In this document: one piece after another, positions 1-42,671 of the stretch
Position numbering within the stretch: position 1 is the stretch's first letter
Layout of the letters: each line of letters opens with the position of its first letter
Origin: a virus
IMG/VR virus record: IMGVR_UViG_3300045988_003762
Span: 1-42,671 of that record
Length of the DNA: 42,671 nt
Direction: 5' to 3' (one strand)
Notes under the pieces: model-generated
Database searches by the model: none
Seen by the model: the letters and a program-made list of their open reading frames with translations, nothing else
What the model was told of the DNA's origin: nothing
Position numbers and translations under genes: made by a program

Positions 1-101
1 CAGTTCAGGCGGAAATAGGCAGCATTCCCTAAGTCCACGCCAGACCAGTTCTTCACAGTGAACTGCGTCCAGATGCCGTTCTCATCCTTCACGCCCGACA
101 G
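1..101. repeat. Terminal direct repeat, copy 1 (identical to 42571..42671)
   Basis: Read directly: cagttcaggcggaaataggcagc...cacgcccgacag occurs at both window ends with 101/101 identity. This is typical of the overlap on a circular contig. Confidence 0.95.
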
Positions 102-2975
102 CGTGCCGCCCAAGCCGATTGCGTTTGTCTGAGCCAAATGGGCCTTGTCTGCGCTATAAAAAGAGACGCGCTGATTTCCGCTGTTTAGACCCGTGGTGAC
201 ACCGTTCTGCCACTTGACATTTTTCAGGTGGACTACATCGCCGAATTTGACCGGGATAAAGCCGGTCAAATAGCTGTCGTTCTGGCCAGTCGGAGCGCCA
301 TCGCTCCCCAGTCGGTAGCCCTTTTCCCATCCCACGCCGTTGTAGATGCTGCCGTCCGTGTCGGTGGCACTGGGCAGCAGATTGGTGTAGCTGGGTGCGC
401 TGGGGTCGATCACGGTATAATCAAATACCCTGTCAACGCCGGGGCCGTAGTGGTCAACATAGATCTTCTTGTCAGCGCGGTTGATGCTGAACACGCAGAA
501 GGACGTTCCGTTGGCTGTCCCTGCCGTCTTGGTGTAAGTGTTTCCGTCCGCAGACACACGCTCCCGCCCGTTCATGATGTTGGGGCAGCAGATGGACAGG
601 AACGCCCCGCCCACAGTCTCATTGGCATAGCGATGTTCATGGCCATGAATACACCCGATGATTCCCGCCGGTGTGATTGTTGTAAAGTTGTAGTTCACCG
701 TCACTCCACCGTGGGTGATGCTGCCGCTCTTTTTTGTGGCGTAGGCCTTTAGCAGTGTCGCCGCGTTGGCCGTATTGCACGGATGCACCGTGCCGCTGGG
801 GTCGGTGTAGGTGCCGGACGTACCCAGCACCGCGTGGGAGAAGATCAGGAACGACCACTTGGAGGGATCGTCCACGCCGCTGAAATTCAGCGCGTGGTCT
901 GCCAGCCACTGGAGCTGCGCAGCGCTAATGTTTTCCACATTCAGAAACGTGCAGTTTTCCCCAGCACCCACCTGAGCGCCGCCCCAGCTCCGCCGGTCGT
1001 GGGTGTCCAGATAGATCAGCCGCAGCCGCAAGCCGGGGAAGTCCATGTAGCCGTAGGCTGCGTCGCCCGGAACATAGCCGTTGCTGGCCAGATTCTTCCG
1101 GCTGATGGCGGCGTACACCTGCGTCTGGGACATCCGGTTCGCCGTGGCCTGATAGGGCGCATCGTCGTGGTTTCCTACGCACCACGCCTGCCGACCGGGA
1201 AACTTGGAACCAATCAGCAACTGATAGTCGGCCATATCGCGCATGGCAGATTCCACCGTCGTGTTATAGGCACCGGTGGTGTAGTCCCCCACATGGGCGA
1301 CAAAATCCAGTGCACACCGTTCGTTCAGCCGTTTCAGTGCCTGCCCCGCCTGTTTTCCTGCGGCATTCCCCGTGTCGGTGTAGTAGCCAAGATGCGCGTC
1401 CGCCATCACCGCAAACACGACGTTGTCAGCGCCAATGTGGTTCACGACCTTCTTGGCCAGCGCATCAGCAGCGGTCAGCACATAGTCCGGCGTGTCGTCG
1501 CCTACACCGGCATGGATGTCTATAGTCTTTGCCTCACTGCCGTCGTAGTTGACGCTGTTGCTACCGATGGTGATGGTCAGCGCATTCGGATTGGGTAGAG
1601 CACTGGGGATGTCGGGGATATCACCCTTCGTTGCCAGCCGCGTATTACTTGCCTGTACATCGCCATTGACGATGGCAATAGTCAGCGACTGCGCCGCGAA
1701 TTTCATTGCGGTCAGCGCACCGGAACCGGAGAATATCCATGTGTTTGCACTGGGCATTGGGACGAATAGTGGCAGCGTTGCGGTGTACGGCCCCATCGCG
1801 CACCGGCATGTCAGTACATTTCCCGCCTCATACGCCGCCTTGATGTCGGCCATTGCCACCGGGCAGGTGTAGTTGGGGTAGTTGCCCTCAAGGTCGATGT
1901 AGAACACCTCCGCGCCCGGCCCTTGTTCGCCTCTCGACGGCAGGCCCGTATCGGTCTCGCCCAGATACCAGTTCCCGTTCGCACCGATGGTCGGTGTGAT
2001 GCCGTCGGTGCCTTTTAGGGTGCCCTTGTAATTAATGTCAGCTCTGCCGCTGCCGTCCGCGTTATCTGTGCGACTTGTGCATAGACCGACATTGCCATTG
2101 TCGGGGTTATAAAGCCAATCACCCTTGCCCCATTTAGGTGCTATAAGCGAACCATCCCAAACAACGGCCTGCACGAGTGAGGTTCCCACATTGTGCTGAT
2201 ACCATCCACGACCGCGTACCCCATCCTCACCTATGGCCGTATACTCGGTGGCCACATACGCATTTTTCGATGCGTCCCACAGTTCCCACTTGCCGTCGGT
2301 GTTGATGCGGGGTGCGTGCTTGACGCTCTCCGCCGCACTTCTTGCCGCTGCGGTCGCACTTTCTCCGGCGCTTGTTGCGCTGTTTCCCGCTGCGATTGCG
2401 CTGTCAGCAGCGGCTTGTGCATATTCACCCGCGTATTTCTCAGAAGTCTGTGCACGGGACTGTGACAACGCCGCGCCTTCTGCGCTTTTTGCCGCCTCCG
2501 TCGCCGCCTTTCGCGCGTCCACGATGGTGGCAAGAACGTTGTCGATCTGCCCTTGCAACTGCTCCACGTTGGAGGCAGGTACATCCGTCTCCGTCTCCGC
2601 GTCGGCGCTCCATTTGCTCTCTGCCACGGTGAATCGACCGTACACAGCCAGCGTTGCCCGTGTTTCCTTCTGCGCGGACACCGCAGCGCCCTTGATGCAC
2701 AGCGTCATTTCACCGGCGTACTTTTTCGCCCCGCTGGGCACCGGAACAAGATACACGCTGGTGTCGTCCGCCTCCAGCATGTCAGCGGTCAGAAGCACCT
2801 CTATCGTGGCTTCCCCCAGCGCATCGCGAAACTGCACCATTTTCGTCAGGCCGTCCCACATGCCGGAGAACTCCATGCGGAGAATAACGTCGTTGTGGCT
2901 CCCGGCAGCGCCGATCATGCCCTTGTCGCCGGTGATATATTCGTTCTGAATTTTCAGGGGAATTGTCCTTATCAT
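1..2975 (-). CDS. Tail fibre / receptor-binding protein with an internal calcineurin-like metallophosphoesterase domain. This is the 5' part; the ORF runs off the left edge and finishes at 42570..42519 (1008 aa when joined).
   Basis: ATG at 2975 follows GGAAAGGA. This minus frame has no stop from 2975 to 1, which explains its absence from the ORF track. Hand translation gives MIRTIPLKIQNEYITGDKG..., then an Ala/Ser-rich segment (AKSAEGAALSQSRAQTSEKYAGEYAQAAADSAIAAG) typical of fibre shafts. Metallophosphoesterase motifs follow: ADAH (~1394), VGDY (~1285), GNHDD (~1170), FSHA and GHEH (~640). Three of the motif codons (the His of ADAH, the second Asp of GNHDD, the second His of GHEH) were checked to be in frame. 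Confidence 0.8.
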   Translation of the reverse strand, partial: MIRTIPLKIQNEYITGDKGMIGAAGSHNDVILRMEFSGMWDGLTKMVQFRDALGEATIEVLLTADMLEADDTSVYLVPVPSGAKKYAGEMTLCIKGAAVSAQKETRATLAVYGRFTVAESKWSADAETETDVPASNVEQLQGQIDNVLATIVDARKAATEAAKSAEGAALSQSRAQTSEKYAGEYAQAAADSAIAAGNSATSAGESATAAARSAAESVKHAPRINTDGKWELWDASKNAYVATEYTAIGEDGVRGRGWYQHNVGTSLVQAVVWDGSLIAPKWGKGDWLYNPDNGNVGLCTSRTDNADGSGRADINYKGTLKGTDGITPTIGANGNWYLGETDTGLPSRGEQGPGAEVFYIDLEGNYPNYTCPVAMADIKAAYEAGNVLTCRCAMGPYTATLPLFVPMPSANTWIFSGSGALTAMKFAAQSLTIAIVNGDVQASNTRLATKGDIPDIPSALPNPNALTITIGSNSVNYDGSEAKTIDIHAGVGDDTPDYVLTAADALAKKVVNHIGADNVVFAVMADAHLGYYTDTGNAAGKQAGQALKRLNERCALDFVAHVGDYTTGAYNTTVESAMRDMADYQLLIGSKFPGRQAWCVGNHDDAPYQATANRMSQTQVYAAISRKNLASNGYVPGDAAYGYMDFPGLRLRLIYLDTHDRRSWGGAQVGAGENCTFLNVENISAAQLQWLADHALNFSGVDDPSKWSFLIFSHAVLGTSGTYTDPSGTVHPCNTANAATLLKAYATKKSGSITHGGVTVNYNFTTITPAGIIGCIHGHEHRYANETVGGAFLSICCPNIMNGRERVSADGNTYTKTAGTANGTSFCVFSINRADKKIYVDHYGPGVDRVFDYTVIDPSAPSYTNLLPSATDTDGSIYNGVGWEKGYRLGSDGAPTGQNDSYLTGFIPVKFGDVVHLKNVKWQNGVTTGLNSGNQRVSFYSADKAHLAQTNAIGLGGTLSGVKDENGIWTQFTVKNWSGVDLGNAAYFRLN

Positions 2976-2994
2976 GCCCTGTGTCCTTTCCGCT

Positions 2995-3050
2995 GAAAAA
3001 ACGGCACAGCAAGCCGGGAGAGTTGCGTTCTCCTGCGCTTGCTGCGCCGT
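2995..3050 (-). terminator. Rho-independent terminator after the capsid/129-aa genes
   Basis: Arms 3001..3014 and 3037..3050 pair over 14 bp with one G-U. An inner GGAGA/TCTCC extension adds to the stem. A U6 run follows on the minus strand (plus-strand A run at 2996..3001). Confidence 0.7.
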
Positions 3051-3090
3051 GTCACAGCTGTTTTTCGTGTCTCGCGGTGGTATGCAGTTG

Positions 3091-3480
3091 TCAGTTCAGC
3101 TGCTGCTTGACGGCCTCGTATTCCCGGCTCTTGCTCTCCAGATACTCCGCCGTCGCCGCGTCCTGCGCCATAGACTGCCGGATGATGTCATACACATCTT
3201 TGGGAATGCGGACATACTTGCCGCGCTGGATGCGATAGATCTTTCCGTTCAGCCCCACCACAATGTCGTCCTTGTACTTCCCGTCGTCCTTGAACGCGAA
3301 GAAGGAAACCATGCCGTCATCCTCCGTGTCCTTGGCGGACATGCCCTTCATCATTGCCTCCGCTTCCTTCGCGGCGTTCTTGGCCTCCTCAGCCTCTTTT
3401 CTGGCCTGCTCCAGCGCTTCATTCGCTGCGGCCAGAGCCTTTTCCATGTCTTCCGAGGTTCTCGGTTTCTTCTCTGCCAT
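3091..3480 (-). CDS. Hypothetical head-associated protein (129 aa), coiled-coil N-terminus
   Basis: ORF lies directly downstream of the capsid gene. AAAGGAG sits 8 nt before the second ATG (MAEKKPRT...). No recognisable family. Confidence 0.6.
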   Translation of the reverse strand: MAEKKPRTSEDMEKALAAANEALEQARKEAEEAKNAAKEAEAMMKGMSAKDTEDDGMVSFFAFKDDGKYKDDIVVGLNGKIYRIQRGKYVRIPKDVYDIIRQSMAQDAATAEYLESKSREYEAVKQQLN

Positions 3481-3535
3481 GTTCATTTCTCCTTTTGTCC
3501 GTGCGGAGGGGGACAGCGCCCCCTCCGCTATGTGG

Positions 3536-4780
3536 TTAGTTCATGCTGCCGCTCTCAAAGGTAGAGGCGGATTCGATACGAACCATGTACTGCTCCACCA
3601 GACGCTCAGCCACCTTGGTCAGCTTCCAGCCTGCGGTGGCGCGCTGGTTCAGCGGGTCGGCGGTGCCGGAGGATCCCAGCTGCTTCACGATGTGCTGCAG
3701 GCCGCCGCCCTCCAGCTCCGTCACGCCGTAGGCGTCCGCGCCGAGGATCAGAGTGGAGTACACGTCTCGGCCATCCTTGCCGCCCTCGCCGGGATAGATC
3801 ACATCGTTGGCAGATGCCGAGATGGCCTTTTCCACGGTCATCTGGCTGGTGGTATTGGCCGTCACCTGAACGGTGTTGCTGCCGATGGTGACCATACGGC
3901 CTACCAGTGCGCCCGCCGCTACGGTACCGCCGCTGAACTTGACGGTGGTGCTAGACGTCACCGCATCGGACACCTCCAGCGTGCGGGAGTTGGACGCCAG
4001 ATCAGCGCCGTGGAAGATCTTCGCCTCGGTGGTCTCCACGAAACGGACGCCCTCGATCTTGCCGATCTCGCCCTCGTAGATGCCGTCGGGGTCGGAATAG
4101 GTCTTCACGTCAACCCACTTCTTGTCGTTCATCAGGTCATAGGCCACGTCCGGATGGATGATACCGGCAAAGTAGCCGTTGATTTTCTGCGCGTTCATGA
4201 CCTTCAGTGCGCGGACAGCCTTGCGGATGTCGTCCACGGTCAGATAGCAGTTATTCGCCTCGGTGGTGCTGCCGCCCACCAGAGAGGCGCGGTTGGTCTT
4301 TCCGCCGGAGAACACCACGTTGGTGCCGCCTGCCAGCACCTCGCGGGTGATGGTATCGGCAGTACGGCCAGCCTGAGACGCCAGCAGGCGGGTGGCCTGC
4401 ACAAGGTTGTTGTCAATGGCCGTCAGCTCCAGGATGTCGGACAGCTCGATGAATCCGCCGTACTGCTTGATGGTGGCGGTGATCACGCCCATGCTCAGTT
4501 TCTGGCCGGCGGGGGTCACACCTTCGGTCAGGGGAGTGAGCGCCTTGGGCAGGCTGTCGTACTTGCGGAACTCGATGGTCTTGCCGCTGTTTTTGGGGAT
4601 GGGATGCTTTTGGGCGAACTGATCGTGGATCAGCTCAGGCTCGGCCAGATTAATCAGACGCATGCTGTAATACGTCTTCATCTCGTCGCTCAGGCCGGCA
4701 TCCAGTGTGGTGTTGGTGTAACCGTCAAACAGGTTCAGCACCACAGGCATCAGGTACAGATCGTTGTAAATAGTATTCAT
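3536..4780 (-). CDS. Major capsid protein (HK97-fold, resembles the N4-gp56-type family)
   Basis: AAAGGAG precedes MNTIYNDL. The stretch TIEFRKYDSLPKALTPLTEGVTPAG...IKQYGGFIELSD is a pattern I recall from this capsid family. Position after the scaffold gene fits. Confidence 0.85.
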   Translation of the reverse strand: MNTIYNDLYLMPVVLNLFDGYTNTTLDAGLSDEMKTYYSMRLINLAEPELIHDQFAQKHPIPKNSGKTIEFRKYDSLPKALTPLTEGVTPAGQKLSMGVITATIKQYGGFIELSDILELTAIDNNLVQATRLLASQAGRTADTITREVLAGGTNVVFSGGKTNRASLVGGSTTEANNCYLTVDDIRKAVRALKVMNAQKINGYFAGIIHPDVAYDLMNDKKWVDVKTYSDPDGIYEGEIGKIEGVRFVETTEAKIFHGADLASNSRTLEVSDAVTSSTTVKFSGGTVAAGALVGRMVTIGSNTVQVTANTTSQMTVEKAISASANDVIYPGEGGKDGRDVYSTLILGADAYGVTELEGGGLQHIVKQLGSSGTADPLNQRATAGWKLTKVAERLVEQYMVRIESASTFESGSMN

Positions 4781-4816
4781 ATTTGCTCCTTTCAGCATAT
4801 CGCTGCGGAGCGTAGA

Positions 4817-5764
4817 TCAGAAGGAAATGCGATCGCCTCTTGCTACTCTCCGCTCGATCTCCTCAAAGTCTGCTCTCGTCAGCTTCGAGGGGTCGGTTTT
4901 TGTGACAAACGCGCTGTTGGAGCTGGTTCCGTTCTCGGCGGGGCGTTTGCCCTTCGCCCGTACATTGTCGGCCACCTTTTTCTCCGTGCTGGCGGCTGCG
5001 GCCTGTACTGCATTGCCCATCAGCTCGTCGAAATGCAGAACCCGGTATGCGTGCTCCACCGGTGTTCCGGCTTTCAGCAGATTCAGGAAGTCGGGGTTTT
5101 GAAACTCCTGCATCAGGTCGAAGCTCTGGTACATGGGGTTGCCCTTCATGGCCTCTGCCTCTTTGTACCACTTCTCGCCCTGCGCACGGAAGAAATCATT
5201 CTGCTGCTGCTCCTGCTGGCTTCTCAGCAGCTCGGCGTTTTCCCGCTTCAGCTTCCGGAATTCCCTGTACTGGTCTTCGCTCATGCCTGCTTCCTCTGCG
5301 GCTTCGCTCCAGTACGCATGATCGTTGTCCACGGCCTCCAGCAGACGCTTTGCGTCCCCGTCCTGAATGTTGTACCGCTCCATCAGCGTGTCCAGCACCG
5401 GCTGGTATGACTTCATCCGCTGTTCCGTCTCCCGCGCCTCCTTGAAACGCCGGTCGATCATTCTCTGCGTCTCCTGTGTGTACAGGTCTTTGTATTCACC
5501 GTTAATCAGCTCACGGAAAGCCTTTTTCTTGGCTTCCAGCGCGTCGGACGTGGATTCCACGTCCTTTACCTTCTCAGCCCCGGCGTCAGGCTGCTCCTGC
5601 TGTACCTCGCTTTCCGGCTGCTTGCCGTACTTTACGTTGTCCAGCGCGCCCGTTTTGCTCTGGCGGGTGTTACCAGCGCTTGCCTGTGTCTCGCCCTGTG
5701 CGGTGGCGGCTGCCGCCCCATCGCCTCCCTCAAACAGACAGAGGGTCATGTCATAAAGGTACAT
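4817..5764 (-). CDS. Scaffolding protein
   Basis: AAGGAGG RBS. The 315-aa product is acidic, Glu/Lys/Gln-rich and helical, and lies between Prp/portal and the capsid gene. N-terminus is MYLYDMTLCLFEGGDG. Confidence 0.75.
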   Translation of the reverse strand: MYLYDMTLCLFEGGDGAAAATAQGETQASAGNTRQSKTGALDNVKYGKQPESEVQQEQPDAGAEKVKDVESTSDALEAKKKAFRELINGEYKDLYTQETQRMIDRRFKEARETEQRMKSYQPVLDTLMERYNIQDGDAKRLLEAVDNDHAYWSEAAEEAGMSEDQYREFRKLKRENAELLRSQQEQQQNDFFRAQGEKWYKEAEAMKGNPMYQSFDLMQEFQNPDFLNLLKAGTPVEHAYRVLHFDELMGNAVQAAAASTEKKVADNVRAKGKRPAENGTSSNSAFVTKTDPSKLTRADFEEIERRVARGDRISF

Positions 5765-5861
5765 ATCGTTCCTCCTTAAAATGCGCGGGCATATCGCTCC
5801 CGTGTGGCGTCCCTGCTCCTGCGGGATGGCAGCGTCTCATAACCGCCGCCACCCCGCCCGG

Positions 5862-5900
5862 AACAAAAGGGGAGGGGCAGAGTTTCGCCTCTGCACCTCC
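5862..5900 (-). terminator. Hairpin plus U-tract (copy A of the repeated module)
   Basis: GGAGGGGCAGAG (5871..5882) pairs with CTCTGCACCTCC (5889..5900) with one mismatch. CCUUUUGUU follows on the minus strand. Confidence 0.55.
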
Positions 5901-5923
5901 CACAGTAACATTGATTTTTCCCG

Positions 5924-5955
5924 TTTTTCCACTTAAAAGTGGAATTTTCAAAATT
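5924..5955 (-). promoter_or_regulatory. Conserved 32-nt box, copy A (TTTTTCCACTTAAAAGTGGAATTTTCAAAATT on the plus strand)
   Basis: Identical to 10557..10588 except for the central 2 nt of the CCACTT-NN-AAGTGG palindrome. On the minus strand it reads TTGAAA-17 nt-AAAAAC. Confidence 0.6.
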
Positions 5956-6226
5956 TTACAGAAATTTTTCCCGGCGCCATTTTTTCCAGCTGCAAAAAGC
6001 CTATTTTCAGCAGGTCATACAGCCACTTCCCGCCGTGCCATCTGAGGTATGCGTCCCCGCTTTCCAGCTTTTCATACACAAACTCCGCCTCCTGCGTGTT
6101 GTGAAGCCATCCTGCCGCCGTATACATCAGGCAGCTGACCGCTGCACACACATCCGGCGCACCTGTGGCATGTCCCCGGCACCTGACGGAGCAGCTGTCA
6201 CCGCAATGCAGCGTTACCTCCGTCAT
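5948..6226 (-). CDS. prp: Prp-like (ribosomal-processing cysteine protease family, DUF464) phage protease
   Basis: RGHATGAPDVCAAVSCL matches the GHA-x-G-x2-D(I/V)VCAAVS His/Cys signature of Prp/YsxB. ATGA overlap with the portal stop. Size is 92 aa. Confidence 0.7.
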   Translation of the reverse strand: MTEVTLHCGDSCSVRCRGHATGAPDVCAAVSCLMYTAAGWLHNTQEAEFVYEKLESGDAYLRWHGGKWLYDLLKIGFLQLEKMAPGKISVKF

Positions 6227-8157
6227 ACGCTAGGCACGCTCCTTTGCGCCAAAGCCTGCCCGTACCCGGTCATGGGCGTCTGCGCCTCCATAATGCCGCT
6301 TGCAAGTGCGCTGTGCGCCTCCGTTTCACTGCCGCCGGTGTTGTTGCCTTCTGTCTGCCGCGTCTCCTCCTGCGGCATCAGAGCGCCCGTGATTATGGCA
6401 AGCTGCTGCTGCATCTGCATGACCATGTTCAAAAGCGTCTGCCCCTGCATGACCTTCTCCCGCACCGTCTGTATGCCCTCAAAATCCATCATCTCCAGCG
6501 CGATCAGACTGGCCTGCGCGTTCTCCGGGGCGAAAAAGTCCAGGGAATACAGCTCCTTTGCCCGCTCGTTTTGCTCCATGCGGCTGAACGGGTTTTTCTT
6601 CTGCGCCTTGATTTTGAGGTCGAACACCGGACGGCGGTACATCTCGTTGCCCAGCGTGTCAAGCCCCGTCACCTGATCCTGCAAGCCTGCGTTGTCAAAG
6701 GTGACAAACTGATACTCGTTTCCCTCGCCGGTAATGCGGAAGCTGCGGCTCACGTCGTAGAACTGCCGCATCAGCTCCACACACAGCGTGTTGATCTGCG
6801 TATACGCACGATAGCTGGCGGCGATCATGTCACGACTGGCCTTGTTTCCTGCCTCCTGCAAGGCTGCAATCGCCGCTGCTGCGGTCACATTGGTAGTACC
6901 GCCGGAGTTTACGTCCCGGTTGGCCGCCGTGTCCTTCATCTCCTCGATCTTCATCTGCGCCACGGTAACGTAGATATCGGAAAGGGGCTGTGTCACGATT
7001 TCCTTAACGCGCTGATCCCCCAGCTCGCCATTGACGTGTACCATCGGCCGGTTCCAGTCGAGAAATTCTTCTTCGTTTATGGCCGTGCTGTCGCTGACAA
7101 AGAAACGCTTCTTGGTTGCCATCATCGCGTTTTCCAGGATGTTGGCGCTGAGCTTGTCAATGTACAGCTGCGGATCCTTGCATATCGCCACATAGCCGAA
7201 GCCGATGGGTGTGCCTTTCTCCGGGTACATCACGTCCAGCACCACAGGGTACATGCCGTGGTCGTAGAACCCGCGCTCCCGGTATTCCGGGTCGTTCTGG
7301 CTGGCGTACAGCAGGGTTGAGCCTACGAACTTGACGTAGTGCAGCGCCGTCCTGCCGCTGGGTGTCTTGACCTTGTAATACCAGTCCACCACCACGCTCT
7401 TTTCGCTGGTGTCCACGCTGTCGTCATAGATGTACTCTTTCACATCAATGACCTTGCCCTTCTGCTTGCCCTCCAGTTCCGGATATTCCTTGTCCAACAG
7501 GTCGTTGTCCACCAGATCAACAATAAACAGATTCCGGCTCTTCTGGATATCCGTAATGCCCGGTTCCCAAAACAGGTTCAGCAGGTCGATGTCCCTGATT
7601 TCGATGTCACCCAGCCCGTTGTCCTTCTGGCTGTCCCAAAACACACCGTAAGCAGCCGTGCCGTGCTTCAGCTTCTCCCACCAGTTGTCGGAATACACCT
7701 GCTCAAAATGGTTGTGCTCCTGCACCACGGGTAGGATCTGGCTCAGCGTCTTTGCGCTCTGCTCGTCGCTTTCCTCACGCGGCAAAACCACCGGCTCCGG
7801 GTAGTTGTCCATAGCGTCTGCGTGCTTGTTCTGGATGGTGTTGAACAGCCATGCCGACGTGGGCTTGGGCTGCGGCGGTGTAGACTTGACCTCCTTGCCG
7901 CTTCTGTCCACCCGCTTGGCCTTGCTCTGGCCGATGCCCTCCCAGTGCCGCAGCTCCCACCACAGCTCATCGTTGACGATGCGGCTTTCCAGATTGCTCT
8001 TGCCGTCCTTGTACTTTGTCAGCAGATCAATGCCGCGCTCCACGTCCTTGTCCGTGATCATGGGCGCATCCTCCGGCCTCGTCAGCAGCATAGCCGCCAT
8101 CTCCGGCGACATGTCCTGCTCCTGCTCCGTTATGCCGGGCACTCCGAATCTCTCCAT
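6223..8157 (-). CDS. Portal protein
   Basis: 644 aa, immediately after terL. GAGGAGGAAG RBS precedes MERFGVPG; the longer track ORF would overlap terL by 130 nt. Confidence 0.8.
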   Translation of the reverse strand: MERFGVPGITEQEQDMSPEMAAMLLTRPEDAPMITDKDVERGIDLLTKYKDGKSNLESRIVNDELWWELRHWEGIGQSKAKRVDRSGKEVKSTPPQPKPTSAWLFNTIQNKHADAMDNYPEPVVLPREESDEQSAKTLSQILPVVQEHNHFEQVYSDNWWEKLKHGTAAYGVFWDSQKDNGLGDIEIRDIDLLNLFWEPGITDIQKSRNLFIVDLVDNDLLDKEYPELEGKQKGKVIDVKEYIYDDSVDTSEKSVVVDWYYKVKTPSGRTALHYVKFVGSTLLYASQNDPEYRERGFYDHGMYPVVLDVMYPEKGTPIGFGYVAICKDPQLYIDKLSANILENAMMATKKRFFVSDSTAINEEEFLDWNRPMVHVNGELGDQRVKEIVTQPLSDIYVTVAQMKIEEMKDTAANRDVNSGGTTNVTAAAAIAALQEAGNKASRDMIAASYRAYTQINTLCVELMRQFYDVSRSFRITGEGNEYQFVTFDNAGLQDQVTGLDTLGNEMYRRPVFDLKIKAQKKNPFSRMEQNERAKELYSLDFFAPENAQASLIALEMMDFEGIQTVREKVMQGQTLLNMVMQMQQQLAIITGALMPQEETRQTEGNNTGGSETEAHSALASGIMEAQTPMTGYGQALAQRSVPSV

Positions 8158-8168
8158 GTGCTTCCTCC

Positions 8169-9611
8169 TCAGTATACTTGATAAAATGCGTACCGGCTTG
8201 GCTTGTACTCGTCCTCTGTCTCCAGCGGGGAGTATGGCCGCTCCACCGTCCTGTATGTGTCTCTGGGGCCTATGGGGTTTTTCATGCACACATACCGGCA
8301 CATGTCGTAGATATGATCCTCTCCATCTGTGTCGATGTCCTCCACGTCCGTCTGGTCATATACCAGGTTCGGCACCGTCCGTATAAAGTGCTTGCAGGTG
8401 TTAAACACATACAGCATGGGCACCCCGTCTTCGTCAAAAGCCAGCCGGTGATGCACCTGCATCTTTCCGTTAATTCGGGCATGGTCGCCCTTCTCGAAGT
8501 ACACCCTCTGCCGCTCCATCAGCGCGCCCACACTCTCCGTACCGTCGCTTTGCCAGATGGCCGGGTCACCCACCCGGTGTATCTGCCTTCCCCGCAGGTT
8601 GGGATCGTCCTTTTCTATGCGCCGTATCTCCTGCGCCACCCTTGACGGTTCCCACATCACGCCCTTGTTGGGCGTGCCTGTGCAGCCGTACAGCTCCCGG
8701 ATATAGTACATCCGCCTGTTTCTGTCCACGGCAAACCACCCAACAGCAAAGGGGCGTGAATAGCCCCAGTCCAGTCCACACCAGATTACCCAGTCCTCCG
8801 GCACCCGGAACGGCGCGATCACATGGGTGTTCTTCCTGTCGATGTAGTGGTCGCTGTCGTTGCGCCACTCTGTGAACACCTGCCCCTCGAAGCTGTCCCA
8901 GTTGCCGTACAGCAGGGCATTTCGCTCTGCCTCAGGCATGCTGGCCAGCCGCTGGACGTACATGGGGTCGTTTTCCATCAGTATCTTATTGTCAAACACC
9001 GAGGACGGCACGAAAATCCGCTTCTGCTCCCCGGTGTGCTGCCTGCCGTCCGGCGTATACCACGTCGCCGTTTCCGTGATGGTGTGCATGGGCGGCGCCG
9101 CCGTGATGAAGCGCTCCTTTACCCAGCCATGCCCAATACCTCCCGGATTGGCCGTGGAGCGCATATACACCCGCGTACCAGCTCCGTTGGGTCGGTTACG
9201 GGATTTCAGATACTCGTATTCCTCTTGCGTAAAGTGCGTCAGCTCATCAAAAGCGATAAAGTCATAGGCCTGCCCCTGATATTGTATCTTGTCCTGGGGT
9301 CTGTTCATGCTGCCAAACACGATCTGCGCACCGGACGGAAACCGCCATGTGTGGTTGCTGCCGTTATATCTGGCCTTGGGGTATACCCGCGGGTAATAGT
9401 TCAGCGTCTTGTCGATCAGCTCCCGCAGCTGTGGGAACGTCTTGCGCAGGATCAGCGCCTTGTACCACGGGATATGCACCTGCCGCAGCGCCTCTATCAC
9501 CAGCGCATCGCTCTTCCCTCCGCCGGCAGCACCGCCATACAGCGCCTCATACTCTGGCCTCGCCATAAATATGGCCTGCCGCTCCTGCGGACGCCATACC
9601 ACGCTACTCAT
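8169..9611 (-). CDS. terL: Terminase large subunit
   Basis: Walker A YGGAAGGGKSD near the N-terminus. The 480-aa size and the position between terS and portal fit. Confidence 0.9.
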   Translation of the reverse strand: MSSVVWRPQERQAIFMARPEYEALYGGAAGGGKSDALVIEALRQVHIPWYKALILRKTFPQLRELIDKTLNYYPRVYPKARYNGSNHTWRFPSGAQIVFGSMNRPQDKIQYQGQAYDFIAFDELTHFTQEEYEYLKSRNRPNGAGTRVYMRSTANPGGIGHGWVKERFITAAPPMHTITETATWYTPDGRQHTGEQKRIFVPSSVFDNKILMENDPMYVQRLASMPEAERNALLYGNWDSFEGQVFTEWRNDSDHYIDRKNTHVIAPFRVPEDWVIWCGLDWGYSRPFAVGWFAVDRNRRMYYIRELYGCTGTPNKGVMWEPSRVAQEIRRIEKDDPNLRGRQIHRVGDPAIWQSDGTESVGALMERQRVYFEKGDHARINGKMQVHHRLAFDEDGVPMLYVFNTCKHFIRTVPNLVYDQTDVEDIDTDGEDHIYDMCRYVCMKNPIGPRDTYRTVERPYSPLETEDEYKPSRYAFYQVY

Positions 9612-10032
9612 CTTTGACCTCTGGCATCAGTACCACGCCGATCTCCTGCCGGTCAGTCTCCGGCGCTTTCTCGCGCCACCCGAAATTGCAGCTCAAACTA
9701 AACTTTGCGCCGTTCGCACCGTCACGGTCATACAGCCGCGCCTCTGCGTATTCCTCGCACATGGACTTCGCGCGCGTGACCGTGTCCGTAAACTCAGGCC
9801 TCGCCTGGTAATCGATCAGTGCTTGCCTGCCCGTAAACCCCAACGCCAACGCAAGCCCCGTTATCGTGGGCGGCTTCTGCCCTATCAGGATAACGTTGCC
9901 GTATTTGTCCATAATGGGCTGACCATCATCGCCAATAATAGGTTCTCCCTTGCAGCTGATAAAGTAAGCGTCAATGGCTTCCTGCATTTGCTTGACGCTT
10001 TTGTATTTTCTCGGGCATCCTACCTTTGCCAT
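9604..10032 (-). CDS. terS: Terminase small subunit
   Basis: MAKVGCPRKYKSVKQMQEAIDAYF is a typical terS N-terminal HTH. The gene overlaps the terL start. The start could also be the ATG at 10089. Confidence 0.75.
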   Translation of the reverse strand: MAKVGCPRKYKSVKQMQEAIDAYFISCKGEPIIGDDGQPIMDKYGNVILIGQKPPTITGLALALGFTGRQALIDYQARPEFTDTVTRAKSMCEEYAEARLYDRDGANGAKFSLSCNFGWREKAPETDRQEIGVVLMPEVKDE

Positions 10033-10490
10033 TTTGCTCACTTCCTTTCTTGTCTGACGCACCGGCCTCCCACCGCTGGCCTTTGTCATTGCCGCGTCCT
10101 TCCCCGGCTTTCGCCACACCTGTATTCATGTCTTCCCTGGGACACATTGCAAAGAGGTGTGGGAAGTCCTGTCTAAAGTAAGCAGACTATTTGGGACGCG
10201 TCCCTTGCAGCGGTCTGCCAGCGCAATCACACCGCGCTGCGCCTTTTCATCAGCCTCACACTGTTTTTGCGGATTAACTGTCCGCCGCTGTGGCCACAGC
10301 TTGTGTGCGCTTAACTTCTCGCGCTTCCTCGCCCGCTTGTGTGACTGGTACGGCATTGCAGTCCTGCCCTGCTTTAGCGCTTCAGGGAAAGTCCCCGTCA
10401 CTCGCTGTGGTCTCCCATTGCTGGGCACCTATGCCGCATATTGCTCCCTCCGGGCGGAGCCGAAGCCCCGCCCATCAGGAAAAGAAGGGG

Positions 10491-10537
10491 GAAAAGAAAA
10501 AAGATGGAGATGCAGAGTTCGCCCTGCATCTTCCATC
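10491..10537 (-). terminator. Strong rho-independent terminator (copy B of the repeated module)
   Basis: On the minus strand: GATGGAAGATGCAG-loop-CTGCATCTCCATC followed by UUUUUUCUUUUC. Confidence 0.8.
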
Positions 10538-10556
10538 ATAAAGTGCGTTTTTTCAA

Positions 10557-10588
10557 TTTTTCCACTTTTAAGTGGAATTTTCAAAATT
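10557..10588 (-). promoter_or_regulatory. Conserved 32-nt box, copy B
   Basis: TTTTTCCACTTTTAAGTGGAATTTTCAAAATT sits immediately after the XRE stop codon. On the minus strand it reads TTGAAA-17 nt-AAAAAT. Confidence 0.6.
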
Positions 10589-10820
10589 ATTTTTCGGCAA
10601 TATCTACCACGCAGGGATAGTCCGTCCTGCCCATCAAATAGTCCACCGACACGCCAAATTCATCCGCTATGCTCTTCAACGCATCCATCGTCGGCTTCGC
10701 CGTGCCCAGCTCATACCGGCGTATGGCGTCCGAATTCAGCCCACAGCGTTCCGACAGCACATACCGCTTCAGTCTCTTTTTCTCCCGCAGCTTTCTCAGC
10801 CGTTCCGGGAATTCGCTCAT
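10587..10820 (-). CDS. XRE-family HTH regulator (77 aa) directly upstream of the late genes
   Basis: GAGGAGG RBS before MSEFPERLRKLREKKRLKRYVLSERCGLNSDAIRRYELG, the classic HTH_3 pattern. Confidence 0.8.
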   Translation of the reverse strand: MSEFPERLRKLREKKRLKRYVLSERCGLNSDAIRRYELGTAKPTMDALKSIADEFGVSVDYLMGRTDYPCVVDIAEK

Positions 10821-10821
10821 A

Positions 10822-11013
10822 TCAGCACCTCCTCTGGGAAGAGTGTTCCAGAAATGCATCCTGCCGTGTTTTGGGTGGATTTGCAGCAGACCAATCTTCG
10901 ACGATCTTGACTACTTTCTCGGAATTGTAAGTGATATCAACGTCAAGGTCTGGCACAGGTTTGCCTTTCTTGAACATTCTCTTTCGTTCTTCCAGAAACT
11001 TCACAGCATCCAT
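10822..11013 (-). CDS. Hypothetical protein (63 aa)
   Basis: TGATG start/stop overlap with the upstream gene, GGAGGGA RBS, and packed operon context. Confidence 0.5.
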   Translation of the reverse strand: MDAVKFLEERKRMFKKGKPVPDLDVDITYNSEKVVKIVEDWSAANPPKTRQDAFLEHSSQRRC

Positions 11014-11402
11014 CACATATCCCTCCATCTGCACCCATCACAGGCGCCCTCGTGTGCTTGTTTGAACTTCCCACAGTATTGGCATAGCTCGTTGATAAGG
11101 GTCTTCCGGTCTGCCGCCAGCTTCTCGTTTGCGGCCATCAAGCTACTATTGGCACCATCCAACTGCGAAATGCTGTCGTAATGCTCCTTGAGTTCTTCCC
11201 GTGTTTTCAGCAGCTCCGCATTGCTCATTATCAGGTCGCCTTGCAGCTTTGCGATCTCCTCCGGTGTGTATCCGGTGTCCTCGTAGTCTTTTAGCCGCCA
11301 ATAAATCTCCATCGCGTGTTCTCTCACAGCGTTCCCGTCGATTATGCTCCTGCGGGTAGTGTGTTCGTCCACTCGCACATCAGGTACAGTCAGTCGTTCC
11401 AT
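11013..11402 (-). CDS. Hypothetical protein (129 aa), coiled coil plus C-terminal CxxC...CxxC
   Basis: ORF in a packed operon. No recognisable family. Confidence 0.6.
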   Translation of the reverse strand: MERLTVPDVRVDEHTTRRSIIDGNAVREHAMEIYWRLKDYEDTGYTPEEIAKLQGDLIMSNAELLKTREELKEHYDSISQLDGANSSLMAANEKLAADRKTLINELCQYCGKFKQAHEGACDGCRWRDM

Positions 11403-11679
11403 TGTTCTCCTCCTTCACCGCCACAGCCTTTGCCAGCTGTGCCATACCCTGATTCATGTCCTCTATCTGCTTATCCCGCCGCGCAATGGCGTCCTTCAGG
11501 CTGTCGTTGGCTTTCATCAGTGCCTCGATGTGCCGCTGCTGGTTCTCGATCAGGTCAGCGGTATAAACCTTAATGGCGTCCTCGCACCCATCTTCCTGCG
11601 CAGCAGGGCAGGTTTTGCAGCAATCCGGGGCTACGCTAACACAGCACCGCAGCGCGGTCACGATCTCCTCTCTTGTCAT
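11380..11679 (-). CDS. Hypothetical Cys-rich protein (99 aa)
   Basis: ORF in a packed operon, with a CCxxxxxDCCKTC cluster. Confidence 0.55.
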   Translation of the reverse strand: MTREEIVTALRCCVSVAPDCCKTCPAAQEDGCEDAIKVYTADLIENQQRHIEALMKANDSLKDAIARRDKQIEDMNQGMAQLAKAVAVKEENNGTTDCT

Positions 11680-11680
11680 G

Positions 11681-12178
11681 TCATTCCTCCATAAGTTTCA
11701 TAAAGCATCCCCAAAAGGTCTGTGACTTCTTTCCGCTATGATGCCCGAAAAGCGGGCGTTCTCCGATTGCTGCCCACACATCTGCGGCTGGTATCTGAGT
11801 TTCAGCCCATTTGAAAATCAGTATGCCATCAGGCTTCAACACGCGCATACACTCGCGGAATCCATCGTGCAGCATCTCCCGCCAGTTTTGTCCAAGCTGC
11901 CCGTACTTCTTCCTCATCCATGCGTTTTCTCCAACGCGGAGAAGATGCGGCGGGTCAAATACAACCAGGGAGAACGAATTATCCTGAAACGGTAGAGCCG
12001 TGAAATCGCACACCACGTCTGGATGCACGATGCAGGTTCGTTCAGAATTGCGGTTGGTGCTCTTCCAAATCCCCGTGTATTCCTCGTCTCGCACATCACA
12101 GTAGATTGCGGCAGGATGGTTTTTGTTAAACCAAATCGTTCTGCTCCCGCAAGTCACGTCAAGGATTTTTTTGTTCAT
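11681..12178 (-). CDS. SAM-dependent DNA methyltransferase (N6-adenine/N4-cytosine type)
   Basis: LDVTCGSRT resembles motif I and VVFDPPHL resembles motif IV (DPPH). GAGGGGAGGG RBS before MNKKILDV. Confidence 0.6.
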   Translation of the reverse strand: MNKKILDVTCGSRTIWFNKNHPAAIYCDVRDEEYTGIWKSTNRNSERTCIVHPDVVCDFTALPFQDNSFSLVVFDPPHLLRVGENAWMRKKYGQLGQNWREMLHDGFRECMRVLKPDGILIFKWAETQIPAADVWAAIGERPLFGHHSGKKSQTFWGCFMKLMEE

Positions 12179-12195
12179 TCTGCTGTGCCCTCCCC

Positions 12196-13905
12196 TCACA
12201 CTGCCACGCAGTCCATCAACTGCGCCATTGTCGTTATGGTCACGTTGCACCACTCAGGCAGGTTGGCACGCACCAGCGCGGACGCCACTGGCGGACACAC
12301 CGCATTGCCGCACCGCGCTACCTGCGCGCTCTTTTTGTACTCGTTGCCCAAATAGTCACGGTCAATGATGTAATCCGGTGGGAAGCCCATCGCGTTGTAC
12401 AACTCACGAGGCGACAGCATTCGCAATCCGATATCCGCGATGTAATACAGTGTCCCGCTGATCTCCAACAGAAGCACTTCGTCCTCCGCCAGCGTGTAGC
12501 CGCAAAACTCATTCAGAAGGGCGCTAATCTCAGGCCAATATCCAAGCTCGTCGCTGCCGTGCACCTTCACCAGATGCACCTTGCACACGGAGAACTCCCC
12601 GGCGCTTGTGGTCACGGTCTGCATCGGCTCATCTGCCCCATGCCCCAGATTGTCACCCTTAAACTTCACCACATGGGCGGCACATACCGCATTGTGGTCA
12701 ATGGCCGTCACCGTTGGCAAAGGCTCGCCCACCTTTTCACCGACCACACCGCCGTAATACTTGGCAATGTGAGCGGCGACCACTGCCTCACGGTCGTGGC
12801 TGGTAACAGTGTGCATGGGGTCTTGCACGTCCAACGGTCTGCCCCCGGTGTAATACTCCACCAGATTGGCGCAGGTCAGGCCGTATCGGTTGGAGGCGTC
12901 CACCGTGTTAATAGGTGTCCCGAGCCCGGATGCCCGAACGTGTTCCGTCTGTTCCGTGTGATACTGGATCAGCGCGGGAGCCAGAAGCGTCCTGCACAGG
13001 TTTTCCTTTCCGGTGCCGACCACCGTAGGAACCGGCGCGTCAATATCATGTACGCGGGGCGCCTGTCCCTTGCGCTCTCCGTAGCCAGTAGGTACAATAA
13101 ACGGCTTTCCGCTGCGGACGGTGAACTTGTCCACGCCCCGGATAATCCGCCGCATGGTGTTCTTTGCCAACGGACGCACAGCTTTCAAGCCGTATCTTTC
13201 CATGATCTCCGCCTTGGATGCAAATACCGACGGGCAGGGCAGCGACCAGTCGATGATCTCCGATGCACAGCGCCACTTTGGCAGTCCATCCGCGCCGGTT
13301 TTGCTGTGAGTAGGCTTCGGCCAGACAATGGGCTTTCCGTCACAGCGGGCGATCATGTAAAACCGCTTGCGGGAAGTGGGTGCACCGTAGTCCGCCGCAA
13401 TTAGCTCCCGGAACTCCACAGTGTACCCCAGCGCCTCAAGTTGGCTAATAAACTGCCGGAAGGTCGTACCAGCCAGCTTCTTCACTGGCTTCCCCTTCCG
13501 CACCGGCCCCCACGTCTGGAACTCCTCCACATTTTCGAGGATAATGACGCGGGGTCTTACCTCCGCCGCCCACCGCAGGGTGATCCACGCAAGTCCGCGA
13601 ATTTTGCGATCCACCAATGCCGCGCCTTTGGCTTTGGAAAAGTGCTTGCAGTCCGGCGAGAACCACGCCAGCCCCACAGGCCGCCCACGGCACACGGTCT
13701 TTGGGTCTACGTCCCACACAGACGCTTGCAGATGCTCCGTGTATGGGTGGTTTGTCTTGTGCATCAGGATTGCCGCCGGATCATGGTTGATGGCAATCGC
13801 CACCGCCATGCCCGTTGCAATCTCGATACCTGTTGACGCCCCGCCGCCGCCGGCGAAATTATCCACGATGATCTCTCCGGTCATCGTCTCTTGTGCAAAA
13901 ATCAT
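12196..13905 (-). CDS. dcm: DNA (cytosine-5)-methyltransferase
   Basis: Motifs seen: DNFAGGGG (I), FSPDCKHFS (IV, PC), IILENVEEF (VI) and GNAVCPPVA (X). The ATG at 13905 has a GGAG RBS. Confidence 0.9.
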   Translation of the reverse strand: MIFAQETMTGEIIVDNFAGGGGASTGIEIATGMAVAIAINHDPAAILMHKTNHPYTEHLQASVWDVDPKTVCRGRPVGLAWFSPDCKHFSKAKGAALVDRKIRGLAWITLRWAAEVRPRVIILENVEEFQTWGPVRKGKPVKKLAGTTFRQFISQLEALGYTVEFRELIAADYGAPTSRKRFYMIARCDGKPIVWPKPTHSKTGADGLPKWRCASEIIDWSLPCPSVFASKAEIMERYGLKAVRPLAKNTMRRIIRGVDKFTVRSGKPFIVPTGYGERKGQAPRVHDIDAPVPTVVGTGKENLCRTLLAPALIQYHTEQTEHVRASGLGTPINTVDASNRYGLTCANLVEYYTGGRPLDVQDPMHTVTSHDREAVVAAHIAKYYGGVVGEKVGEPLPTVTAIDHNAVCAAHVVKFKGDNLGHGADEPMQTVTTSAGEFSVCKVHLVKVHGSDELGYWPEISALLNEFCGYTLAEDEVLLLEISGTLYYIADIGLRMLSPRELYNAMGFPPDYIIDRDYLGNEYKKSAQVARCGNAVCPPVASALVRANLPEWCNVTITTMAQLMDCVAV

Positions 13906-13906
13906 A

Positions 13907-14182
13907 TCAATCTCCAAACACCACGCCGCACTCGTCCTTTAGCACGTCCTTGATGTGCTTCCGCTTGATGCGGCCCTCGTTGATCTCCTCCGCCAGCTTC
14001 TCCAGGCACTCATACAGATACGTGATGCTGTGGGTGTCCCGGCTGTCCGCTGTCTCCTCGAATACGTGCCAGCCGCATTTGTCCATCAGCACCATTGCCA
14101 CCATGTCCATGTTCTCCCGTGTGCCTTGCAGCTTGCCACGCATAAAGATGCGGTCGTCCCTGCTCAAATGCTGCTTGCCCAT
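13907..14182 (-). CDS. Hypothetical protein (91 aa)
   Basis: ORF tightly packed between the PAPS-reductase-like gene and dcm. Confidence 0.55.
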   Translation of the reverse strand: MGKQHLSRDDRIFMRGKLQGTRENMDMVAMVLMDKCGWHVFEETADSRDTHSITYLYECLEKLAEEINEGRIKRKHIKDVLKDECGVVFGD

Positions 14183-14183
14183 G

Positions 14184-15257
14184 TCAATACCTCACTCCGA
14201 TGTAGTCCAGCACCCGCGCATAACCAAGACCGTCCTTCGTGGGCTTCCATAGCCCGTCCGTGTCGAATGCCCCGCCGCCGATGCAGAACGCATAGTGCTT
14301 CGGGTGCGTCAGCTTCATGCGTTCAAAGCGGTTTGTGCCTTTTTCGAGATGACTTCCAAATCCGCAGAACATGCAGCCCGTGCGTTGGCATCCCGTGCAG
14401 TGCAGCTTGCAGTCGATCAGCGTCGCGCCGTAGTCGTTCTCGCCGTCGCTGGCCACGATGTCGCCGTACACGCTGGCGTAAAAGAGATGGTTGTCTACGA
14501 TGAACCGAAGCACGTCCTGCTCCGTCCAGAAACTCATGGGCTTAGATAAAGGCCTCCTTCCTTCAAAGGCGTTGCAGCCGGTTTCGCGCCATTTTTGCAT
14601 CCGCAAAAGACTTTCCTCCGCCATTGTTGCCGTCGTGGGCTTGACATCCGCTCGGTGCTCATAGCTCTTTGATGGGGACTTTTTCATAATTCCACAACAC
14701 TTGTCGGATATGAGAAATGGAGCCGAAAGCAAATACCCCCACTTTTCACAGTTGTACATGCTCTTTTCCCCATCGGCGCGTAAGACTTCCCCACGCAATA
14801 GCTTCATACTTCGGCTATCTGGTGATCGCCGCGCGGTTTCTATCCGGTGCGCCACATCTTTTCCTATGACGCTGTACCCGTACTTCGTCACCACCTGCCG
14901 AATGTTCATCTTCGGGCGTAGACGGTGAAGGTTTACGGTCACGCGGGGAAACTCCCTCCGCAACCAGTCGGCGTACTCATTGACGAACTTCTGTATCTCC
15001 GGGTACTCCAACCCGGTGTTCACAAACACCAAGTTTAGCTCCCACGGCGGTGTCCTGAAACTCGACAGGTACCGCGCCGCCAGATACGCCAGCACCGTGC
15101 TGTCCTTGCCACCGGAAAAGCTGACATAGCACCTTCCGCCCCATGCGGTGTACCATTCGTCCAGCTTTTCGTAGGTCAGTATCTCCTTGTCCTGCACGTC
15201 CAGCGCCATCAGTTTCTTCGCCGCCTCATTCGTCAGCGGCTGATTTGTGCGCTCCAC
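14184..15257 (-). CDS. PAPS-reductase-family (PP-loop ATP pyrophosphatase) protein with a C-terminal Cys cluster
   Basis: SFSGGKDS PP-loop and C-terminal CKLHCTGCQRTGCMFCGFG. GTG start with an AGGAGGTG RBS. Confidence 0.8.
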   Translation of the reverse strand: MERTNQPLTNEAAKKLMALDVQDKEILTYEKLDEWYTAWGGRCYVSFSGGKDSTVLAYLAARYLSSFRTPPWELNLVFVNTGLEYPEIQKFVNEYADWLRREFPRVTVNLHRLRPKMNIRQVVTKYGYSVIGKDVAHRIETARRSPDSRSMKLLRGEVLRADGEKSMYNCEKWGYLLSAPFLISDKCCGIMKKSPSKSYEHRADVKPTTATMAEESLLRMQKWRETGCNAFEGRRPLSKPMSFWTEQDVLRFIVDNHLFYASVYGDIVASDGENDYGATLIDCKLHCTGCQRTGCMFCGFGSHLEKGTNRFERMKLTHPKHYAFCIGGGAFDTDGLWKPTKDGLGYARVLDYIGVRY

Positions 15258-15258
15258 G

Positions 15259-15690
15259 TCACACCTCCTGTATAGCGAACCCGTACCTACTGCGGAACAG
15301 CTTTGCTTTCATAGCATACTCGCGGGTACGCATCCCCTTCACGTCCTCCACCACCGGCAGCCAGTACCGCTGGCCGTAGCTGTCAGGAGCCGTTTTGCGC
15401 TCGTACACGAAGTCCGCGATGTAGTCGATACTTTTCACACGTTCGCCCTCAAACGTCGTGTACGCCTCTTGCAAGCAGTACCGCACCTGCAATTTCAGCC
15501 CCCGTATCTCCCCGGCCTTTTGCAGAAGCATCAGCGCGTCGTAGCGCTCCGCCTCCTTCTTGCTGTCGAAGGTCAGCTTCCCGCACTTGGTCTTCTGCGC
15601 CTTGTATTTACCCGGCTTCCGCATCTTCTCCATGACCTGCTTCTGCGCCGCAGGACTAAGCCGCGCCAGATCGTCACTTTTCAATCCCAT
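15259..15690 (-). CDS. DUF1064-family protein (putative PD-(D/E)xK resolvase-like nuclease)
   Basis: FDSKKEAERYDALMLLQKAGEIRGLKLQ...YIADFVY...VEDVKG matches the pattern I recall for DUF1064. Confidence 0.65.
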   Translation of the reverse strand: MGLKSDDLARLSPAAQKQVMEKMRKPGKYKAQKTKCGKLTFDSKKEAERYDALMLLQKAGEIRGLKLQVRYCLQEAYTTFEGERVKSIDYIADFVYERKTAPDSYGQRYWLPVVEDVKGMRTREYAMKAKLFRSRYGFAIQEV

Positions 15691-15892
15691 TCTCCAGTCC
15701 TCTTTTCTCCAATCCTCGTTTGTTCATCGTATACCGCAGCCTTGCGGTCTGCTTCTTCTGCTCACCGCAGCGTTCGCAGGTTCCGGGCGCCCAGATATAC
15801 GGGTCGGGGGCAAATATGTACTCCAGCCACATAGCCCGCACACAGTCGGCGCACAGCCTTCCGGACGCGATCTCCCATGCGCCGTCGTTCAT
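15674..15892 (-). CDS. Small zinc-ribbon protein (72 aa)
   Basis: CADC...CERC motif. ATGA overlap with the DnaC-like gene. Confidence 0.55.
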   Translation of the reverse strand: MNDGAWEIASGRLCADCVRAMWLEYIFAPDPYIWAPGTCERCGEQKKQTARLRYTMNKRGLEKRGLENGIEK

Positions 15893-16614
15893 CTCAGTCT
15901 CCAGTTCTTCCCGCTGCCCGTCACGCTCATGGTAAATCCCTTTGCCCGCTCCGCAATGCGGGATCCTATCGCCTCATCCCAGTCCAATATCTGGCCTATC
16001 GTCCGCTCGGAGCTGATGATCGTGGCGCACTCCGGCTTTATGTACCGTGCGTTAAGTATTTCAAACGCAATGTTCCGGTCGGCCTCCGTCACGTTGCCCT
16101 TGAGAAAGTCGTCGATGTAAAGCACGCGGATGGTTTTCAGCTTCCCAACGGCCTCGGAGTACAGCTCCGCATCGTTTACCTTCGCCTTTATGGAGGGGAT
16201 GTCTGCCCGCCACTGCATGTACCGCACTGGCAAGCCTGCCTCCATCAGCTTCCCGCAGATCGCCGTGCACAGGTGCGTCTTGCCGCTGCCGGGGTTCCCA
16301 CCGGCATAGAACCACTTCCCGTGCCAGTCCGTGATATACGCCTCGGCCATCTGCTTGGCCTGCTTCTGCCACGTCTCCGCCGTCTGGTACGTCTCCAGCG
16401 TACAGCTTTCCAGCAGACCAGCAAGCCCACTTTGTTCAATGCGCCGCTGGTTGTCCTTGCGTATCTGGCAAGGGCAGCTCCGGGTCATAAGCTCCCCGGT
16501 AACACTGCGTGTGACCGTATAACCCCTGTCCTCGCAGTCCGGGCACTCAAAGTACGACTTCTCCGGGGATATTCCATTTTTTCGCAGTTTCTCCAGCACT
16601 GCCGTTACATCCAC
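15889..16614 (-). CDS. DnaC/IstB-like AAA+ helicase loader
   Basis: Walker A GNPGSGKTHL, Walker B LYIDDF, and an N-terminal CPDC...CPC zinc motif. The GTG start overlaps the upstream gene by 68 nt, so the start is uncertain. Confidence 0.8.
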   Translation of the reverse strand: MDVTAVLEKLRKNGISPEKSYFECPDCEDRGYTVTRSVTGELMTRSCPCQIRKDNQRRIEQSGLAGLLESCTLETYQTAETWQKQAKQMAEAYITDWHGKWFYAGGNPGSGKTHLCTAICGKLMEAGLPVRYMQWRADIPSIKAKVNDAELYSEAVGKLKTIRVLYIDDFLKGNVTEADRNIAFEILNARYIKPECATIISSERTIGQILDWDEAIGSRIAERAKGFTMSVTGSGKNWRLR

Positions 16615-17194
16615 CTCCGTGTTCCTCCTTCCATCTCGTCTCCCAGCTCCGCACAGCGGCTTTCCAATCCTTCATGTGGTTTTTACCCACCATCCAGCCC
16701 TTTTGCTCGTAAAAGGCCACAAACCGCTCTGCGTTGACGTGGTAGCCCTGCGCCTTCACATAGGCAGACACATCATCAGCGGATGGCGGTGTGAAGCGCG
16801 CCGTGCGTGTATCACTCTTGCCATCGTTAGATGGCAGAGTATCGGTATTGGTATCGGTCTTGGTTTCGGTATAGCCATTTTTGCCATTGGCAGAGATGGC
16901 TTTGCTATTTTTGCCATTGGCAAAAATGCGTTTGCCATTTTGCCATCTTGCAGCCGCTCCAGCTTTACCTGCTTCGCTCCGTACTACAGACACTTCCTCG
17001 TAGCTTGCTTTAAACCGATCCTCCTGAGACATAACGCGCTTGGCGTAAAATCTCTCATTGCCACAGAGCGCTATCCGCTCTCCCGTCATGCTGTATGCCA
17101 GCAATGCCCGCGTTAGCCGACCGAACTCTGCATCGTTGAGTGCTTCCATCTCCTCTAAATAATCATAGGGGAGTGCAGCATAGTTTCTTGCCAT
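16547..17194 (-). CDS. Replication initiation / replisome organiser protein
   Basis: C-terminal ADDVSAYVKAQGYHVNAERFVAFYEQKGWMVGKNHMKDWKAAVRSW is a motif common in phage replisome organisers. GAGAGGTGG RBS. Lies upstream of the helicase loader. Confidence 0.7.
   Translation of the reverse strand: MARNYAALPYDYLEEMEALNDAEFGRLTRALLAYSMTGERIALCGNERFYAKRVMSQEDRFKASYEEVSVVRSEAGKAGAAARWQNGKRIFANGKNSKAISANGKNGYTETKTDTNTDTLPSNDGKSDTRTARFTPPSADDVSAYVKAQGYHVNAERFVAFYEQKGWMVGKNHMKDWKAAVRSWETRWKEEHGGGCNGSAGETAKKWNIPGEVVL
16839..16946. repeat. Iteron cluster (candidate origin) inside the organiser gene
   Basis: GGTATCGGT occurs twice with a GGTTTCGGT variant (16839..16872). ATTTTTGCCATTGGCA occurs twice, 30 bp apart (16877..16892 and 16907..16922), and contains the palindrome GCCATTGGC. 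A degenerate third copy is at 16928..16946. Confidence 0.55.
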
Positions 17195-17205
17195 TGCGCC
17201 ACCTC

Positions 17206-17520
17206 TCACTCCTTTGGCGATACGCCTATGACGTACACCCCGCGCTCTTTGTCCAGCTTATATTGAACGGTGTAGTCCGTAAGACCTTTTGCCACAAGCT
17301 TCGCGGGTATCTCCAGGTGATAGCCCCACAGTGTGTCGCAGTCCTCACGCTTCTCGCCGAACTGTACGGCACAGGCGGCGTAATGGGCATCCACCATGTC
17401 ACTAACGGCTTTAATGGCCTTGCCCATATCCGTAAGCCGTTCCCGCTGCCGCTGTACGATGGTCTGGAGGTGCGTGTTTTGCCGCCGCAATGCCTTGATC
17501 TCGTCCTGCATCTTACCCAT
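17206..17520 (-). CDS. Hypothetical protein (104 aa)
   Basis: ORF in a packed operon with a coiled-coil N-terminus. Confidence 0.6.
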   Translation of the reverse strand: MGKMQDEIKALRRQNTHLQTIVQRQRERLTDMGKAIKAVSDMVDAHYAACAVQFGEKREDCDTLWGYHLEIPAKLVAKGLTDYTVQYKLDKERGVYVIGVSPKE

Positions 17521-17534
17521 TCATGCCACCCCCT

Positions 17535-17930
17535 TTAGAACGGAAAATCGCTGTCGTCCTCGTCCATCTCCACGAACTGGCTCTTGCCATCCGTCCTGGG
17601 CGGCATGCCCTGCGCGTCCTCGTTCTTGCCGCAGAAGTGGACACGATCGACTGTCATCTCCGTCACGCTGCGGTCATTCCCGTTCTTGTCCTGGTATTCG
17701 CGGGTGGACAGCTTGCCCTCCAGAAGGATTTCCTTGCCCTTGTACCAGTATTTGCAGATCAGCTTTGCCGTGCCCTGCCACGCCACGCAGCTCAGGAACA
17801 GCTTCGTCTCCCTGTCCTTCACCGTCTCGCTCCACGCCACGCGGAAGCTGCACACCGCCGTACCGTTGTTGGTTCTCCGCATCTCAGGATCCGCACAGAG
17901 CCGTCCCTGCAAAATCATTCTGTTTACCAT
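17535..17930 (-). CDS. ssb: Single-stranded DNA-binding protein
   Basis: OB-fold pattern (MILQGRLCADPEMRRTNNGTAVCSFRVAW...) and an acidic C-terminal tail DEDDSDFPF. Confidence 0.9.
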   Translation of the reverse strand: MVNRMILQGRLCADPEMRRTNNGTAVCSFRVAWSETVKDRETKLFLSCVAWQGTAKLICKYWYKGKEILLEGKLSTREYQDKNGNDRSVTEMTVDRVHFCGKNEDAQGMPPRTDGKSQFVEMDEDDSDFPF

Positions 17931-17941
17931 GTCAAATCTCC

Positions 17942-18220
17942 TTACAAATATGATTTCCCAAATTCTCGCCGGAAGTCCTCTTCCGTCCAGCCATGCTCCT
18001 GCATGGCCTTAAGCTGTCCGTACCGCCGCAGCCTGCGCATCTGTTCGCCGCTGCGGTGTACTGCCGTCTTTCCGTTCCTGTGACACCTGTTGCCGCACAG
18101 GTACACAACAAGGCCGTATTTCTCGCTCTTCTTGCGGTTCGCACCACCCAGAAGATGATGCTTCTCTAACGGATCGCTTGGGTCATTCCTGCCGCACAGG
18201 AAGCACCGCTTGTCCTCCAT
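17942..18220 (-). CDS. Small zinc-binding, HNH-like protein (92 aa)
   Basis: CFLCG...HHLLGGANRKKSEKYGL...LCGNRCH. The family assignment is tentative. Confidence 0.4.
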   Translation of the reverse strand: MEDKRCFLCGRNDPSDPLEKHHLLGGANRKKSEKYGLVVYLCGNRCHRNGKTAVHRSGEQMRRLRRYGQLKAMQEHGWTEEDFRREFGKSYL

Positions 18221-18419
18221 TGCTTACCACCGTCCCGTCCCATTCGTATTCCGGGCAGCTGTGTATGGCGTAGCTGTGCATGCAGTACTTGCCGCCGCCG
18301 CTTCCGTGAAATTTTACCGTCGGCGTGGCGTCCCATCCTGGCACCGGCTCCGGGTTCTTCTTCGTCCAGCTGCAATCGCCGTAGCACTTCTTGCATGTCC
18401 GGCATGGCTGCATGTTCAT
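18183..18419 (-). CDS. Hypothetical Cys-rich protein (78 aa)
   Basis: The ATG at 18419 forms an ATGA overlap with the upstream stop. CRTCKKCYGDC motif. Confidence 0.5.
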   Translation of the reverse strand: MNMQPCRTCKKCYGDCSWTKKNPEPVPGWDATPTVKFHGSGGGKYCMHSYAIHSCPEYEWDGTVVSNGGQAVLPVRQE

Positions 18420-18964
18420 CGCCCCCATGTACTCACCTCTCCCCACCGGCTCACCAGCGCATCCAGCTCTGCCGGCGTCATAGTCTCAATTCCTGCGCTT
18501 TTGCAATCCTGCACAACGGCGTCTATCAACCGCGACATCTGCTCCGTGTCGTAGGTACTGCTTCCGTACCATACTGTCACGGTCACGCAGCCCTTCAGCT
18601 TGCTTGGGAACGTCTCTGCCATCCAGCCGATCCCGTTCCGCTCCCATGCCCTGCAAAACGGCTCCGCCGCCTTTTCCCGCAGGCACAGCACATCGCTAAC
18701 GCCGCCGATGTTCCGTATCTCCTGCAGGTACACCTCCTGCTTGGAGATGCCGTAGTGTGCCGCCAGCCTGTCCAGCAGAACCCAGCAATAGGCGTTGGCA
18801 TCCAGGCTCCGGCCTTTCCCCTTGATGGTCACGTTGTACTCCTTGTCTGGCTTCATGGCGTCGCACACGTCCATAGCGGTCTGCGGCGACTTCACACGCA
18901 GCGCCAGCCACGCACCATCACTGTCCTGCTGCCACCTCGACCCGTTAACCGTTATCTGCTGCAT
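18416..18964 (-). CDS. NinB/Orf-like recombination mediator (putative)
   Basis: VTIKGKGRSLDANAYCWVLLDRL parallels lambda NinB VTIQERNRSLDQNRKLWACLGDV. Sits beside the ERF gene. Confidence 0.5.
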   Translation of the reverse strand: MQQITVNGSRWQQDSDGAWLALRVKSPQTAMDVCDAMKPDKEYNVTIKGKGRSLDANAYCWVLLDRLAAHYGISKQEVYLQEIRNIGGVSDVLCLREKAAEPFCRAWERNGIGWMAETFPSKLKGCVTVTVWYGSSTYDTEQMSRLIDAVVQDCKSAGIETMTPAELDALVSRWGEVSTWGR

Positions 18965-19553
18965 GGTTCTTCTCCGCTGCGTTGGCCGCCTTCATGCAGC
19001 CCCAGCACAACCGCTTGCCGTATCTGTCGATGGACTTGTCTGCGATGTCATCCGGGGAATACCTCACGCCCTGACACGTCACTCCTTTGATGGGAATACC
19101 GCAGCTCTCGCAGATGACCTCGCCCTTTTTGGCAGACTTCTGCTCCTGCCGCTTCACCTCGTCCGTGTCCGCGTCCTTTGTATCATCGATGCAAAACAGC
19201 CCGTTCAGCGCGTACTTCCTGGCATAGCTGGATGCCATGCCGGTGATCTGGCTGTCATCCATGCCCTTCTTGTCCTGCGGCTCTCTGGCGTATGCGTCCG
19301 CTTCCACAACACCGTCACCCTCCTGATCGGCAAGCGTGGCCGTAGCAACAACGTAAAACCGACCGGAAATCTCACGAACCGTGTCATTCAATATCAGCGT
19401 GGCATTGTTCTTGATGCACAGCGGCTTTACCGCCTCCAGAATGTCCTCGCAGCTGCGGTAATTGTACTTAGCAAAGCTGTTGTACTGCCCCTTTGGCGCT
19501 TTGAGTTCCTGCTGGATTGCCGCCAGTTTCCCATAGATATTCAGTCCCATCAC
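18945..19553 (-). CDS. erf: ERF-family single-strand annealing protein
   Basis: GQYNSFAKYNYRSCEDILEAVKPL closely mirrors P22 Erf NQYNSFGKYKYRSCEDILEGVKPL. Confidence 0.85.
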   Translation of the reverse strand: MMGLNIYGKLAAIQQELKAPKGQYNSFAKYNYRSCEDILEAVKPLCIKNNATLILNDTVREISGRFYVVATATLADQEGDGVVEADAYAREPQDKKGMDDSQITGMASSYARKYALNGLFCIDDTKDADTDEVKRQEQKSAKKGEVICESCGIPIKGVTCQGVRYSPDDIADKSIDRYGKRLCWGCMKAANAAEKNHAADNG

Positions 19554-20041
19554 TTCACCCCCATGTTCATCCGCTCGGCGATCTCCGCGCCGTCCACCGC
19601 AACACCGGCTTTCAGCAGCGGGGCAATGTCGCTCTTGGATACCGTGGGCGCTGCATACGTCACCTTGCCGTCATAGCCGTTGTCCATGCACCACCGCACC
19701 AGCTCCTCCATGTTGGTGATCTCTACCGCCGTGCTCTTACGGTAGGTAACGGAACACTTTGCCGTCTGGAAGGGGTGCCCGTCCAGCGCCCGGTCAACGT
19801 AGTCCCACAGCCGGTCACGCTTGCGCTCCATCGTGCGGCGGCGCTCCGCCAACTCCTTTTCCTCGTCCCGGATGGCCTTTGCCTCTGCGTCCAGGCTCTT
19901 AGCCCAGCACACCATGTTCTCAATCTTGTGATCCCTGTCCATCTGCAGCTGCTCAAAAGCATCGTAGTCAAGCAGCTCACCGGTCTCCGGGTCGATCAGC
20001 GCCTCCAGCGCCTGGTCAATGTGATACAAACTCAAGCTCAT
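19550..20041 (-). CDS. Siphovirus Gp157-like protein
   Basis: GGGAGGAAAAG RBS before MSLSLYHIDQALEALIDPETGE. The Gp157-ERF-SSB gene order fits. Confidence 0.6.
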   Translation of the reverse strand: MSLSLYHIDQALEALIDPETGELLDYDAFEQLQMDRDHKIENMVCWAKSLDAEAKAIRDEEKELAERRRTMERKRDRLWDYVDRALDGHPFQTAKCSVTYRKSTAVEITNMEELVRWCMDNGYDGKVTYAAPTVSKSDIAPLLKAGVAVDGAEIAERMNMGVK

Positions 20042-20217
20042 TTCTTTTCCTCCCATGCGTCCACCGTTCGTATGCAGCCATCGCACCCAACGGTTTCGCC
20101 GTAAATATTCTTGTACAGGGTATCTGTTTCCTCGCCGCACACGGGGCATCGCGGAACCTTGTAATCTTTCGGTTCTGCCGGCCTTTCCGGCTCCCAGTAT
20201 TCCATTACGCTTCTCAT
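20038..20217 (-). CDS. Unlisted zinc-ribbon protein (59 aa)
   Basis: Hand translated: MRSVMEYWEPERPAEPKDYKVPRCPVCGEETDTLYKNIYGETVGCDGCIRTVDAWEEKK. ATGA overlaps at both ends. Too short for the ORF track. Confidence 0.65.
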   Translation of the reverse strand: MRSVMEYWEPERPAEPKDYKVPRCPVCGEETDTLYKNIYGETVGCDGCIRTVDAWEEKK

Positions 20218-20732
20218 ACCGGCCTACCAGCCGCTTTAAGCACGTCCCGCATGGGCTTCCGCGCCTTGAGTATGGACATAGCCCGCGCCGTCTCCCGCCT
20301 GTATTGCCGCCACAGGTCGCTCAGCTCGTCACTCTGGTAGTATCCGTCCCCGTCATTGCAGATCATCAAGCCCTGCTTCTTTGCCTCGGCCACGGCCTTT
20401 CGCATCTTCCGGTCGGTGGTGTGCAGCGCCGCCGCCAGGTCTTCCCGGCTGATGGCGTTCCTGCGCCCGCTGGGTATCAGACCGGCGATCCGCTCCGTCT
20501 CCGCCGTCCGCTGGGGAATGTCGGCTTTCTCGTCCTCGCCGAACAAATACGCCCTGCTTGTCCGCAGCGCCGTCTCCAGCGCTGTCATGACCTCCTCTGT
20601 GGGCAGGCACGCGCCGTTTTCAAACCGGCTCACCATGCTCACGTCCATCCGTTGGTCTGCCAGCTTCAAAATGCCGCTGACCGCCTCCTGCGTCAGCCCC
20701 AGCTCCAGCCGCCGTTCCTTCAGTCGGTTCAT
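20214..20732 (-). CDS. XRE-HTH protein with a C-terminal winged-helix-like domain (172 aa)
   Basis: GGTGGAGG RBS before MNRLKERRLELGLTQEAVSG. Confidence 0.75.
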   Translation of the reverse strand: MNRLKERRLELGLTQEAVSGILKLADQRMDVSMVSRFENGACLPTEEVMTALETALRTSRAYLFGEDEKADIPQRTAETERIAGLIPSGRRNAISREDLAAALHTTDRKMRKAVAEAKKQGLMICNDGDGYYQSDELSDLWRQYRRETARAMSILKARKPMRDVLKAAGRPV

Positions 20733-21592
20733 TTCTGTACCTCCACCCATTGACCGTTCTTAACGGTGTACCAAACGCCGGGTTTCAGCGTTTCACCATC
20801 CACGATGCCAGCAAGGATGGAGGCGATCTCTCCATTACCCCTACGCTCTACGCAGACAATAGCGTTGCCGATATCACCCATAACGAGGCCAAAAAAGCCG
20901 GTTGTCATAGCCACACAATATTTGCCGGTGGCGGATGCTGCGCCCCTCCAGCCGGTGGCAGATGCTGCGCCCCTCTCACCGGTGGCGGATGCTGCGCCCC
21001 TCTTACCGGTGGCAGATGCTGCGCCCCTCTCACCGGTGGCGGATGCTGCGCCACTCTCGCCGGTGGCAGATGCTGCGCCACTCCAGCCGGTGGCAGATGC
21101 TGCGCCCCTCCAGCCGGTGGCAGATGCTGCGCCACTCCAGCCGGTGGCAGATGCTGCGCCACTCTCGCCGGTGGCGGATGCTGCGCCACTCTCGCCGGTG
21201 GCAGATGCTGCGCCACTCCAGCCGGTGGCGTGGTTTTTCTTCTCGTCGTTCGCTTTCTTGATTGCGTTATCAAAACCGCACTGTGCCTTAACGTACTCCA
21301 CCTGTGCTTTGACCAGCCCCGGAATACCGATCTCCGCGCTCAACGTCAGCTTCTTGCCGACGCGCTTCGTGTCATTGCTACGCTTCTCACTGCTGGCATC
21401 CTCCAGCTCCGCTTCAAAATACCGGGAGCCATCACCGGGCACGTAGTAACCCAGAACATCCAATGGCATTTCGCAGGCATGCAGCCCATTTTTGCACAAT
21501 TCAATATCGCCATTGACCTCCGCCGTCTTGCCAAGCTCATACTGGAATCCACGGCATTTCATGTCTTTGTCTGTTGCCTTGTAAACCTTCAT
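20729..21592 (-). CDS. DUF7666-like protein with 11 tandem nonapeptide repeats (G-x-x-GAASAT)
   Basis: AAAGGAGTGGAG RBS. The N-terminus MKVYKATDKDMKCRGFQYELGKT...LHACEMPLDVLGYY matches a widespread uncharacterised phage/bacterial family, as I recall it. Confidence 0.7.
   Translation of the reverse strand: MKVYKATDKDMKCRGFQYELGKTAEVNGDIELCKNGLHACEMPLDVLGYYVPGDGSRYFEAELEDASSEKRSNDTKRVGKKLTLSAEIGIPGLVKAQVEYVKAQCGFDNAIKKANDEKKNHATGWSGAASATGESGAASATGESGAASATGWSGAASATGWRGAASATGWSGAASATGESGAASATGERGAASATGKRGAASATGERGAASATGWRGAASATGKYCVAMTTGFFGLVMGDIGNAIVCVERRGNGEIASILAGIVDGETLKPGVWYTVKNGQWVEVQK
20925..21221. repeat. 11 x 27-bp near-perfect tandem repeat (coding)
   Basis: Units of ccggtggc[a/g]gatgctgcgcc[c/a]ctc[c/t][c/t][a/c][g/a] were read consecutively, with a partial 12th unit after 21221. 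Confidence 0.95.
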
Positions 21593-21807
21593 CGTCTCCA
21601 CTCCTTTCCGATTTTCCTCCGCATTGCCTGCTCCAAGCTGCGCCACTTCCCGGCCTCTACAATGTTGGTATCCTGCACCGCCTTTGCCACGCGCTCATAC
21701 TCTGCGTTCCGCTGCGCTTCGTACCTTGCCCACGCCGCGCAGTTTCCGTGGCACCCGACTTCGCGCCGGTCGCACCGCACACCGCAGGGCGGCACAATCA
21801 TACTCAT
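21589..21807 (-). CDS. Hypothetical Cys-rich protein (72 aa)
   Basis: MSMIVPPCGVRCDRREVGCHGNCAAW... ATGA overlaps at both ends. Only the last 72 codons of the 223-aa track ORF are used. Confidence 0.6.
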   Translation of the reverse strand: MSMIVPPCGVRCDRREVGCHGNCAAWARYEAQRNAEYERVAKAVQDTNIVEAGKWRSLEQAMRRKIGKEWRR

Positions 21808-22301
21808 TCCCACTTCACCAGCGCTTTCACAACACCGGCCTGCGCCGCGTCCTCGTGGCTCATCAGCACGTCCACCGTGTAGCCGTACACACCGGTATCG
21901 GCTGCTATGTACTCCTTGCCTCCCAGCGTCACGGTGCTTCCCAGCGGAATGACGTCCGGATCTACCGCTACCGCCTCGCCGATGCGCACCCACCGACCGG
22001 AGGCCGTCAGCACCTTGCCGTCCCGCTGGTTCATGTGGGCGTAGGGTGTGCAGCAGGCGCAGTACCCGGTGATGTCGCATACGATCAGGTTCTCCGGTTC
22101 CTCGGCGACCGGCGCCGCTGTCATGACCGGATCCGCTGTGTGCCCCGGCTCGTCCTCCACCTCCGGCAGCGTCAGGCACCACGCCAGAAACGCCAGCAGC
22201 ATCACCCACAGGACGATTGCCGCCGCCCACAGCCGCCTGCACCATCTTCTGGTGCGGCATAGCCGGGAGTATTCCCGCGCCCGCCTGTTCCGCTCTCTCA
22301 T
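21804..22301 (-). CDS. Membrane-anchored 3D-domain (MltA/RlpA-like) cell-wall protein
   Basis: TM segment LWAAAIVLWVMLLAFLAWCL, then ITGYCACC...VAVDPDVIPLGSTV...YIAADTGVYGYTVDV, the 3D-domain pattern. The start at 22301 is supported by an ATGA overlap with the 29-aa ORF. Confidence 0.7.
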   Translation of the reverse strand: MRERNRRAREYSRLCRTRRWCRRLWAAAIVLWVMLLAFLAWCLTLPEVEDEPGHTADPVMTAAPVAEEPENLIVCDITGYCACCTPYAHMNQRDGKVLTASGRWVRIGEAVAVDPDVIPLGSTVTLGGKEYIAADTGVYGYTVDVLMSHEDAAQAGVVKALVKWE

Positions 22302-22387
22302 CGCCCCAGCGCCTCCACGCCCTTGACGATAGCCCAGCTCAGCCACGCCGCGCCGATAAACGCCAACGTCCATGCAAACCACGTCAT
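22298..22387 (-). CDS. Unlisted 29-aa hydrophobic peptide
   Basis: Hand translated: MTWFAWTLAFIGAAWLSWAIVKGVEALGR. GGAGGTG lies 4 nt upstream. ATGA overlaps at both ends. Confidence 0.55.
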   Translation of the reverse strand: MTWFAWTLAFIGAAWLSWAIVKGVEALGR

Positions 22388-22629
22388 TTCGCACCTCCGA
22401 TCATCATCAGTTTCTCCTCGTCCGTGAAGTGCAGCACGCTGTCCAGCGCCCACACCTCCTCGATCGACCACTTGGTCTTTCCGTTCATCCGGTAGGACAT
22501 CTGCGTCTCTGTCATGCCCACAGCCTGTCCCAGCTCCTTGTTGGTACGGATCAGCGCCCGTCCCATCGCACCGCGTACCGCGCTCTCAAACCCGCGCCTC
22601 CGCTTCGCCGTCTGCTGCGGCCTCAACAT
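22384..22629 (-). CDS. Small HTH DNA-binding protein (81 aa)
   Basis: AAGGAGGG RBS before MLRPQQTAKRRRG...ELGQAVGMTETQMSYRMNG. Confidence 0.7.
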   Translation of the reverse strand: MLRPQQTAKRRRGFESAVRGAMGRALIRTNKELGQAVGMTETQMSYRMNGKTKWSIEEVWALDSVLHFTDEEKLMMIGGAK

Positions 22630-22934
22630 TTCTTTCCCTCCTTGTGTGGTGTCATCCAGCCGGTACCGGTGTATCCGGTGAACTCGTGTCCCATGCCCTG
22701 CAAAGCACCCCATAGCCAGTACACGTTACATCCAAACACCTGTGCTATCCGCTTACACCTGATCCATGAGAGATATGTCGTGTCTCCCTGTTCGTATCGC
22801 CGATACGTTTCCTCGCTTATACTGGCTGCTCTGGCAACGCCTGCCGCCGTCAGGCCGGCTCTCTCACGCAGCTTGCGTAGGATGTTTTCAGCACTTCCGT
22901 CCTCCGATGTCGACATCTCCCGTGGCCTCAACAT
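22623..22934 (-). CDS. XRE-family HTH protein (103 aa)
   Basis: GAGAGGAAG RBS. LRKLRERAGLTAAGVARAASISEETYRRYEQG. Confidence 0.75.
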   Translation of the reverse strand: MLRPREMSTSEDGSAENILRKLRERAGLTAAGVARAASISEETYRRYEQGDTTYLSWIRCKRIAQVFGCNVYWLWGALQGMGHEFTGYTGTGWMTPHKEGKKC

Positions 22935-23125
22935 TTCTTCTTCCTCTCGATGATGGCATCCAGCGCATTTTCCATGCGCTTCTGGATGTCCTTCGGCTTC
23001 TTCACGCCGTTCAGGATCTGGCACACATACGCCTTTCCGACCCCCAGCTCTGCGCCCAGGTCGGAATAGGTAATGCGGTTGTTGTGCATCCTCCCGATCA
23101 GTCGTCCCGTCCATGCTTCCGGCAT
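22928..23125 (-). CDS. Cro-like small HTH protein (65 aa), first gene of the leftward early operon
   Basis: AAAGGAGAAAAG RBS. ITYSDLGAELGVGKAYVCQILNG. Divergent from the plus-strand lysogeny genes. Confidence 0.7.
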   Translation of the reverse strand: MPEAWTGRLIGRMHNNRITYSDLGAELGVGKAYVCQILNGVKKPKDIQKRMENALDAIIERKKKC

Positions 23126-23213
23126 TTCTTTTCTCCTTTCAAATTTATAGTTGCAAAAGTTTACTTTTCGTGATACCATAAAGTTGCCACACATCATGAA
23201 TCACGAGGTTCTT
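23126..23213. promoter_or_regulatory. Divergent intergenic region (probable lysis/lysogeny switch)
   Basis: 88 bp between divergent starts. Plus-strand TTGCAA (23151)-17 nt-TACCAT. Palindrome AAAGTTTACTTT at about 23157..23168. No clear minus-strand promoter was found. Confidence 0.45.
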
Positions 23214-23570
23214 ATGACCAAATACGATCTTCTTTCCGTCCTTCTGGACAACGGCGGCGAAATGGAACAGTCCCAACTGTTGAACAAATTCCTGGACAAC
23301 CAAGTTACCGCCGGGGGCTTTTTCCAAATGCTTCTGGATGACCGCTGCATCAAATGCGGCAAAGAGCCGTGGTCAACTGTCTCCATCACATTCAAAGGCA
23401 AAGCCCTTTACTCACAGTTTGATCAGGAAAAGAAAGACCACGACGAGGAACGCGCCTACATTCGAGCCGTAAATCACAGCTCTCGCAATATCGCAATAAT
23501 AGCCGCGTGCGCTGGTGTTATCGCCGCCGTCTTGTCTTTTATCCAACTCCTTATGCTCCTTCGGGGATAA
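23214..23570 (+). CDS. Hypothetical protein with a C-terminal TM anchor (118 aa)
   Basis: GAGG lies 6 nt before MTKYDLLSVLLDNGGEMEQSQLL (winged-helix-like). C-terminal IAIIAACAGVIAAVLSFIQLLMLL. Confidence 0.6.
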   Translation: MTKYDLLSVLLDNGGEMEQSQLLNKFLDNQVTAGGFFQMLLDDRCIKCGKEPWSTVSITFKGKALYSQFDQEKKDHDEERAYIRAVNHSSRNIAIIAACAGVIAAVLSFIQLLMLLRG

Positions 23571-23797
23571 CCGCTGCAGATGGCTCACCAGCACCCAAAT
23601 GTTCCCGATCAATACAACGGTGCAGTACAAAAAGGCTAATACCGCTCCTGCGCCCATTCTCTCACCACCTCTCTTTGCAAACGCTAACATATTCAACTTG
23701 CAAACATATAATAACGCTATCTAAGTAAACCGTCAAGCCAAAAGCGCAAACTAACGCAACTTTGGCTGATTGTACAAAATATGTCGAGGTAATTTGT

Positions 23798-24115
23798 ATG
23801 TTTTTTCAAAACTTCCTTCGCTTATGTAACAGCGTAAATAAAAAGCCGTCATCTGTTGCACTTGATTTGGGCATTGCAAAATCAACTGTTTCCCGTTGGA
23901 AAGAGGGTTCCGCGCCTCATCCGGCAACGCTTCAAAAACTGGCCGACTATTTTAACGTTCCTGTGGAATCCCTGACCGAAGAGCAAAAAGAAACCGCGCC
24001 CACCGTTACCGATGAGCGCGATTTTGAAATGCTGTCTTTGCTGTCCCGCCTTACGCCGGAGCAGAAGAAGATGCTTCTTCTCCAGATAAAAGGGCTTTTG
24101 CCGCCGCAAGAATAA
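23798..24115 (+). CDS. XRE-family HTH repressor-like protein (105 aa)
   Basis: KKPSSVALDLGIAKSTVSRWKEG is an HTH. Located in the plus-strand lysogeny module. Confidence 0.7.
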   Translation: MFFQNFLRLCNSVNKKPSSVALDLGIAKSTVSRWKEGSAPHPATLQKLADYFNVPVESLTEEQKETAPTVTDERDFEMLSLLSRLTPEQKKMLLLQIKGLLPPQE

Positions 24116-24250
24116 TGTCTTTCTCCGCCTCCCCCAGCTGCACAAACAGGTTTATCAACTCTCTGTCCATTTTCTTCCCCTTTCTTACGTCAAATCGTCC
24201 AATTTATCTCCAGCGTTTTATTCAGTTGTACTAAAATCCCCGCCTTACAC

Positions 24251-24278
24251 TTGCAATTTCTTCACCAAGTTATATAAT
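24251..24278 (+). promoter_or_regulatory. Sigma-70-type promoter TTGCAA-16 nt-TATAAT
   Basis: Read directly. It lies about 27 nt upstream of the GTG start at 24305. Confidence 0.65.
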
Positions 24279-24304
24279 AAGTGCCAGAAAGGGGGTGTGG
24301 TTTT

Positions 24305-24829
24305 GTGGATAATTCCACGGAAGATGCCGGAACTGTTCGCTATCAATTAAAAAATGTGCCGCCGACAAACCTATTTGGTGACCAGCAGAATCATATCGAA
24401 CAATGCAAACCCGCCCCGAAGCCGAAGAAAAAAGTTTTGTGGATAATTATTTTATGCCTTTGCCTCTTTGTCGGCGGATTTTGTTATGGAGATTCCGTCG
24501 GATACGAGCGGGCAAAGGACGAATGGTACCACTACGGATACAAAGACGGCGAGAAAGCCGGATATTCGAAAGGGAAAACAGCCGGTTACAATTCAGGTTA
24601 TACAAAGGGGTACAACACGGGGTACAGTAACGGATATAATGCTGGGTATGAAGACGCCCAACCATCATACAGTTATACGCCATACGTTGATTACACAGTT
24701 TATATTACGGTAACAGGCTCCAAGTACCACAGGTGGGGATGTCAGTACCTGCGCTCAAGCTGTTATTCCATTTCACTGACCGACGCAATCGCCAGCGGAT
24801 ACACGGCATGTTCCGTGTGCAGCCCATAG
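24305..24829 (+). CDS. Membrane protein with a Gly/Tyr-rich repeat region and a C-terminal YH-x3-C...CxxC motif (moron / superinfection-exclusion candidate)
   Basis: AGGGGG lies 8 nt before the GTG. TM VLWIIILCLCLFVGGFCYG. GY-x2 repeats (GYSKGKTAGYNSGYTKGYNTGYSNGYNAGY). C-terminal KYHRWGCQYL...ACSVC. Confidence 0.65.
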   Translation: MDNSTEDAGTVRYQLKNVPPTNLFGDQQNHIEQCKPAPKPKKKVLWIIILCLCLFVGGFCYGDSVGYERAKDEWYHYGYKDGEKAGYSKGKTAGYNSGYTKGYNTGYSNGYNAGYEDAQPSYSYTPYVDYTVYITVTGSKYHRWGCQYLRSSCYSISLTDAIASGYTACSVCSP

Positions 24830-24836
24830 TTTAGGC

Positions 24837-24868
24837 GCCCCCGCCGCCTCCGCAACGGCGGCGGGGGC
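24837..24868 (+). terminator. GC-rich hairpin after the membrane-protein gene
   Basis: GCCCCCGCCGCC-8 nt loop-GGCGGCGGGGGC. Only a short T tract follows, so termination efficiency is uncertain. Confidence 0.5.
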
Positions 24869-24942
24869 TTACAGCAGACACACCAACCATCACGCCTGCC
24901 TGCTGCGGCTTTACCGTAGCAGTTTTAAGTTGGGTCGGTCAA

Positions 24943-25010
24943 CGCCAAAAAGGGGAAACCGCGGTTTTCTCGCAACAGAATTAGGATAATTGACCGCCAA
25001 AAAGGGGAAA
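24943..25010 (+). promoter_or_regulatory. Two 16-nt direct repeats (CGCCAAAAAGGGGAAA) flanking the palindrome AAACCGCGGTTT
   Basis: Repeats at 24943..24958 and 24995..25010. The second copy contains the RBS of the 25022 gene. Confidence 0.5.
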
Positions 25011-25021
25011 AGAGGGAAAAA

Positions 25022-25618
25022 ATGGAAGATACGTTAAAGGAATTGTGCCGCGAAGCACGGGATCGACAGAATATCACCATTCAGGACTTGGCAGACGAAA
25101 CCGGAATTTCCATATCCACCATCGGAAACTTTTTTGCTTCCAAATCCAAAGCGCCCAACGTCTATAATGCCGGCGCCATCTGCGCCACCCTCGGGGTGTC
25201 TCTTGACGAATACTTCGGGATAGAGCCGGTCATAACTACAGAAGATGAATTGGCGCAGGCCAACGAACAGCTTGCGCATCAAAAACAGATCCATGACGCC
25301 GATGTGCATATAGCCCGTCTTGAGGGTGGCATAGAGCAGATGAAGAAAACCATTGAATACCAGCGCAAGAAAGTAAGGGACACCAAATTTGCCATTTATG
25401 GCCTTATGCTCTTGTGTGCCATATTTATGGCTGTTATCGTGGGATATATTTTTTTTGACTACTGCGTCCCTAACCAGGGACTTATTCAGGGAGGGCAGGC
25501 CGGTGTATTCGCATGGCTCGTCTTTTTGTTGCTTGCCGCCGGTATCGGCATATTTGCCGCTGTTTTTATCATGTACTTGCGTTACGCAAGGAAACACACA
25601 CCAGACTTCGACGAATAA
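25022..25618 (+). CDS. Membrane-anchored XRE-HTH regulator (HTH, coiled coil, 2 TM)
   Basis: ITIQDLADETGISISTIGNFF is an HTH. TMs are FAIYGLMLLCAIFMAVIVGYIFF and VFAWLVFLLLAAGIGIFAAVFIM. Confidence 0.75.
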   Translation: MEDTLKELCREARDRQNITIQDLADETGISISTIGNFFASKSKAPNVYNAGAICATLGVSLDEYFGIEPVITTEDELAQANEQLAHQKQIHDADVHIARLEGGIEQMKKTIEYQRKKVRDTKFAIYGLMLLCAIFMAVIVGYIFFDYCVPNQGLIQGGQAGVFAWLVFLLLAAGIGIFAAVFIMYLRYARKHTPDFDE

Positions 25619-25651
25619 AACATTCGTTCTATTTTACACAGACATTGTACA

Positions 25652-25714
25652 TCACAAGTTTCTTGTTTTCAAGTGTCGAATTTCACAAGATTCTTGTTAT
25701 CTTCTTGTATACAA
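25652..25714 (+). promoter_or_regulatory. Palindromic boxes upstream of int
   Basis: TCACAAGTTTCTTGTT (25652) and TCACAAGATTCTTGTT (25683) each contain ACAAG-N3-CTTGT and are 31 bp apart. TTGTATACAA is at 25705..25714. Confidence 0.5.
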
Positions 25715-25732
25715 TCCCCATTGGAGGTATCT

Positions 25733-26776
25733 ATGAAAATCCCAAAAGCCACACAGCTGCCATCCGGCAACTGGAACGTCAACATTATGATCGACGGAAA
25801 ACGCATCTCCGTCACCGCCCCCACCAAGCGCGAGGCGGAAAACGAAGCCGCCGCCCTGAAATCCGGTGCCAAAGAGCACACTAAGGCGGAGCGCGTTTCC
25901 CTTACCGCCGCCATTGACGACTACATTGAAAGCAAAAGCGCCGTCCTCTCTCCGGCTACTGTCCGCGGCTATAAAACCGCCCAGAAAAACAGGTTCCCGT
26001 CCCTCATGAATCGTGATGTACGCACCATCACCAAACAGGACGTGCAGCTTGCTGTCAATGCGGAATCTAAGGCCGTCTCTGCCAAAACCGTAGCCAACGC
26101 CTATGGGCTCATTCGCCCCGTACTGAAGGAGTGCGGCGTGGACGTGTTCGGCGTCCGATTGCCGCAGGTGCAGAAGCCTGTCAAGAAATACCTCCAACCG
26201 GAGGACATCGGAAAACTGGTAGAGGCCGTCCAGGGCGATTCCTGCGAGATCCCAATCTTGCTGGCCGTCTGGTTGGGTATGCGCCGTTCCGAGATCGTGG
26301 GTTTGTGCTGGGACTGCGTGGACACGGAGAATAACCTTCTGCATATCCGCCGCGCCGTTGTCCCAGACGAACACAATAAATGGGTGCAGAAGGACACCGC
26401 AAAAAATCTATCCTCCCAGCGTACCATAGACTGCCCGGACTATATCATGGATAAAATACGCCAGCTTCCGCACCGTCCCGATGGCCGCCTGTTTGCTATG
26501 CACCCCGACACTGTCCGAAAGCATATCCACCGCGCCTGCGACCGCGCCGGAATTCAGGATACCACCGTCCACGGCCTGCGCCACACCAATGCCGCCGTTA
26601 TGAAGTCGCTGGGCATTGACGACCGCATCGCAATGGAGCGCGGCGGCTGGAGCTGCGAAAGCACTTACAGAAAGACATATTCCTATGTGTTTGACAGTGC
26701 TAAGACCACCGCAAACACCGCCATCAACGACTACTTTTCAGCACGAATTACAGATGAAATTACAGATGTAAAATAA
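25733..26776 (+). CDS. int: Tyrosine integrase
   Basis: GGAGG RBS. LAVWLGMRRSEI (Arg), HGLRHT (His-x-x-Arg) and a C-terminal RGGW...TYRKTYSYV (Tyr). Confidence 0.9.
   Translation: MKIPKATQLPSGNWNVNIMIDGKRISVTAPTKREAENEAAALKSGAKEHTKAERVSLTAAIDDYIESKSAVLSPATVRGYKTAQKNRFPSLMNRDVRTITKQDVQLAVNAESKAVSAKTVANAYGLIRPVLKECGVDVFGVRLPQVQKPVKKYLQPEDIGKLVEAVQGDSCEIPILLAVWLGMRRSEIVGLCWDCVDTENNLLHIRRAVVPDEHNKWVQKDTAKNLSSQRTIDCPDYIMDKIRQLPHRPDGRLFAMHPDTVRKHIHRACDRAGIQDTTVHGLRHTNAAVMKSLGIDDRIAMERGGWSCESTYRKTYSYVFDSAKTTANTAINDYFSARITDEITDVK
26743..26768 (+). repeat. 26-bp direct repeat, copy 1 (ACGAATTACAGATGAAATTACAGATG), candidate arm-type Int site
   Basis: Identical to 26973..26998. Contains tandem ATTACAGAT units and overlaps the int 3' end. 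Confidence 0.6.
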
Positions 26777-26816
26777 AAAACCGTGTATTTATGCGCCGTT
26801 CCAGCTTTTTTCTGTC

Positions 26817-26842
26817 GGGTTCAAATCCCTCCTTCCGCGCCA
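26817..26842 (+). other. attP core candidate: 3' fragment of a tRNA gene (T-loop, acceptor 3' strand, CCA)
   Basis: GGGTTCAAATCCCTCCTTCCGCGCCA has a T-loop consensus GTTCAAATC, a 7-nt acceptor strand, discriminator G and CCA. No matching 5' half lies upstream. Confidence 0.6.
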
Positions 26843-26850
26843 AAGAGAAA

Positions 26851-26885
26851 ACCGAGGAAACACAACGTTTCCCCGGTTTTTCCTT
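26851..26885 (+). terminator. Terminator following the tRNA fragment
   Basis: ACCGAGGAAAC-loop-GTTTCCCCGGT (one mismatch) followed by TTTTTCCTTTGTTTT. Confidence 0.6.
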
Positions 26886-26972
26886 TGTTTTCAACGCTTT
26901 CCGGCTTTTACCCTTTTGCGTTTATCTTGCGGTAATTACGTCCCATCTGCAAAAATCACAAGAAAATTACAT

Positions 26973-26998
26973 ACGAATTACAGATGAAATTACAGATG
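26973..26998 (+). repeat. 26-bp direct repeat, copy 2
   Basis: Identical to 26743..26768, with an extra degenerate ATTACATA unit just upstream. Confidence 0.6.
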
Positions 26999-27009
26999 AA
27001 ATTCGCCCG

Positions 27010-27429
27010 TCAGGCGTTCTCCATGACGTGCACGGCCTGCCGCAGCGCCTCTTTCACCGTGGGGTCGTCCGTGTCCTGCATCATGCGCTCGATGGCCTCC
27101 TTGCCGCGGCTTTCGCGGGAGTATCCATCGTCGCGGGAATACCGCCCCATAGAATCCCTCTTGCGCCGGTACGAGCTGCCGCGCCCATACGTACCCCGGA
27201 TGCTCGCATCCCAGTCGCCGCCGCGGGAATACCCATCCTCGCGGGAATACCCATCGTCACGGCTGTACCCGCCGCTCTCAAACATGGCAATCTTGTCAAT
27301 GTTCTTGATAGAGGCCGTCAGCTTGTGGATCACGTCCAGCTCCCCGGTGCCCATCTCCTGCTTGCCGGCATACTCGGAAAGCTCGTCACACAGCATCTCG
27401 CGGATGCCAAAAAGTTCTTTCATGTTCAT
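27010..27429 (-). CDS. Hypothetical protein (139 aa) with GYSR(D/E)D repeats
   Basis: GAGAGGAGGGA RBS. MNMKELFGIREMLCDELSEYAGK... then GGYSRDDGYSREDGYSRGGD...YSRDDGYSRESRG. Confidence 0.7.
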   Translation of the reverse strand: MNMKELFGIREMLCDELSEYAGKQEMGTGELDVIHKLTASIKNIDKIAMFESGGYSRDDGYSREDGYSRGGDWDASIRGTYGRGSSYRRKRDSMGRYSRDDGYSRESRGKEAIERMMQDTDDPTVKEALRQAVHVMENA

Positions 27430-27442
27430 GTCGTCCCTCCTC

Positions 27443-27865
27443 TCACGCAATTCTCTCAACGGTCAGATTGCTGTTGGCAAAGCTGACCGCCTGCGTACTG
27501 GTGTTCTTCATGGCGACCGTCAGGCAGCAGCCCTTCGGAACGCACACCTGCGCGGAAACGTAGATATTGAAATAGTTTTCCACAGCAGCAGGCGTCACCG
27601 TCGCTGTGGCGCTGGTCAACGCCTCGCCGTTGACGGCCAGCGCAGCGGTGATGGCTCCCACGGCGCCGCCGGTGGGAATGGCGATGTTGCCGCCGTAAGT
27701 GACTTTGTACAGCGCTCTGCACTGGTTCGTCATCCCGCGCAGCGTCACTACCCCGGCTCCATCACGGTGCACGATGCACGGCTTGCTGTTGACCGCAGTT
27801 TCCGTCATAGGCACATTCTGGCCAGCGGGAACAATCGCGATTCCGGGATTCACGTATTCAGCCAT
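27443..27865 (-). CDS. Hypothetical beta-rich protein (140 aa), possibly a C1q/TNF-like (BclA C-terminal-like) jelly roll
   Basis: AAAGGAGGAG RBS. Ala/Thr/Val/Gly-rich sequence ending ...SFANSNLTVERIA. The fold guess rests on pattern recognition only. Confidence 0.6.
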   Translation of the reverse strand: MAEYVNPGIAIVPAGQNVPMTETAVNSKPCIVHRDGAGVVTLRGMTNQCRALYKVTYGGNIAIPTGGAVGAITAALAVNGEALTSATATVTPAAVENYFNIYVSAQVCVPKGCCLTVAMKNTSTQAVSFANSNLTVERIA

Positions 27866-28073
27866 TTTTCTTCTCCTCCTTTTTCCAAGTAGTTGCCGCA
27901 AAGGGGGAAATGAAGCCGGATGCAAGTACATCTGTATAGCTTGGCTTAAAAAGATTGTCCGCCTTATGCAGCAGATCAGCATAGTTTGTGAGTTCAACCA
28001 TGCTCATTTCGGACTTATCCATAGCGGCAAGATGGTCTACAAATTCTTGTTTCAGCTCGTCAATCGTTTTCAT
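27858..28073 (-). CDS. Hypothetical protein (71 aa)
   Basis: AGAAAGGA RBS before MKTIDELKQEFVDHL. Confidence 0.6.
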   Translation of the reverse strand: MKTIDELKQEFVDHLAAMDKSEMSMVELTNYADLLHKADNLFKPSYTDVLASGFISPFAATTWKKEEKKNG

Positions 28074-28089
28074 GAGTTCAGTCCTTTCT

Positions 28090-28122
28090 AAAAATACAGC
28101 GGCGGAGCTATTGCCCCGCCGC
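28090..28122 (-). terminator. Intra-cassette hairpin plus U-tract
   Basis: On the minus strand: GCGGCGGGGC-AAUA-GCUCCGCCGC followed by UGUAUUUUU. Confidence 0.5.
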
Positions 28123-28189
28123 GTTGGTGTCAGTATCAGCACGGGGCTGAACAGTTCGGAAATCTCGAACAGCTGGTGCTATGCACTTT

Positions 28190-28951
28190 TCAGCAGCCGC
28201 AGCCATTGCAGTTGTACTGATTGCCGCATCCGGTGTACTGGTATGGAGCAGGGACGCTGAACGAAGGAACGGGGCGCGGATTGTAATACGCAAACTGTGC
28301 GCTAACATAGTTGCGCATATCAAGCGTCTGAGCAGACTGAGAGGCCGCGAGGTCAGCAGCAAAAAGACGCTGGTTCTGTTCAGCAATCTTCGCGTCCTTC
28401 GCAGCGATCTCCTGCGCAGTGAGACGCTGATCGATGCTACGGAAGCCGCAGTTCATTGCATCAATGATGTCCCGCGTCGTGTTCTGCACGGTGTTGCGGG
28501 TATCGCACGCCTGCGTCGCCATGTCGTAGCGCACCTGAGCGATAGCTGCACGGTTTTCGCAGCAACAATCAGCGGCCTGCATCTGCATGGCGTTGAGCTG
28601 CTGCATCAGCGCCGCCTGCTGGTTGCTGCGGGAAAGCTCGGCCTGTGCAAAGCCGTTTGCCATCGCCATGTTGGTGCCGTTGACAAGCTGCGCCTGCTGG
28701 TAAAACCCGTCGCAAAGGCCCTGATTTACACTCTCGATCTTGCGCTCGACATTGGCAAAATCAGAGGTCAGCACATAACCGTCCACCACACCGCCGTTGC
28801 TGTTGTTGCCGTAGCCGTTACGGCCCCAGCCAAACAGCAGGATGATAAACAGGATGACCCACCATCCGTTTTCGCCGCCAAAGCCGCTGCCCATCATGCC
28901 GGTAGGGGCCACAGGCATGGTCATGGTGGGACTGCCGTCAGTAATTGCCAT
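28190..28951 (-). CDS. Hypothetical membrane protein (253 aa), Gln/Ala-rich coiled region, CCC motif and Cys-rich C-terminus
   Basis: AAAGGAG lies 8 nt before MAITDGSP. TM WWVILFIILLFGW. ...ADCCCENR...; ends GCGNQYNCNGCGC. Confidence 0.7.
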   Translation of the reverse strand: MAITDGSPTMTMPVAPTGMMGSGFGGENGWWVILFIILLFGWGRNGYGNNSNGGVVDGYVLTSDFANVERKIESVNQGLCDGFYQQAQLVNGTNMAMANGFAQAELSRSNQQAALMQQLNAMQMQAADCCCENRAAIAQVRYDMATQACDTRNTVQNTTRDIIDAMNCGFRSIDQRLTAQEIAAKDAKIAEQNQRLFAADLAASQSAQTLDMRNYVSAQFAYYNPRPVPSFSVPAPYQYTGCGNQYNCNGCGC

Positions 28952-29008
28952 TGTTGTCACTCCTTTCGGATAAAGATGTATTTCATCAAATCGTGGCCAC
29001 GATATTGA

Positions 29009-29218
29009 TCACAAAAGGTTCTGAAACTGCCGCGCCATCGCCTGTGCCCGGTTCAACTGCTCCTGCGTCAGCGCGCCGCTCTGCAGCATCTTCTCTACCT
29101 CTGCTTTCGGGTCGCCCTGAAAGCTCGTTTTGAACTGCTGAAACTTTTGCACCAGCTGCCCAAAATTGCCCAGCGGGTTCACGTTCCCGCCCATCGCCTG
29201 ATAAAACGGATTACTCAT
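29009..29218 (-). CDS. Hypothetical protein (69 aa)
   Basis: GGTGGAGGAGGA RBS. The start overlaps the upstream stop. Confidence 0.6.
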   Translation of the reverse strand: MSNPFYQAMGGNVNPLGNFGQLVQKFQQFKTSFQGDPKAEVEKMLQSGALTQEQLNRAQAMARQFQNLL

Positions 29219-29633
29219 CGTCTTCGTCCTCCTCCACCTTGCGTTTCTTCTTGCCCTTCATTTCGCCCACAAGAGCCGCCAGCGCGTCGAACTCTTTACG
29301 AGTCACATATTCAGGTGCGGGCGCTTTCTGCGATTCAGGCGCGTTTGCAAGCCGCTCCACAAGGTCATATACCTTCAGCGTCGGCTTTCCGCTGGCGTCG
29401 GCCTGCTTTAGGTACACCGTGGGCGCCGTACTGTCCCAAAGAGCCACCGCTGCATTAGGTGCCACCATCCAGCTTCTTGCCTCCTGCTCACCAGACACCC
29501 ACTGCACGCCGCTCTGCGGTATGGGGGTTTGCATCTGCGGCATCTGCTGGGGCATCATCTGTTGCTGCCTGAGCTGACCGAGGTTGTCCGGCATCGGCGC
29601 CATATAGGGGTTTCCGTAATAGGGGTAGTTCAT
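29211..29633 (-). CDS. Hypothetical protein (140 aa): Pro/Gln/Met-rich N-terminus, Lys/Glu/Asp tail
   Basis: ATGA overlap with the upstream gene. MNYPYYGNPYMAPMPDNLGQLRQQQMMPQQMPQMQ...KKKRKVEEDEDDE. Confidence 0.65.
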   Translation of the reverse strand: MNYPYYGNPYMAPMPDNLGQLRQQQMMPQQMPQMQTPIPQSGVQWVSGEQEARSWMVAPNAAVALWDSTAPTVYLKQADASGKPTLKVYDLVERLANAPESQKAPAPEYVTRKEFDALAALVGEMKGKKKRKVEEDEDDE

Positions 29634-30013
29634 TCCTCATCCGTCCTTTCCCAAAAATACAAAGGTGTTTCGGCTCCGGAATCCCACGTGTCATGCCAAT
29701 CTCCGTCTATCACGCACACCACGTGGGACACCAGCGCCAGAAGATATGTACCACGCGGGTGTTCCCTTGCGAAGTCGCCCACGGAATAACTGTCCGGGTA
29801 ATCCTCCGGGATAATATGCCGTCTAAATCCCAGTTTTTTCAGGTACGCGCCCCATACATTGTTGGCACTGGGCATATCCGCCAAAGCCAGCCCCTGCATA
29901 CACAGCTGCACATACGTCTCATGCCATCCCTGCCCCGTGGCCTTGCAGATAGCCCTTACCGGGCAATCCCCCACGTTTTTCCCCGCTGGGTTGGGGTTGT
30001 AGCGCACGAACAT
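29630..30013 (-). CDS. Hypothetical protein (127 aa), conserved YNPNP...GDC...DMPS...H..C.IDG...WDS pattern
   Basis: AAAGAGAGGTGG RBS before MFVRYNPNPAGKNVGDCPVRAI. The Cys/His pattern hints at a small papain-like fold (speculative). Confidence 0.65.
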   Translation of the reverse strand: MFVRYNPNPAGKNVGDCPVRAICKATGQGWHETYVQLCMQGLALADMPSANNVWGAYLKKLGFRRHIIPEDYPDSYSVGDFAREHPRGTYLLALVSHVVCVIDGDWHDTWDSGAETPLYFWERTDEE

Positions 30014-30113
30014 CACGACCACCTCTCTTTGATGTAAGCATACAGGGATATGCCCGTTTCAAAGTGGCGATAAAGGGGCTGAAAAGTGCGCGTAAAAAAA
30101 TCAGCCAACTCTA

Positions 30114-30142
30114 TTGCACTTTTTTATATTCCGCTGTATAAT
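30114..30142 (+). promoter_or_regulatory. Near-consensus sigma-70 promoter TTGCAC-17 nt-TATAAT
   Basis: Read directly. It points towards the terminator at 30190..30222, and no ORF lies between them. Confidence 0.6.
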
Positions 30143-30148
30143 CAGGCT

Positions 30149-30222
30149 ACACACCACTAACGCCGCCGTACCCCCTTTCGGCGGCAAATAAAAAGCCACA
30201 CCTTTTCAGGTGTGGCTTTTTT
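30149..30222 (+). ncRNA. Candidate ~75-nt small RNA (two hairpins)
   Basis: The predicted start is about 7 nt after the -10 element. Hairpin 1 is GCCGCCG-UACCCCCUUU-CGGCGGC (30162..30185). Hairpin 2 is the terminator. Confidence 0.45.
30190..30222. terminator. Bidirectional rho-independent terminator
   Basis: AAAAAGCCACACC-TTTTCAG-GGTGTGGCTTTTTT. T runs follow the stem on both strands. The stop codon of the 83-aa minus-strand gene lies in the loop. Confidence 0.85.
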
Positions 30223-30457
30223 CCGCGTTCAGCCCGTCTGCAATTTTTCGGTATGCCCTGCGCCGGCATCGTTTTACCACGTCCACAGACACGTTCATGC
30301 GAAATGCCTGCTCCACGCAGCTCCGCCGCCGCACATCGCACTCCGCGATGCACTGGGCTTCCTCCTGGGGTAACTCAAAAGATTGGATCCATGCGATAGC
30401 CCTCTTGGGTGCCATGCCCTGCAGCATGGCGCGAATTTCCCTGTGCTCCTGCTTCAT
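30206..30457 (-). CDS. Small sigma-70 region-4-like HTH protein (83 aa)
   Basis: LPQEEAQCIAECDVRRRSCVEQAFRMNVSVDVVKRCRRRAYRKI fits the LP...S..E.A......S...V.....RA pattern. The RBS is weak. Confidence 0.5.
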   Translation of the reverse strand: MKQEHREIRAMLQGMAPKRAIAWIQSFELPQEEAQCIAECDVRRRSCVEQAFRMNVSVDVVKRCRRRAYRKIADGLNAEKSHT

Positions 30458-30540
30458 CCTGCTTACGCAGGCCTGCGGATCGCCTTTCGGCGGGATGGTG
30501 CCATAGGATGGTTGCGCCTATCGCCCGTTACTCCTTTCGT

Positions 30541-33500
30541 TTATTGGTTCCGCATTTTGCGAAGTTCCTGCTGTACCAGCGCCTTGTTGTAGTGGATGAT
30601 CTTTTTCCCCACGCCCATTGCGGAGAATAGATATTGCCGCTGATCGCTTGTCAATCCGCCAATGGAATAGATTTGCTCCATGACCAACAGCCCCTTGCTG
30701 TTTGCGATGGTCTCGCCGTTCTTGTCTTTCAGGGATTCCACGTCGCTTGTTTTCGCCCTTGCGATGACGTAATCGGTGGCGCTTATGCCCTTCTTTTCTC
30801 CGGCAACTGCCTTTGTCACCCACGATTCCGGCTCGTATTTGCTGACATTTGATTTTGCGATCTGGTCTGTAAGCGTATAGAGATCCTTTACGCACTGCAC
30901 CTTTTCCTCATTTGTCAGCTTTTTGTACTCGGAATCCCTTGTCAAAGCTGTAAGACGCTTATACGCACCTTGCCCCTTTTGCTGGGCATACTTCACGTAA
31001 TCGTCGGAACCGAGAGTGACCGACTCTCCATTGACAGTAAAGTTCTTGCTGGCTCTGCTGGGGAATACAGCTTCACCGGTGGCATTGTACAACCGCATGA
31101 GTTCCTTTTCCATCGGGCTTTCGTCGATCTTGGATGTATAGGCGGGATTGAGGAAGTTGTTGAACGCACGTTCTCCCGGCTTCCCCGTCAGCTCTGTTCT
31201 GCCCCATGCGTCGATGTATGGTATCTGGTTGTAATCCCAGCCGGGGATCCTCGCGCTGGCTTTGCCCACCGCATACTGCATATCAGGCGTGAGATACTTG
31301 TTGTTTTTGTTTGTGTACGTTGTGTAGCGCTTGCCCTCTCCGGTGCGTTCTGCCTGTCCCAGCAGAGTAGGGAACGCCTGTGTCAGGTAGCTGGTGGCGG
31401 CACTGGCAATCGCCTTGGGCAGCGCGGCGATACCATCACTCTTTGCATAACCTACAACGTCAAAGATGGCGTTCAGGCTTTGCAGACAGCTCATTTCGAG
31501 CAGCGGCTCCGACACATTGGAAATGGCTGTAAGCAGCTCGGAAAGCGTCAGAGATTCCTTTCCGCCGTTTGTCTCCTCCCACAGGTTTACACCGATAAAC
31601 AGCGGCAAGCACTCAGGCGCCAGCCAGTCCAGCGTAATACTTGTGCCGTCCGGCAGCTCCAGCGAGTACGTCTGATGGCCTTGCAAATCTTCAAACTCGC
31701 GCTTGTCGTCGTCATCGCCGCCGTGCCCACGCAAAAGCGCCTGCGACGCAAGATACACGCCAAGCCCCAGCAGGCCGGTGCCTGTAAGCCCGGCAGAAAT
31801 GGAATCAATGGCCTCTGCCCCTGTTTTCTTCCCGGTTCTCACGTCCCACAACGCTTGTTTAATGCCGTTCGCAAGCCCGAGAGGGCTGTACTCCACGCCG
31901 CGCATAAGAATGTTGGCGGGAGTTTTGCGGAACGGGAGTATGCCCTCGATAATGCCAGTGGCGATTTTCTCCACGCCGGTCTTGCTGCCGCGCCGCCTGC
32001 CGATCTCACTGACAAACTGCGAAAAGGCGTTGGTGTCGCGGTATGTGGCCTTTTGCGCTTCTTTAACGGCATACTTTCGCGCTTTTTCTATGCCCTTGCC
32101 CTCGGCGATCATCTCGGCGGTAATGCCATTCGCCTTGCAATACTGCGCCATAGCGTATGCGTAGTGCGGCTTGGAAAACCACATATCCTCCGTTTCAAGG
32201 GCGGCGCTGTTAAATCTTCTCGCTTTTTCCAGTCCCTGGCTTACCTGTTTAAGGCCCGGCATCTTGCTTTGGAAAATGACGCGCCCTTCCTCGATCGCTT
32301 TATTGGCGTTGGCAAACTCACTGTATTTCCCGCCGCCCATTGCCACGTCCTGAATTTTATCAAAGTCCGCAGCAGCAGCACTAAACAGCGCTCTCCCGCC
32401 TTTACCGGAGACAAATGCCTTGCTGCGGCTCAGCTTGCCTCCAGAAACTTTGTTCACGCCCGCTTCAATTCCTGTGGCGATGGCATTTTTTACCGCCACA
32501 ACAGGGGCAAACCCGGCGTTGCCGACAATGTTTCGGATGTGTGTTCGCGCATTGCCCAGCATAGCCAGATACCGCCACGCGTTCCATTTGTCAATGAACC
32601 GGGAGGGCATTTGACGGCCAATGTCGCGGTAGATGTCGGTCAGAACGTTATCCCGCTCCGTCTGATCTTTCGCCCGCAAAAACCGCTCCGCCAGCTCCCG
32701 ATCGATCTTGAGCTTAGGGGACTTTTTATCCCCGTACCGCTTGTTGATCTCCTCCTGCAAATTCTTTACGCTGCGCTGTACCTGATACAGCTGTGTCTCC
32801 GGGCTGAGCTTTTTCAATATGCGCGTGGCTTGCAGGGCTTGTGCTGCGCTGCGCTGGTGCTCCACCATATTGTTCAGTATGGTTAGCGCTGTAGCGGTGT
32901 CTCCACTGTTGGCTGCGTTGTTATACAGCGCCCAGCCCATCGCCGTGTTTTCCTTGGACACATTTCCTCTGCGCACGTTGTCTGTCCACGAGGTAAGCGC
33001 TTGCGCCCAGCCCACGTCCTTGATTTTTGTCTCTGCGTCAGAAATGGCCTGCTTGTCAGAATATGTCTCATAGGAGTATTCGCCGCGCAGGGCCAGCTCT
33101 TCGATGGTAGGGACGATCTCATCAGGCGTGGCGTTTGCTTCAAGTATCGTGCGTACCGTCTGCGACACCTTTTCCTTGTCACTGGTTTTGCGGGGGAGCC
33201 GTACCTGCCGTGTGGCATTTTCGCCCTCCGGGATTTTGCCGTATCTGCGAATATAGGTGTCGCGCAGATCCTCCAGCTCATCGGGGAGCCGCTGTGTCTC
33301 CCGCAGTTGAAATCTGGCACCCTCTACGCTGTTCACGGCATCCAGTCTGGCTTTTTCATCTCCGCTGGCATACTCGATCATCCGCACACCAGCGTTTTTC
33401 AACGCTGCCTTTACCTCCGCACTGGCATCGTTAGGGATAACCGCCGCCAACACTTCATCAAAACCTACGGCTCTTTGCGGCTTTGCCTCGAAATACCCGG

Positions 33501-36500
33501 TCGGCATATTGGAAATGTCTTCATACAGCTGCAGCACTTTTTCCGCCGTATCCGGTTTGATTTGCAGTGTGGGATATGTCCGCAGCTCTTTATCAATTCC
33601 CGCTACCGTCCGTTTTGTCCGCAGCGTCTCTACAATAGCCGACGCCGCATCGTCCGATGCGATAAACTCGTTCCTTGCTGCAGGATCCTTGATCTCGTTG
33701 GTCAGCTCCGCAAGGCGTTCAGAATACTTCTGCCGGATAGCGCTGTATTCTTCCTCGGTCATTTTCTGCAGCCGCCCGGAGTCGGCCTTGATCTCGTCAA
33801 TAGAGCCGTAATCCTTTGACGCAACACCCCAAATTGCCTGGCCACCAAAGAATGTGTTGGCACCCTTCTGATCGCCTTGCTTCATCGCCTTAACAATGTT
33901 TTCCAGCGTGATCTCATAGTGCGTTGCCGAAAAACTCCTGCGATTGCCGGAGGATGTATAGTAGTCTTTCCCGTTGTAAATGCCCTCGTTTTTTACAACA
34001 CCGTCAAACAGATTATCCAGCCATTGCTCGTACTCCTTCTGATTTACCTTGTCGCGGATAGCTTTGTTGGTGGCGGCCCTGTCCACTTCTTCCGTCACAG
34101 TTTCCGTGTTACCGGCCAGATATTTCCGCGTATCCAACATATACCGCATTTTTGCCGCAACGGTTTCTGCGTTTACCACATCGGCCGCATCCTTTGCAGG
34201 CAGCCCCAGCTTTTCGTAGTATTTTTGCAGTGCGGCGTTCAGCGCTTCGCCGTGTTCCTTGTGCCACAGTTTTCTTGCCGCAATAGGCGACTCGCCGCCC
34301 TTTGCGCGAAAATCGTTTACAGTGCTCTCCCCCAATTCGCGGATCAGGAACGATGCCATTTCCTGCTGGTTGTCATCCATGCGTGTGACTTCGCGCTTCA
34401 TTACGTTTTCTACCGCACCCCGCCCGGTATCTTCCAGATAAATGTTCATCACGCGCGGGTCGTCGCGCATTGAGCTGATGATTTTATCTACGCCGCCCTT
34501 CCGGTTCAGCTCGTCCTCCAGCGTGTTTGCCGCAGAATATAAGGGGTCTGCAAAGCTCCTGCCTTTCGACCGCTCCATACGGTAAAACAGGTCGTGGATC
34601 TTCTTGGCGGATTTCTCATTCACCTCGTACTCAATTTGCGGGGCAGTTGGTGTCCATGCGTCGTAACCGTACACCTTGTTGCTGCGGAACAGCTGCGGGT
34701 CAATGGTGTCCTTGCTGAACACAAACGAAATGTCGCCGTACTCGCCGTGGCCTTCGTCTGCCTTTACGATGGCAATACTAGGCATGGGAAGTCCGCCCAG
34801 TTTTGCGGCATCCAGCAGGTTCTTTTCTGTCAGGTTATGCAACGCCAGCAGGTTTTTTGTTTCCTCCACAGGTGCTTTCAGTGAGAACTTCGGCTTGACA
34901 TTTTCGCCATCGGTGGGTATACTATTAACAGAAGCATTCCCCAACAGAGCGCCGGAGTTTCCGGAAGAGCCAGCAATTCGGGGGGTGCTTCTTTCTTGCA
35001 TTTTCCCGATATTGTAGACAATGCTCCCATCCTTACCCAGCGCAACGGAAATGCGCGTTCGATAATACTTTCCATCGAAATCCATGAAATATGCCGTTCG
35101 ATAGTTCCAGCCGTCTTTTGCCATGTCCCCATGTCGTCCGGCTTCATCAAGAACAGTCTCCCCACCTCGTACAGATACCTTTATCAATTCGTCAATATGC
35201 GATGCGGCGTTTGCCTTTCGTTCAAAAGTTTCATCGCTCATTGTCTGTCCGTAATTATTATATCTGCTGCTGAGTTTTCCGGCTGACGTCCTCGTAAGAA
35301 TGAGGATGTCCCCATCTTCGGCTATCAAGCGCACATCTTCATTGTTCCGGATTTTTCCGTTGATGTAGTTCTCCAATTGTTCGCTCCATGCCACAGGATC
35401 GTTGCCAAATAGCACTTGCCTGTCCGCCTGGACATATTTCATGCCATTGGGGAACTGATTGATCTGATACTTTGCACCGTCGCCCTCACCGGCGGCGGTT
35501 TTTGTTTTCTCCGCCTGCCGCTTCGCCGCGTCAAATGCTTCCTGCCACTTCTGCGCCACCGCCTCCAGCTCCGCAAAGTCATTGCCGTAAGCCTCCTGCG
35601 CCGCCACATCTCTGGCCTTGCCGGTAAAGATGGACTTAACCTTTGCGATGAACTCCTTCAAACTGTCCAGCAGCTTTTGTGCCGCCGTGCGGTTGCGCTG
35701 GGAAAACTCACGGAACAGGTCAGGGTTTTCCATCATGTTCCCGGCGAAATCCGCCGCGATCTCGTCCATCACCTCGTCCTGCGTAAGCGTCACGCCGGAG
35801 CTCTCCGCCTTTTCCCTGTACCACTCCACGACCTCGGCCATTTCGTCAATGCCCTTTTCGCTCATACGGTTCTCCATAGCCGCCTGGCGGAATTTTCTGT
35901 ACTCGGCAGGGGAGAGGTCTTGCATACGGTGTGTGACCTCGTGCGCAGCTACGTTCAGATAGGGCTTGTTGCTGTCTACGGCAATCTGGATCAGGTTTTT
36001 ATCCCTGATGTACTGGCCGTTGGCCTGACCGCCCATAACGCTGTCCACGAACTCGATACGCACACCCAGCTTTTTGCCCATCGCGTTCAGCGTGGCCGCC
36101 GTGCGCTTGCTTTTGGCGATGACCGCGCGGGAATAGACGTTATCCGCCAGACCTGCGCCCGCAGTGGTGGTCACGCTCTTTACCTCCGCGTTCTCCCGTG
36201 CCACCTGTGTTGCCGCGTCTTCCAGCCCGGCATTATACGCCGCGTATCTCTGCTCCGGTGTCAGCATGGCCGCATACGCGCCCTTCGCCTTGCTTGCTTC
36301 AATGCCGTTCAGCCCGGCATTGTACACACTGGAGAATCCTGCGTACAGAGTGGGCACGTCATCTGCCGTCCGGCTCATCTCCTGATACGCTTTCTGCCCA
36401 GCTTCCAAAAAGCCGCCTGCGGGCTTCTGTGCGCGTTTATGCGTGACAGGGGTAGCCGTGGTGCCCTGCGTCTGCGCCTGCGTCGTGTCGCGGCTTGCAA

Positions 36501-37845
36501 GGGCGGCAATGTCACGTTTCAGCTGGCTGATGGGCTGCTGTGTGTTCAACTTCACGCCGGTGTTGGCCTCCAGCGTCTCCACGGCCACAGGATTCTTGGC
36601 AATAGCCGCCGCCTGATTGCCGGTGATGCTCTCGCCCCGCGTCACAGCGTCCACGGCCTGTGCCGCCTTGCTGTCCATCTCCGGCGCGGTGTTTTGCCGC
36701 ACGTCGCGGTTATACTGTGCTTTCGCCGCGTTGTATGCCGCGCGGTTGGCAAGGGTGTTAAGGCCTGTTACACCGCCGGACAGCAACCCGCCAACGATCG
36801 CACCGCCAGCAAACTCCTCCGCCGCTGTGCCGGGGTCGAAAATGGCATTTTCATTTACCCCAAAATACTGGTTTCCAGCATCGTATACAACATTTTGCAA
36901 AGTGCGGTCAATTACGCCTTGCAATACTTCTTCCTTGCCCTCGTCAACCATTGTGTCAACCAGAGTCCGCCATGCCGCCTGATTTGCTACGCGGTTCGGA
37001 AGATTTTGAATACCGCCGCTTATCTCAATTTCGGAGCCAAGCAATGCATTTCCCAGCGCATATAGCGTCGCTCGCTTCTCGTCCACGCCCTCAGCCTTTG
37101 CGTCGTTATAGCTGTGGGCATAAATTTGCGCTACGCTCGTCAGATAGTTCGGATCCTTCGCCCTCGTCTTTGCTATCTGTTGCATGGTTTGTACAATAGC
37201 CGGAGTAGACTTGCTGGCGGTTTGCGCCGCCATCTTCTCGGCGGTCATAGCCGCGCTTGCGCCGCTGGTTGCGTATGCCGCCGCCAAACTCGTGAGCGCT
37301 TCTACCGCAGAAGCAGCCAGTTCTTCACCTTTTGCCGCATACTTACCGCCCTTTGCTGTATTCTCTGCATATTTCTGCTGCAAATAGTTCTGATCGTTAG
37401 CTATGGCTTCATCAGCCATATTAAACAGCCCGCGCTCACTCATAGGAGCGACGTCTCCCAGCAGGGCATTCCACCCTTTGGCCGCCAGCCGCTCACCCTG
37501 TGCCAATATTGTGGTAGGCGTTCTCGCTATGGCCGTAAGACCCATGCCCACAGATTTAAGTGCGCCTTTCCCATAATTATACCCGCTGTTAGGCCGCTTG
37601 TCCGCTCCATAGTTCCCCGCGCCCAGCGCGGAGATGTCGCCCACCTCGCGCTTGGTGGTGATCTGCTGCTGCCGATTCTGCCGCGCTTCTTTGGTTTTTG
37701 CTTCCGCGTCGTAAACGGCTTTGCTCTGTGCCCCGCCTACATAAGTAGCTTTTACGCGCCCGTTTTTTTGCGCCGCCCCACCGGTGTATGTTACATCAAT
37801 ACCTCGTTCTTTTTTTGCGGCGTTTCCAACGTAGGTAACTTTCAT
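30541..37845 (-). CDS. Giant polyvalent virion/ejection-type protein (2434 aa) with a zincin HExxH module and a barnase/EndoU-like (PBECR-type) module
   Basis: Single uninterrupted ORF with a GGAGG RBS. AAHEVTHRM at ~35931..35945. ILILTRTSAGKL...HIDELIKVS...WNYRTAYFMDFDGKYYRTRISVALGKDGSIVYNIG (~34990..35330) resembles phage PBECR nuclease-like domains. A C-terminal hydrophobic segment is GLTGTGLLGLGVYLASQALL. Confidence 0.75.
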   Translation of the reverse strand: MKVTYVGNAAKKERGIDVTYTGGAAQKNGRVKATYVGGAQSKAVYDAEAKTKEARQNRQQQITTKREVGDISALGAGNYGADKRPNSGYNYGKGALKSVGMGLTAIARTPTTILAQGERLAAKGWNALLGDVAPMSERGLFNMADEAIANDQNYLQQKYAENTAKGGKYAAKGEELAASAVEALTSLAAAYATSGASAAMTAEKMAAQTASKSTPAIVQTMQQIAKTRAKDPNYLTSVAQIYAHSYNDAKAEGVDEKRATLYALGNALLGSEIEISGGIQNLPNRVANQAAWRTLVDTMVDEGKEEVLQGVIDRTLQNVVYDAGNQYFGVNENAIFDPGTAAEEFAGGAIVGGLLSGGVTGLNTLANRAAYNAAKAQYNRDVRQNTAPEMDSKAAQAVDAVTRGESITGNQAAAIAKNPVAVETLEANTGVKLNTQQPISQLKRDIAALASRDTTQAQTQGTTATPVTHKRAQKPAGGFLEAGQKAYQEMSRTADDVPTLYAGFSSVYNAGLNGIEASKAKGAYAAMLTPEQRYAAYNAGLEDAATQVARENAEVKSVTTTAGAGLADNVYSRAVIAKSKRTAATLNAMGKKLGVRIEFVDSVMGGQANGQYIRDKNLIQIAVDSNKPYLNVAAHEVTHRMQDLSPAEYRKFRQAAMENRMSEKGIDEMAEVVEWYREKAESSGVTLTQDEVMDEIAADFAGNMMENPDLFREFSQRNRTAAQKLLDSLKEFIAKVKSIFTGKARDVAAQEAYGNDFAELEAVAQKWQEAFDAAKRQAEKTKTAAGEGDGAKYQINQFPNGMKYVQADRQVLFGNDPVAWSEQLENYINGKIRNNEDVRLIAEDGDILILTRTSAGKLSSRYNNYGQTMSDETFERKANAASHIDELIKVSVRGGETVLDEAGRHGDMAKDGWNYRTAYFMDFDGKYYRTRISVALGKDGSIVYNIGKMQERSTPRIAGSSGNSGALLGNASVNSIPTDGENVKPKFSLKAPVEETKNLLALHNLTEKNLLDAAKLGGLPMPSIAIVKADEGHGEYGDISFVFSKDTIDPQLFRSNKVYGYDAWTPTAPQIEYEVNEKSAKKIHDLFYRMERSKGRSFADPLYSAANTLEDELNRKGGVDKIISSMRDDPRVMNIYLEDTGRGAVENVMKREVTRMDDNQQEMASFLIRELGESTVNDFRAKGGESPIAARKLWHKEHGEALNAALQKYYEKLGLPAKDAADVVNAETVAAKMRYMLDTRKYLAGNTETVTEEVDRAATNKAIRDKVNQKEYEQWLDNLFDGVVKNEGIYNGKDYYTSSGNRRSFSATHYEITLENIVKAMKQGDQKGANTFFGGQAIWGVASKDYGSIDEIKADSGRLQKMTEEEYSAIRQKYSERLAELTNEIKDPAARNEFIASDDAASAIVETLRTKRTVAGIDKELRTYPTLQIKPDTAEKVLQLYEDISNMPTGYFEAKPQRAVGFDEVLAAVIPNDASAEVKAALKNAGVRMIEYASGDEKARLDAVNSVEGARFQLRETQRLPDELEDLRDTYIRRYGKIPEGENATRQVRLPRKTSDKEKVSQTVRTILEANATPDEIVPTIEELALRGEYSYETYSDKQAISDAETKIKDVGWAQALTSWTDNVRRGNVSKENTAMGWALYNNAANSGDTATALTILNNMVEHQRSAAQALQATRILKKLSPETQLYQVQRSVKNLQEEINKRYGDKKSPKLKIDRELAERFLRAKDQTERDNVLTDIYRDIGRQMPSRFIDKWNAWRYLAMLGNARTHIRNIVGNAGFAPVVAVKNAIATGIEAGVNKVSGGKLSRSKAFVSGKGGRALFSAAAADFDKIQDVAMGGGKYSEFANANKAIEEGRVIFQSKMPGLKQVSQGLEKARRFNSAALETEDMWFSKPHYAYAMAQYCKANGITAEMIAEGKGIEKARKYAVKEAQKATYRDTNAFSQFVSEIGRRRGSKTGVEKIATGIIEGILPFRKTPANILMRGVEYSPLGLANGIKQALWDVRTGKKTGAEAIDSISAGLTGTGLLGLGVYLASQALLRGHGGDDDDKREFEDLQGHQTYSLELPDGTSITLDWLAPECLPLFIGVNLWEETNGGKESLTLSELLTAISNVSEPLLEMSCLQSLNAIFDVVGYAKSDGIAALPKAIASAATSYLTQAFPTLLGQAERTGEGKRYTTYTNKNNKYLTPDMQYAVGKASARIPGWDYNQIPYIDAWGRTELTGKPGERAFNNFLNPAYTSKIDESPMEKELMRLYNATGEAVFPSRASKNFTVNGESVTLGSDDYVKYAQQKGQGAYKRLTALTRDSEYKKLTNEEKVQCVKDLYTLTDQIAKSNVSKYEPESWVTKAVAGEKKGISATDYVIARAKTSDVESLKDKNGETIANSKGLLVMEQIYSIGGLTSDQRQYLFSAMGVGKKIIHYNKALVQQELRKMRNQ

Positions 37846-37853
37846 GCGCCCTC

Positions 37854-38828
37854 CTATTCGGTCACGTTAAATCCCATTTTACGGATTTCTTGCTTTTGCT
37901 TCGGCGTCAGGTCGTCCCACACGGATTCTACAAGCTGGCTTGCGCCAGACATGTTCCCGGCGGAAATTCTGCCGCTGATTGTGCGTTTGATGTCAGAAAA
38001 GGACGAGCTATAGGAATTGCCTGTTTCGCCTCCAGACGAGCTAACTGTTCCAATCACATTACTGTTGTACGTTTTCCCGCTGTTATAGCCCGTGCCGCCA
38101 TACGCGCTTCGCGCCGCGCTCTGTGCCGCCTTCAGCCTCGCGTTGTAGTCGCTCAGGCTGTCGCGGTACCGGTCGTACTCGTCGTTGGCCAGATTGCGGT
38201 ACAGGCTGGCGCTGTCCATCAGGTCGCCGCGCTCCTGAGAATACAGCTGCCGTGCCACCTCCTCCAGCTGCGCCATGTACTGGTTATACTGCTGCTGCGC
38301 CGCTGTGGTGGCGTAGGAGGACGCAAGTCCCCCCGTTCTGCTGGCCACCTGTCCCAGCACGTCCTGCATGCTCATTCTGCCGCTGGCGCCGTACCGGTCG
38401 GCCAATGCCTGATACTGGCTGCCCTTTGTCCAGTCGTCGTAGTTCATGCTGGTCAGCTGCCGCGCCAGGGCGTTCAGTTGATCCATGTATTCGCTGTTGT
38501 AGGTAGGCAGATCGCCGACGCTTGTGGGCATAGTCACTGTCTGCGTGCTTTTTGTGCTTGTGGAGGTAGACGGCGGCGTGTAGCTTGCTCCGCCGCCCTG
38601 AATGCTATCGGCCACGTCATACGGCGATTTGCCAGCCGCCAAACCGCCAGCCGCATTTTTGATGATGGTGTCGAGTATTTTTGACGCTCCGCTTGTAACG
38701 TTGCGCCCAGCGTTATTTACGCCGTCAAAAAACCTGTTTACGTTATTCGCCATCGAACTGCCGCTGTTCGATACGCCCGGTTTGCCGGAGCCAATAATGT
38801 CATCGTCATACTTCTTTCTTGTTGCCAT
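37854..38828 (-). CDS. Hypothetical virion protein (324 aa), Ser/Gly/Thr-rich ends
   Basis: ACGGAGGTG RBS. Packed between structural ORFs. Confidence 0.65.
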   Translation of the reverse strand: MATRKKYDDDIIGSGKPGVSNSGSSMANNVNRFFDGVNNAGRNVTSGASKILDTIIKNAAGGLAAGKSPYDVADSIQGGGASYTPPSTSTSTKSTQTVTMPTSVGDLPTYNSEYMDQLNALARQLTSMNYDDWTKGSQYQALADRYGASGRMSMQDVLGQVASRTGGLASSYATTAAQQQYNQYMAQLEEVARQLYSQERGDLMDSASLYRNLANDEYDRYRDSLSDYNARLKAAQSAARSAYGGTGYNSGKTYNSNVIGTVSSSGGETGNSYSSSFSDIKRTISGRISAGNMSGASQLVESVWDDLTPKQKQEIRKMGFNVTE

Positions 38829-38829
38829 G

Positions 38830-39207
38830 TTACACCTCCGTGTTTGCGTTCTCCAGCGCCGCCACTCTCTGTTCCAGCGCCGTGTAGTTATTCTCCAGCG
38901 TGGTCACTCTCCCGGCCAGCGCCGCGTAATCGTTACCCAGCGTGTTCACAGTTTGGCTCAGTGCCGATATACTGGCGCTCTGACTGTTAACCGTGCTTTG
39001 CAGCGCAGACACCGTATTTTGCAGCGCCGTCAGAAGAATGTACATTTCCGCGCTGGACACGCCCGCCTTGCTGACGTTCTTTGTCACGTTGCCCATCGCC
39101 CAGTCTGTGCGCTGGCACATGTATTTGATGTACTGCTCCACCATGCGCAGCGCCTCCTCCGGGTTGCCCTTCGGCAGCTCGTTCAGGCTCTCAGGGAAAA
39201 CGATCAT
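38830..39207 (-). CDS. Coiled-coil virion protein (125 aa; needle- or fibre-like)
   Basis: Heptad-like repeats LQNTVSALQSTVNSQSASISALSQTVNTLGNDYAALAGRVTTLENNYTALEQRVAALE. Confidence 0.6.
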   Translation of the reverse strand: MIVFPESLNELPKGNPEEALRMVEQYIKYMCQRTDWAMGNVTKNVSKAGVSSAEMYILLTALQNTVSALQSTVNSQSASISALSQTVNTLGNDYAALAGRVTTLENNYTALEQRVAALENANTEV

Positions 39208-40742
39208 TTCACATCACTCCCTATAATGAACTCGCGGGAAATACCCAAAATGGTACATTCTCCCTCACCCTCAAGCCGCAGCTCAAACTTGTCACACCGG
39301 TTTGTGGCAATGCGCATGGCGGTCACGTTGTAGTCCCGACCGGCCACTCTGCCGCACTCCTGCCATGACTTACCGTCAAATTGTGCCTTTGCGATCACGT
39401 GGCTGCCGGCAGGCAATTCAAGGCGCACCAGCAACTTGGAGTACGTTTTCTTCCCGTCAATTGTCTCGTACATGGGCGTGAACTGTGCCACCCACCGCTG
39501 ATCCTTCGGCGTCGGCGCTCCGTCCAGCAGGTACACATCGCCGCTGCCGTCCAGCATATAGAGATCTTTCCCGATCCGGGCGAAGTCCACAGCCTCCGTG
39601 CCGTCCTCCAGCACCCATATACCGGTCTTTGTCTCATATACCATCAGCTTGTGTGCTGCGCCGTCCTTAACGCTGAGATAGTAGCTGTCGCCGTCGTTGC
39701 CTGCTATCGCATCGGTGAATTCCTTTTCGCCAAAGTTGTCGCTGATCAGCGTGGGCGTTCCGCCGGAGTAGGCGTACACGCCGTGGTGTCCCTTGTAAAA
39801 CAGCGTATCGTTGATGACCTGCTGGCTTTTCTGGCACCCGTCCTGCAAGCCCTCCATCTCGTATGTGTACATGGCGTACTCGGCGGGATAGCTGCCCAGC
39901 ATCTTGTGCAGCTTCGTCTCCTTCCAGAACAGCACAGACGAACTCAGCTTGCAGCACCCGGTAAATTTTCCCTCTGTGCCCACCGCCAGCGTATACGCGT
40001 CTGTGCTCAAACCCTCATACACGTAAAAGTTGGTGGGATCGCCCAGGGCGCTGGCATAAATGGTCTGCGTATCGCTGTCACAGCCCCACAGCCGGTTCTC
40101 ACTCTCGCATATAAAGTCGAGGTCGGGAATCTTTCGCTCCAGCTTAATGGATGTGCTTGCTTCGTTCACCGCTACAAACGTGTTGTCCGCCACCGTAATC
40201 GTGTTGGAAGTGACCGCCTTAATGACAAAATCCTTGTTGTTCTCCGTCTTGGAGGTGCAGCCGGAAAGTGTCACGCCGTCACCCGCCTTGAACTTCGTGG
40301 ACAAGTCCGCCCAGCCGTTCACAGTTATTTTGTTTGTGGCAAACGTGGCCTTGCTGCCAGCCAGCTCCGCCGCCAGCGGCTTTACCTGCTGATCCTTAAT
40401 GTCCAGATACACCTTGTCCGGCCATATCACCATTTTGGTGTTGACCACGGCGAACTGCTTTTTGCCCGCCGTCACCGTGCCAACTACTTGCCCGTCGTAC
40501 AGAAGGGAAGTGCCCTGCACCACCACCAGCTTGTCCCACGACGTCAGCGCCGTGGCGTTCTGATACGCGGTCTGCTTTACCCGGCCTTTCCGCGTGGTGA
40601 TATACGGCCACCGCCTGGCGGACAGGTTCAGGCTGTCCCGCAGATCGCCGTCCGCCAGCTTATCAGACCAGTTGATTCCGCGCATCTGCACCGTTTCTAT
40701 TTTGTTCGGGCGCAGCGCATAGGGAAGCTCCGGCAAACGCAT
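39204..40742 (-). CDS. Tail/nozzle-type structural protein (512 aa, beta-rich)
   Basis: Large beta-rich ORF in the virion module. The start overlaps the upstream stop. The function is inferred from context only. Confidence 0.55.
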   Translation of the reverse strand: MRLPELPYALRPNKIETVQMRGINWSDKLADGDLRDSLNLSARRWPYITTRKGRVKQTAYQNATALTSWDKLVVVQGTSLLYDGQVVGTVTAGKKQFAVVNTKMVIWPDKVYLDIKDQQVKPLAAELAGSKATFATNKITVNGWADLSTKFKAGDGVTLSGCTSKTENNKDFVIKAVTSNTITVADNTFVAVNEASTSIKLERKIPDLDFICESENRLWGCDSDTQTIYASALGDPTNFYVYEGLSTDAYTLAVGTEGKFTGCCKLSSSVLFWKETKLHKMLGSYPAEYAMYTYEMEGLQDGCQKSQQVINDTLFYKGHHGVYAYSGGTPTLISDNFGEKEFTDAIAGNDGDSYYLSVKDGAAHKLMVYETKTGIWVLEDGTEAVDFARIGKDLYMLDGSGDVYLLDGAPTPKDQRWVAQFTPMYETIDGKKTYSKLLVRLELPAGSHVIAKAQFDGKSWQECGRVAGRDYNVTAMRIATNRCDKFELRLEGEGECTILGISREFIIGSDVK

Positions 40743-41089
40743 CACATCACCTGCACATTCCCGCTGTCATCGGGGCAATGATTTCTCCGCCACCAGCCCA
40801 GCGCCTCGTTGAGCGCCGCATCATACACCGCCTTGTCGTTGGCATACAGCGTCGTCTCGTTGTTGTAGTAGTCGATCTGGCCGCACAGATACACCACATA
40901 CACCCAGTCGTGGGGCGCAGGCAGCAGCAGCGTATCATCCTCCGCAGGCCAGTTGTACTCCGGCATCTCATGATCCACCCGCTCCGCAAGCTGCCGGTCA
41001 ATGCCTGTCACCCACTCCACTTTCTGGTCGTGGCTGATGGTATTCAGCCGCAATTCATCCGCCCTTGAAATGGCCTGTGTAACGGTCAT
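40742..41089 (-). CDS. Hypothetical virion protein (115 aa; adaptor-like)
   Basis: GGTGAGGG RBS. Context only. Confidence 0.5.
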   Translation of the reverse strand: MTVTQAISRADELRLNTISHDQKVEWVTGIDRQLAERVDHEMPEYNWPAEDDTLLLPAPHDWVYVVYLCGQIDYYNNETTLYANDKAVYDAALNEALGWWRRNHCPDDSGNVQVM

Positions 41090-41100
41090 TCGCCCTCACC

Positions 41101-41796
41101 TCACTTCACGATCTCCCACGTGCCGTTTTTCCCGTCCGCGCTCCGCGTCACCTTCACGGTGTACGTTTCGGTCACGCCGGGAGCCACCGGCGTCTCCGGC
41201 TCCGCAGGCTTTGTTTCCTCCACATACGGGATCCCGAAATACTCACACAGCCCCTTGGCCGCGCTCTCGGCGATCTCCTTCATGTGGGTGTGGAACCATG
41301 TGGCGTCATCCATGTTGTCGTGGAACACGTGCTCCTCGTAGAAGGAGACGGCTTTCGGCACACGCAGCTCGTACAGGTTGCTCCGCGCCACCAGCTTCAC
41401 CGTGCGCGGGTAAATTTGCTTCCGGTACTTCACCATGATCTCGCTCAGCTTCTTGCCGCGTTTTGAGTAGGTGTAGTACATAGGATGGCATCCCCGTGAG
41501 TTGCCCTTGCCGTCTGCGCTGCCGTTGGTATGGCTGACGTAATGCACGTCTGCGCCCCACGCGTCGCTCTCCCGCACGTTCTGCTTCATGATGGCATCGC
41601 CGTTGTCGCCGTTCATGGGGGTGCGCCGATAGCCGCGCTTGGTGGCAATGCCGCAGCGGTTCAGGATCGGCTCCAGAATGTCGATGTACTCGTTGTTCTC
41701 CAGTGCCTCATAGCACTGTTTCCCGTCCGGGCGGGGATATACACAGGGATTTGCCATGTGCATAGCCGGGGACAGGTAGACCTTCGGGGCGGCCAT
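41101..41796 (-). CDS. Endolysin, N-acetylmuramoyl-L-alanine amidase (Amidase_3-like)
   Basis: VYLSPAMH..., ADVHYVSHTNGS (SxHxN-type) and FYEEHVFHDN (E..FH.N) motifs. The gene follows the holin directly. Confidence 0.75.
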   Translation of the reverse strand: MAAPKVYLSPAMHMANPCVYPRPDGKQCYEALENNEYIDILEPILNRCGIATKRGYRRTPMNGDNGDAIMKQNVRESDAWGADVHYVSHTNGSADGKGNSRGCHPMYYTYSKRGKKLSEIMVKYRKQIYPRTVKLVARSNLYELRVPKAVSFYEEHVFHDNMDDATWFHTHMKEIAESAAKGLCEYFGIPYVEETKPAEPETPVAPGVTETYTVKVTRSADGKNGTWEIVK

Positions 41797-42087
41797 TTAC
41801 ATTGCCTCCTCGTCGTTGGTAGACTTCATCTGCTTAAACACCTGATTGACGCCAGTTGCGGTCAGTCCGGACATAATGCCCACGGCGACCGCCGTAAAGT
41901 AGTCCTCGGCGGGGAAATCCGGCATGTGAAATGCCAGCGCCAGTGCACCGATGACGCCGCCGCACACACCGCAAATAATGGGGATCCACTTGTTGTCCAG
42001 CGCCGCGGCCTTCACAATCATGCCGATCAGATAGCAGATGACGATGATAGCGGCAACAGTGGCCACTCCGATAGTGTTGATGTCCAT
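41797..42087 (-). CDS. Holin (Dp-1 / phage_holin_4-like)
   Basis: Multiple TM segments. KWIPIICGVCGGVIGAL...GIMSGLTATGVNQVFKQ matches the family pattern I recall. Confidence 0.8.
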   Translation of the reverse strand: MDINTIGVATVAAIIVICYLIGMIVKAAALDNKWIPIICGVCGGVIGALALAFHMPDFPAEDYFTAVAVGIMSGLTATGVNQVFKQMKSTNDEEAM

Positions 42088-42106
42088 AGTTACTTCCTTT
42101 CCGGCT

Positions 42107-42415
42107 TTACGCCTCTCGCTTGATGGGCAGCTTTCTTACTTCCTCCATGACTCTTTTTGCACTGCCGTTGCCGCCCATCTTCTCATACGGCTGATACAAA
42201 TAGTCGTTTAGGTTTTCGTACTCGTCCTGCGTGATGTACCCTCGTGTCACATACGCCATGCCCAGATGGATGATGCGGTCATGCGCCAGACCCACCAGCA
42301 TCTTCCGCTCTGCGTTGTTCTTGTCCGCCCGCTTCGATACCAGTGCCCACAAGCCGCTGCTTGTCAGCACCGCTACCGCCAGCGGTACGGCGATCTGCTG
42401 TACCCACGGTTCCAT
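42107..42415 (-). CDS. Membrane protein of the lysis cassette (102 aa, one N-terminal TM)
   Basis: AAAGGAG RBS. TM IAVPLAVAVLTSSGLWALV. Its function (holin partner?) is inferred from position. Confidence 0.6.
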   Translation of the reverse strand: MEPWVQQIAVPLAVAVLTSSGLWALVSKRADKNNAERKMLVGLAHDRIIHLGMAYVTRGYITQDEYENLNDYLYQPYEKMGGNGSAKRVMEEVRKLPIKREA

Positions 42416-42518
42416 TCGCTCTCCTTTCCGGGCTTACGCCCTGTCCATTTTCTTTCACACGCCCAGCATATCATTCACCCTTCGGGAACCACCGCCCCAC
42501 AGCATACACAGGTGTCCA

Positions 42519-42671
42519 TCAGGTGATCTCCTCGTTGACCGTGATGATGCTATCGCCGCTGATCTCCGCGCAGTTCAGGCGGAAATAGGCAGCATTCCCT
42601 AAGTCCACGCCAGACCAGTTCTTCACAGTGAACTGCGTCCAGATGCCGTTCTCATCCTTCACGCCCGACAG
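42519..42671 (-). CDS. Tail fibre 3' end (continuation of feature 1..2975; 42571..42671 duplicates 1..101)
   Basis: The same frame continues through the repeat: ...YFRLNCAEISGDSIITVNEEIT, with the stop TGA at 42521..42519. Confidence 0.8.
   Translation of the reverse strand: MSGVKDENGIWTQFTVKNWSGVDLGNAAYFRLNCAEISGDSIITVNEEIT
42571..42671. repeat. Terminal direct repeat, copy 2
   Basis: Identical to 1..101. Confidence 0.95.

What the first reader, a model, noticed from the sequence alone, without database searches (positions are those of the whole stretch)
5862..5955. Duplicated ~95-bp box-plus-terminator module in front of both the packaging genes and the head genes
Two copies lie at 5862..5955 and 10491..10588. 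Each starts at the stop codon of the preceding gene (prp, and the XRE regulator). Read on the coding (minus) strand, each contains three parts in order:
- a 32-nt block that is identical in both copies except for the central 2 nt of a CCACTT-NN-AAGTGG palindrome;
- about 20 nt of related sequence;
- a stable hairpin followed by a U tract.

The box also reads as TTGAAA-17 nt-AAAAA(C/T), a possible activator-dependent promoter. A conserved protein- or RNA-binding site placed directly before an intrinsic terminator, at the entry to terS and again before scaffold/capsid, is the layout expected for antitermination or other gated control of late genes (as in lambda pR'-qut-tR'). I do not recognise this box from known systems.
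Basis: seen in the sequence. Interest (0 to 1): 0.66.

Follow-up and report, generated by a model that had tools for sequence, protein, structure and literature searches.

The report
Phage late promoters with embedded terminators
The duplicated box is most likely the binding site and core promoter through which a small Cro-like phage protein turns on the packaging and head genes; the hairpin after it probably stops upstream transcripts while the promoter's own transcripts start inside it and escape, a compact but not fundamentally new form of late-gene control.

Summary
Two about 95-nt modules on the minus strand share a 32-nt block that is identical except for 2 central nt, and each is followed by a hairpin and U tract.

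Comparison of 33 box variants from related gut Clostridia phages changes the interpretation:
- The 18-bp palindrome TTCCACTT-NN-AAGTGGAA always lies 21 (rarely 22) nt upstream of a TAnnnT hexamer.
- Weak hexamers carry a TGn extension. No good -35 is present.
- The dyad centre falls near -41.

This is the geometry of an activator-dependent sigma-A promoter, as in Mu C late promoters or lambda cI at PRM.

The adjacent 77-aa Cro/C1-type XRE protein is always the last early gene before terS. Its two residues at the start of the recognition helix co-vary with half-site position 3. In one sister phage both boxes switched CCAC to CCCC together with the protein.

The terminator is a separate element:
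- Where the box abuts the XRE stop codon, the hairpin starts within -6 to +3 nt of the -10 end, so the predicted start site lies in its 5' arm.
- Where there is room, the terminator sits before the box and none follows it.

Antitermination is therefore not needed. This is a new variant of known late-activator systems. All function is inferred from sequence.

The parts
10587..10820 (-). 77-aa Cro/C1-type (XRE, HTH_3) protein, the proposed late-gene activator that binds the box. It is the last gene of the early/replication block.
   Evidence: Pfam HTH_3 at 1.2e-10. AlphaFold model has pLDDT 83 and five helices, with the recognition helix at residues 32-38. Closest folds are P22 c2, 434 Cro/repressor, SinR and the controller proteins C.AhdI and C.Csp231I. 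Homologues are always the last early gene before terS/terL. Residues 29-30 co-vary with the box.
10576..10588 (-). Copy B: conserved upstream A/T element AATTTTGAAAATT, about -62 to -50 relative to the predicted start. It overlaps the last 2 nt (AA) of the XRE stop codon TAA (10589-10587).
   Evidence: Information content is 1.2-1.6 bits per position across 33 variants. Its role is inferred (UP-like, or an extended operator).
10560..10577 (-). Copy B: 18-bp operator palindrome TTCCACTT-AA-AAGTGGAA, with its centre at about -41.
   Evidence: Conserved at about 2 bits per position. Half-site position 3 changes symmetrically in relatives.
10535..10540 (-). Copy B: -10 hexamer TATGAT, 21 nt after the palindrome core. 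The hexamer at the -35 position, GGAAAA/TGGAAA (10564-10558), is poor.
   Evidence: The scan tool lists TGGAAA-18-TATGAT. TAnnnT sits at fixed spacing in 33 variants.
10492..10537 (-). Copy B: intrinsic terminator. The 15-bp stem with loop is at 10537-10503 and the tail U6CU4 at 10502-10492. It ends the early (XRE) transcript. The predicted late start site, about 10528 (+/-2), lies in its 5' arm.
   Evidence: dG -21.9 kcal/mol. An RNA truncated at the predicted start keeps only a -8.9 kcal/mol hairpin, 8 nt from the U tract.
10452..10473 (-). Copy B: second GC-rich hairpin GGGCGGGGC-UUCG-GCUCCGCCC in the late leader. It is followed by a remnant of a tRNA-like element and about 300 nt of leader before terS.
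   Evidence: The 100-aa ORF at 10126-10428 has a poor coding score and no family match.
5943..5955 (-). Copy A: upstream A/T element AATTTTGAAAATT. It contains the prp stop codon TGA (5950-5948).
5927..5944 (-). Copy A: operator palindrome TTCCACTT-TT-AAGTGGAA.
5902..5910 (-). Copy A: extended -10, TGtTACTGT (hexamer at 5907-5902), 21 nt after the palindrome core.
   Evidence: Family variants read TGgTACCGT.
5862..5901 (-). Copy A: intrinsic terminator, with hairpin at 5901-5870 and tail CUUUUGUU. It ends the terS-terL-portal-prp unit. The predicted start site, about 5895 (+/-2), lies in its 5' arm.
   Evidence: dG -23.0 kcal/mol. The truncated RNA keeps a -10.0 kcal/mol hairpin, 7 nt from the U tract.
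5821..5857 (-). Copy A: second GC-rich hairpin in the leader of the scaffold gene (start codon ATG at 5764).
2995..3052 (-). Further intrinsic terminator (13-bp stem, U6) after the 131-aa gene that follows the capsid gene. No box is attached, so this is the probable end or attenuation point of the unit started at box A.

Best explanation
Each module is an activator-dependent late promoter for the host sigma-A RNA polymerase, with an intrinsic terminator nested in its initially transcribed region.

A dimer of the adjacent 77-aa Cro/C1-type protein is proposed to bind the 18-bp palindrome. The palindrome overlaps the missing -35 element, and its centre lies near -41. From there the dimer would recruit or stabilise polymerase at the TAnnnT (or TGnTAnnnT) -10 element 21 nt downstream. 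Mu C does this at Mu late promoters, and lambda cI does it at PRM.

Box B would start the unit leader-terS-terL-portal-prp. Box A would start the scaffold-capsid unit afresh.

The hairpin plus U tract terminates transcripts arriving from upstream: the early operon at B and the packaging unit at A. Its 5' arm begins at the -10, so transcripts initiated at the box lack the lower half of the stem. They keep only a short 5' hairpin 7-8 nt away from the U tract and should not terminate.

Shown by sequence and comparison:
- the anatomy of the modules and their conservation;
- the fixed spacing of palindrome and -10;
- the co-variation of protein and box;
- the alternative placement of the terminator.

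Inferred, not shown:
- that the XRE protein binds the box;
- that it activates rather than represses;
- the exact start site;
- the immunity of late transcripts to the terminator.
For: 1. Promoter geometry.
- In 33 distinct variants the palindrome is followed after 21 nt (22 in two) by a hexamer with information content T1 1.2, A2 1.8 and T6 2.0 bits, and 0.1-0.6 bits in between.
- A TG at -15/-14 accompanies 19 of 25 weak hexamers but only 1 of 8 good ones, p=0.0026.
- The hexamer at the -35 position is GGAAAA or GGAATT.

2. The box acts as DNA.
- In L117, L139, L140, L147 and 12 further lineages a terminator lies between the XRE stop codon and the box, and no hairpin follows the -10.
- In L117 the box is followed by a tRNA gene and then terS.

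3. The XRE protein is the likely regulator.
- Homologues at 58-84% identity are always the last early gene before terS/terL, even when the packaging and head modules are unrelated, with P22, SPP1 or portal_3 type portals.
- Of 34 XRE lineages examined, 3 (L362, L230, L234) showed no recognisable box downstream.
- Within the otherwise invariant helix-turn-helix, only residues 29-30 vary. They sit at the N-cap of the recognition helix.
- Asn29 goes with CCAC in both half-sites in 4 of 5 lineages. Other residues do so in 2 of 27, p=0.002.
- L145 belongs to the same phage family but has His-Leu at positions 29-30. Both its copies read CCCCTTAAAAGGGG.

4. The terminator is separable from the box and constrained in position.
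- Where the box lies 16 nt or less from the XRE stop codon, 16 of 17 variants have a hairpin of -14 to -29 kcal/mol with a T-rich tail starting -6 to +3 nt from the -10 end.
- Where the box lies 45 nt or more away, 0 of 16 do, p=1.5e-8.
- Hairpin sequences are unrelated between lineages.

5. Known precedents.
- Mu late promoters have a -10, no -35, and a dyad at -52 to -34 (PMC2582627).
- The XRE protein has a predicted pI of 9.0.
Against: - There are no transcript data, so the start site is inferred only from the usual distance of about 7 nt from the -10.
- In some lineages (L133) the hairpin truncated at the predicted start site is still strong (-21.9 kcal/mol) and only 3 nt from the U tract. 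Escape from termination may therefore not be general.
- The recognition code is not clean. His-Pro and Ser-Ser proteins occur with CCAC, hybrid or CCTC/CCGC sites.
- The lineages are related, so the Fisher tests overstate independence.
- The loci were found through XRE homology, so co-occurrence of protein and box is partly by construction.
- Promoters with an extended -10 can work without an activator, so repression rather than activation is not excluded.
- Only two boxes exist in the genome. The tail, virion and lysis genes have none, so these promoters cannot account for all late expression unless transcripts read through the terminator at about 3000-3050.
Confidence: 0.62

Rival explanations
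1. A promoter upstream (TTGAAA-17-AAAAAC/T) makes a short transcript that stops at the hairpin. A factor bound to the box, as DNA or as an RNA hairpin, modifies polymerase so that it reads through, as in lambda pR'-qut-tR' control by Q.
For: - The order box, then hairpin, then U tract is conserved in 16 of 17 lineages where the box abuts the XRE gene.
- The palindrome can fold as a 7-bp RNA hairpin.
- The scan tool lists TTGAAA-17-AAAAAT for copy B.
- In L133 a transcript started at the -10-derived site would still meet a strong hairpin close to the U tract.
Against: - The proposed -10 lacks its final T in the window's copy A and is not conserved (L137 has AATTTG).
- Sixteen lineages keep the box and TAnnnT with no downstream terminator at all.
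- No Q-like or other antiterminator family was found among the genes scanned around the boxes.
- The hairpin begins at the -10, not tens of nucleotides downstream as antitermination would need.
Confidence: 0.1
2. The promoter anatomy is the same, but the XRE protein is a repressor or timer. It would occlude an activator-independent (extended -10) promoter, or block early read-through, rather than activate.
For: - Most Cro/C1-type proteins of this size are repressors. The closest folds are P22 c2, 434 Cro, SinR and ImmR.
- 20 of 33 variants have TGn, which can replace a -35.
- The best NCBIfam similarity, below cut-off, is to RstR repressors.
Against: - A repressor encoded in the early lytic operon would be absent in a lysogen. 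Terminase and capsid promoters would then be left on in the prophage (inference).
- Variants with a good -10 but no TGn still lack any -35.
- The gene sits where the known late activators sit, as the last early gene just before terS (PMC3753634).
- A dyad centred near -41 is the classic activating position. This rests on textbook knowledge and on Mu C.
Confidence: 0.15
3. The box is bound by some other factor and not by the adjacent XRE protein. Candidates are the sigma-r4-like 83-aa protein (30206-30457), the 178-aa HTH protein (20214-20750), the CI-like repressor or a host protein.
For: - Family II of the known late regulators (LtrA) is sigma70_r4-like, and the window encodes such a protein.
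- The residue-to-base correlation for the XRE protein is imperfect.
Against: - The XRE protein is the only gene consistently next to the box across lineages with otherwise different neighbours.
- Both boxes and residues 29-30 switch together in L145.
- The palindrome's half-sites lie about 10 bp apart, which fits a Cro/C1 dimer (inference from the folds).
- The sigma-r4-like gene lies 20 kb away, after the virion genes.
Confidence: 0.08
4. The module is an RNA element. It would be a structured 3' UTR or small RNA ending the XRE and prp messages, consisting of two hairpins and a U tract, with no promoter function.
For: - The module folds better than shuffled sequences (z -3.2 and -5.9).
- The symmetric change CCAC to CCCC would also preserve an RNA stem.
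Against: - No Rfam family matches at the gathering or relaxed threshold.
- In 16 lineages the terminator precedes the box, so the box is not part of that transcript.
- The conserved TAnnnT/TGn pattern has no role in an RNA model.
- The central dinucleotide is free to flip between TT and AA.
Confidence: 0.05

Closest known systems
Phage Mu late promoters (Plys, PI, PP, Pmom) activated by the C protein
   Same: - Several late promoters share a recognisable -10 and lack a -35.
- An imperfect dyad overlaps the -35 region (-52 to -34; footprint -30 to -55).
- The dyad is bound by a small dimeric helix-turn-helix activator made in the preceding transcription phase (PMC2582627).
- Here the dyad spans about -49 to -32.
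   Different: - C belongs to the Mor/C family. The protein here has a Cro/C1 (HTH_3) fold.
- The hosts are Gram-positive Clostridia.
- Here there are only two promoters.
- A terminator is nested at the start site.
Ltr superfamily of late transcriptional regulators in phages of Gram-positive bacteria (RinA, ArpU, LtrA, LtrB, LtrC)
   Same: - A small basic protein is encoded as the last gene of the early cluster, immediately before terS.
- It acts on a site just upstream of terS to switch on packaging and morphogenesis genes (PMC3753634).
   Different: - Ltr proteins are about 130 aa and share a sigma-r4-like C-terminal domain. The protein here is 77 aa, HTH_3 only, and matches none of the five families.
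- Ltr proteins bind direct repeats. The site here is an inverted repeat.
- A second copy before the scaffold gene is not described for Ltr.
Cro/C1-type activators at sites overlapping -35: lambda cI at PRM and restriction-modification controller (C) proteins
   Same: The fold is the same; C.AhdI, C.Csp231I, P22 c2 and 434 proteins are among the best structural matches. A dimer on a palindrome next to or over the -35 activates by contact with sigma region 4; this mechanism is from my own knowledge and was not tested here.
   Different: Those proteins control their own genes or an immunity or restriction-modification switch, not phage morphogenesis genes. Sequence identity is only 20-30%.
Lambda Q / pR'-qut-tR' late antitermination
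   Same: [quoted passage not shown] A DNA site at the late promoter is followed by a terminator before the late genes.
   Different: - No Q-family protein is present.
- Here the terminator starts at the -10 instead of tens to hundreds of nt downstream.
- Relatives work without any downstream terminator.
Coupled or overlapping terminator-promoter pairs in bacteria
   Same: The termination site of one unit and the initiation site of the next share the same few tens of base pairs. A 2026 preprint titled 'Widespread coupling of promoters and terminators of transcription in bacteria' appeared in the search, but only its title and opening lines could be read.
   Different: Here the order is promoter elements first and terminator stem second, with the start site apparently inside the stem. 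I could not check whether that arrangement is among those described.

Membership tests
Activator-dependent (class II-like) sigma-70/sigma-A promoter | A recognisable -10 hexamer (TAnnnT) at a fixed position | tested here: met
   All 33 variants have it. Information content is A2 1.8 and T6 2.0 bits. TGn compensates for weak hexamers, p=0.0026.
Activator-dependent (class II-like) sigma-70/sigma-A promoter | Poor or absent -35 hexamer, overlapped by a dyad-symmetric activator site centred near -41.5 | tested here: met
   The -35 position reads GGAAAA or GGAATT. With a start site 7 nt after the -10, the palindrome spans about -49 to -32 with its centre at about -40.5. The start site itself is inferred.
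Activator-dependent (class II-like) sigma-70/sigma-A promoter | Transcription depends on the bound activator | not testable with these tools
   Needs a reporter assay or in vitro transcription.
Ltr superfamily (RinA/ArpU/LtrA-C) | [quoted passage not shown] | tested here: met
   The protein has 77 aa and a predicted pI of 9.0. Its position is conserved in all lineages examined.
Ltr superfamily (RinA/ArpU/LtrA-C) | Sequence membership in RinA, ArpU, Sigma70_r4 (LtrA), DUF1492 (LtrB) or LtrC, with the shared C-terminal domain | tested here: not met
   Pfam, PHROGs and NCBIfam give only HTH_3-type matches. The fold is Cro/C1.
Ltr superfamily (RinA/ArpU/LtrA-C) | Binds a direct-repeat region upstream of terS | tested here: not met
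   The conserved element is an inverted repeat. Binding itself was not tested.
Lambda Q-type antitermination module | Q-family antiterminator protein encoded next to the late promoter | tested here: not met
   No such family was found among the genes flanking the boxes or in the early region scanned.
Lambda Q-type antitermination module | A terminator downstream of the late start site that must be overridden | tested here: not met
   It is absent downstream of the box in 16 of 33 variants. Where present, it overlaps the -10 and the predicted start site.
Intrinsic (Rho-independent) terminator | GC-rich hairpin immediately followed by a U tract | tested here: met
   dG is -21.9 and -23.0 kcal/mol, with tails U6CU4 and CUUUUGUU. 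One compensatory pair distinguishes the two copies.
Any described RNA family (Rfam 15) | Covariance-model match | tested here: not met
   There was no hit at gathering score over the whole window. At E<=1 over 5700-10650 the only hit was a chance-level SL1 match.
Cro/C1 (HTH_3, XRE) DNA-binding domain | Five-helix domain with a helix-turn-helix motif, binding palindromes as a dimer | tested here: met
   Pfam HTH_3 at 1.2e-10. The model has pLDDT 83 and five helices. TM-scores to P22 c2, 434 Cro and C.AhdI are 0.72-0.81. Dimerisation and binding were not tested.

The most novel reading that the evidence does not exclude
A one-way valve built from one hairpin. The late promoter's start site sits inside the 5' arm of an intrinsic terminator. 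The same 35 nt would then stop every transcript arriving from upstream, let the promoter's own transcripts pass, and leave them with a protective 5' stem-loop.

This layout recurs in at least eight lineages with unrelated hairpin sequences, always within -6 to +3 nt of the -10. It is driven by a previously unrecognised family of 65-80-aa Cro-like late activators. Residues 29-30 of these proteins read half-site position 3 (Asn with A, His-Ser with C).
Probability: 0.45. Interest if true: 0.6.

Novelty: new variant of a known kind. Interest (0 to 1): 0.5.

Why it matters
Late-gene control is essentially uncharacterised for the abundant temperate phages of gut Oscillospiraceae and other Clostridia.

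If the model holds, it provides:
- a regulator family;
- its operator, with a partly readable recognition rule;
- two defined late promoters.

Such parts could be used to annotate hundreds of gut phage genomes (308 relatives in IMG/VR alone). They could also help predict induction-dependent packaging and transduction, and serve as orthogonal switch parts for Clostridia.

The nested promoter-terminator also shows how a compact genome can insulate successive transcription units without spending intergenic space. It would explain how scaffold and capsid genes can be expressed separately from terminase and portal genes.

Tried and rejected
1. Known RNA families. Rfam at gathering score over the whole window and at a relaxed threshold over 5700-10650 gave nothing usable. 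No tRNA is present in the window.

2. Near-identical DNA in GenBank phages. Only short, unannotated fragments matched.

3. A pattern meant to exclude the window's own family (TTCCACTTNNAAGTGGAAB). It failed because the palindrome matches on both strands, and one IMG/VR scan was wasted.

4. The search for related loci with the mixed XRE alignment. It returned only the close family. Two sub-alignments were needed to reach divergent lineages.

5. A simple one-residue recognition code (Asn = A, His = C). It was rejected as too clean, because His-Pro and Ser-Ser proteins break it.

6. A serine-invertase crossover site, suggested because the two cores are reverse complements with an asymmetric central dinucleotide. 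It was dropped. The flanks are in direct orientation, no recombinase is nearby, and relatives have TA, CT or AT centres.

7. An apparent block of plus-strand genes at 228-2949. It was rejected. The window is a circular genome, and a 1049-codon minus-strand ORF crosses its ends.

8. The 100-aa ORF between box B and terS. It is probably not a gene, given its poor coding score and lack of family hits.

9. The 2026 preprint on promoter-terminator coupling. It could not be opened.

Full report
**1. Observation**

Read on the minus strand, both copies are as described.

A 32-nt block, AATTTTGAAAATTCCACTT-NN-AAGTGGAAAAA, lies at 5955-5924 and 10588-10557. It is identical in the two copies apart from the central TT versus AA. 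That difference makes the two 14-bp cores exact reverse complements of each other.

A 30-nt pattern allowing 3 mismatches finds only these two places, against none in 100 shuffles. The 18-bp palindrome alone gives the same result.

The prp stop codon TGA lies inside the A/T element of copy A. The XRE stop codon TAA abuts that of copy B.

About 20 nt of loosely related sequence follow. Then come homologous hairpins of -23.0 and -21.9 kcal/mol with U-rich tails. One A-U to G-C compensatory pair distinguishes the two hairpins.

Gene context is XRE, box B, leader, terS, terL, P22-type portal, Prp, box A, scaffold-like protein, major capsid.

**2. The genome**

The window carries a 101-bp terminal direct repeat, so it is a complete circular assembly of 42,570 bp.

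It is a temperate phage:
- Integrase and a CI-like repressor are on the plus strand at 25.0-26.8 kb.
- ERF, SSB and Gp157 are in the early block.

Everything else runs on the minus strand. This includes a 1049-codon ORF that crosses the window ends.

MAG hits place the host in Clostridiales/Oscillospiraceae.

The XRE gene (10820-10587) is the last gene of the early/replication block.

**3. Close relatives**

An exact scan of IMG/VR found the box in 99 stretches, all from one family of human-gut phages. The copy after the XRE gene always has AA at the centre, and the copy after prp always has TT. These relatives are too similar to say which letters matter.

**4. Divergent relatives decide the interpretation**

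XRE homologues at 58-84% identity were traced to their contigs and to IMG/VR. This gave 33 distinct box variants.

*Gene position.* The homologue is always the last early gene before terS/terL. This holds even when the packaging and head modules are unrelated, with P22, SPP1 or portal_3 type portals.

*Palindrome.* It is kept at about 2 bits per position, except half-site position 3 and the central 2 bp.

*The -10 element.*
- Exactly 21 nt after the core (22 nt in L144 and L053) there is a hexamer with T1 1.2, A2 1.8 and T6 2.0 bits and almost no information in between. This is the signature of a -10 element.
- Examples are TATCAT, TATGAT, TACTGT, TACCGT, TAGCGT, TAGAAT, TACAAT, TAACAT, TAAAGT, GACAAT and TAATTT.
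- Weak hexamers are preceded by TGn in 19 of 25 cases. Good ones are in 1 of 8, p=0.0026. This compensation is expected only of working promoters.

*The -35 position.* It reads GGAAAA or GGAATT, formed by the right end of the palindrome.

*Geometry.* With a start site 7 nt after the -10, the palindrome spans about -49 to -32. This matches the dyad that Mu C uses at the -35-less Mu late promoters (-52 to -34; PMC2582627). It is also the classic position for class II activators, which I state from my own knowledge.

The window's own copy A lacks the final T, and L137 reads AATTTG.

**5. Which protein binds the box**

Within the helix-turn-helix SE(R/L)CGL-xx-DA(I/V)RRYE, only the two x residues vary. 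In the AlphaFold model (pLDDT 83) they are residues 29-30, at the N-cap of recognition helix 32-38. The fold matches P22 c2, 434 Cro/repressor, SinR and the restriction-modification controller proteins C.AhdI and C.Csp231I.

Co-variation with the box:
- Asn29 goes with CCAC in both half-sites in 4 of 5 lineages.
- Other residues do so in 2 of 27 lineages, p=0.002, uncorrected for phylogeny.
- His-Ser proteins mostly have CCCC/GGGG, fully in 6 variants, with three hybrids (CCAC in one half-site).
- The window's protein is overall closer to His-type proteins (75-84% identity) than to the other Asn-type proteins (63%). The association therefore does not simply follow ancestry.

The strongest single case is L145. 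It has the same phage architecture and an XRE protein 84% identical, but with His-Leu at 29-30. Both of its copies, after the XRE gene and after prp, read CCCCTTAAAAGGGG. A concerted change at two sites together with the protein points to one shared trans-acting factor.

The rule is not clean. His-Pro and Ser-Ser proteins occur with CCAC, hybrid or CCTC/CCGC sites.

**6. The terminator is a separate element**

- Where the box begins 16 nt or less after the XRE stop codon (17 variants), 16 have a hairpin of -14 to -29 kcal/mol with a T-rich tail. It starts between -6 and +3 nt from the end of the -10.
- Where the box lies 45 nt or more from the stop codon (16 variants), a terminator lies between the stop codon and the box. 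None follows the -10, p=1.5e-8.
- In L117 the order is XRE, terminator, box, tRNA-Ile, terS.

The box therefore works without a downstream terminator, which removes the need for antitermination. The terminator serves the upstream transcription unit. It can lie on either side of the promoter.

When it lies downstream it is always pushed against the -10, although the hairpin sequences of different lineages are unrelated. The simplest reason is that the start site must fall inside the 5' arm.

In the window, an RNA starting 7 nt after the -10 keeps only a hairpin of -8.9 (B) or -10.0 (A) kcal/mol. That hairpin lies 8 or 7 nt from the U tract, which is not the anatomy of an intrinsic terminator. 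It is also a plausible 5' stabiliser.

This step is inference, and L133 is a partial counter-example. Its truncated hairpin is -21.9 kcal/mol and only 3 nt from the U tract.

**7. Resulting model for this phage**

- Early transcription ends at the hairpin of module B.
- The XRE protein, made last in the early operon, activates box B, which drives the leader, terS, terL, portal and prp.
- That unit ends at the hairpin of module A.
- Box A starts afresh for the scaffold, capsid and a 131-aa protein.
- A third terminator without a box follows at about 3050-2995.

A separate strong start for scaffold and capsid fits their far higher copy number per virion (inference).

An activator is favoured over a repressor because a repressor encoded in the lytic early operon would be absent in the lysogen.

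No further boxes exist. Virion, tail and lysis genes must depend on read-through or on promoters not recognised here.

**8. Comparison with known systems**

*Function.* This matches the late-activator logic of Mu C and of the Ltr superfamily of Gram-positive phages. [quoted passage not shown]

*Membership in the Ltr superfamily fails.* The protein is HTH_3 only, and the site is an inverted repeat, not a direct one.

*Membership in a Q-type antitermination module fails on two features.* There is no Q protein, and the terminator is dispensable.

*Conclusion.* This is best filed as a new variant of a known kind: a Cro/C1-type late activator with a class II-like operator, plus a nested terminator.

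**9. Limits**

- Everything about function is inferred from sequence. No transcript, binding or genetic data exist.
- The loci were collected through XRE homology, and the lineages are related. The statistics are therefore descriptive.
- Of 34 lineages, 3 (L362, L230, L234) showed no recognisable box.

Noticed in passing
Related loci: L015 3957, L133 7372, L135 7408, L143 678, L144 5081, L145 1511, L146 7360, L305 1872; remnant in window at about 10443-10429 (-): A 63-67-nt tRNA-like element (TATGCCGC...CATGCGGCA, often ending in CCA) sits in the late-operon leader downstream of the box. It has an invariant 7-bp acceptor-like stem, and 6 of its 17 pairs show compensatory changes. It has no D arm, and ARAGORN does not call it. 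The window keeps only the fused ends, AATATGCGGCAT. True tRNA genes occupy the same leader in L117, L132, L133 and L141.
   Followed up: partly
window 1-101 and 42571-42671; ORF 3095 -> 1 / 42570 -> 42519 (-): A 101-bp terminal direct repeat shows that the window is a complete circular genome of 42,570 bp. A 1049-codon minus-strand ORF crosses the ends and is missed by ORF listing. The long plus-strand ORFs at 228-2949 are shadows of it. Third-codon-position mismatch periodicity fits the minus-strand frame.
   Followed up: yes
window 2995-3052 (-): A strong intrinsic terminator (13-bp stem with an inner hairpin, then U6) follows the 131-aa gene after the capsid gene. No box or promoter is attached. 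It probably lowers expression of the downstream virion genes.
   Followed up: partly
window 5943-5955 and 10576-10588 (-), and the same position in relatives: The A/T element just upstream of the operator (AATTTTGAAAATT; consensus AAATTTT.AAAATT) is itself palindromic. It is conserved at 1.2-1.6 bits per position across lineages, more than a generic UP element would need. Its role is unknown: alpha-CTD contact, an extended operator or a second factor.
   Followed up: no
window 10120-10430 (-): The leader of about 300 nt between module B and terS holds conserved non-coding blocks shared in mosaic fashion with distant relatives. Examples are CAGCGAGTGACGG..GAAGCGCTAAAGCAGGGCAGGA.TGCAATGC with L142, and GCGCTGGCAGACCGCTGCAAGGGACGCGTCC with L143. 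The 100-aa ORF there is probably not a gene.
   Followed up: partly
window 10474-10502 (-) and the equivalent position in relatives: A pyrimidine-rich tract of about 25-30 nt (CUUUUCCCCCUUCUUUUCC) regularly follows the terminator, before a GC-rich hairpin, in lineages of this architecture. Its function is unknown.
   Followed up: no
L134 7935-9059 and L135 2859-3971: IS605-type OrfB/TnpB (Cas12f-like) genes are inserted in these related phages. In L134 the insertion lies in the late leader between the box and terS.
   Followed up: no
window 30206-30457 (-): An 83-aa protein has weak similarity to sigma-70 region 4 (Pfam E 0.005; PHROG 'sigma factor' 6e-5), the domain type of the LtrA late regulators. 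It is encoded after the 2434-aa virion gene, far from terS. It is a candidate regulator of genes that lack a box.
   Followed up: no
window 30541-37845 (-): A single 2434-aa ORF lies within the virion-gene block of a 42.6-kb genome with a P22-type portal. It was not characterised here.
   Followed up: no

Follow-up and report, generated by a model that had tools for sequence, protein, structure and literature searches.

Several accessory proteins of phage lysis are known, namely the membrane/coiled-coil protein XhlA of PBSX and the beta-sandwich protein XepA in Firmicutes prophages, and the spanins in Gram-negative phages. Gram-positive prophages also carry morons between the lysin gene and attR, such as the toxin genes of streptococcal and staphylococcal phages, which are variable, usually single, and secreted. 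At the level of individual proteins, the nearest described systems are the C39 and Josephin peptidases, the transglutaminases, and the exosporium proteins ExsF, BxpB, and BclA. ExsF and BxpB are stand-alone domains of ~140–170 residues without a signal peptide, and ExsF trimers use their intersubunit clefts as docking sites for N-terminal leader peptides that are rich in Pro (PMC12357932).

Organization of the locus

The window analyzed here is the whole 42,671-nt stretch of IMG/VR record IMGVR_UViG_3300045988_003762, a podovirus-like genome that is complete and carries direct terminal repeats. As originally proposed, seven tightly packed minus-strand genes (A–G), all with plausible ribosome-binding sites, occupy positions 27010–30013:

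26744–26998: attP region, bounded by two copies of ATTACAGATGAAATTACAGATG; the integrase gene comes next, on the plus strand
27010–27429, minus strand: gene G, 139 aa, GYSR(D/E)D repeats
27443–27865, minus strand: gene F, 140 aa, all beta
27858–28073, minus strand: gene E, 71 aa, helical
28099–28122, minus strand: internal terminator-like hairpin with a U-run, after D
28190–28951, minus strand: gene D, 253 aa, hydrophobic segment GWWVILFIILLFGWG, CCC motif, GCGNQYNCNGCGC end; phrog_16490
29009–29218, minus strand: gene C, 69 aa, ATGA overlap with B; phrog_22984
29211–29633, minus strand: gene B, 140 aa, ATGA overlap with A, KKKRKVEEDEDDE tail; phrog_21718
29630–30013, minus strand: gene A, 127 aa, ATG start behind AGAGAGGTGG; phrog_3754
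30190–30222: bidirectional intrinsic terminator that closes the late operon and contains the stop codon of the sigma-like gene
30206–30457, minus strand: 83-aa sigma-70 region-4-like HTH gene upstream of A, candidate regulator

The hairpin at 30190–30222 is strong in both directions (−29.9 kcal/mol on the minus and −26.5 kcal/mol on the plus strand, z about −5, U-runs on both sides), but nothing convincing follows G (z −0.6), so the expected "terminator-bounded" cassette is closed at one end only. The internal hairpin (−23 kcal/mol, z −4.35) divides the cassette into A–D and E–G. The predicted position near attP and behind the late terminator was confirmed: beside G lies a 22-bp exact repeat, with copies starting at 26747 and 26977 and an identity that by eye reaches three bases leftward (CGA before both copies; about 25 bp), and next comes the integrase gene (25673–26776, plus strand), which matches phrog_1. 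The contig ends 126–521 nt past G in 23 of 78 related IMG/VR contigs. The GC content of the cassette equals that of the phage backbone, while the lysogeny block is AT-richer.

The original prediction also held that these proteins have odd compositions and resemble no standard phage function. The compositions are as described; Pfam, NCBIfam, and PADLOC returned no named-function match for A–G, and profile searches placed five genes (A, B, C, D, and F) in PHROGs of "unknown function" with E values of 2e-29 to 4e-54.

Compared with XhlA, XepA, and the spanins, the module likewise adjoins holin and endolysin genes where the late operon ends. Its D protein is predicted to be a membrane-anchored coiled coil with Cys, and F a soluble beta-sandwich without enzymatic signature. 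No homology of the module proteins to any of the three was detected, and the module differs in its 7–8 genes, including a putative enzyme and a candidate regulator, in its hosts without outer membrane, and, in the present phage, in not lying next to the amidase. With the Gram-positive morons it shares the genomic slot and the insulating terminator, but it is a fixed multi-gene set with its own candidate regulator, conserved across phage types including a phage known only from the lytic cycle.

Extent and distribution of the module

Genes A–G and the upstream 83-aa gene form one module of fixed order, namely regulator, A, B, C, D, (E), F, and G. About 490 gut and 495 rumen contigs of IMG/VR match it, and the order repeats in the 94 gut-type loci taken from the former and the 81 rumen-type loci taken from the latter; the module was also found in 13 species genomes. 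Its carriers include the siphoviruses Dulem virus 33 and Butyrivibrio virus Ceridwen, both with tape-measure genes, as well as the podovirus-like present phage, and the module is thus portable among phages of differing virion type and lifestyle. Ceridwen, isolated on B. fibrisolvens, has no integrase, has been observed only in the lytic cycle, and carries the module intact, with the cassette continuing into the early region. Homing endonucleases tend to settle next to conserved, important phage genes, and HNH genes are inserted within the cassette in two phages. In one bacterial contig, shortened remnants of D, F, and G (D'-F-G) are kept.

The 83-aa gene, which the original prediction had missed, belongs to the same evolutionary unit as A–G and is a candidate regulator inherited together with the cassette. 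Its product matches phrog_3512 ("sigma factor", E 6e-5) and, below the cut-off, Pfam Sigma70_r4 (16.8 bits). Of 94 loci, 79 have it ahead of the cassette, and an HMM search over 151 loci recovered it no farther than 900 nt upstream of A in 112 or more. Its identity follows the cassette and not the neighboring amidase, as in locus L039.

Linkage to lysis genes

Usually, an endolysin or holin gene immediately precedes the module. In loci of the L039 type, an amidase 88% identical to that of the present phage stands immediately before the regulator, and the order in Ceridwen is holin, endolysin, small membrane protein, regulator, terminator, and cassette. In contig L191, the A-B gene and the 3′ end of a Phage_holin_1 gene share 17 nt, and C comes next; A-B should therefore be expressed late there. 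An endolysin gene was found at most 4 kb upstream on the same strand in 57 of 130 loci, with a median distance to A of 703 nt; this count is a lower bound, as only three endolysin seed families were used and 22 of the misses belong to the lineage of the present phage. In this phage the amidase (41101–41796) lies ahead of the ejection-protein genes and does not adjoin the cassette.

Gene A and its partners

The product of gene A is modeled as a small enzyme with a papain-like Cys-His-Asp center and may be a peptidase or of the transglutaminase type. Across 33 diverse homologs, D16, C17, H97, and D108 are invariant, and the model (pLDDT 95) puts Cys17 where a helix begins, with two consecutive strands carrying His97 (at the start of the first) and Asp108 (at the end of the second), an arrangement that resembles C39 peptidases such as PCAT1, Josephin peptidases, and transglutaminases. 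The only fold matches among named enzymes of these types are weak, namely Josephin-2 (prob 0.92, TM 0.49, E 0.03) and the C39 domain of PCAT1, with viral tegument-like DUBs also among the matches; the TM below 0.5 and the missing Pfam match set A apart from all three enzyme types. Its neighbors are rich in Gln and Lys, the residues that a transglutaminase joins, and neither a substrate nor a double-glycine leader was identified. The protein bears no resemblance to CHAP or NlpC/P60 wall hydrolases, which counts against a part in lysis. A belongs to a very large family (4388 clusters at 50% identity), which includes lone members in the early regions of Bacillus Tsamsa-like phages (in Tsamsa next to a kinase gene and an ocr-like anti-restriction gene) and of Geobacillus phage GBK2 (next to RecE/RecT), a placement that again argues against a lysis role.

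The B protein consists of a P/Q/M-rich N-terminus, a beta-rich conserved core (WV.GE..A..Y.VAPN..V.LWDS....YLK..DASG.P in the alignment), a helix, and a tail that turns from basic to acidic. A and B also occur naturally as one protein (P0197 and P0254), and this fusion, kept across 40% sequence identity, links B to A as its likely partner. The C protein is Gln-rich and helical with the core F.QF...F.GDP....LL.SG..SQ.Q.N.

Gene F

The beta-rich protein, which had been likened to C1q/BclA jelly rolls, does belong there at the level of the predicted fold. The F model (pLDDT 92, strands spanning residues 2–138) is a stand-alone TNF/C1q-type jelly roll, and a structure search returned ExsF, BxpB, ExsFA, and BclA-CTD as its best PDB neighbors. 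It shares the 10-strand fold with these proteins (ExsF 9h3d: Foldseek E 1.9e-6, TMq 0.74), and F-BclA was also matched. Like ExsF and BxpB, F is a stand-alone domain without a signal peptide, and conserved Pro-containing N-termini, of the kind that ExsF trimers hold, are present in D and B. The likeness is one of predicted fold alone, since F is not matched by Pfam BclA_C, gave an empty PDB profile search, has neither collagen stalk nor exosporium leader, and is phage-encoded, including in a phage of a non-sporulating host. Stand-alone phage proteins match the fold at TM 0.82–0.87, and its BFVD neighbors are labeled Sipho-, Podo-, and Myoviridae. F counts 5853 protein clusters and is the most conserved gene of the module, with a median identity of 86% vs 44–67% for the others.

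Genes D, E, and G

Gene D encodes a protein with one predicted, Gly-flanked membrane-spanning segment (KD maximum at residues 29–43), a conserved N-terminal MPVAP, an N/Q/A-rich helical region with the CCC motif, and a Pro- and Cys-rich C-terminal end. Among its 10 Cys and other residues, C129-131, P227, and C251 are invariant. Its C-terminal half is replaced between phages that are 90–96% identical on both flanks, and relatives with more than 90% DNA identity on both sides fail to align over 28466–27841. This half is allelic, which fits an exposed part under diversifying selection. Signal peptides and membrane segments are lacking in the other six proteins. Gene E is optional (45 of 93 gut loci, 0 rumen loci) and has no family match in Pfam or PHROGs. 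The G protein has helical N- and C-terminal parts flanking a disordered middle rich in Arg, Ser, Tyr, Gly, and Asp (GYSRDD repeats and an RRDSMGRYS motif), with a weak match to phrog_28802 and no match in PDB or Pfam.

Proposed function

The module is tentatively read, at somewhat less than even chances, as a phage-cycle accessory module of Clostridia phages that extends the lysis cassette and acts at the host envelope late in infection. This reading draws on the fixed gene order, the co-inheritance of the regulator, the independence of virion type, and the lysis linkage, together with the A-B fusions, the two predicted folds, the ExsF precedent, the allele swapping in D, and the HNH insertions. 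Such a module could complete envelope breakdown or virion release, or it could block re-adsorption and superinfection. The late operon ends with the gene of the small HTH protein, which would switch on the cassette behind the terminator. The papain-like A protein would act together with B, a physical link that the natural fusions show, and the fixed order suggests that C joins them. From its composition and allele swapping, D may enter the membrane via its single hydrophobic segment and present, on the outside of the cell, an N/Q-rich helical stalk whose tip is variable and rich in Pro and Cys. By analogy with ExsF, F might form a trimer that docks a short Pro-containing partner peptide, for which the N-termini of D (conserved MPVAP) and B (PMPDNL) are candidates, and G may provide a disordered Arg/Ser/Tyr-rich linker or matrix.

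Several observations weigh against this reading. The hosts have no outer membrane, and a spanin-like step therefore lacks an obvious target. The strong terminator between late operon and cassette also matches a moron expressed in the lysogen, and the conservation of F is far above what should be expected of a protein meeting variable host surfaces. Also against it are that no sigma-A-type promoter was found before A in the present genome, the amidase that does not adjoin the cassette in the present phage, and the presence of SpoIVA in all 14 host genomes tested.

Alternative explanations

Lysogenic-conversion cargo, spore-surface proteins, and virion parts are each less likely than a phage-cycle module. 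The first, which the original prediction had put forward and which we consider unlikely, holds that the cassette is transcribed in the resting prophage as a moron and alters the lysogen, e.g., through a surface-exposed D that excludes phages or changes the surface. In Gram-positive prophages, conversion genes classically occupy the slot that the cassette fills here, past the late terminator and next to attP, the terminator insulates the cassette from the late operon, the outer half of D is allelic among near-identical phages as for an exclusion or surface specificity factor, and the remnants D'-F-G survive in a bacterial contig. However, this is not variable cargo: the order is fixed over about a thousand contigs of very different phages, the module has its own regulator and sits behind endolysin or holin, and it is intact in the integrase-less Ceridwen. 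Late expression is implied in L191 by the overlap of A-B with the holin gene, six of the seven proteins carry no signal peptide or membrane segment, the cassette has the GC content of the phage backbone unlike the lysogeny block, and no sigma-A-type promoter was found before A in the present genome.

The likeness to spore-surface proteins of Clostridia, on which the original prediction had speculated, is unproven and now appears improbable as a guide to function. Under it, when a lysogen sporulates, its mother cell would produce the proteins and incorporate them into the coat or exosporium. F would then serve as a nap or anchor protein like ExsF/BclA, D and G would be matrix proteins of the Cys-rich and CotG-like kinds, A would be the enzyme that processes or cross-links, and the role of a late regulator similar to GerE would fall to the small HTH protein. 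It is in its favor that the solved structures nearest to F are exosporium proteins (ExsF, BxpB, ExsFA, BclA-CTD, and F-BclA), that proteins without signal peptides suit assembly in the mother-cell cytoplasm, that the compositions are Cys-rich, Gln-rich, and repetitive in Arg/Ser/Tyr, and that SpoIVA was present in 14 of 14 prophage-bearing host genomes and Spo0A in five of five tested. However, SpoIVA is also present in 305 of 399 sampled Clostridia genomes (76%), and 14 of 14 has a P of about 0.02 (0.764^14) with relatedness ignored and is uninformative within a family. The whole module, moreover, occurs intact in a phage that was isolated on Butyrivibrio fibrisolvens and propagated on it lytically. 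Butyrivibrio has been described as an asporogenous genus, and most sporulation genes are lost from B. proteoclasticus. F stands outside BclA_C by sequence, without collagen stalk or exosporium leader; its fold is common in phage fiber tips and giant-virus proteins; and no sigma-E- or sigma-K-like promoter was recognizable. The job of the module is probably not about spores.

Early host takeover or counter-defense is very doubtful. Here A would be a deubiquitinase-like or other peptidase directed against a host modification or defense protein, with the rest as helpers, as suggested by its best fold match, the deubiquitinase Josephin-2, and the viral tegument-like DUBs, by the early positions of lone A homologs in Tsamsa (ocr-like gene and kinase) and GBK2 (RecE/RecT), by the very large A family, and by the extension of the Ceridwen cassette into the early region. 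The fold matches are nevertheless weak, PADLOC gave no match, and the L191 holin overlap suggests late expression; anti-defense loci are, moreover, usually mosaics of single small genes, in contrast to 7–8 genes in fixed order with membrane and jelly-roll proteins.

The least probable reading is that of extra virion appendages, with F as a capsid decoration or fiber knob and the other proteins as assembly helpers. In its favor, tail-fiber tips and whiskers carry TNF/C1q-like knobs, the cassette is co-directional with the late operon, and F is highly conserved and abundant. Against it, the head and tail genes of the podovirus-like and siphovirus genomes that share the module are unrelated, the fold neighbors of F span three morphotypes, receptor-binding parts are usually the most variable and F is the most conserved, the jelly roll covers residues 2–138 and thus leaves F without an N-terminal attachment part, and lysis genes and a terminator lie between the module and the structural genes.

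Genome setting and organization of the cassette

The 42,671-bp window is a complete phage genome with direct terminal repeats, in which methyltransferases, terminase, portal, and major head protein are encoded at 3.5–14 kb, the early, recombination, and replication genes at approximately 14–23 kb, and a lysogeny block including an integrase on the plus strand. It encodes a polyvalent ejection-type protein of 2434 aa, and the phage is considered podovirus-like because the genome has no tape measure gene. Seven minus-strand genes, A to G, are located in the interval between the late-operon end and attP, as originally predicted; the odd compositions listed for their proteins were also correct when checked. 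Together with a small gene upstream, the cassette is referred to below as the module.

Genes of the module in the window
30206–30457, just upstream of the terminator: 83-aa gene, sigma-70 region-4-like helix-turn-helix (HTH)
29630–30013, minus strand: A, 127 aa
29211–29633, minus strand: B, 140 aa
29009–29218, minus strand: C, 69 aa
28190–28951, minus strand: D, 253 aa
27858–28073, minus strand: E, 71 aa
27443–27865, minus strand: F, 140 aa
27010–27429, minus strand: G, 139 aa

ATGA overlaps join A to B and B to C, and E and F overlap as well. The cassette had been described as terminator-bounded, which holds for its upstream side, where a strong terminator is present on both strands (30190–30222), but no good terminator follows G. 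Another strong hairpin with a U-run is found after D (28099–28122) and divides the cassette into two halves, A–D and E–G. The attP proposed beside the cassette is borne out by an exactly repeated 22-bp sequence with starts at 26747 and 26977 (approximately 25 bp by eye, 26744–26998) and is further supported by related contigs, which terminate 126–521 nt past G. Pfam, NCBIfam, and PADLOC scans of all cassette genes gave nothing above threshold. A, B, C, D, and F belong to PHROGs families of unknown function (E 2e-29 to 4e-54), while G has a weak match there and E none. The idea that E duplicates the N-terminal region of G was rejected, since BLASTP gives no alignment between them.

Distribution of the module among phages

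The F query matched 490 viral contigs and 13 loci in species genomes, the latter mostly in MAGs of Oscillospiraceae and other Clostridia, and the F protein of Butyrivibrio virus Ceridwen added 495 contigs, largely from rumen samples. With 5853 protein clusters at 90% identity for F alone, the module is among the commonest unexplained gene sets in the gut and rumen phages of Clostridia. The 175 loci inspected out of approximately 985 matching contigs share the gene order A-B-C-D-(E)-F-G, in which E is optional (45 of 93 gut loci, none of the rumen loci). Both Dulem virus 33 and Ceridwen carry the module; they are siphoviruses that encode tape-measure and major tail proteins and have unrelated head genes. 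The module moves between unrelated phages as one unit, implying a self-sufficient function. Ceridwen has all six core genes intact, is devoid of integrase and excisionase, and has been observed in the lytic cycle only, on Butyrivibrio fibrisolvens DSM 3071.

These data bear on the original suggestion that the cassette could be lysogenic-conversion cargo. Its terminator-insulated slot in the window, between the late-operon end and the attachment site, stands and fits such cargo; however, the presence of the module is not sporadic, its order is fixed throughout the inspected loci, and it is not restricted to temperate phages, as the integrase-less Ceridwen demonstrates. Conversion cargo is thus regarded as unlikely.

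The putative regulator and the region upstream of A

The 83-aa protein has weak matches to sigma factors (phrog_3512 "sigma factor," E 6e-5; Pfam Sigma70_r4, 16.8 bits against a cut-off of 24.1). The match covers residues 19–80, that is, region 4 alone, and sigma-70 region 2, which serves core binding and −10 recognition, is absent from the protein; judged from its sequence, it would be better described as a small HTH regulator than as a sigma-70 factor. In 79 of 94 gut loci, the gene is found together with the cassette. An HMM detected it at no more than 900 nt from A in 112 or more of 151 loci, and in most of the others it lies farther upstream or has diverged. Between the window and a related locus with a similar amidase (L039), the amidase is 88% identical, but the regulator only 56% and A 54%. 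The divergence of the regulator hence tracks the cassette and not the neighboring backbone, which makes regulator plus cassette the evolutionary unit.

No promoter-like site was found on the minus strand of the window, the regions upstream of A in the relatives share no motif, with sub-lineages unrelated there, and none of the sigma-A, sigma-E, and sigma-K promoter patterns could be called with confidence before A in the window or its relatives. Some sub-lineages have a −10-like hexamer directly after the terminator T-run, and others a small extra ORF. The latter, of 40–55 aa and within the 120–160 nt directly upstream of A, was seen in L002, L003, L051–L094, L095 (Ceridwen), L096, and L132; it carries a helix-loop motif, for instance RLLALGFTEQMAMDIL or RLMDCGYSFLDAL, UBA-like in appearance. 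The window has no such ORF at 30022–30190 and instead possesses approximately 170 nt of non-coding DNA conserved in its lineage.

Linkage to lysis genes

The module is repeatedly found on the same strand as, and next to, holin or endolysin genes. In the Ceridwen genome, holin and endolysin are followed by a 64-aa membrane protein, the small HTH protein, a terminator, and the cassette; in L039-type loci, the regulator is directly preceded by the amidase; in Dulem virus 33, a PGRP-type endolysin lies approximately 1.2 kb upstream; and in L191, a contig from the rumen, a fusion gene of A and B shares 17 nt with the 3′ end of a Phage_holin_1 gene and is followed by C. Of 130 loci with 4 kb of upstream sequence, 57 encode an endolysin there on the same strand (median distance to A, 703 nt), a lower bound obtained with only three endolysin seed families, and 22 of the loci scored without endolysin belong to the window's own lineage, where a giant gene is placed in between. 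The window itself lacks holin or endolysin adjacency to the cassette, the giant ejection-protein gene intervening. Its amidase (41101–41796) is located ahead of the ejection-protein genes, while the 88% identical counterpart in L039 (6681–7367) stands directly before the regulator, so a block of internal-virion and giant-protein genes has apparently been inserted between lysis gene and module in this lineage.

Our tentative reading is that the module is an accessory add-on to the lysis cassette and would serve the phage cycle at the cell envelope; the analysis establishes only its anatomy, distribution, folds, A-B link, and lysis-gene linkage, and we infer its timing, topology, partners, and phenotype. 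The small HTH protein would be the probable switch of the module, A with B, plus C, may form one sub-module, and D, F, and G another. For lysis in Gram-positive anaerobes, usually only holin and endolysin are considered, and a late, envelope-directed module would add a new step in lysis, release, or exclusion. The cultured pair of B. fibrisolvens DSM 3071 and Ceridwen makes the system directly testable.

A, a putative papain-like enzyme, and its partner B

The model of A (pLDDT 95) is a small alpha-plus-beta protein in which Cys17, His97, and Asp108, invariant in 33 sequences, occupy the positions of a papain-like triad, with Cys at the N-terminus of a helix and His and Asp on the following strands. 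Foldseek gave weak matches, the best being Josephin-2 (E 0.03, probability 0.92, TM 0.49), together with the C39 domain of PCAT1 (TM 0.46), and no match was obtained for A against Pfam or for its profile against PDB sequences. Compared with papain-like (clan CA) cysteine peptidases, modeled A thus appears to share the conserved triad geometry, whereas its similarity in fold is weak. The A family is very large, with 4388 clusters at 50% identity, and members also stand alone in the early regions of Tsamsa-like phages of Bacillus, of Geobacillus GBK2, and of Lak megaphages.

Two A-family proteins from a large protein library, P0197 and P0254, are in-frame A-B fusions, the second half matching the B profile with 99.6% probability. 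They are 40% identical over their full length, junction included, which indicates that the fusion is inherited and not an assembly error and that A and B work together. No close relatives of this fusion were found in IMG/VR, where the matches are ordinary split A and B genes. Longer A-family proteins have no added known domain in a Pfam scan and are A-A tandems, A-B fusions, or proteins with low-complexity tails. The tandem A-A duplications include P0193, P0222, and P0173, two of which have an N-terminal hydrophobic anchor; in other contexts, an A-type enzyme domain may be membrane-tethered or exported. For B, one-by-one Pfam searches with 17 diverse homologs gave nothing but scattered coiled-coil noise, and its profile matched nothing significant in the PDB. 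The fused form resembles a catalytic domain, linker, and binding domain. A PlyC-like two-part endolysin made of A and B was nevertheless judged unlikely, as A bears no CHAP or NlpC/P60 likeness and canonical endolysins are encoded alongside.

D, C, and G

In D, a conserved peptide (…MPVAP…) at the N-terminus and a single hydrophobic segment flanked by Gly precede an Asn/Gln/Ala-rich helical region with an invariant CCC and a Pro-rich, Cys-rich end; the low-charge composition of the protein points to an extracellular location of its long part. The region 27841–28466 of the window, covering the C-terminal half of D together with E, is unalignable with relatives that are 90–96% identical on both sides and represents a hot spot of recombination. 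D occurs in two C-terminal types, and L016–L037 carry a different C-terminal half without E. Such swapping of the outer half suggests contact with something variable outside the cell, which would fit a lysis step and, just as well, the exclusion of other phages or a block to re-adsorption. Pfam searches with 16 diverse D homologs, one by one, gave scattered coiled-coil noise only, and the profiles of D and G found nothing significant in the PDB. G consists of helical ends flanking an Arg/Ser/Tyr/Gly/Asp-rich middle, and C is a short Gln-rich helical protein.

The F jelly roll and the spore surface

Conservation within the module is highest for F, with a median identity of 86% in the gut set versus 44–67% for the others. 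In its model (pLDDT 92), a jelly roll fills the whole chain, the strands running from residue 2 to 138 of 140, and Foldseek retrieved the exosporium proteins ExsF, BxpB, ExsFA, BclA, and F-BclA at E 2e-6 to 2e-5 (TMq 0.6–0.74), the next solved structures being EDA, 4-1BBL, and C1q. The guess of a C1q/BclA-like jelly roll is upheld by this predicted TNF/C1q-type fold. The nearest predicted viral structures are stand-alone phage proteins of 130–145 residues, and then fiber tips; the ExsF/BclA fold, familiar from Bacillus spore surfaces, thus has a large phage-borne branch. ExsF is known to hold exosporium leader peptides (PMC12357932), and F may likewise hold the Pro-containing N-terminal peptide of D or B. 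The attachment of BclA to BxpB by an isopeptide bond was dropped as an analogy, the 2011 mBio paper being listed as retracted.

The original prediction had also raised a spore-surface role, and the fold and the hosts could be taken in its favor: SpoIVA is present in 14 of 14 module-bearing genomes and Spo0A in five of five tested. However, SpoIVA is also found in 305 of 399 sampled Clostridia genomes (76%), so the association carries little weight (P ~0.02, 0.764^14, before allowing for relatedness), and with F present in only 5 of 399 species genomes of the class sample and 7 of 401 of the family sample, the test is almost without power. Ceridwen speaks against a spore-surface role: it was isolated on B. 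fibrisolvens, whose genus is described as asporogenous, and B. proteoclasticus has lost most sporulation genes. F had no match to Pfam BclA_C (PF18573) at E up to 1, its profile of eight homologs found no PDB chain below E 0.4, and neither a BclA-type exosporium leader nor a collagen-like stalk was found in it, the NCBIfam models, including that of the exosporium leader, giving no match. F thus seems to resemble BclA/ExsF-type proteins in modeled fold but not in these features, and a spore-surface module is quite improbable.

An equally improbable reading is a phage-borne protein-assembly kit, a miniature system like the exosporium nap working outside sporulation. In this system, B-tethered A would either process or cross-link the Gln-/Lys-rich B and C or the N-terminus of D, the processed proteins would be joined onto trimers of the ExsF-like F, and D would be the membrane anchor of the assembly. 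The product would be a covalently stabilized layer covering either the dying or lysogenic cell or membrane fragments freed at lysis, which could shield progeny from re-adsorption or alter the interactions of particles and cells with the gut. An early counter-defense module is very unlikely, and the chance that the proteins are virion parts, offered earlier as the alternative to cargo, is slimmer still.

Variants and remnants of the module

HNH/homing-type endonuclease genes occur within the module of Dulem virus 33 (L001; 18785–19336, between C and D, on the opposite strand) and of Ceridwen (20518–21312, between F and G). A broken module is found in L027 (8167–8395), where the first 62 codons of B run directly into F, with C and D lost. 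A 120-kb bacterial contig (L009, 8628–9881) retains only F, G, and a 5′-truncated D, a remnant that adjoins a full-length sigma-factor gene. In rumen phages, G is often followed by a 108-aa gene containing …NANTCIKLGAYFTIYDHLFP…, present in Ceridwen (21711–22037) and in 31 of 81 rumen loci; like E, this gene may be an optional component of the module.

Follow-up and report, generated by a model that had tools for sequence, protein, structure and literature searches.

Gene order at the locus

The window, the whole 42,671-nt stretch of DNA that was analyzed (IMG/VR record IMGVR_UViG_3300045988_003762), had identical first and last 101 nt, so that the genome closes into a circle of 42,570 bp. The phage is temperate and encodes a terminase, a portal, a capsid, an integrase, and lysis functions; tail tube, sheath, tape-measure, and other long-tail genes were not found in the genome. 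The hosts are Gram-positive gut Clostridia. One giant gene, with an unbroken frame of 2,434 codons, makes up 17.2% of the genome (Table 1), as in the initial annotation of this DNA, which had described a single 7.3-kb open reading frame (ORF) of 2,434 amino acids (aa) covering ∼17% of the genome. The location of the ORF on the minus strand was absent from that annotation. The stop codon of the upstream gene, which encodes a 324-aa protein, overlaps the Shine-Dalgarno site of the giant gene, and the two are thus coupled in translation. A scan for promoters and terminators around the giant gene gave counts no higher than in shuffled sequence.

That the giant gene closes the late operon, as previously annotated, was essentially right, as no large gene of the virion/lysis block comes after it; what follows are some small genes and, beyond them, the integrase/repressor module. 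Holin and amidase genes lie upstream, and this lysis cassette is placed between the fiber genes and the giant-gene block, an arrangement unusual for a purely structural operon. Gene order in the block (115 aa, ∼513 aa, coiled coil of ∼125 aa, ∼324 aa, giant) is kept in relatives and puts the giant gene in the position of an ejection protein, after a run of adaptor-, nozzle-, and needle-like genes. The 513-aa product matched phrog_511 (internal virion protein; E value, 7.7e−56), the 125-aa product matched only coiled-coil Pfam models and, weakly, PHROG tail families, and the 324-aa product had no match in searches that included NCBIfam. Neither the 513-aa nor the 115-aa protein had sequence relatives in the PDB, and their adaptor/nozzle assignment therefore stays positional.

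Apart from the extreme length and mosaic structure of the gene, nothing specific pointed to a chimeric contig or to a run-on of several genes. The exact 2,434-aa protein was present on three public contigs from different sources, hundreds of collinear relatives of 1,900 to 2,730 aa were identified, the frame is unbroken and preceded by a canonical Shine-Dalgarno site, and the joints of the mosaic coincide with a peptide motif that is conserved and in frame. The chance of an assembly or gene-calling artifact is thus negligible.

Table 1. Position of the giant gene, its modules and motifs, and the adjoining genes in the window
Feature	Position	Strand	Description
Giant ORF	30541..37845	−	2,434 aa plus stop codon
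Module A	37663..37845	−	aa 1-61; thrice-repeated peptide
Module B	36838..37662	−	aa 62-336; Ala/Gly-rich
Module C	35470..36837	−	aa 337-792; conserved scaffold region including HExxH domain
Predicted gluzincin-like metallopeptidase core	35656..36108	−	about aa 580-730
Junction motif 1, YQIN	35458..35469	−	aa 793-796; preceded by AAGEGDGAK
Module D	34888..35469	−	aa 793-986; variable cassette, alpha+beta, terminal four-stranded antiparallel sheet in AF2 model
Junction motif 2, FSLK	34876..34887	−	aa 987-990
Module E1	34291..34887	−	aa 987-1185; PBECR5 predicted RNase domain
Module E2	33313..34290	−	aa 1186-1511; constant companion of PBECR5
Junction motif 3, FQLR	33301..33312	−	aa 1512-1515
Module F	30544..33312	−	aa 1512-2434, 923 aa; all-helical, family-defining carrier
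Gly-rich moderately hydrophobic helix in F	31732..31803	−	aa 2015-2038, LTGTGLLGLGVYLASQALL; aligns with equivalent pelagiphage IVP-D helix
Shine-Dalgarno GGAGG	37850..37854	−	4 nt 5′ of giant gene ATG (37845)
324-aa protein	37854..38828	−	candidate small ejection/internal protein; position kept in relatives
125-aa coiled-coil protein	38830..39207	−	putatively needle-/plug-like
513-aa virion protein	39204..40745	−	possibly nozzle-like
115-aa conserved protein	40742..41089	−	opens post-lysis virion block; adaptor-like by position only

Modules A to E and the exchange of cassettes

Six modules could be distinguished in the mosaic giant protein, namely an N-terminal repeat (A), an Ala/Gly-rich region (B), a region with an HExxH domain (C), a cassette of ∼195 aa (D), a PBECR5 unit (E1 plus E2), and a long C-terminal part (F). 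The triple N-terminal repeat that had been noticed by eye was borne out, with copies beginning at aa 2, 17, and 32 in an exact 15-aa period and a best 9-mer pair (BLOSUM62 score, 32) reached in 0.2% of 2,000 shuffles. A duplicated N-terminal peptide is present across the family, and module A is retained in relatives where module B has been swapped; covariation of the peptide with neighboring proteins could be followed in four genomes only and is an anecdote. Module B opens with a conserved ISALGAGNYGADK and had no Pfam or PHROG match.

Long regions of the protein had earlier been said to match nothing, and this was upheld. Pfam covers about 200 of the 2,434 residues, and NCBIfam and PDB sequence searches with the giant protein returned nothing. 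The only PHROG matched was an unnamed giant family (aa 381 to 1515), and Foldseek against the PDB gave no match with an E value of <0.07 for either AF2 model. Pfam searches of nine tiles at an E value of ≤10 added only a subthreshold LPD3 match. Neither Pfam nor PHROG returned tape-measure or fiber profiles, and a Phage_Mu_F domain was detected neither in the whole protein nor in the tiles. The tiled Pfam search had been proposed in the initial annotation as a check; profile searches did not return structural-repeat families, the PBECR5 segment significantly matched a predicted RNase family, and for the HExxH segment, Pfam, PDB, and Foldseek searches gave no significant match.

Module C contains a Gly-rich hydrophobic stretch (aa 341 to 366). 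The HExxH noted previously (AAHEVTHRM) was located at aa 635 to 639 (nucleotides 35929 to 35943). H635, E636, H639, Y649, and E695 were conserved in 100% of 165 unique homologs with identities down to 19%, and R640 was likewise invariant or nearly so. The sequence thus carries both the HExxH and the downstream Glu that serves zincins as third metal ligand (H635, E636, H639, and E695), and the invariance of these residues and Y649 at such low identity argues for catalysis. In the AF2 model, the elements follow a zincin-like order, with a helix (model residues 111 to 124), three strands (127 to 131, 141 to 144, and 149 to 153), the HExxH helix (159 to 175), and the Glu helix (220 to 237). The best zincin in a Foldseek search of this model against the PDB was PprI (8sln), which was not significant (E value, 0.22). 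No significant Pfam or PDB match was obtained for the domain either, a PDB profile search with the C/D region returned nothing, and no Pfam zincin model recurred among 23 diverse relatives. The sole zincin-like Pfam match in those relatives was to eCIS_core, in one member, its place in the protein being unreported. From residue conservation and predicted topology, the domain is predicted to be a zinc metallopeptidase. It is a conserved element of the scaffold, and by analogy with the systems of Iyer et al. 2017 (PMC5512222), it is more probably a protease for processing than one of the variable weapons.

Module D gave an LPD3 match (PF18798; E value, 3.5e−4; 21.2 bits) under the gathering cutoff of 27, a weak BECR-like signal by Foldseek to CdiA-CT of Kp342 (6cp9; E value, 0.43; TMt, 0.43 to 0.47), and no PHROG match. 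At the same position, relatives have MuF_C or bona fide LPD3 cassettes. The adjacent segment, earlier described as PBECR-like, is a PBECR5 domain (PF18814; aa 986 to 1185; E value, 8.5e−59; 199.8 bits versus a cutoff of 25; profile positions 3 to 198 of 239). Across 58 unique PBECR5 homologs with identities down to 28%, H1003/N1004, PSIA (1022 to 1025), K1028, and H1033 were at least 97% conserved, and H1003 (in ALHN) corresponds to the conserved His in the N-terminal helix of the BECR active-site configuration (Iyer et al. 2017). Endoribonuclease activity is a prediction here, as it is for the PBECR5 family as a whole. Module E2 contains many invariant charged residues. The unit of aa 997 to 1513 was also found in Bacteroides phage BF1-TP2 and in the isolated podovirus Acinetobacter phage Ab9, where it lies within a 2,839-aa protein in the gp16 position.

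The motif [FY][SQ][LMI][KRN], also written [FY][SQ][LMIR][KRS], occurs only three times in the giant protein, each time at one of the three breakpoints defined by BLAST. Of 393 relatives, 195 have it where F begins, versus 4% expected; its depletion inside F is no independent evidence, since F sequences are homologous. The motif is absent from the giant protein of Ab9. Comparison of 120 close relatives revealed at least 13 types of cassette in no fewer than 17 architectures, and ART, MuF_C, LPD3, and second HExxH cassettes were exchanged exactly at the motif in backgrounds otherwise 95 to 98% identical. The domains added in relatives were ART-PolyVal, MuF_C, LPD3, PBECR3, and ADPrib_exo_Tox. 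The variable "weapons" of the family are the cassettes exchanged among relatives and not the HExxH domain.

Long DNA repeats within the gene were considered as a basis for the joints and ruled out, none being found; internal repeats did not exceed chance-size matches. As a junction cutter, the Prp-like protease of the phage was given low weight. Capsid and scaffold leaders read L-x-L-F followed by (D/E)G, the junctions G-A-(K/R)-(F/Y) followed by (S/Q), and only the aromatic P1 residue is in common.

These data also bear on whether the protein could be a purely structural giant (for example, a tail needle, an internal scaffold, or a ruler akin to a tape measure) in which the enzyme-like motifs are vestigial and no effector is delivered. 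Such a role would fit a protein of which 92% has no significant enzyme-family match, in which F, B, and C are helical and Ala/Gly-rich like tape-measure or core proteins, and whose HExxH domain lacks a significant fold match. It is nevertheless highly improbable, given that the absolute conservation of the five HExxH-domain residues suggests catalysis, PBECR5 retains its signature His, structural-type repeats are absent, and the fast swapping of cassettes in near-identical backgrounds is unexpected for a ruler or scaffold.

Module F and its kinship to internal virion proteins

Module F groups into 7,037 clusters at 50% identity. Its AF2 model (pLDDT, 81.2; pTM, 0.67) consists almost entirely of helices, and F had no match in Pfam, NCBIfam, the PDB, or PHROGs, including phrog_6651. 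[quoted passage not shown] A local hmmsearch gave 42.7 bits over two collinear segments, and the profile homology spans F residues ∼250 to 553. Foldseek against BFVD identified five named internal virion proteins of cyanophages and pelagiphages with a probability of 1.00 (E values, 1e−11 to 3e−8), from Pelagibacter phage Eyrgjafa (1e−11), Synechococcus phages S-RIP1, S-CBP3, and S-CBP2, and cyanophage NATL2A-133.

In HTVC041P, gp36 occupies the T7 gp16 slot; the genes for tail tubular proteins A and B, along with three smaller ones, lie before it, and the tail fiber lies after it. The gp36 family includes gp45 of Syn5 (tblastn E value, 1e−20), which is a Syn5 protein of the capsid core according to a review (PMC5850374). 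The alignment of F with Syn5 gp45 was collinear and modest (hhalign probability, 51%; E value, 1.5e−4), and hmmsearch with the F profile gave no match to it. Against T7 gp16, T7 gp15, and the N4 gp50 C terminus, hhalign probabilities were <1% and hmmsearch returned nothing. As F is not detectably similar to these proteins or to solved structures, its link to experimentally defined core proteins runs through intermediates. [quoted passage not shown] F-only genes occur outside complete prophages.

From the profile and fold comparisons, F is related to the gp16-position IVP-Ds of marine T7-like phages, in which the IVP-D label is itself largely based on synteny. As in IVP-Ds of any group, it belongs to a large helical protein whose gene follows podovirus tail genes. 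Most of the residues had initially been left without assignable function; this holds in part, as ∼38% of the residues so described would be the body of an ejection protein and not effectors. Hydrophobic C-terminal helices had been described as well. Gly-rich, moderately hydrophobic segments are indeed present (aa 1773 to 1797, 2015 to 2038, and 2070 to 2088), with Kyte-Doolittle peaks of 1.24 to 1.36 in 19-residue windows, short of the 1.6 generally taken as the transmembrane threshold.

A different role for F, as a membrane or translocation module, would follow if the protein were a polymorphic toxin or an exclusion factor, expressed late and left out of the virion, that acts in the producing cell or, once freed at lysis, on competing bacteria or superinfecting phages. 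The position downstream of the holin and amidase genes would suit such a factor, as would the F-only genes outside complete prophages; domains of the ART and RNase types, as found in cassettes, are typical of toxins, and cassette polymorphism with a demarcating motif recalls polymorphic toxin systems. We regard this as unlikely in view of the profile and fold kinship of F to internal virion proteins, the translational coupling to a conserved block containing the phrog_511 protein and a needle-like coiled coil, and the occurrence of the PBECR5 unit in the gp16 slot of Ab9. Moreover, the surroundings of the cassettes showed neither a signal peptide nor a secretion gene, nor any small gene of an immunity-like kind.

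Comparison with known systems and proposed role

The giant protein is likely an ejection protein of the IVP-D-like kind with polyvalent effectors as its cargo, and on this reading, the phage probably injects enzymes together with its DNA. An ejected multidomain protein of a short-tailed phage had been put forward in the initial annotation; the homology of F, the gene position, the Ab9 counterpart, and PBECR5 speak for it indirectly. The HExxH domain, counted there among the effectors, more likely has a part in processing.

Polyvalent proteins with a metallopeptidase (MPTase) hub have been proposed to be injected with DNA and then proteolytically processed (Iyer, Burroughs, Anand, de Souza, and Aravind 2017, J Bacteriol; PMC5512222). 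As in those proteins, a single very large polypeptide, whose gene lies among those for the virion, combines several conflict-type domains, an HExxH domain of the zincin-like type forms a constant hub, PBECR, MuF_C, ART-PolyVal, and LPD3 modules occur in the family, and orthologs are strongly mosaic (compare Helicobacter jhp1044). At least two distinct effector-type domains could be recognized in our protein (PBECR5, the HExxH...E domain, and the weakly LPD3-like cassette), and its gene is carried by the phage beside virion genes. It differs in having a constant 923-aa F outside the Pfam LPD/polyvalent models and an HExxH domain unrecognized by Pfam metallopeptidase models. A string search of the main text of Iyer et al. 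2017 found "internal virion" and "linker" absent and "cleavage site" only in a reference title; as far as this search shows, that paper describes neither the junction motif nor the duplicated N-terminal peptide.

IVP-D homologs are known to host domains destined for the cytoplasm, such as the vRNAP of N4 gp50 and the methylase of Pseudomonas phage H66 gp60 (Hardies et al. 2016; PMC4819975). Proteins of this T7 gp16 class share with the giant protein a large helical ejection body fused to host-acting enzymes, a gene located after the tail genes, and a fast-diverging body. Here, however, the cargo is N-terminal, multicassette, and interchangeable and not one fixed enzyme, F has no detectable similarity to the T7 or N4 proteins, and the hosts are Gram-positive. 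The marine Autographiviridae IVP-D/Syn5 gp45 family (phrog_6651) has profile homology to F and a similar fold over ∼900 columns, at identities of only 13 to 26% and TM-scores of 0.30 to 0.43. Its members are 770 to 1,415 aa in length, lack polyvalent N-terminal cargo, and occur in T7-like phages with a lytic lifestyle and Gram-negative hosts.

MuF polymorphic toxins are reportedly encoded by temperate Firmicutes phages. They likewise join a virion-associated carrier to variable toxin domains, and MuF_C/PBECR cassettes occur in relatives of the giant protein; in contrast, the latter has no Phage_Mu_F head-morphogenesis domain, its carrier is C-terminal and IVP-like, and its cargo is N-terminal and internal. 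In CdiA and Rhs proteins, the short conserved peptides VENN and PxxxxDPxGL, respectively, mark the points at which toxin modules are exchanged. The junction motif is comparable in this respect, whereas the giant protein has several joints, internal cassettes, no immunity genes, and a proposed delivery by the virion.

During assembly, the giant protein may enter the procapsid near the portal by means of F, possibly with a contribution from the duplicated N-terminal peptide. Upon infection, it would exit through the short tail with, or just before, the DNA, and F could help to build a conduit across the Gram-positive envelope, with its conserved Gly-rich amphipathic helices as candidate membrane-contacting parts. 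The N-terminal domains would then reach the cytoplasm, where the PBECR5 unit and possibly cassette D may cut host or defense RNAs. The HExxH...E domain, if a zinc protease, could release the cassettes, the likeliest cut sites being the junction motifs that bound every cassette. A tentative and rather doubtful extension is a "cassette code," in which the junction peptide flanking every effector module would be both the joint for recombination between phages and the cut site of the protein's own invariant zinc protease, and procapsid loading would be signaled by the duplicated N-terminal peptide of each lineage. If this were true, one injected polypeptide would be diced inside the host into a lineage-specific enzyme cocktail, and thousands of gut Clostridia prophages would have a programmable effector-delivery chassis in common.

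The general concept is known (Iyer et al. 2017; Hardies et al. 2016), and the very large family described here was previously unannotated. F is present in prophages of gut Oscillospiraceae and other Clostridia in more than 7,000 clusters without a Pfam, PHROG, or NCBIfam model. Polyvalent proteins are predicted first-strike weapons of phages, for which entry into the capsid and activation have rarely been addressed. This locus appears to couple polyvalent cargo to a recognizable ejection-protein body, which would provide a physical delivery route, and the junction motif and duplicated N-terminal peptide could account for processing and packaging. The swappable cassettes, which include RNase-like domains, ADP-ribosyltransferases, and unknown folds, may represent a natural library of candidate anti-defense and host-takeover enzymes, and the F chassis could serve the engineering of phage-delivered proteins.

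The giant gene in its genome context

The 101-nt direct repeat at the window ends (1-101 identical to 42571-42671) indicates that the assembly is a closed circle of 42,570 bp. As the initial annotation had proposed, the giant gene is a single frame of 2,434 codons that takes up 17% of this circle. A Shine-Dalgarno-type GGAGG lies 4 nt 5′ of its ATG. Because the preceding gene has its stop codon overlapping this site, the giant gene is coupled to those upstream; that the frame is an artefact is very unlikely.

PHROG and Pfam scans of the phage genome found minus-strand genes for both terminase subunits (small and large), the portal, the scaffold, and the major capsid protein, together with a Prp-like protease ORF, and none for a tail tube, sheath, or tape measure. 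Past the window junction, the gene order is holin, amidase, genes for 115-aa, 513-aa, 125-aa coiled-coil, and 324-aa proteins, and the giant gene; the PHROG scan matched the 513-aa protein to phrog_511, "internal virion protein." Small genes follow 3′ of the giant gene, then an integrase and a repressor on the plus strand. The Prp-like ORF is placed between the portal and scaffold genes, and to judge by their residues, the scaffold start (MYLYDMTLCLF/EGGDG, with / as the cleavage point) and a segment near the capsid protein N terminus (PVVLNLF/DG) look like Prp-type leader cleavage sites. The lysis genes separate the fibre genes from the 115/513/125/324/giant block rather than closing that block, an arrangement kept in relatives with different holin and lysin domains (Amidase_2, CHAP).

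A fibre-like ORF was absent from the ORF list of the window because it is split by the circular junction. At the N terminus it shares 58% identity with the post-capsid 330-aa gene of a relative, and NCBIfam returned nothing for it; the C-terminal part carries GDxxxG, GNHDD, and GHEH motifs that look metallophosphoesterase-like by eye. Away from the virion genes, a collagen-like ORF was seen. A DNA methyltransferase and a PAPS-reductase-like protein, encoded immediately upstream of the terminase genes, may have anti-restriction or DNA-modification functions.

Virion gene order was the same in relatives, which were integrated in bacterial contigs beside groES/groEL; in prophages L002 and L004 the integration adjoins this host operon at locus coordinates ∼21880-23970. 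Related proteins carry the source label "Podoviridae sp.," and no close relative of the phage genome was found among GenBank phage records.

Features of the phage genome, the giant protein, and related loci (window positions unless residues or a locus of a relative are named)
Feature	Location	Strand	Remarks
Giant ORF	30541-37845	minus	Uninterrupted
Module A	aa 1-61		Retained even where B is swapped out
Module B	aa 62-336		Replaced in some relatives
Module C (HExxH region)	aa 337-792		Conserved among relatives
Module D	aa 793-986		Replaced in some relatives
Module E (PBECR5 + E2)	aa 987-1511		Missing or replaced in many relatives
Module F	aa 1512-2434; 30544-33312		95-98% identical in most relatives; unrelated 1,209-aa module instead in one large subgroup
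324-aa protein	37854-38828	minus	Upstream of giant gene; compared with L001:8919-9992, L059:9026-9985, L060:6028-6816
Holin (Hol44 family) and Amidase_3 endolysin genes	41101-42087	minus	Inside virion gene block
Fibre-like ORF, ∼1,000 aa	∼2975 down to 1, on from 42671 to ∼42430	minus	Spans window ends
Capsid	3536-4798	minus
Scaffold	4817-5764	minus
Prp-like cysteine protease ORF	5948-6226	minus
DNA methyltransferase, 573 aa	12196-13917	minus	Just upstream of terminase genes
PAPS-reductase-like protein	14184-15257	minus	Just upstream of terminase genes
Collagen-like, tail-fibre-like ORF, 305 aa	20729-21646	minus	Early/replication region
Alternative 1,209-aa module	L001:14555-18181		P0098-type relative
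Stand-alone module F genes, ∼900 aa	L066:4299-10703; L065:3249-5942		Module F alone

Module F and its likeness to internal virion proteins

The all-helical C-terminal module F was recovered in 7,037 clusters (3,443 of them at E values of ≤1e-30) among the 1.84 billion representatives searched. It is C-terminal in almost all of these proteins, which are 1,100 to 3,970 aa long. It is carried mainly by genomes of gut Oscillospiraceae and other Clostridia, among them Lawsonibacter, Pseudoflavonifractor, Gemmiger, Yeguia, and Ligaoa. No match to F was obtained from Pfam, PHROG, NCBIfam, or PDB. An AF2 model built on a 54-sequence alignment was confident and almost all-helical (pLDDT, 81.2; pTM, 0.67). 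The hydrophobic helices assigned earlier to the C-terminal part were borne out only in part, in that Gly-rich segments exist but are only moderately hydrophobic (Kyte-Doolittle maximum, 1.36).

Searched against predicted viral structures, the F model matched polyvalent giants of gut phages and also proteins annotated "Internal virion protein" (probability, 1.00; E values, 1e-11 to 3e-8) from Pelagibacter phage Eyrgjafa, Synechococcus phages S-RIP1, S-CBP3, and S-CBP2, and cyanophage NATL2A-133. The F profile aligned with gp36 of Pelagibacter phage HTVC041P, "internal virion protein D," at 96.9% probability (E value, 1.4e-10), through the F motifs that are most conserved (ALE.ED.WF, LPFRKTPANIL) and the Gly-rich helix; a local hmmsearch gave 42.7 bits in two collinear pieces. 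This gp36 occupies the T7 gp16 slot. By tblastn, Syn5 gp45 belongs to the same family as gp36, and a review assigns gp45 to the capsid core of Syn5 (PMC5850374); compared directly, F and Syn5 gp45 were collinear with a modest 51% probability. T7 gp16, T7 gp15, and N4 gp50 had no detectable similarity to F. Homologues of IVP-C and IVP-D, the latter being the ejection protein class at the T7 gp16 position, are notoriously difficult to connect, and IVP-D bodies carry domains destined for the cytoplasm, such as the N4 virion RNA polymerase (Hardies et al. 2016, PMC4819975).

The giant protein is probably an IVP-D-like ejection protein that brings polyvalent cargo into the cell. It agrees in principle with the IVP-D-with-cargo of Hardies et al. 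2016 and, by domain content and context, with the phage-type polyvalent proteins of Iyer et al. 2017; by membership tests it falls outside T7 gp16 itself, the MuF toxins, LPD3 (cassette D), and any curated peptidase profile.

Cassettes, cargo, and the junction motif

BLAST of the giant protein against 16 relatives revealed a mosaic and gave the module boundaries. The giant protein has the peptide [FY][SQ][LMI][KRN] at just three sites, aa 793, 987, and 1512, which are the three breakpoints; by our own arithmetic, three random positions would all fall within 10 residues of three given breakpoints with a chance of ∼4e-6. The joints in 120 relatives read EGDG(A/V)(K/R)(Y/F)(S/Q)(I/L)(K/R), ENV..F(S/Q)L(K/R), and R(F/Y)Q(L/M)R, and a variant, (F/Y)SR(S/K)(D/E), precedes F in the wider family. 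Of 393 proteins, 195 had a motif within 25 residues of the F start, where the overall motif density would predict ∼4%; because the sequences are related, these counts are not independent events. Splitting the 120 close relatives at the motif gave at least 13 cassette types in at least 17 architectures, among them MuF_C, ART-PolyVal, LPD3, a second HExxH cassette, and several unknowns. The 1,209-aa module that replaces F also starts with FSLK, matches the C-terminal part of phrog_22978, has no detectable similarity to F, and may be an analogous carrier.

Module F is 97 to 98% identical in relative L059 (10001-15841; L059:1-2714 was also compared), whereas the Prp, scaffold, and capsid proteins of the same relative are only 77 to 80% identical to those of the window phage, which points to recent lateral exchange of giant-gene parts between phage lineages. 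Genes with F alone were also seen, one of them in a small block with an integrase, an HTH_17 protein, and two small genes next to bacterial housekeeping genes; this block may be what is left of a prophage, or else a satellite-like element.

The PBECR-like segment proposed earlier was confirmed by Pfam (PBECR5, aa 986-1185; E value, 8.5e-59) with its signature residues kept (H1003/N1004, PSIA, K1028, and H1033), and the long regions said to resemble nothing known did indeed yield no further match in Pfam, NCBIfam, or PDB sequences. That the giant protein is purely structural is quite improbable. PBECR5 is always accompanied by the downstream ∼325-aa E2 region, rich in invariant charged residues, and the pair recurs at 25% identity in Acinetobacter phage Ab9, an isolate, as part of a 2,839-aa protein. 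The gene for that protein lies in the gp16 slot, preceded by genes for a tail protein, two internal virion proteins, and a 773-aa endolysin. Cassette D was modeled by AF2 as an alpha+beta domain with a four-stranded sheet at its end; it gave an LPD3 match below threshold and a weak, nonsignificant Foldseek likeness to PDB entry 6cp9, the CdiA-CT(Kp342) toxin-immunity complex, and relatives carry MuF_C or LPD3 cassettes in its place. An unpackaged polymorphic toxin or exclusion factor could present such exchangeable cassettes, but next to the internal virion protein likeness of F this reading is unlikely.

The HExxH domain and the N-terminal repeats

If the giant protein is ejected with its cargo, the invariant zincin-like domain would release the cassettes, probably by cutting at the junction motifs; this processing step, taken on its own, is tentative and rather doubtful. 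The AAHEVTHRM segment noted earlier is present, with HExxH at aa 635-639, and module C accompanies F in most family members retrieved. H635, E636, H639, Y649, and E695 were invariant, and R640 nearly so, across 165 unique sequences of the C region with identities as low as 19%. By its residues, H635/E636/H639...E695 is the HExxH...E signature of gluzincins, reported by Iyer et al. 2017 (PMC5512222) for MPTase, the metallopeptidase hub in polyvalent proteins. In an AF2 model of aa 470-986 (pLDDT, 76.6), the elements run in the order expected of zincins: one helix, three strands, the helix with HExxH, and a helix bearing the Glu. Since no significant match to a curated profile or solved structure was obtained (best Foldseek zincin, PprI; E value, 0.22), the domain is called a probable, not proven, zinc peptidase of an unmodelled clade.

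The triple N-terminal repeat recognized by eye held up, with copies beginning at aa 2, 17, and 32; 0.2% of shuffles reached the score of the best 9-mer pair. Among 138 full-length representatives picked solely for carrying F, a repeated 9-mer within the first 90 residues (BLOSUM62 score, ≥28) was present in 53%, versus 2.2% of internal windows and 2.9% of shuffled N termini. The first copy usually starts within residues 1 to 10 and the second 20 to 55 residues further on, and the peptides differ entirely in sequence from lineage to lineage. The repeat looks like a bivalent or trivalent short linear motif, and from these sequences we infer a putative procapsid loading or docking signal. The first ∼95 aa of the 324-aa protein vary in step with the N-terminal peptide type of the giant protein while the rest is conserved, an anecdotal pattern from four genomes only: RKKYDD pairs with the VTYVG type (window and L001), and L059 and L060 each differ.

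Within the libraries and text searches used, three features of this family are new: the recognition of an unannotated domain (920 aa, more than 7,000 clusters) as an internal virion protein relative, the cassette junction motif, and the duplicated N-terminal peptide across the family.
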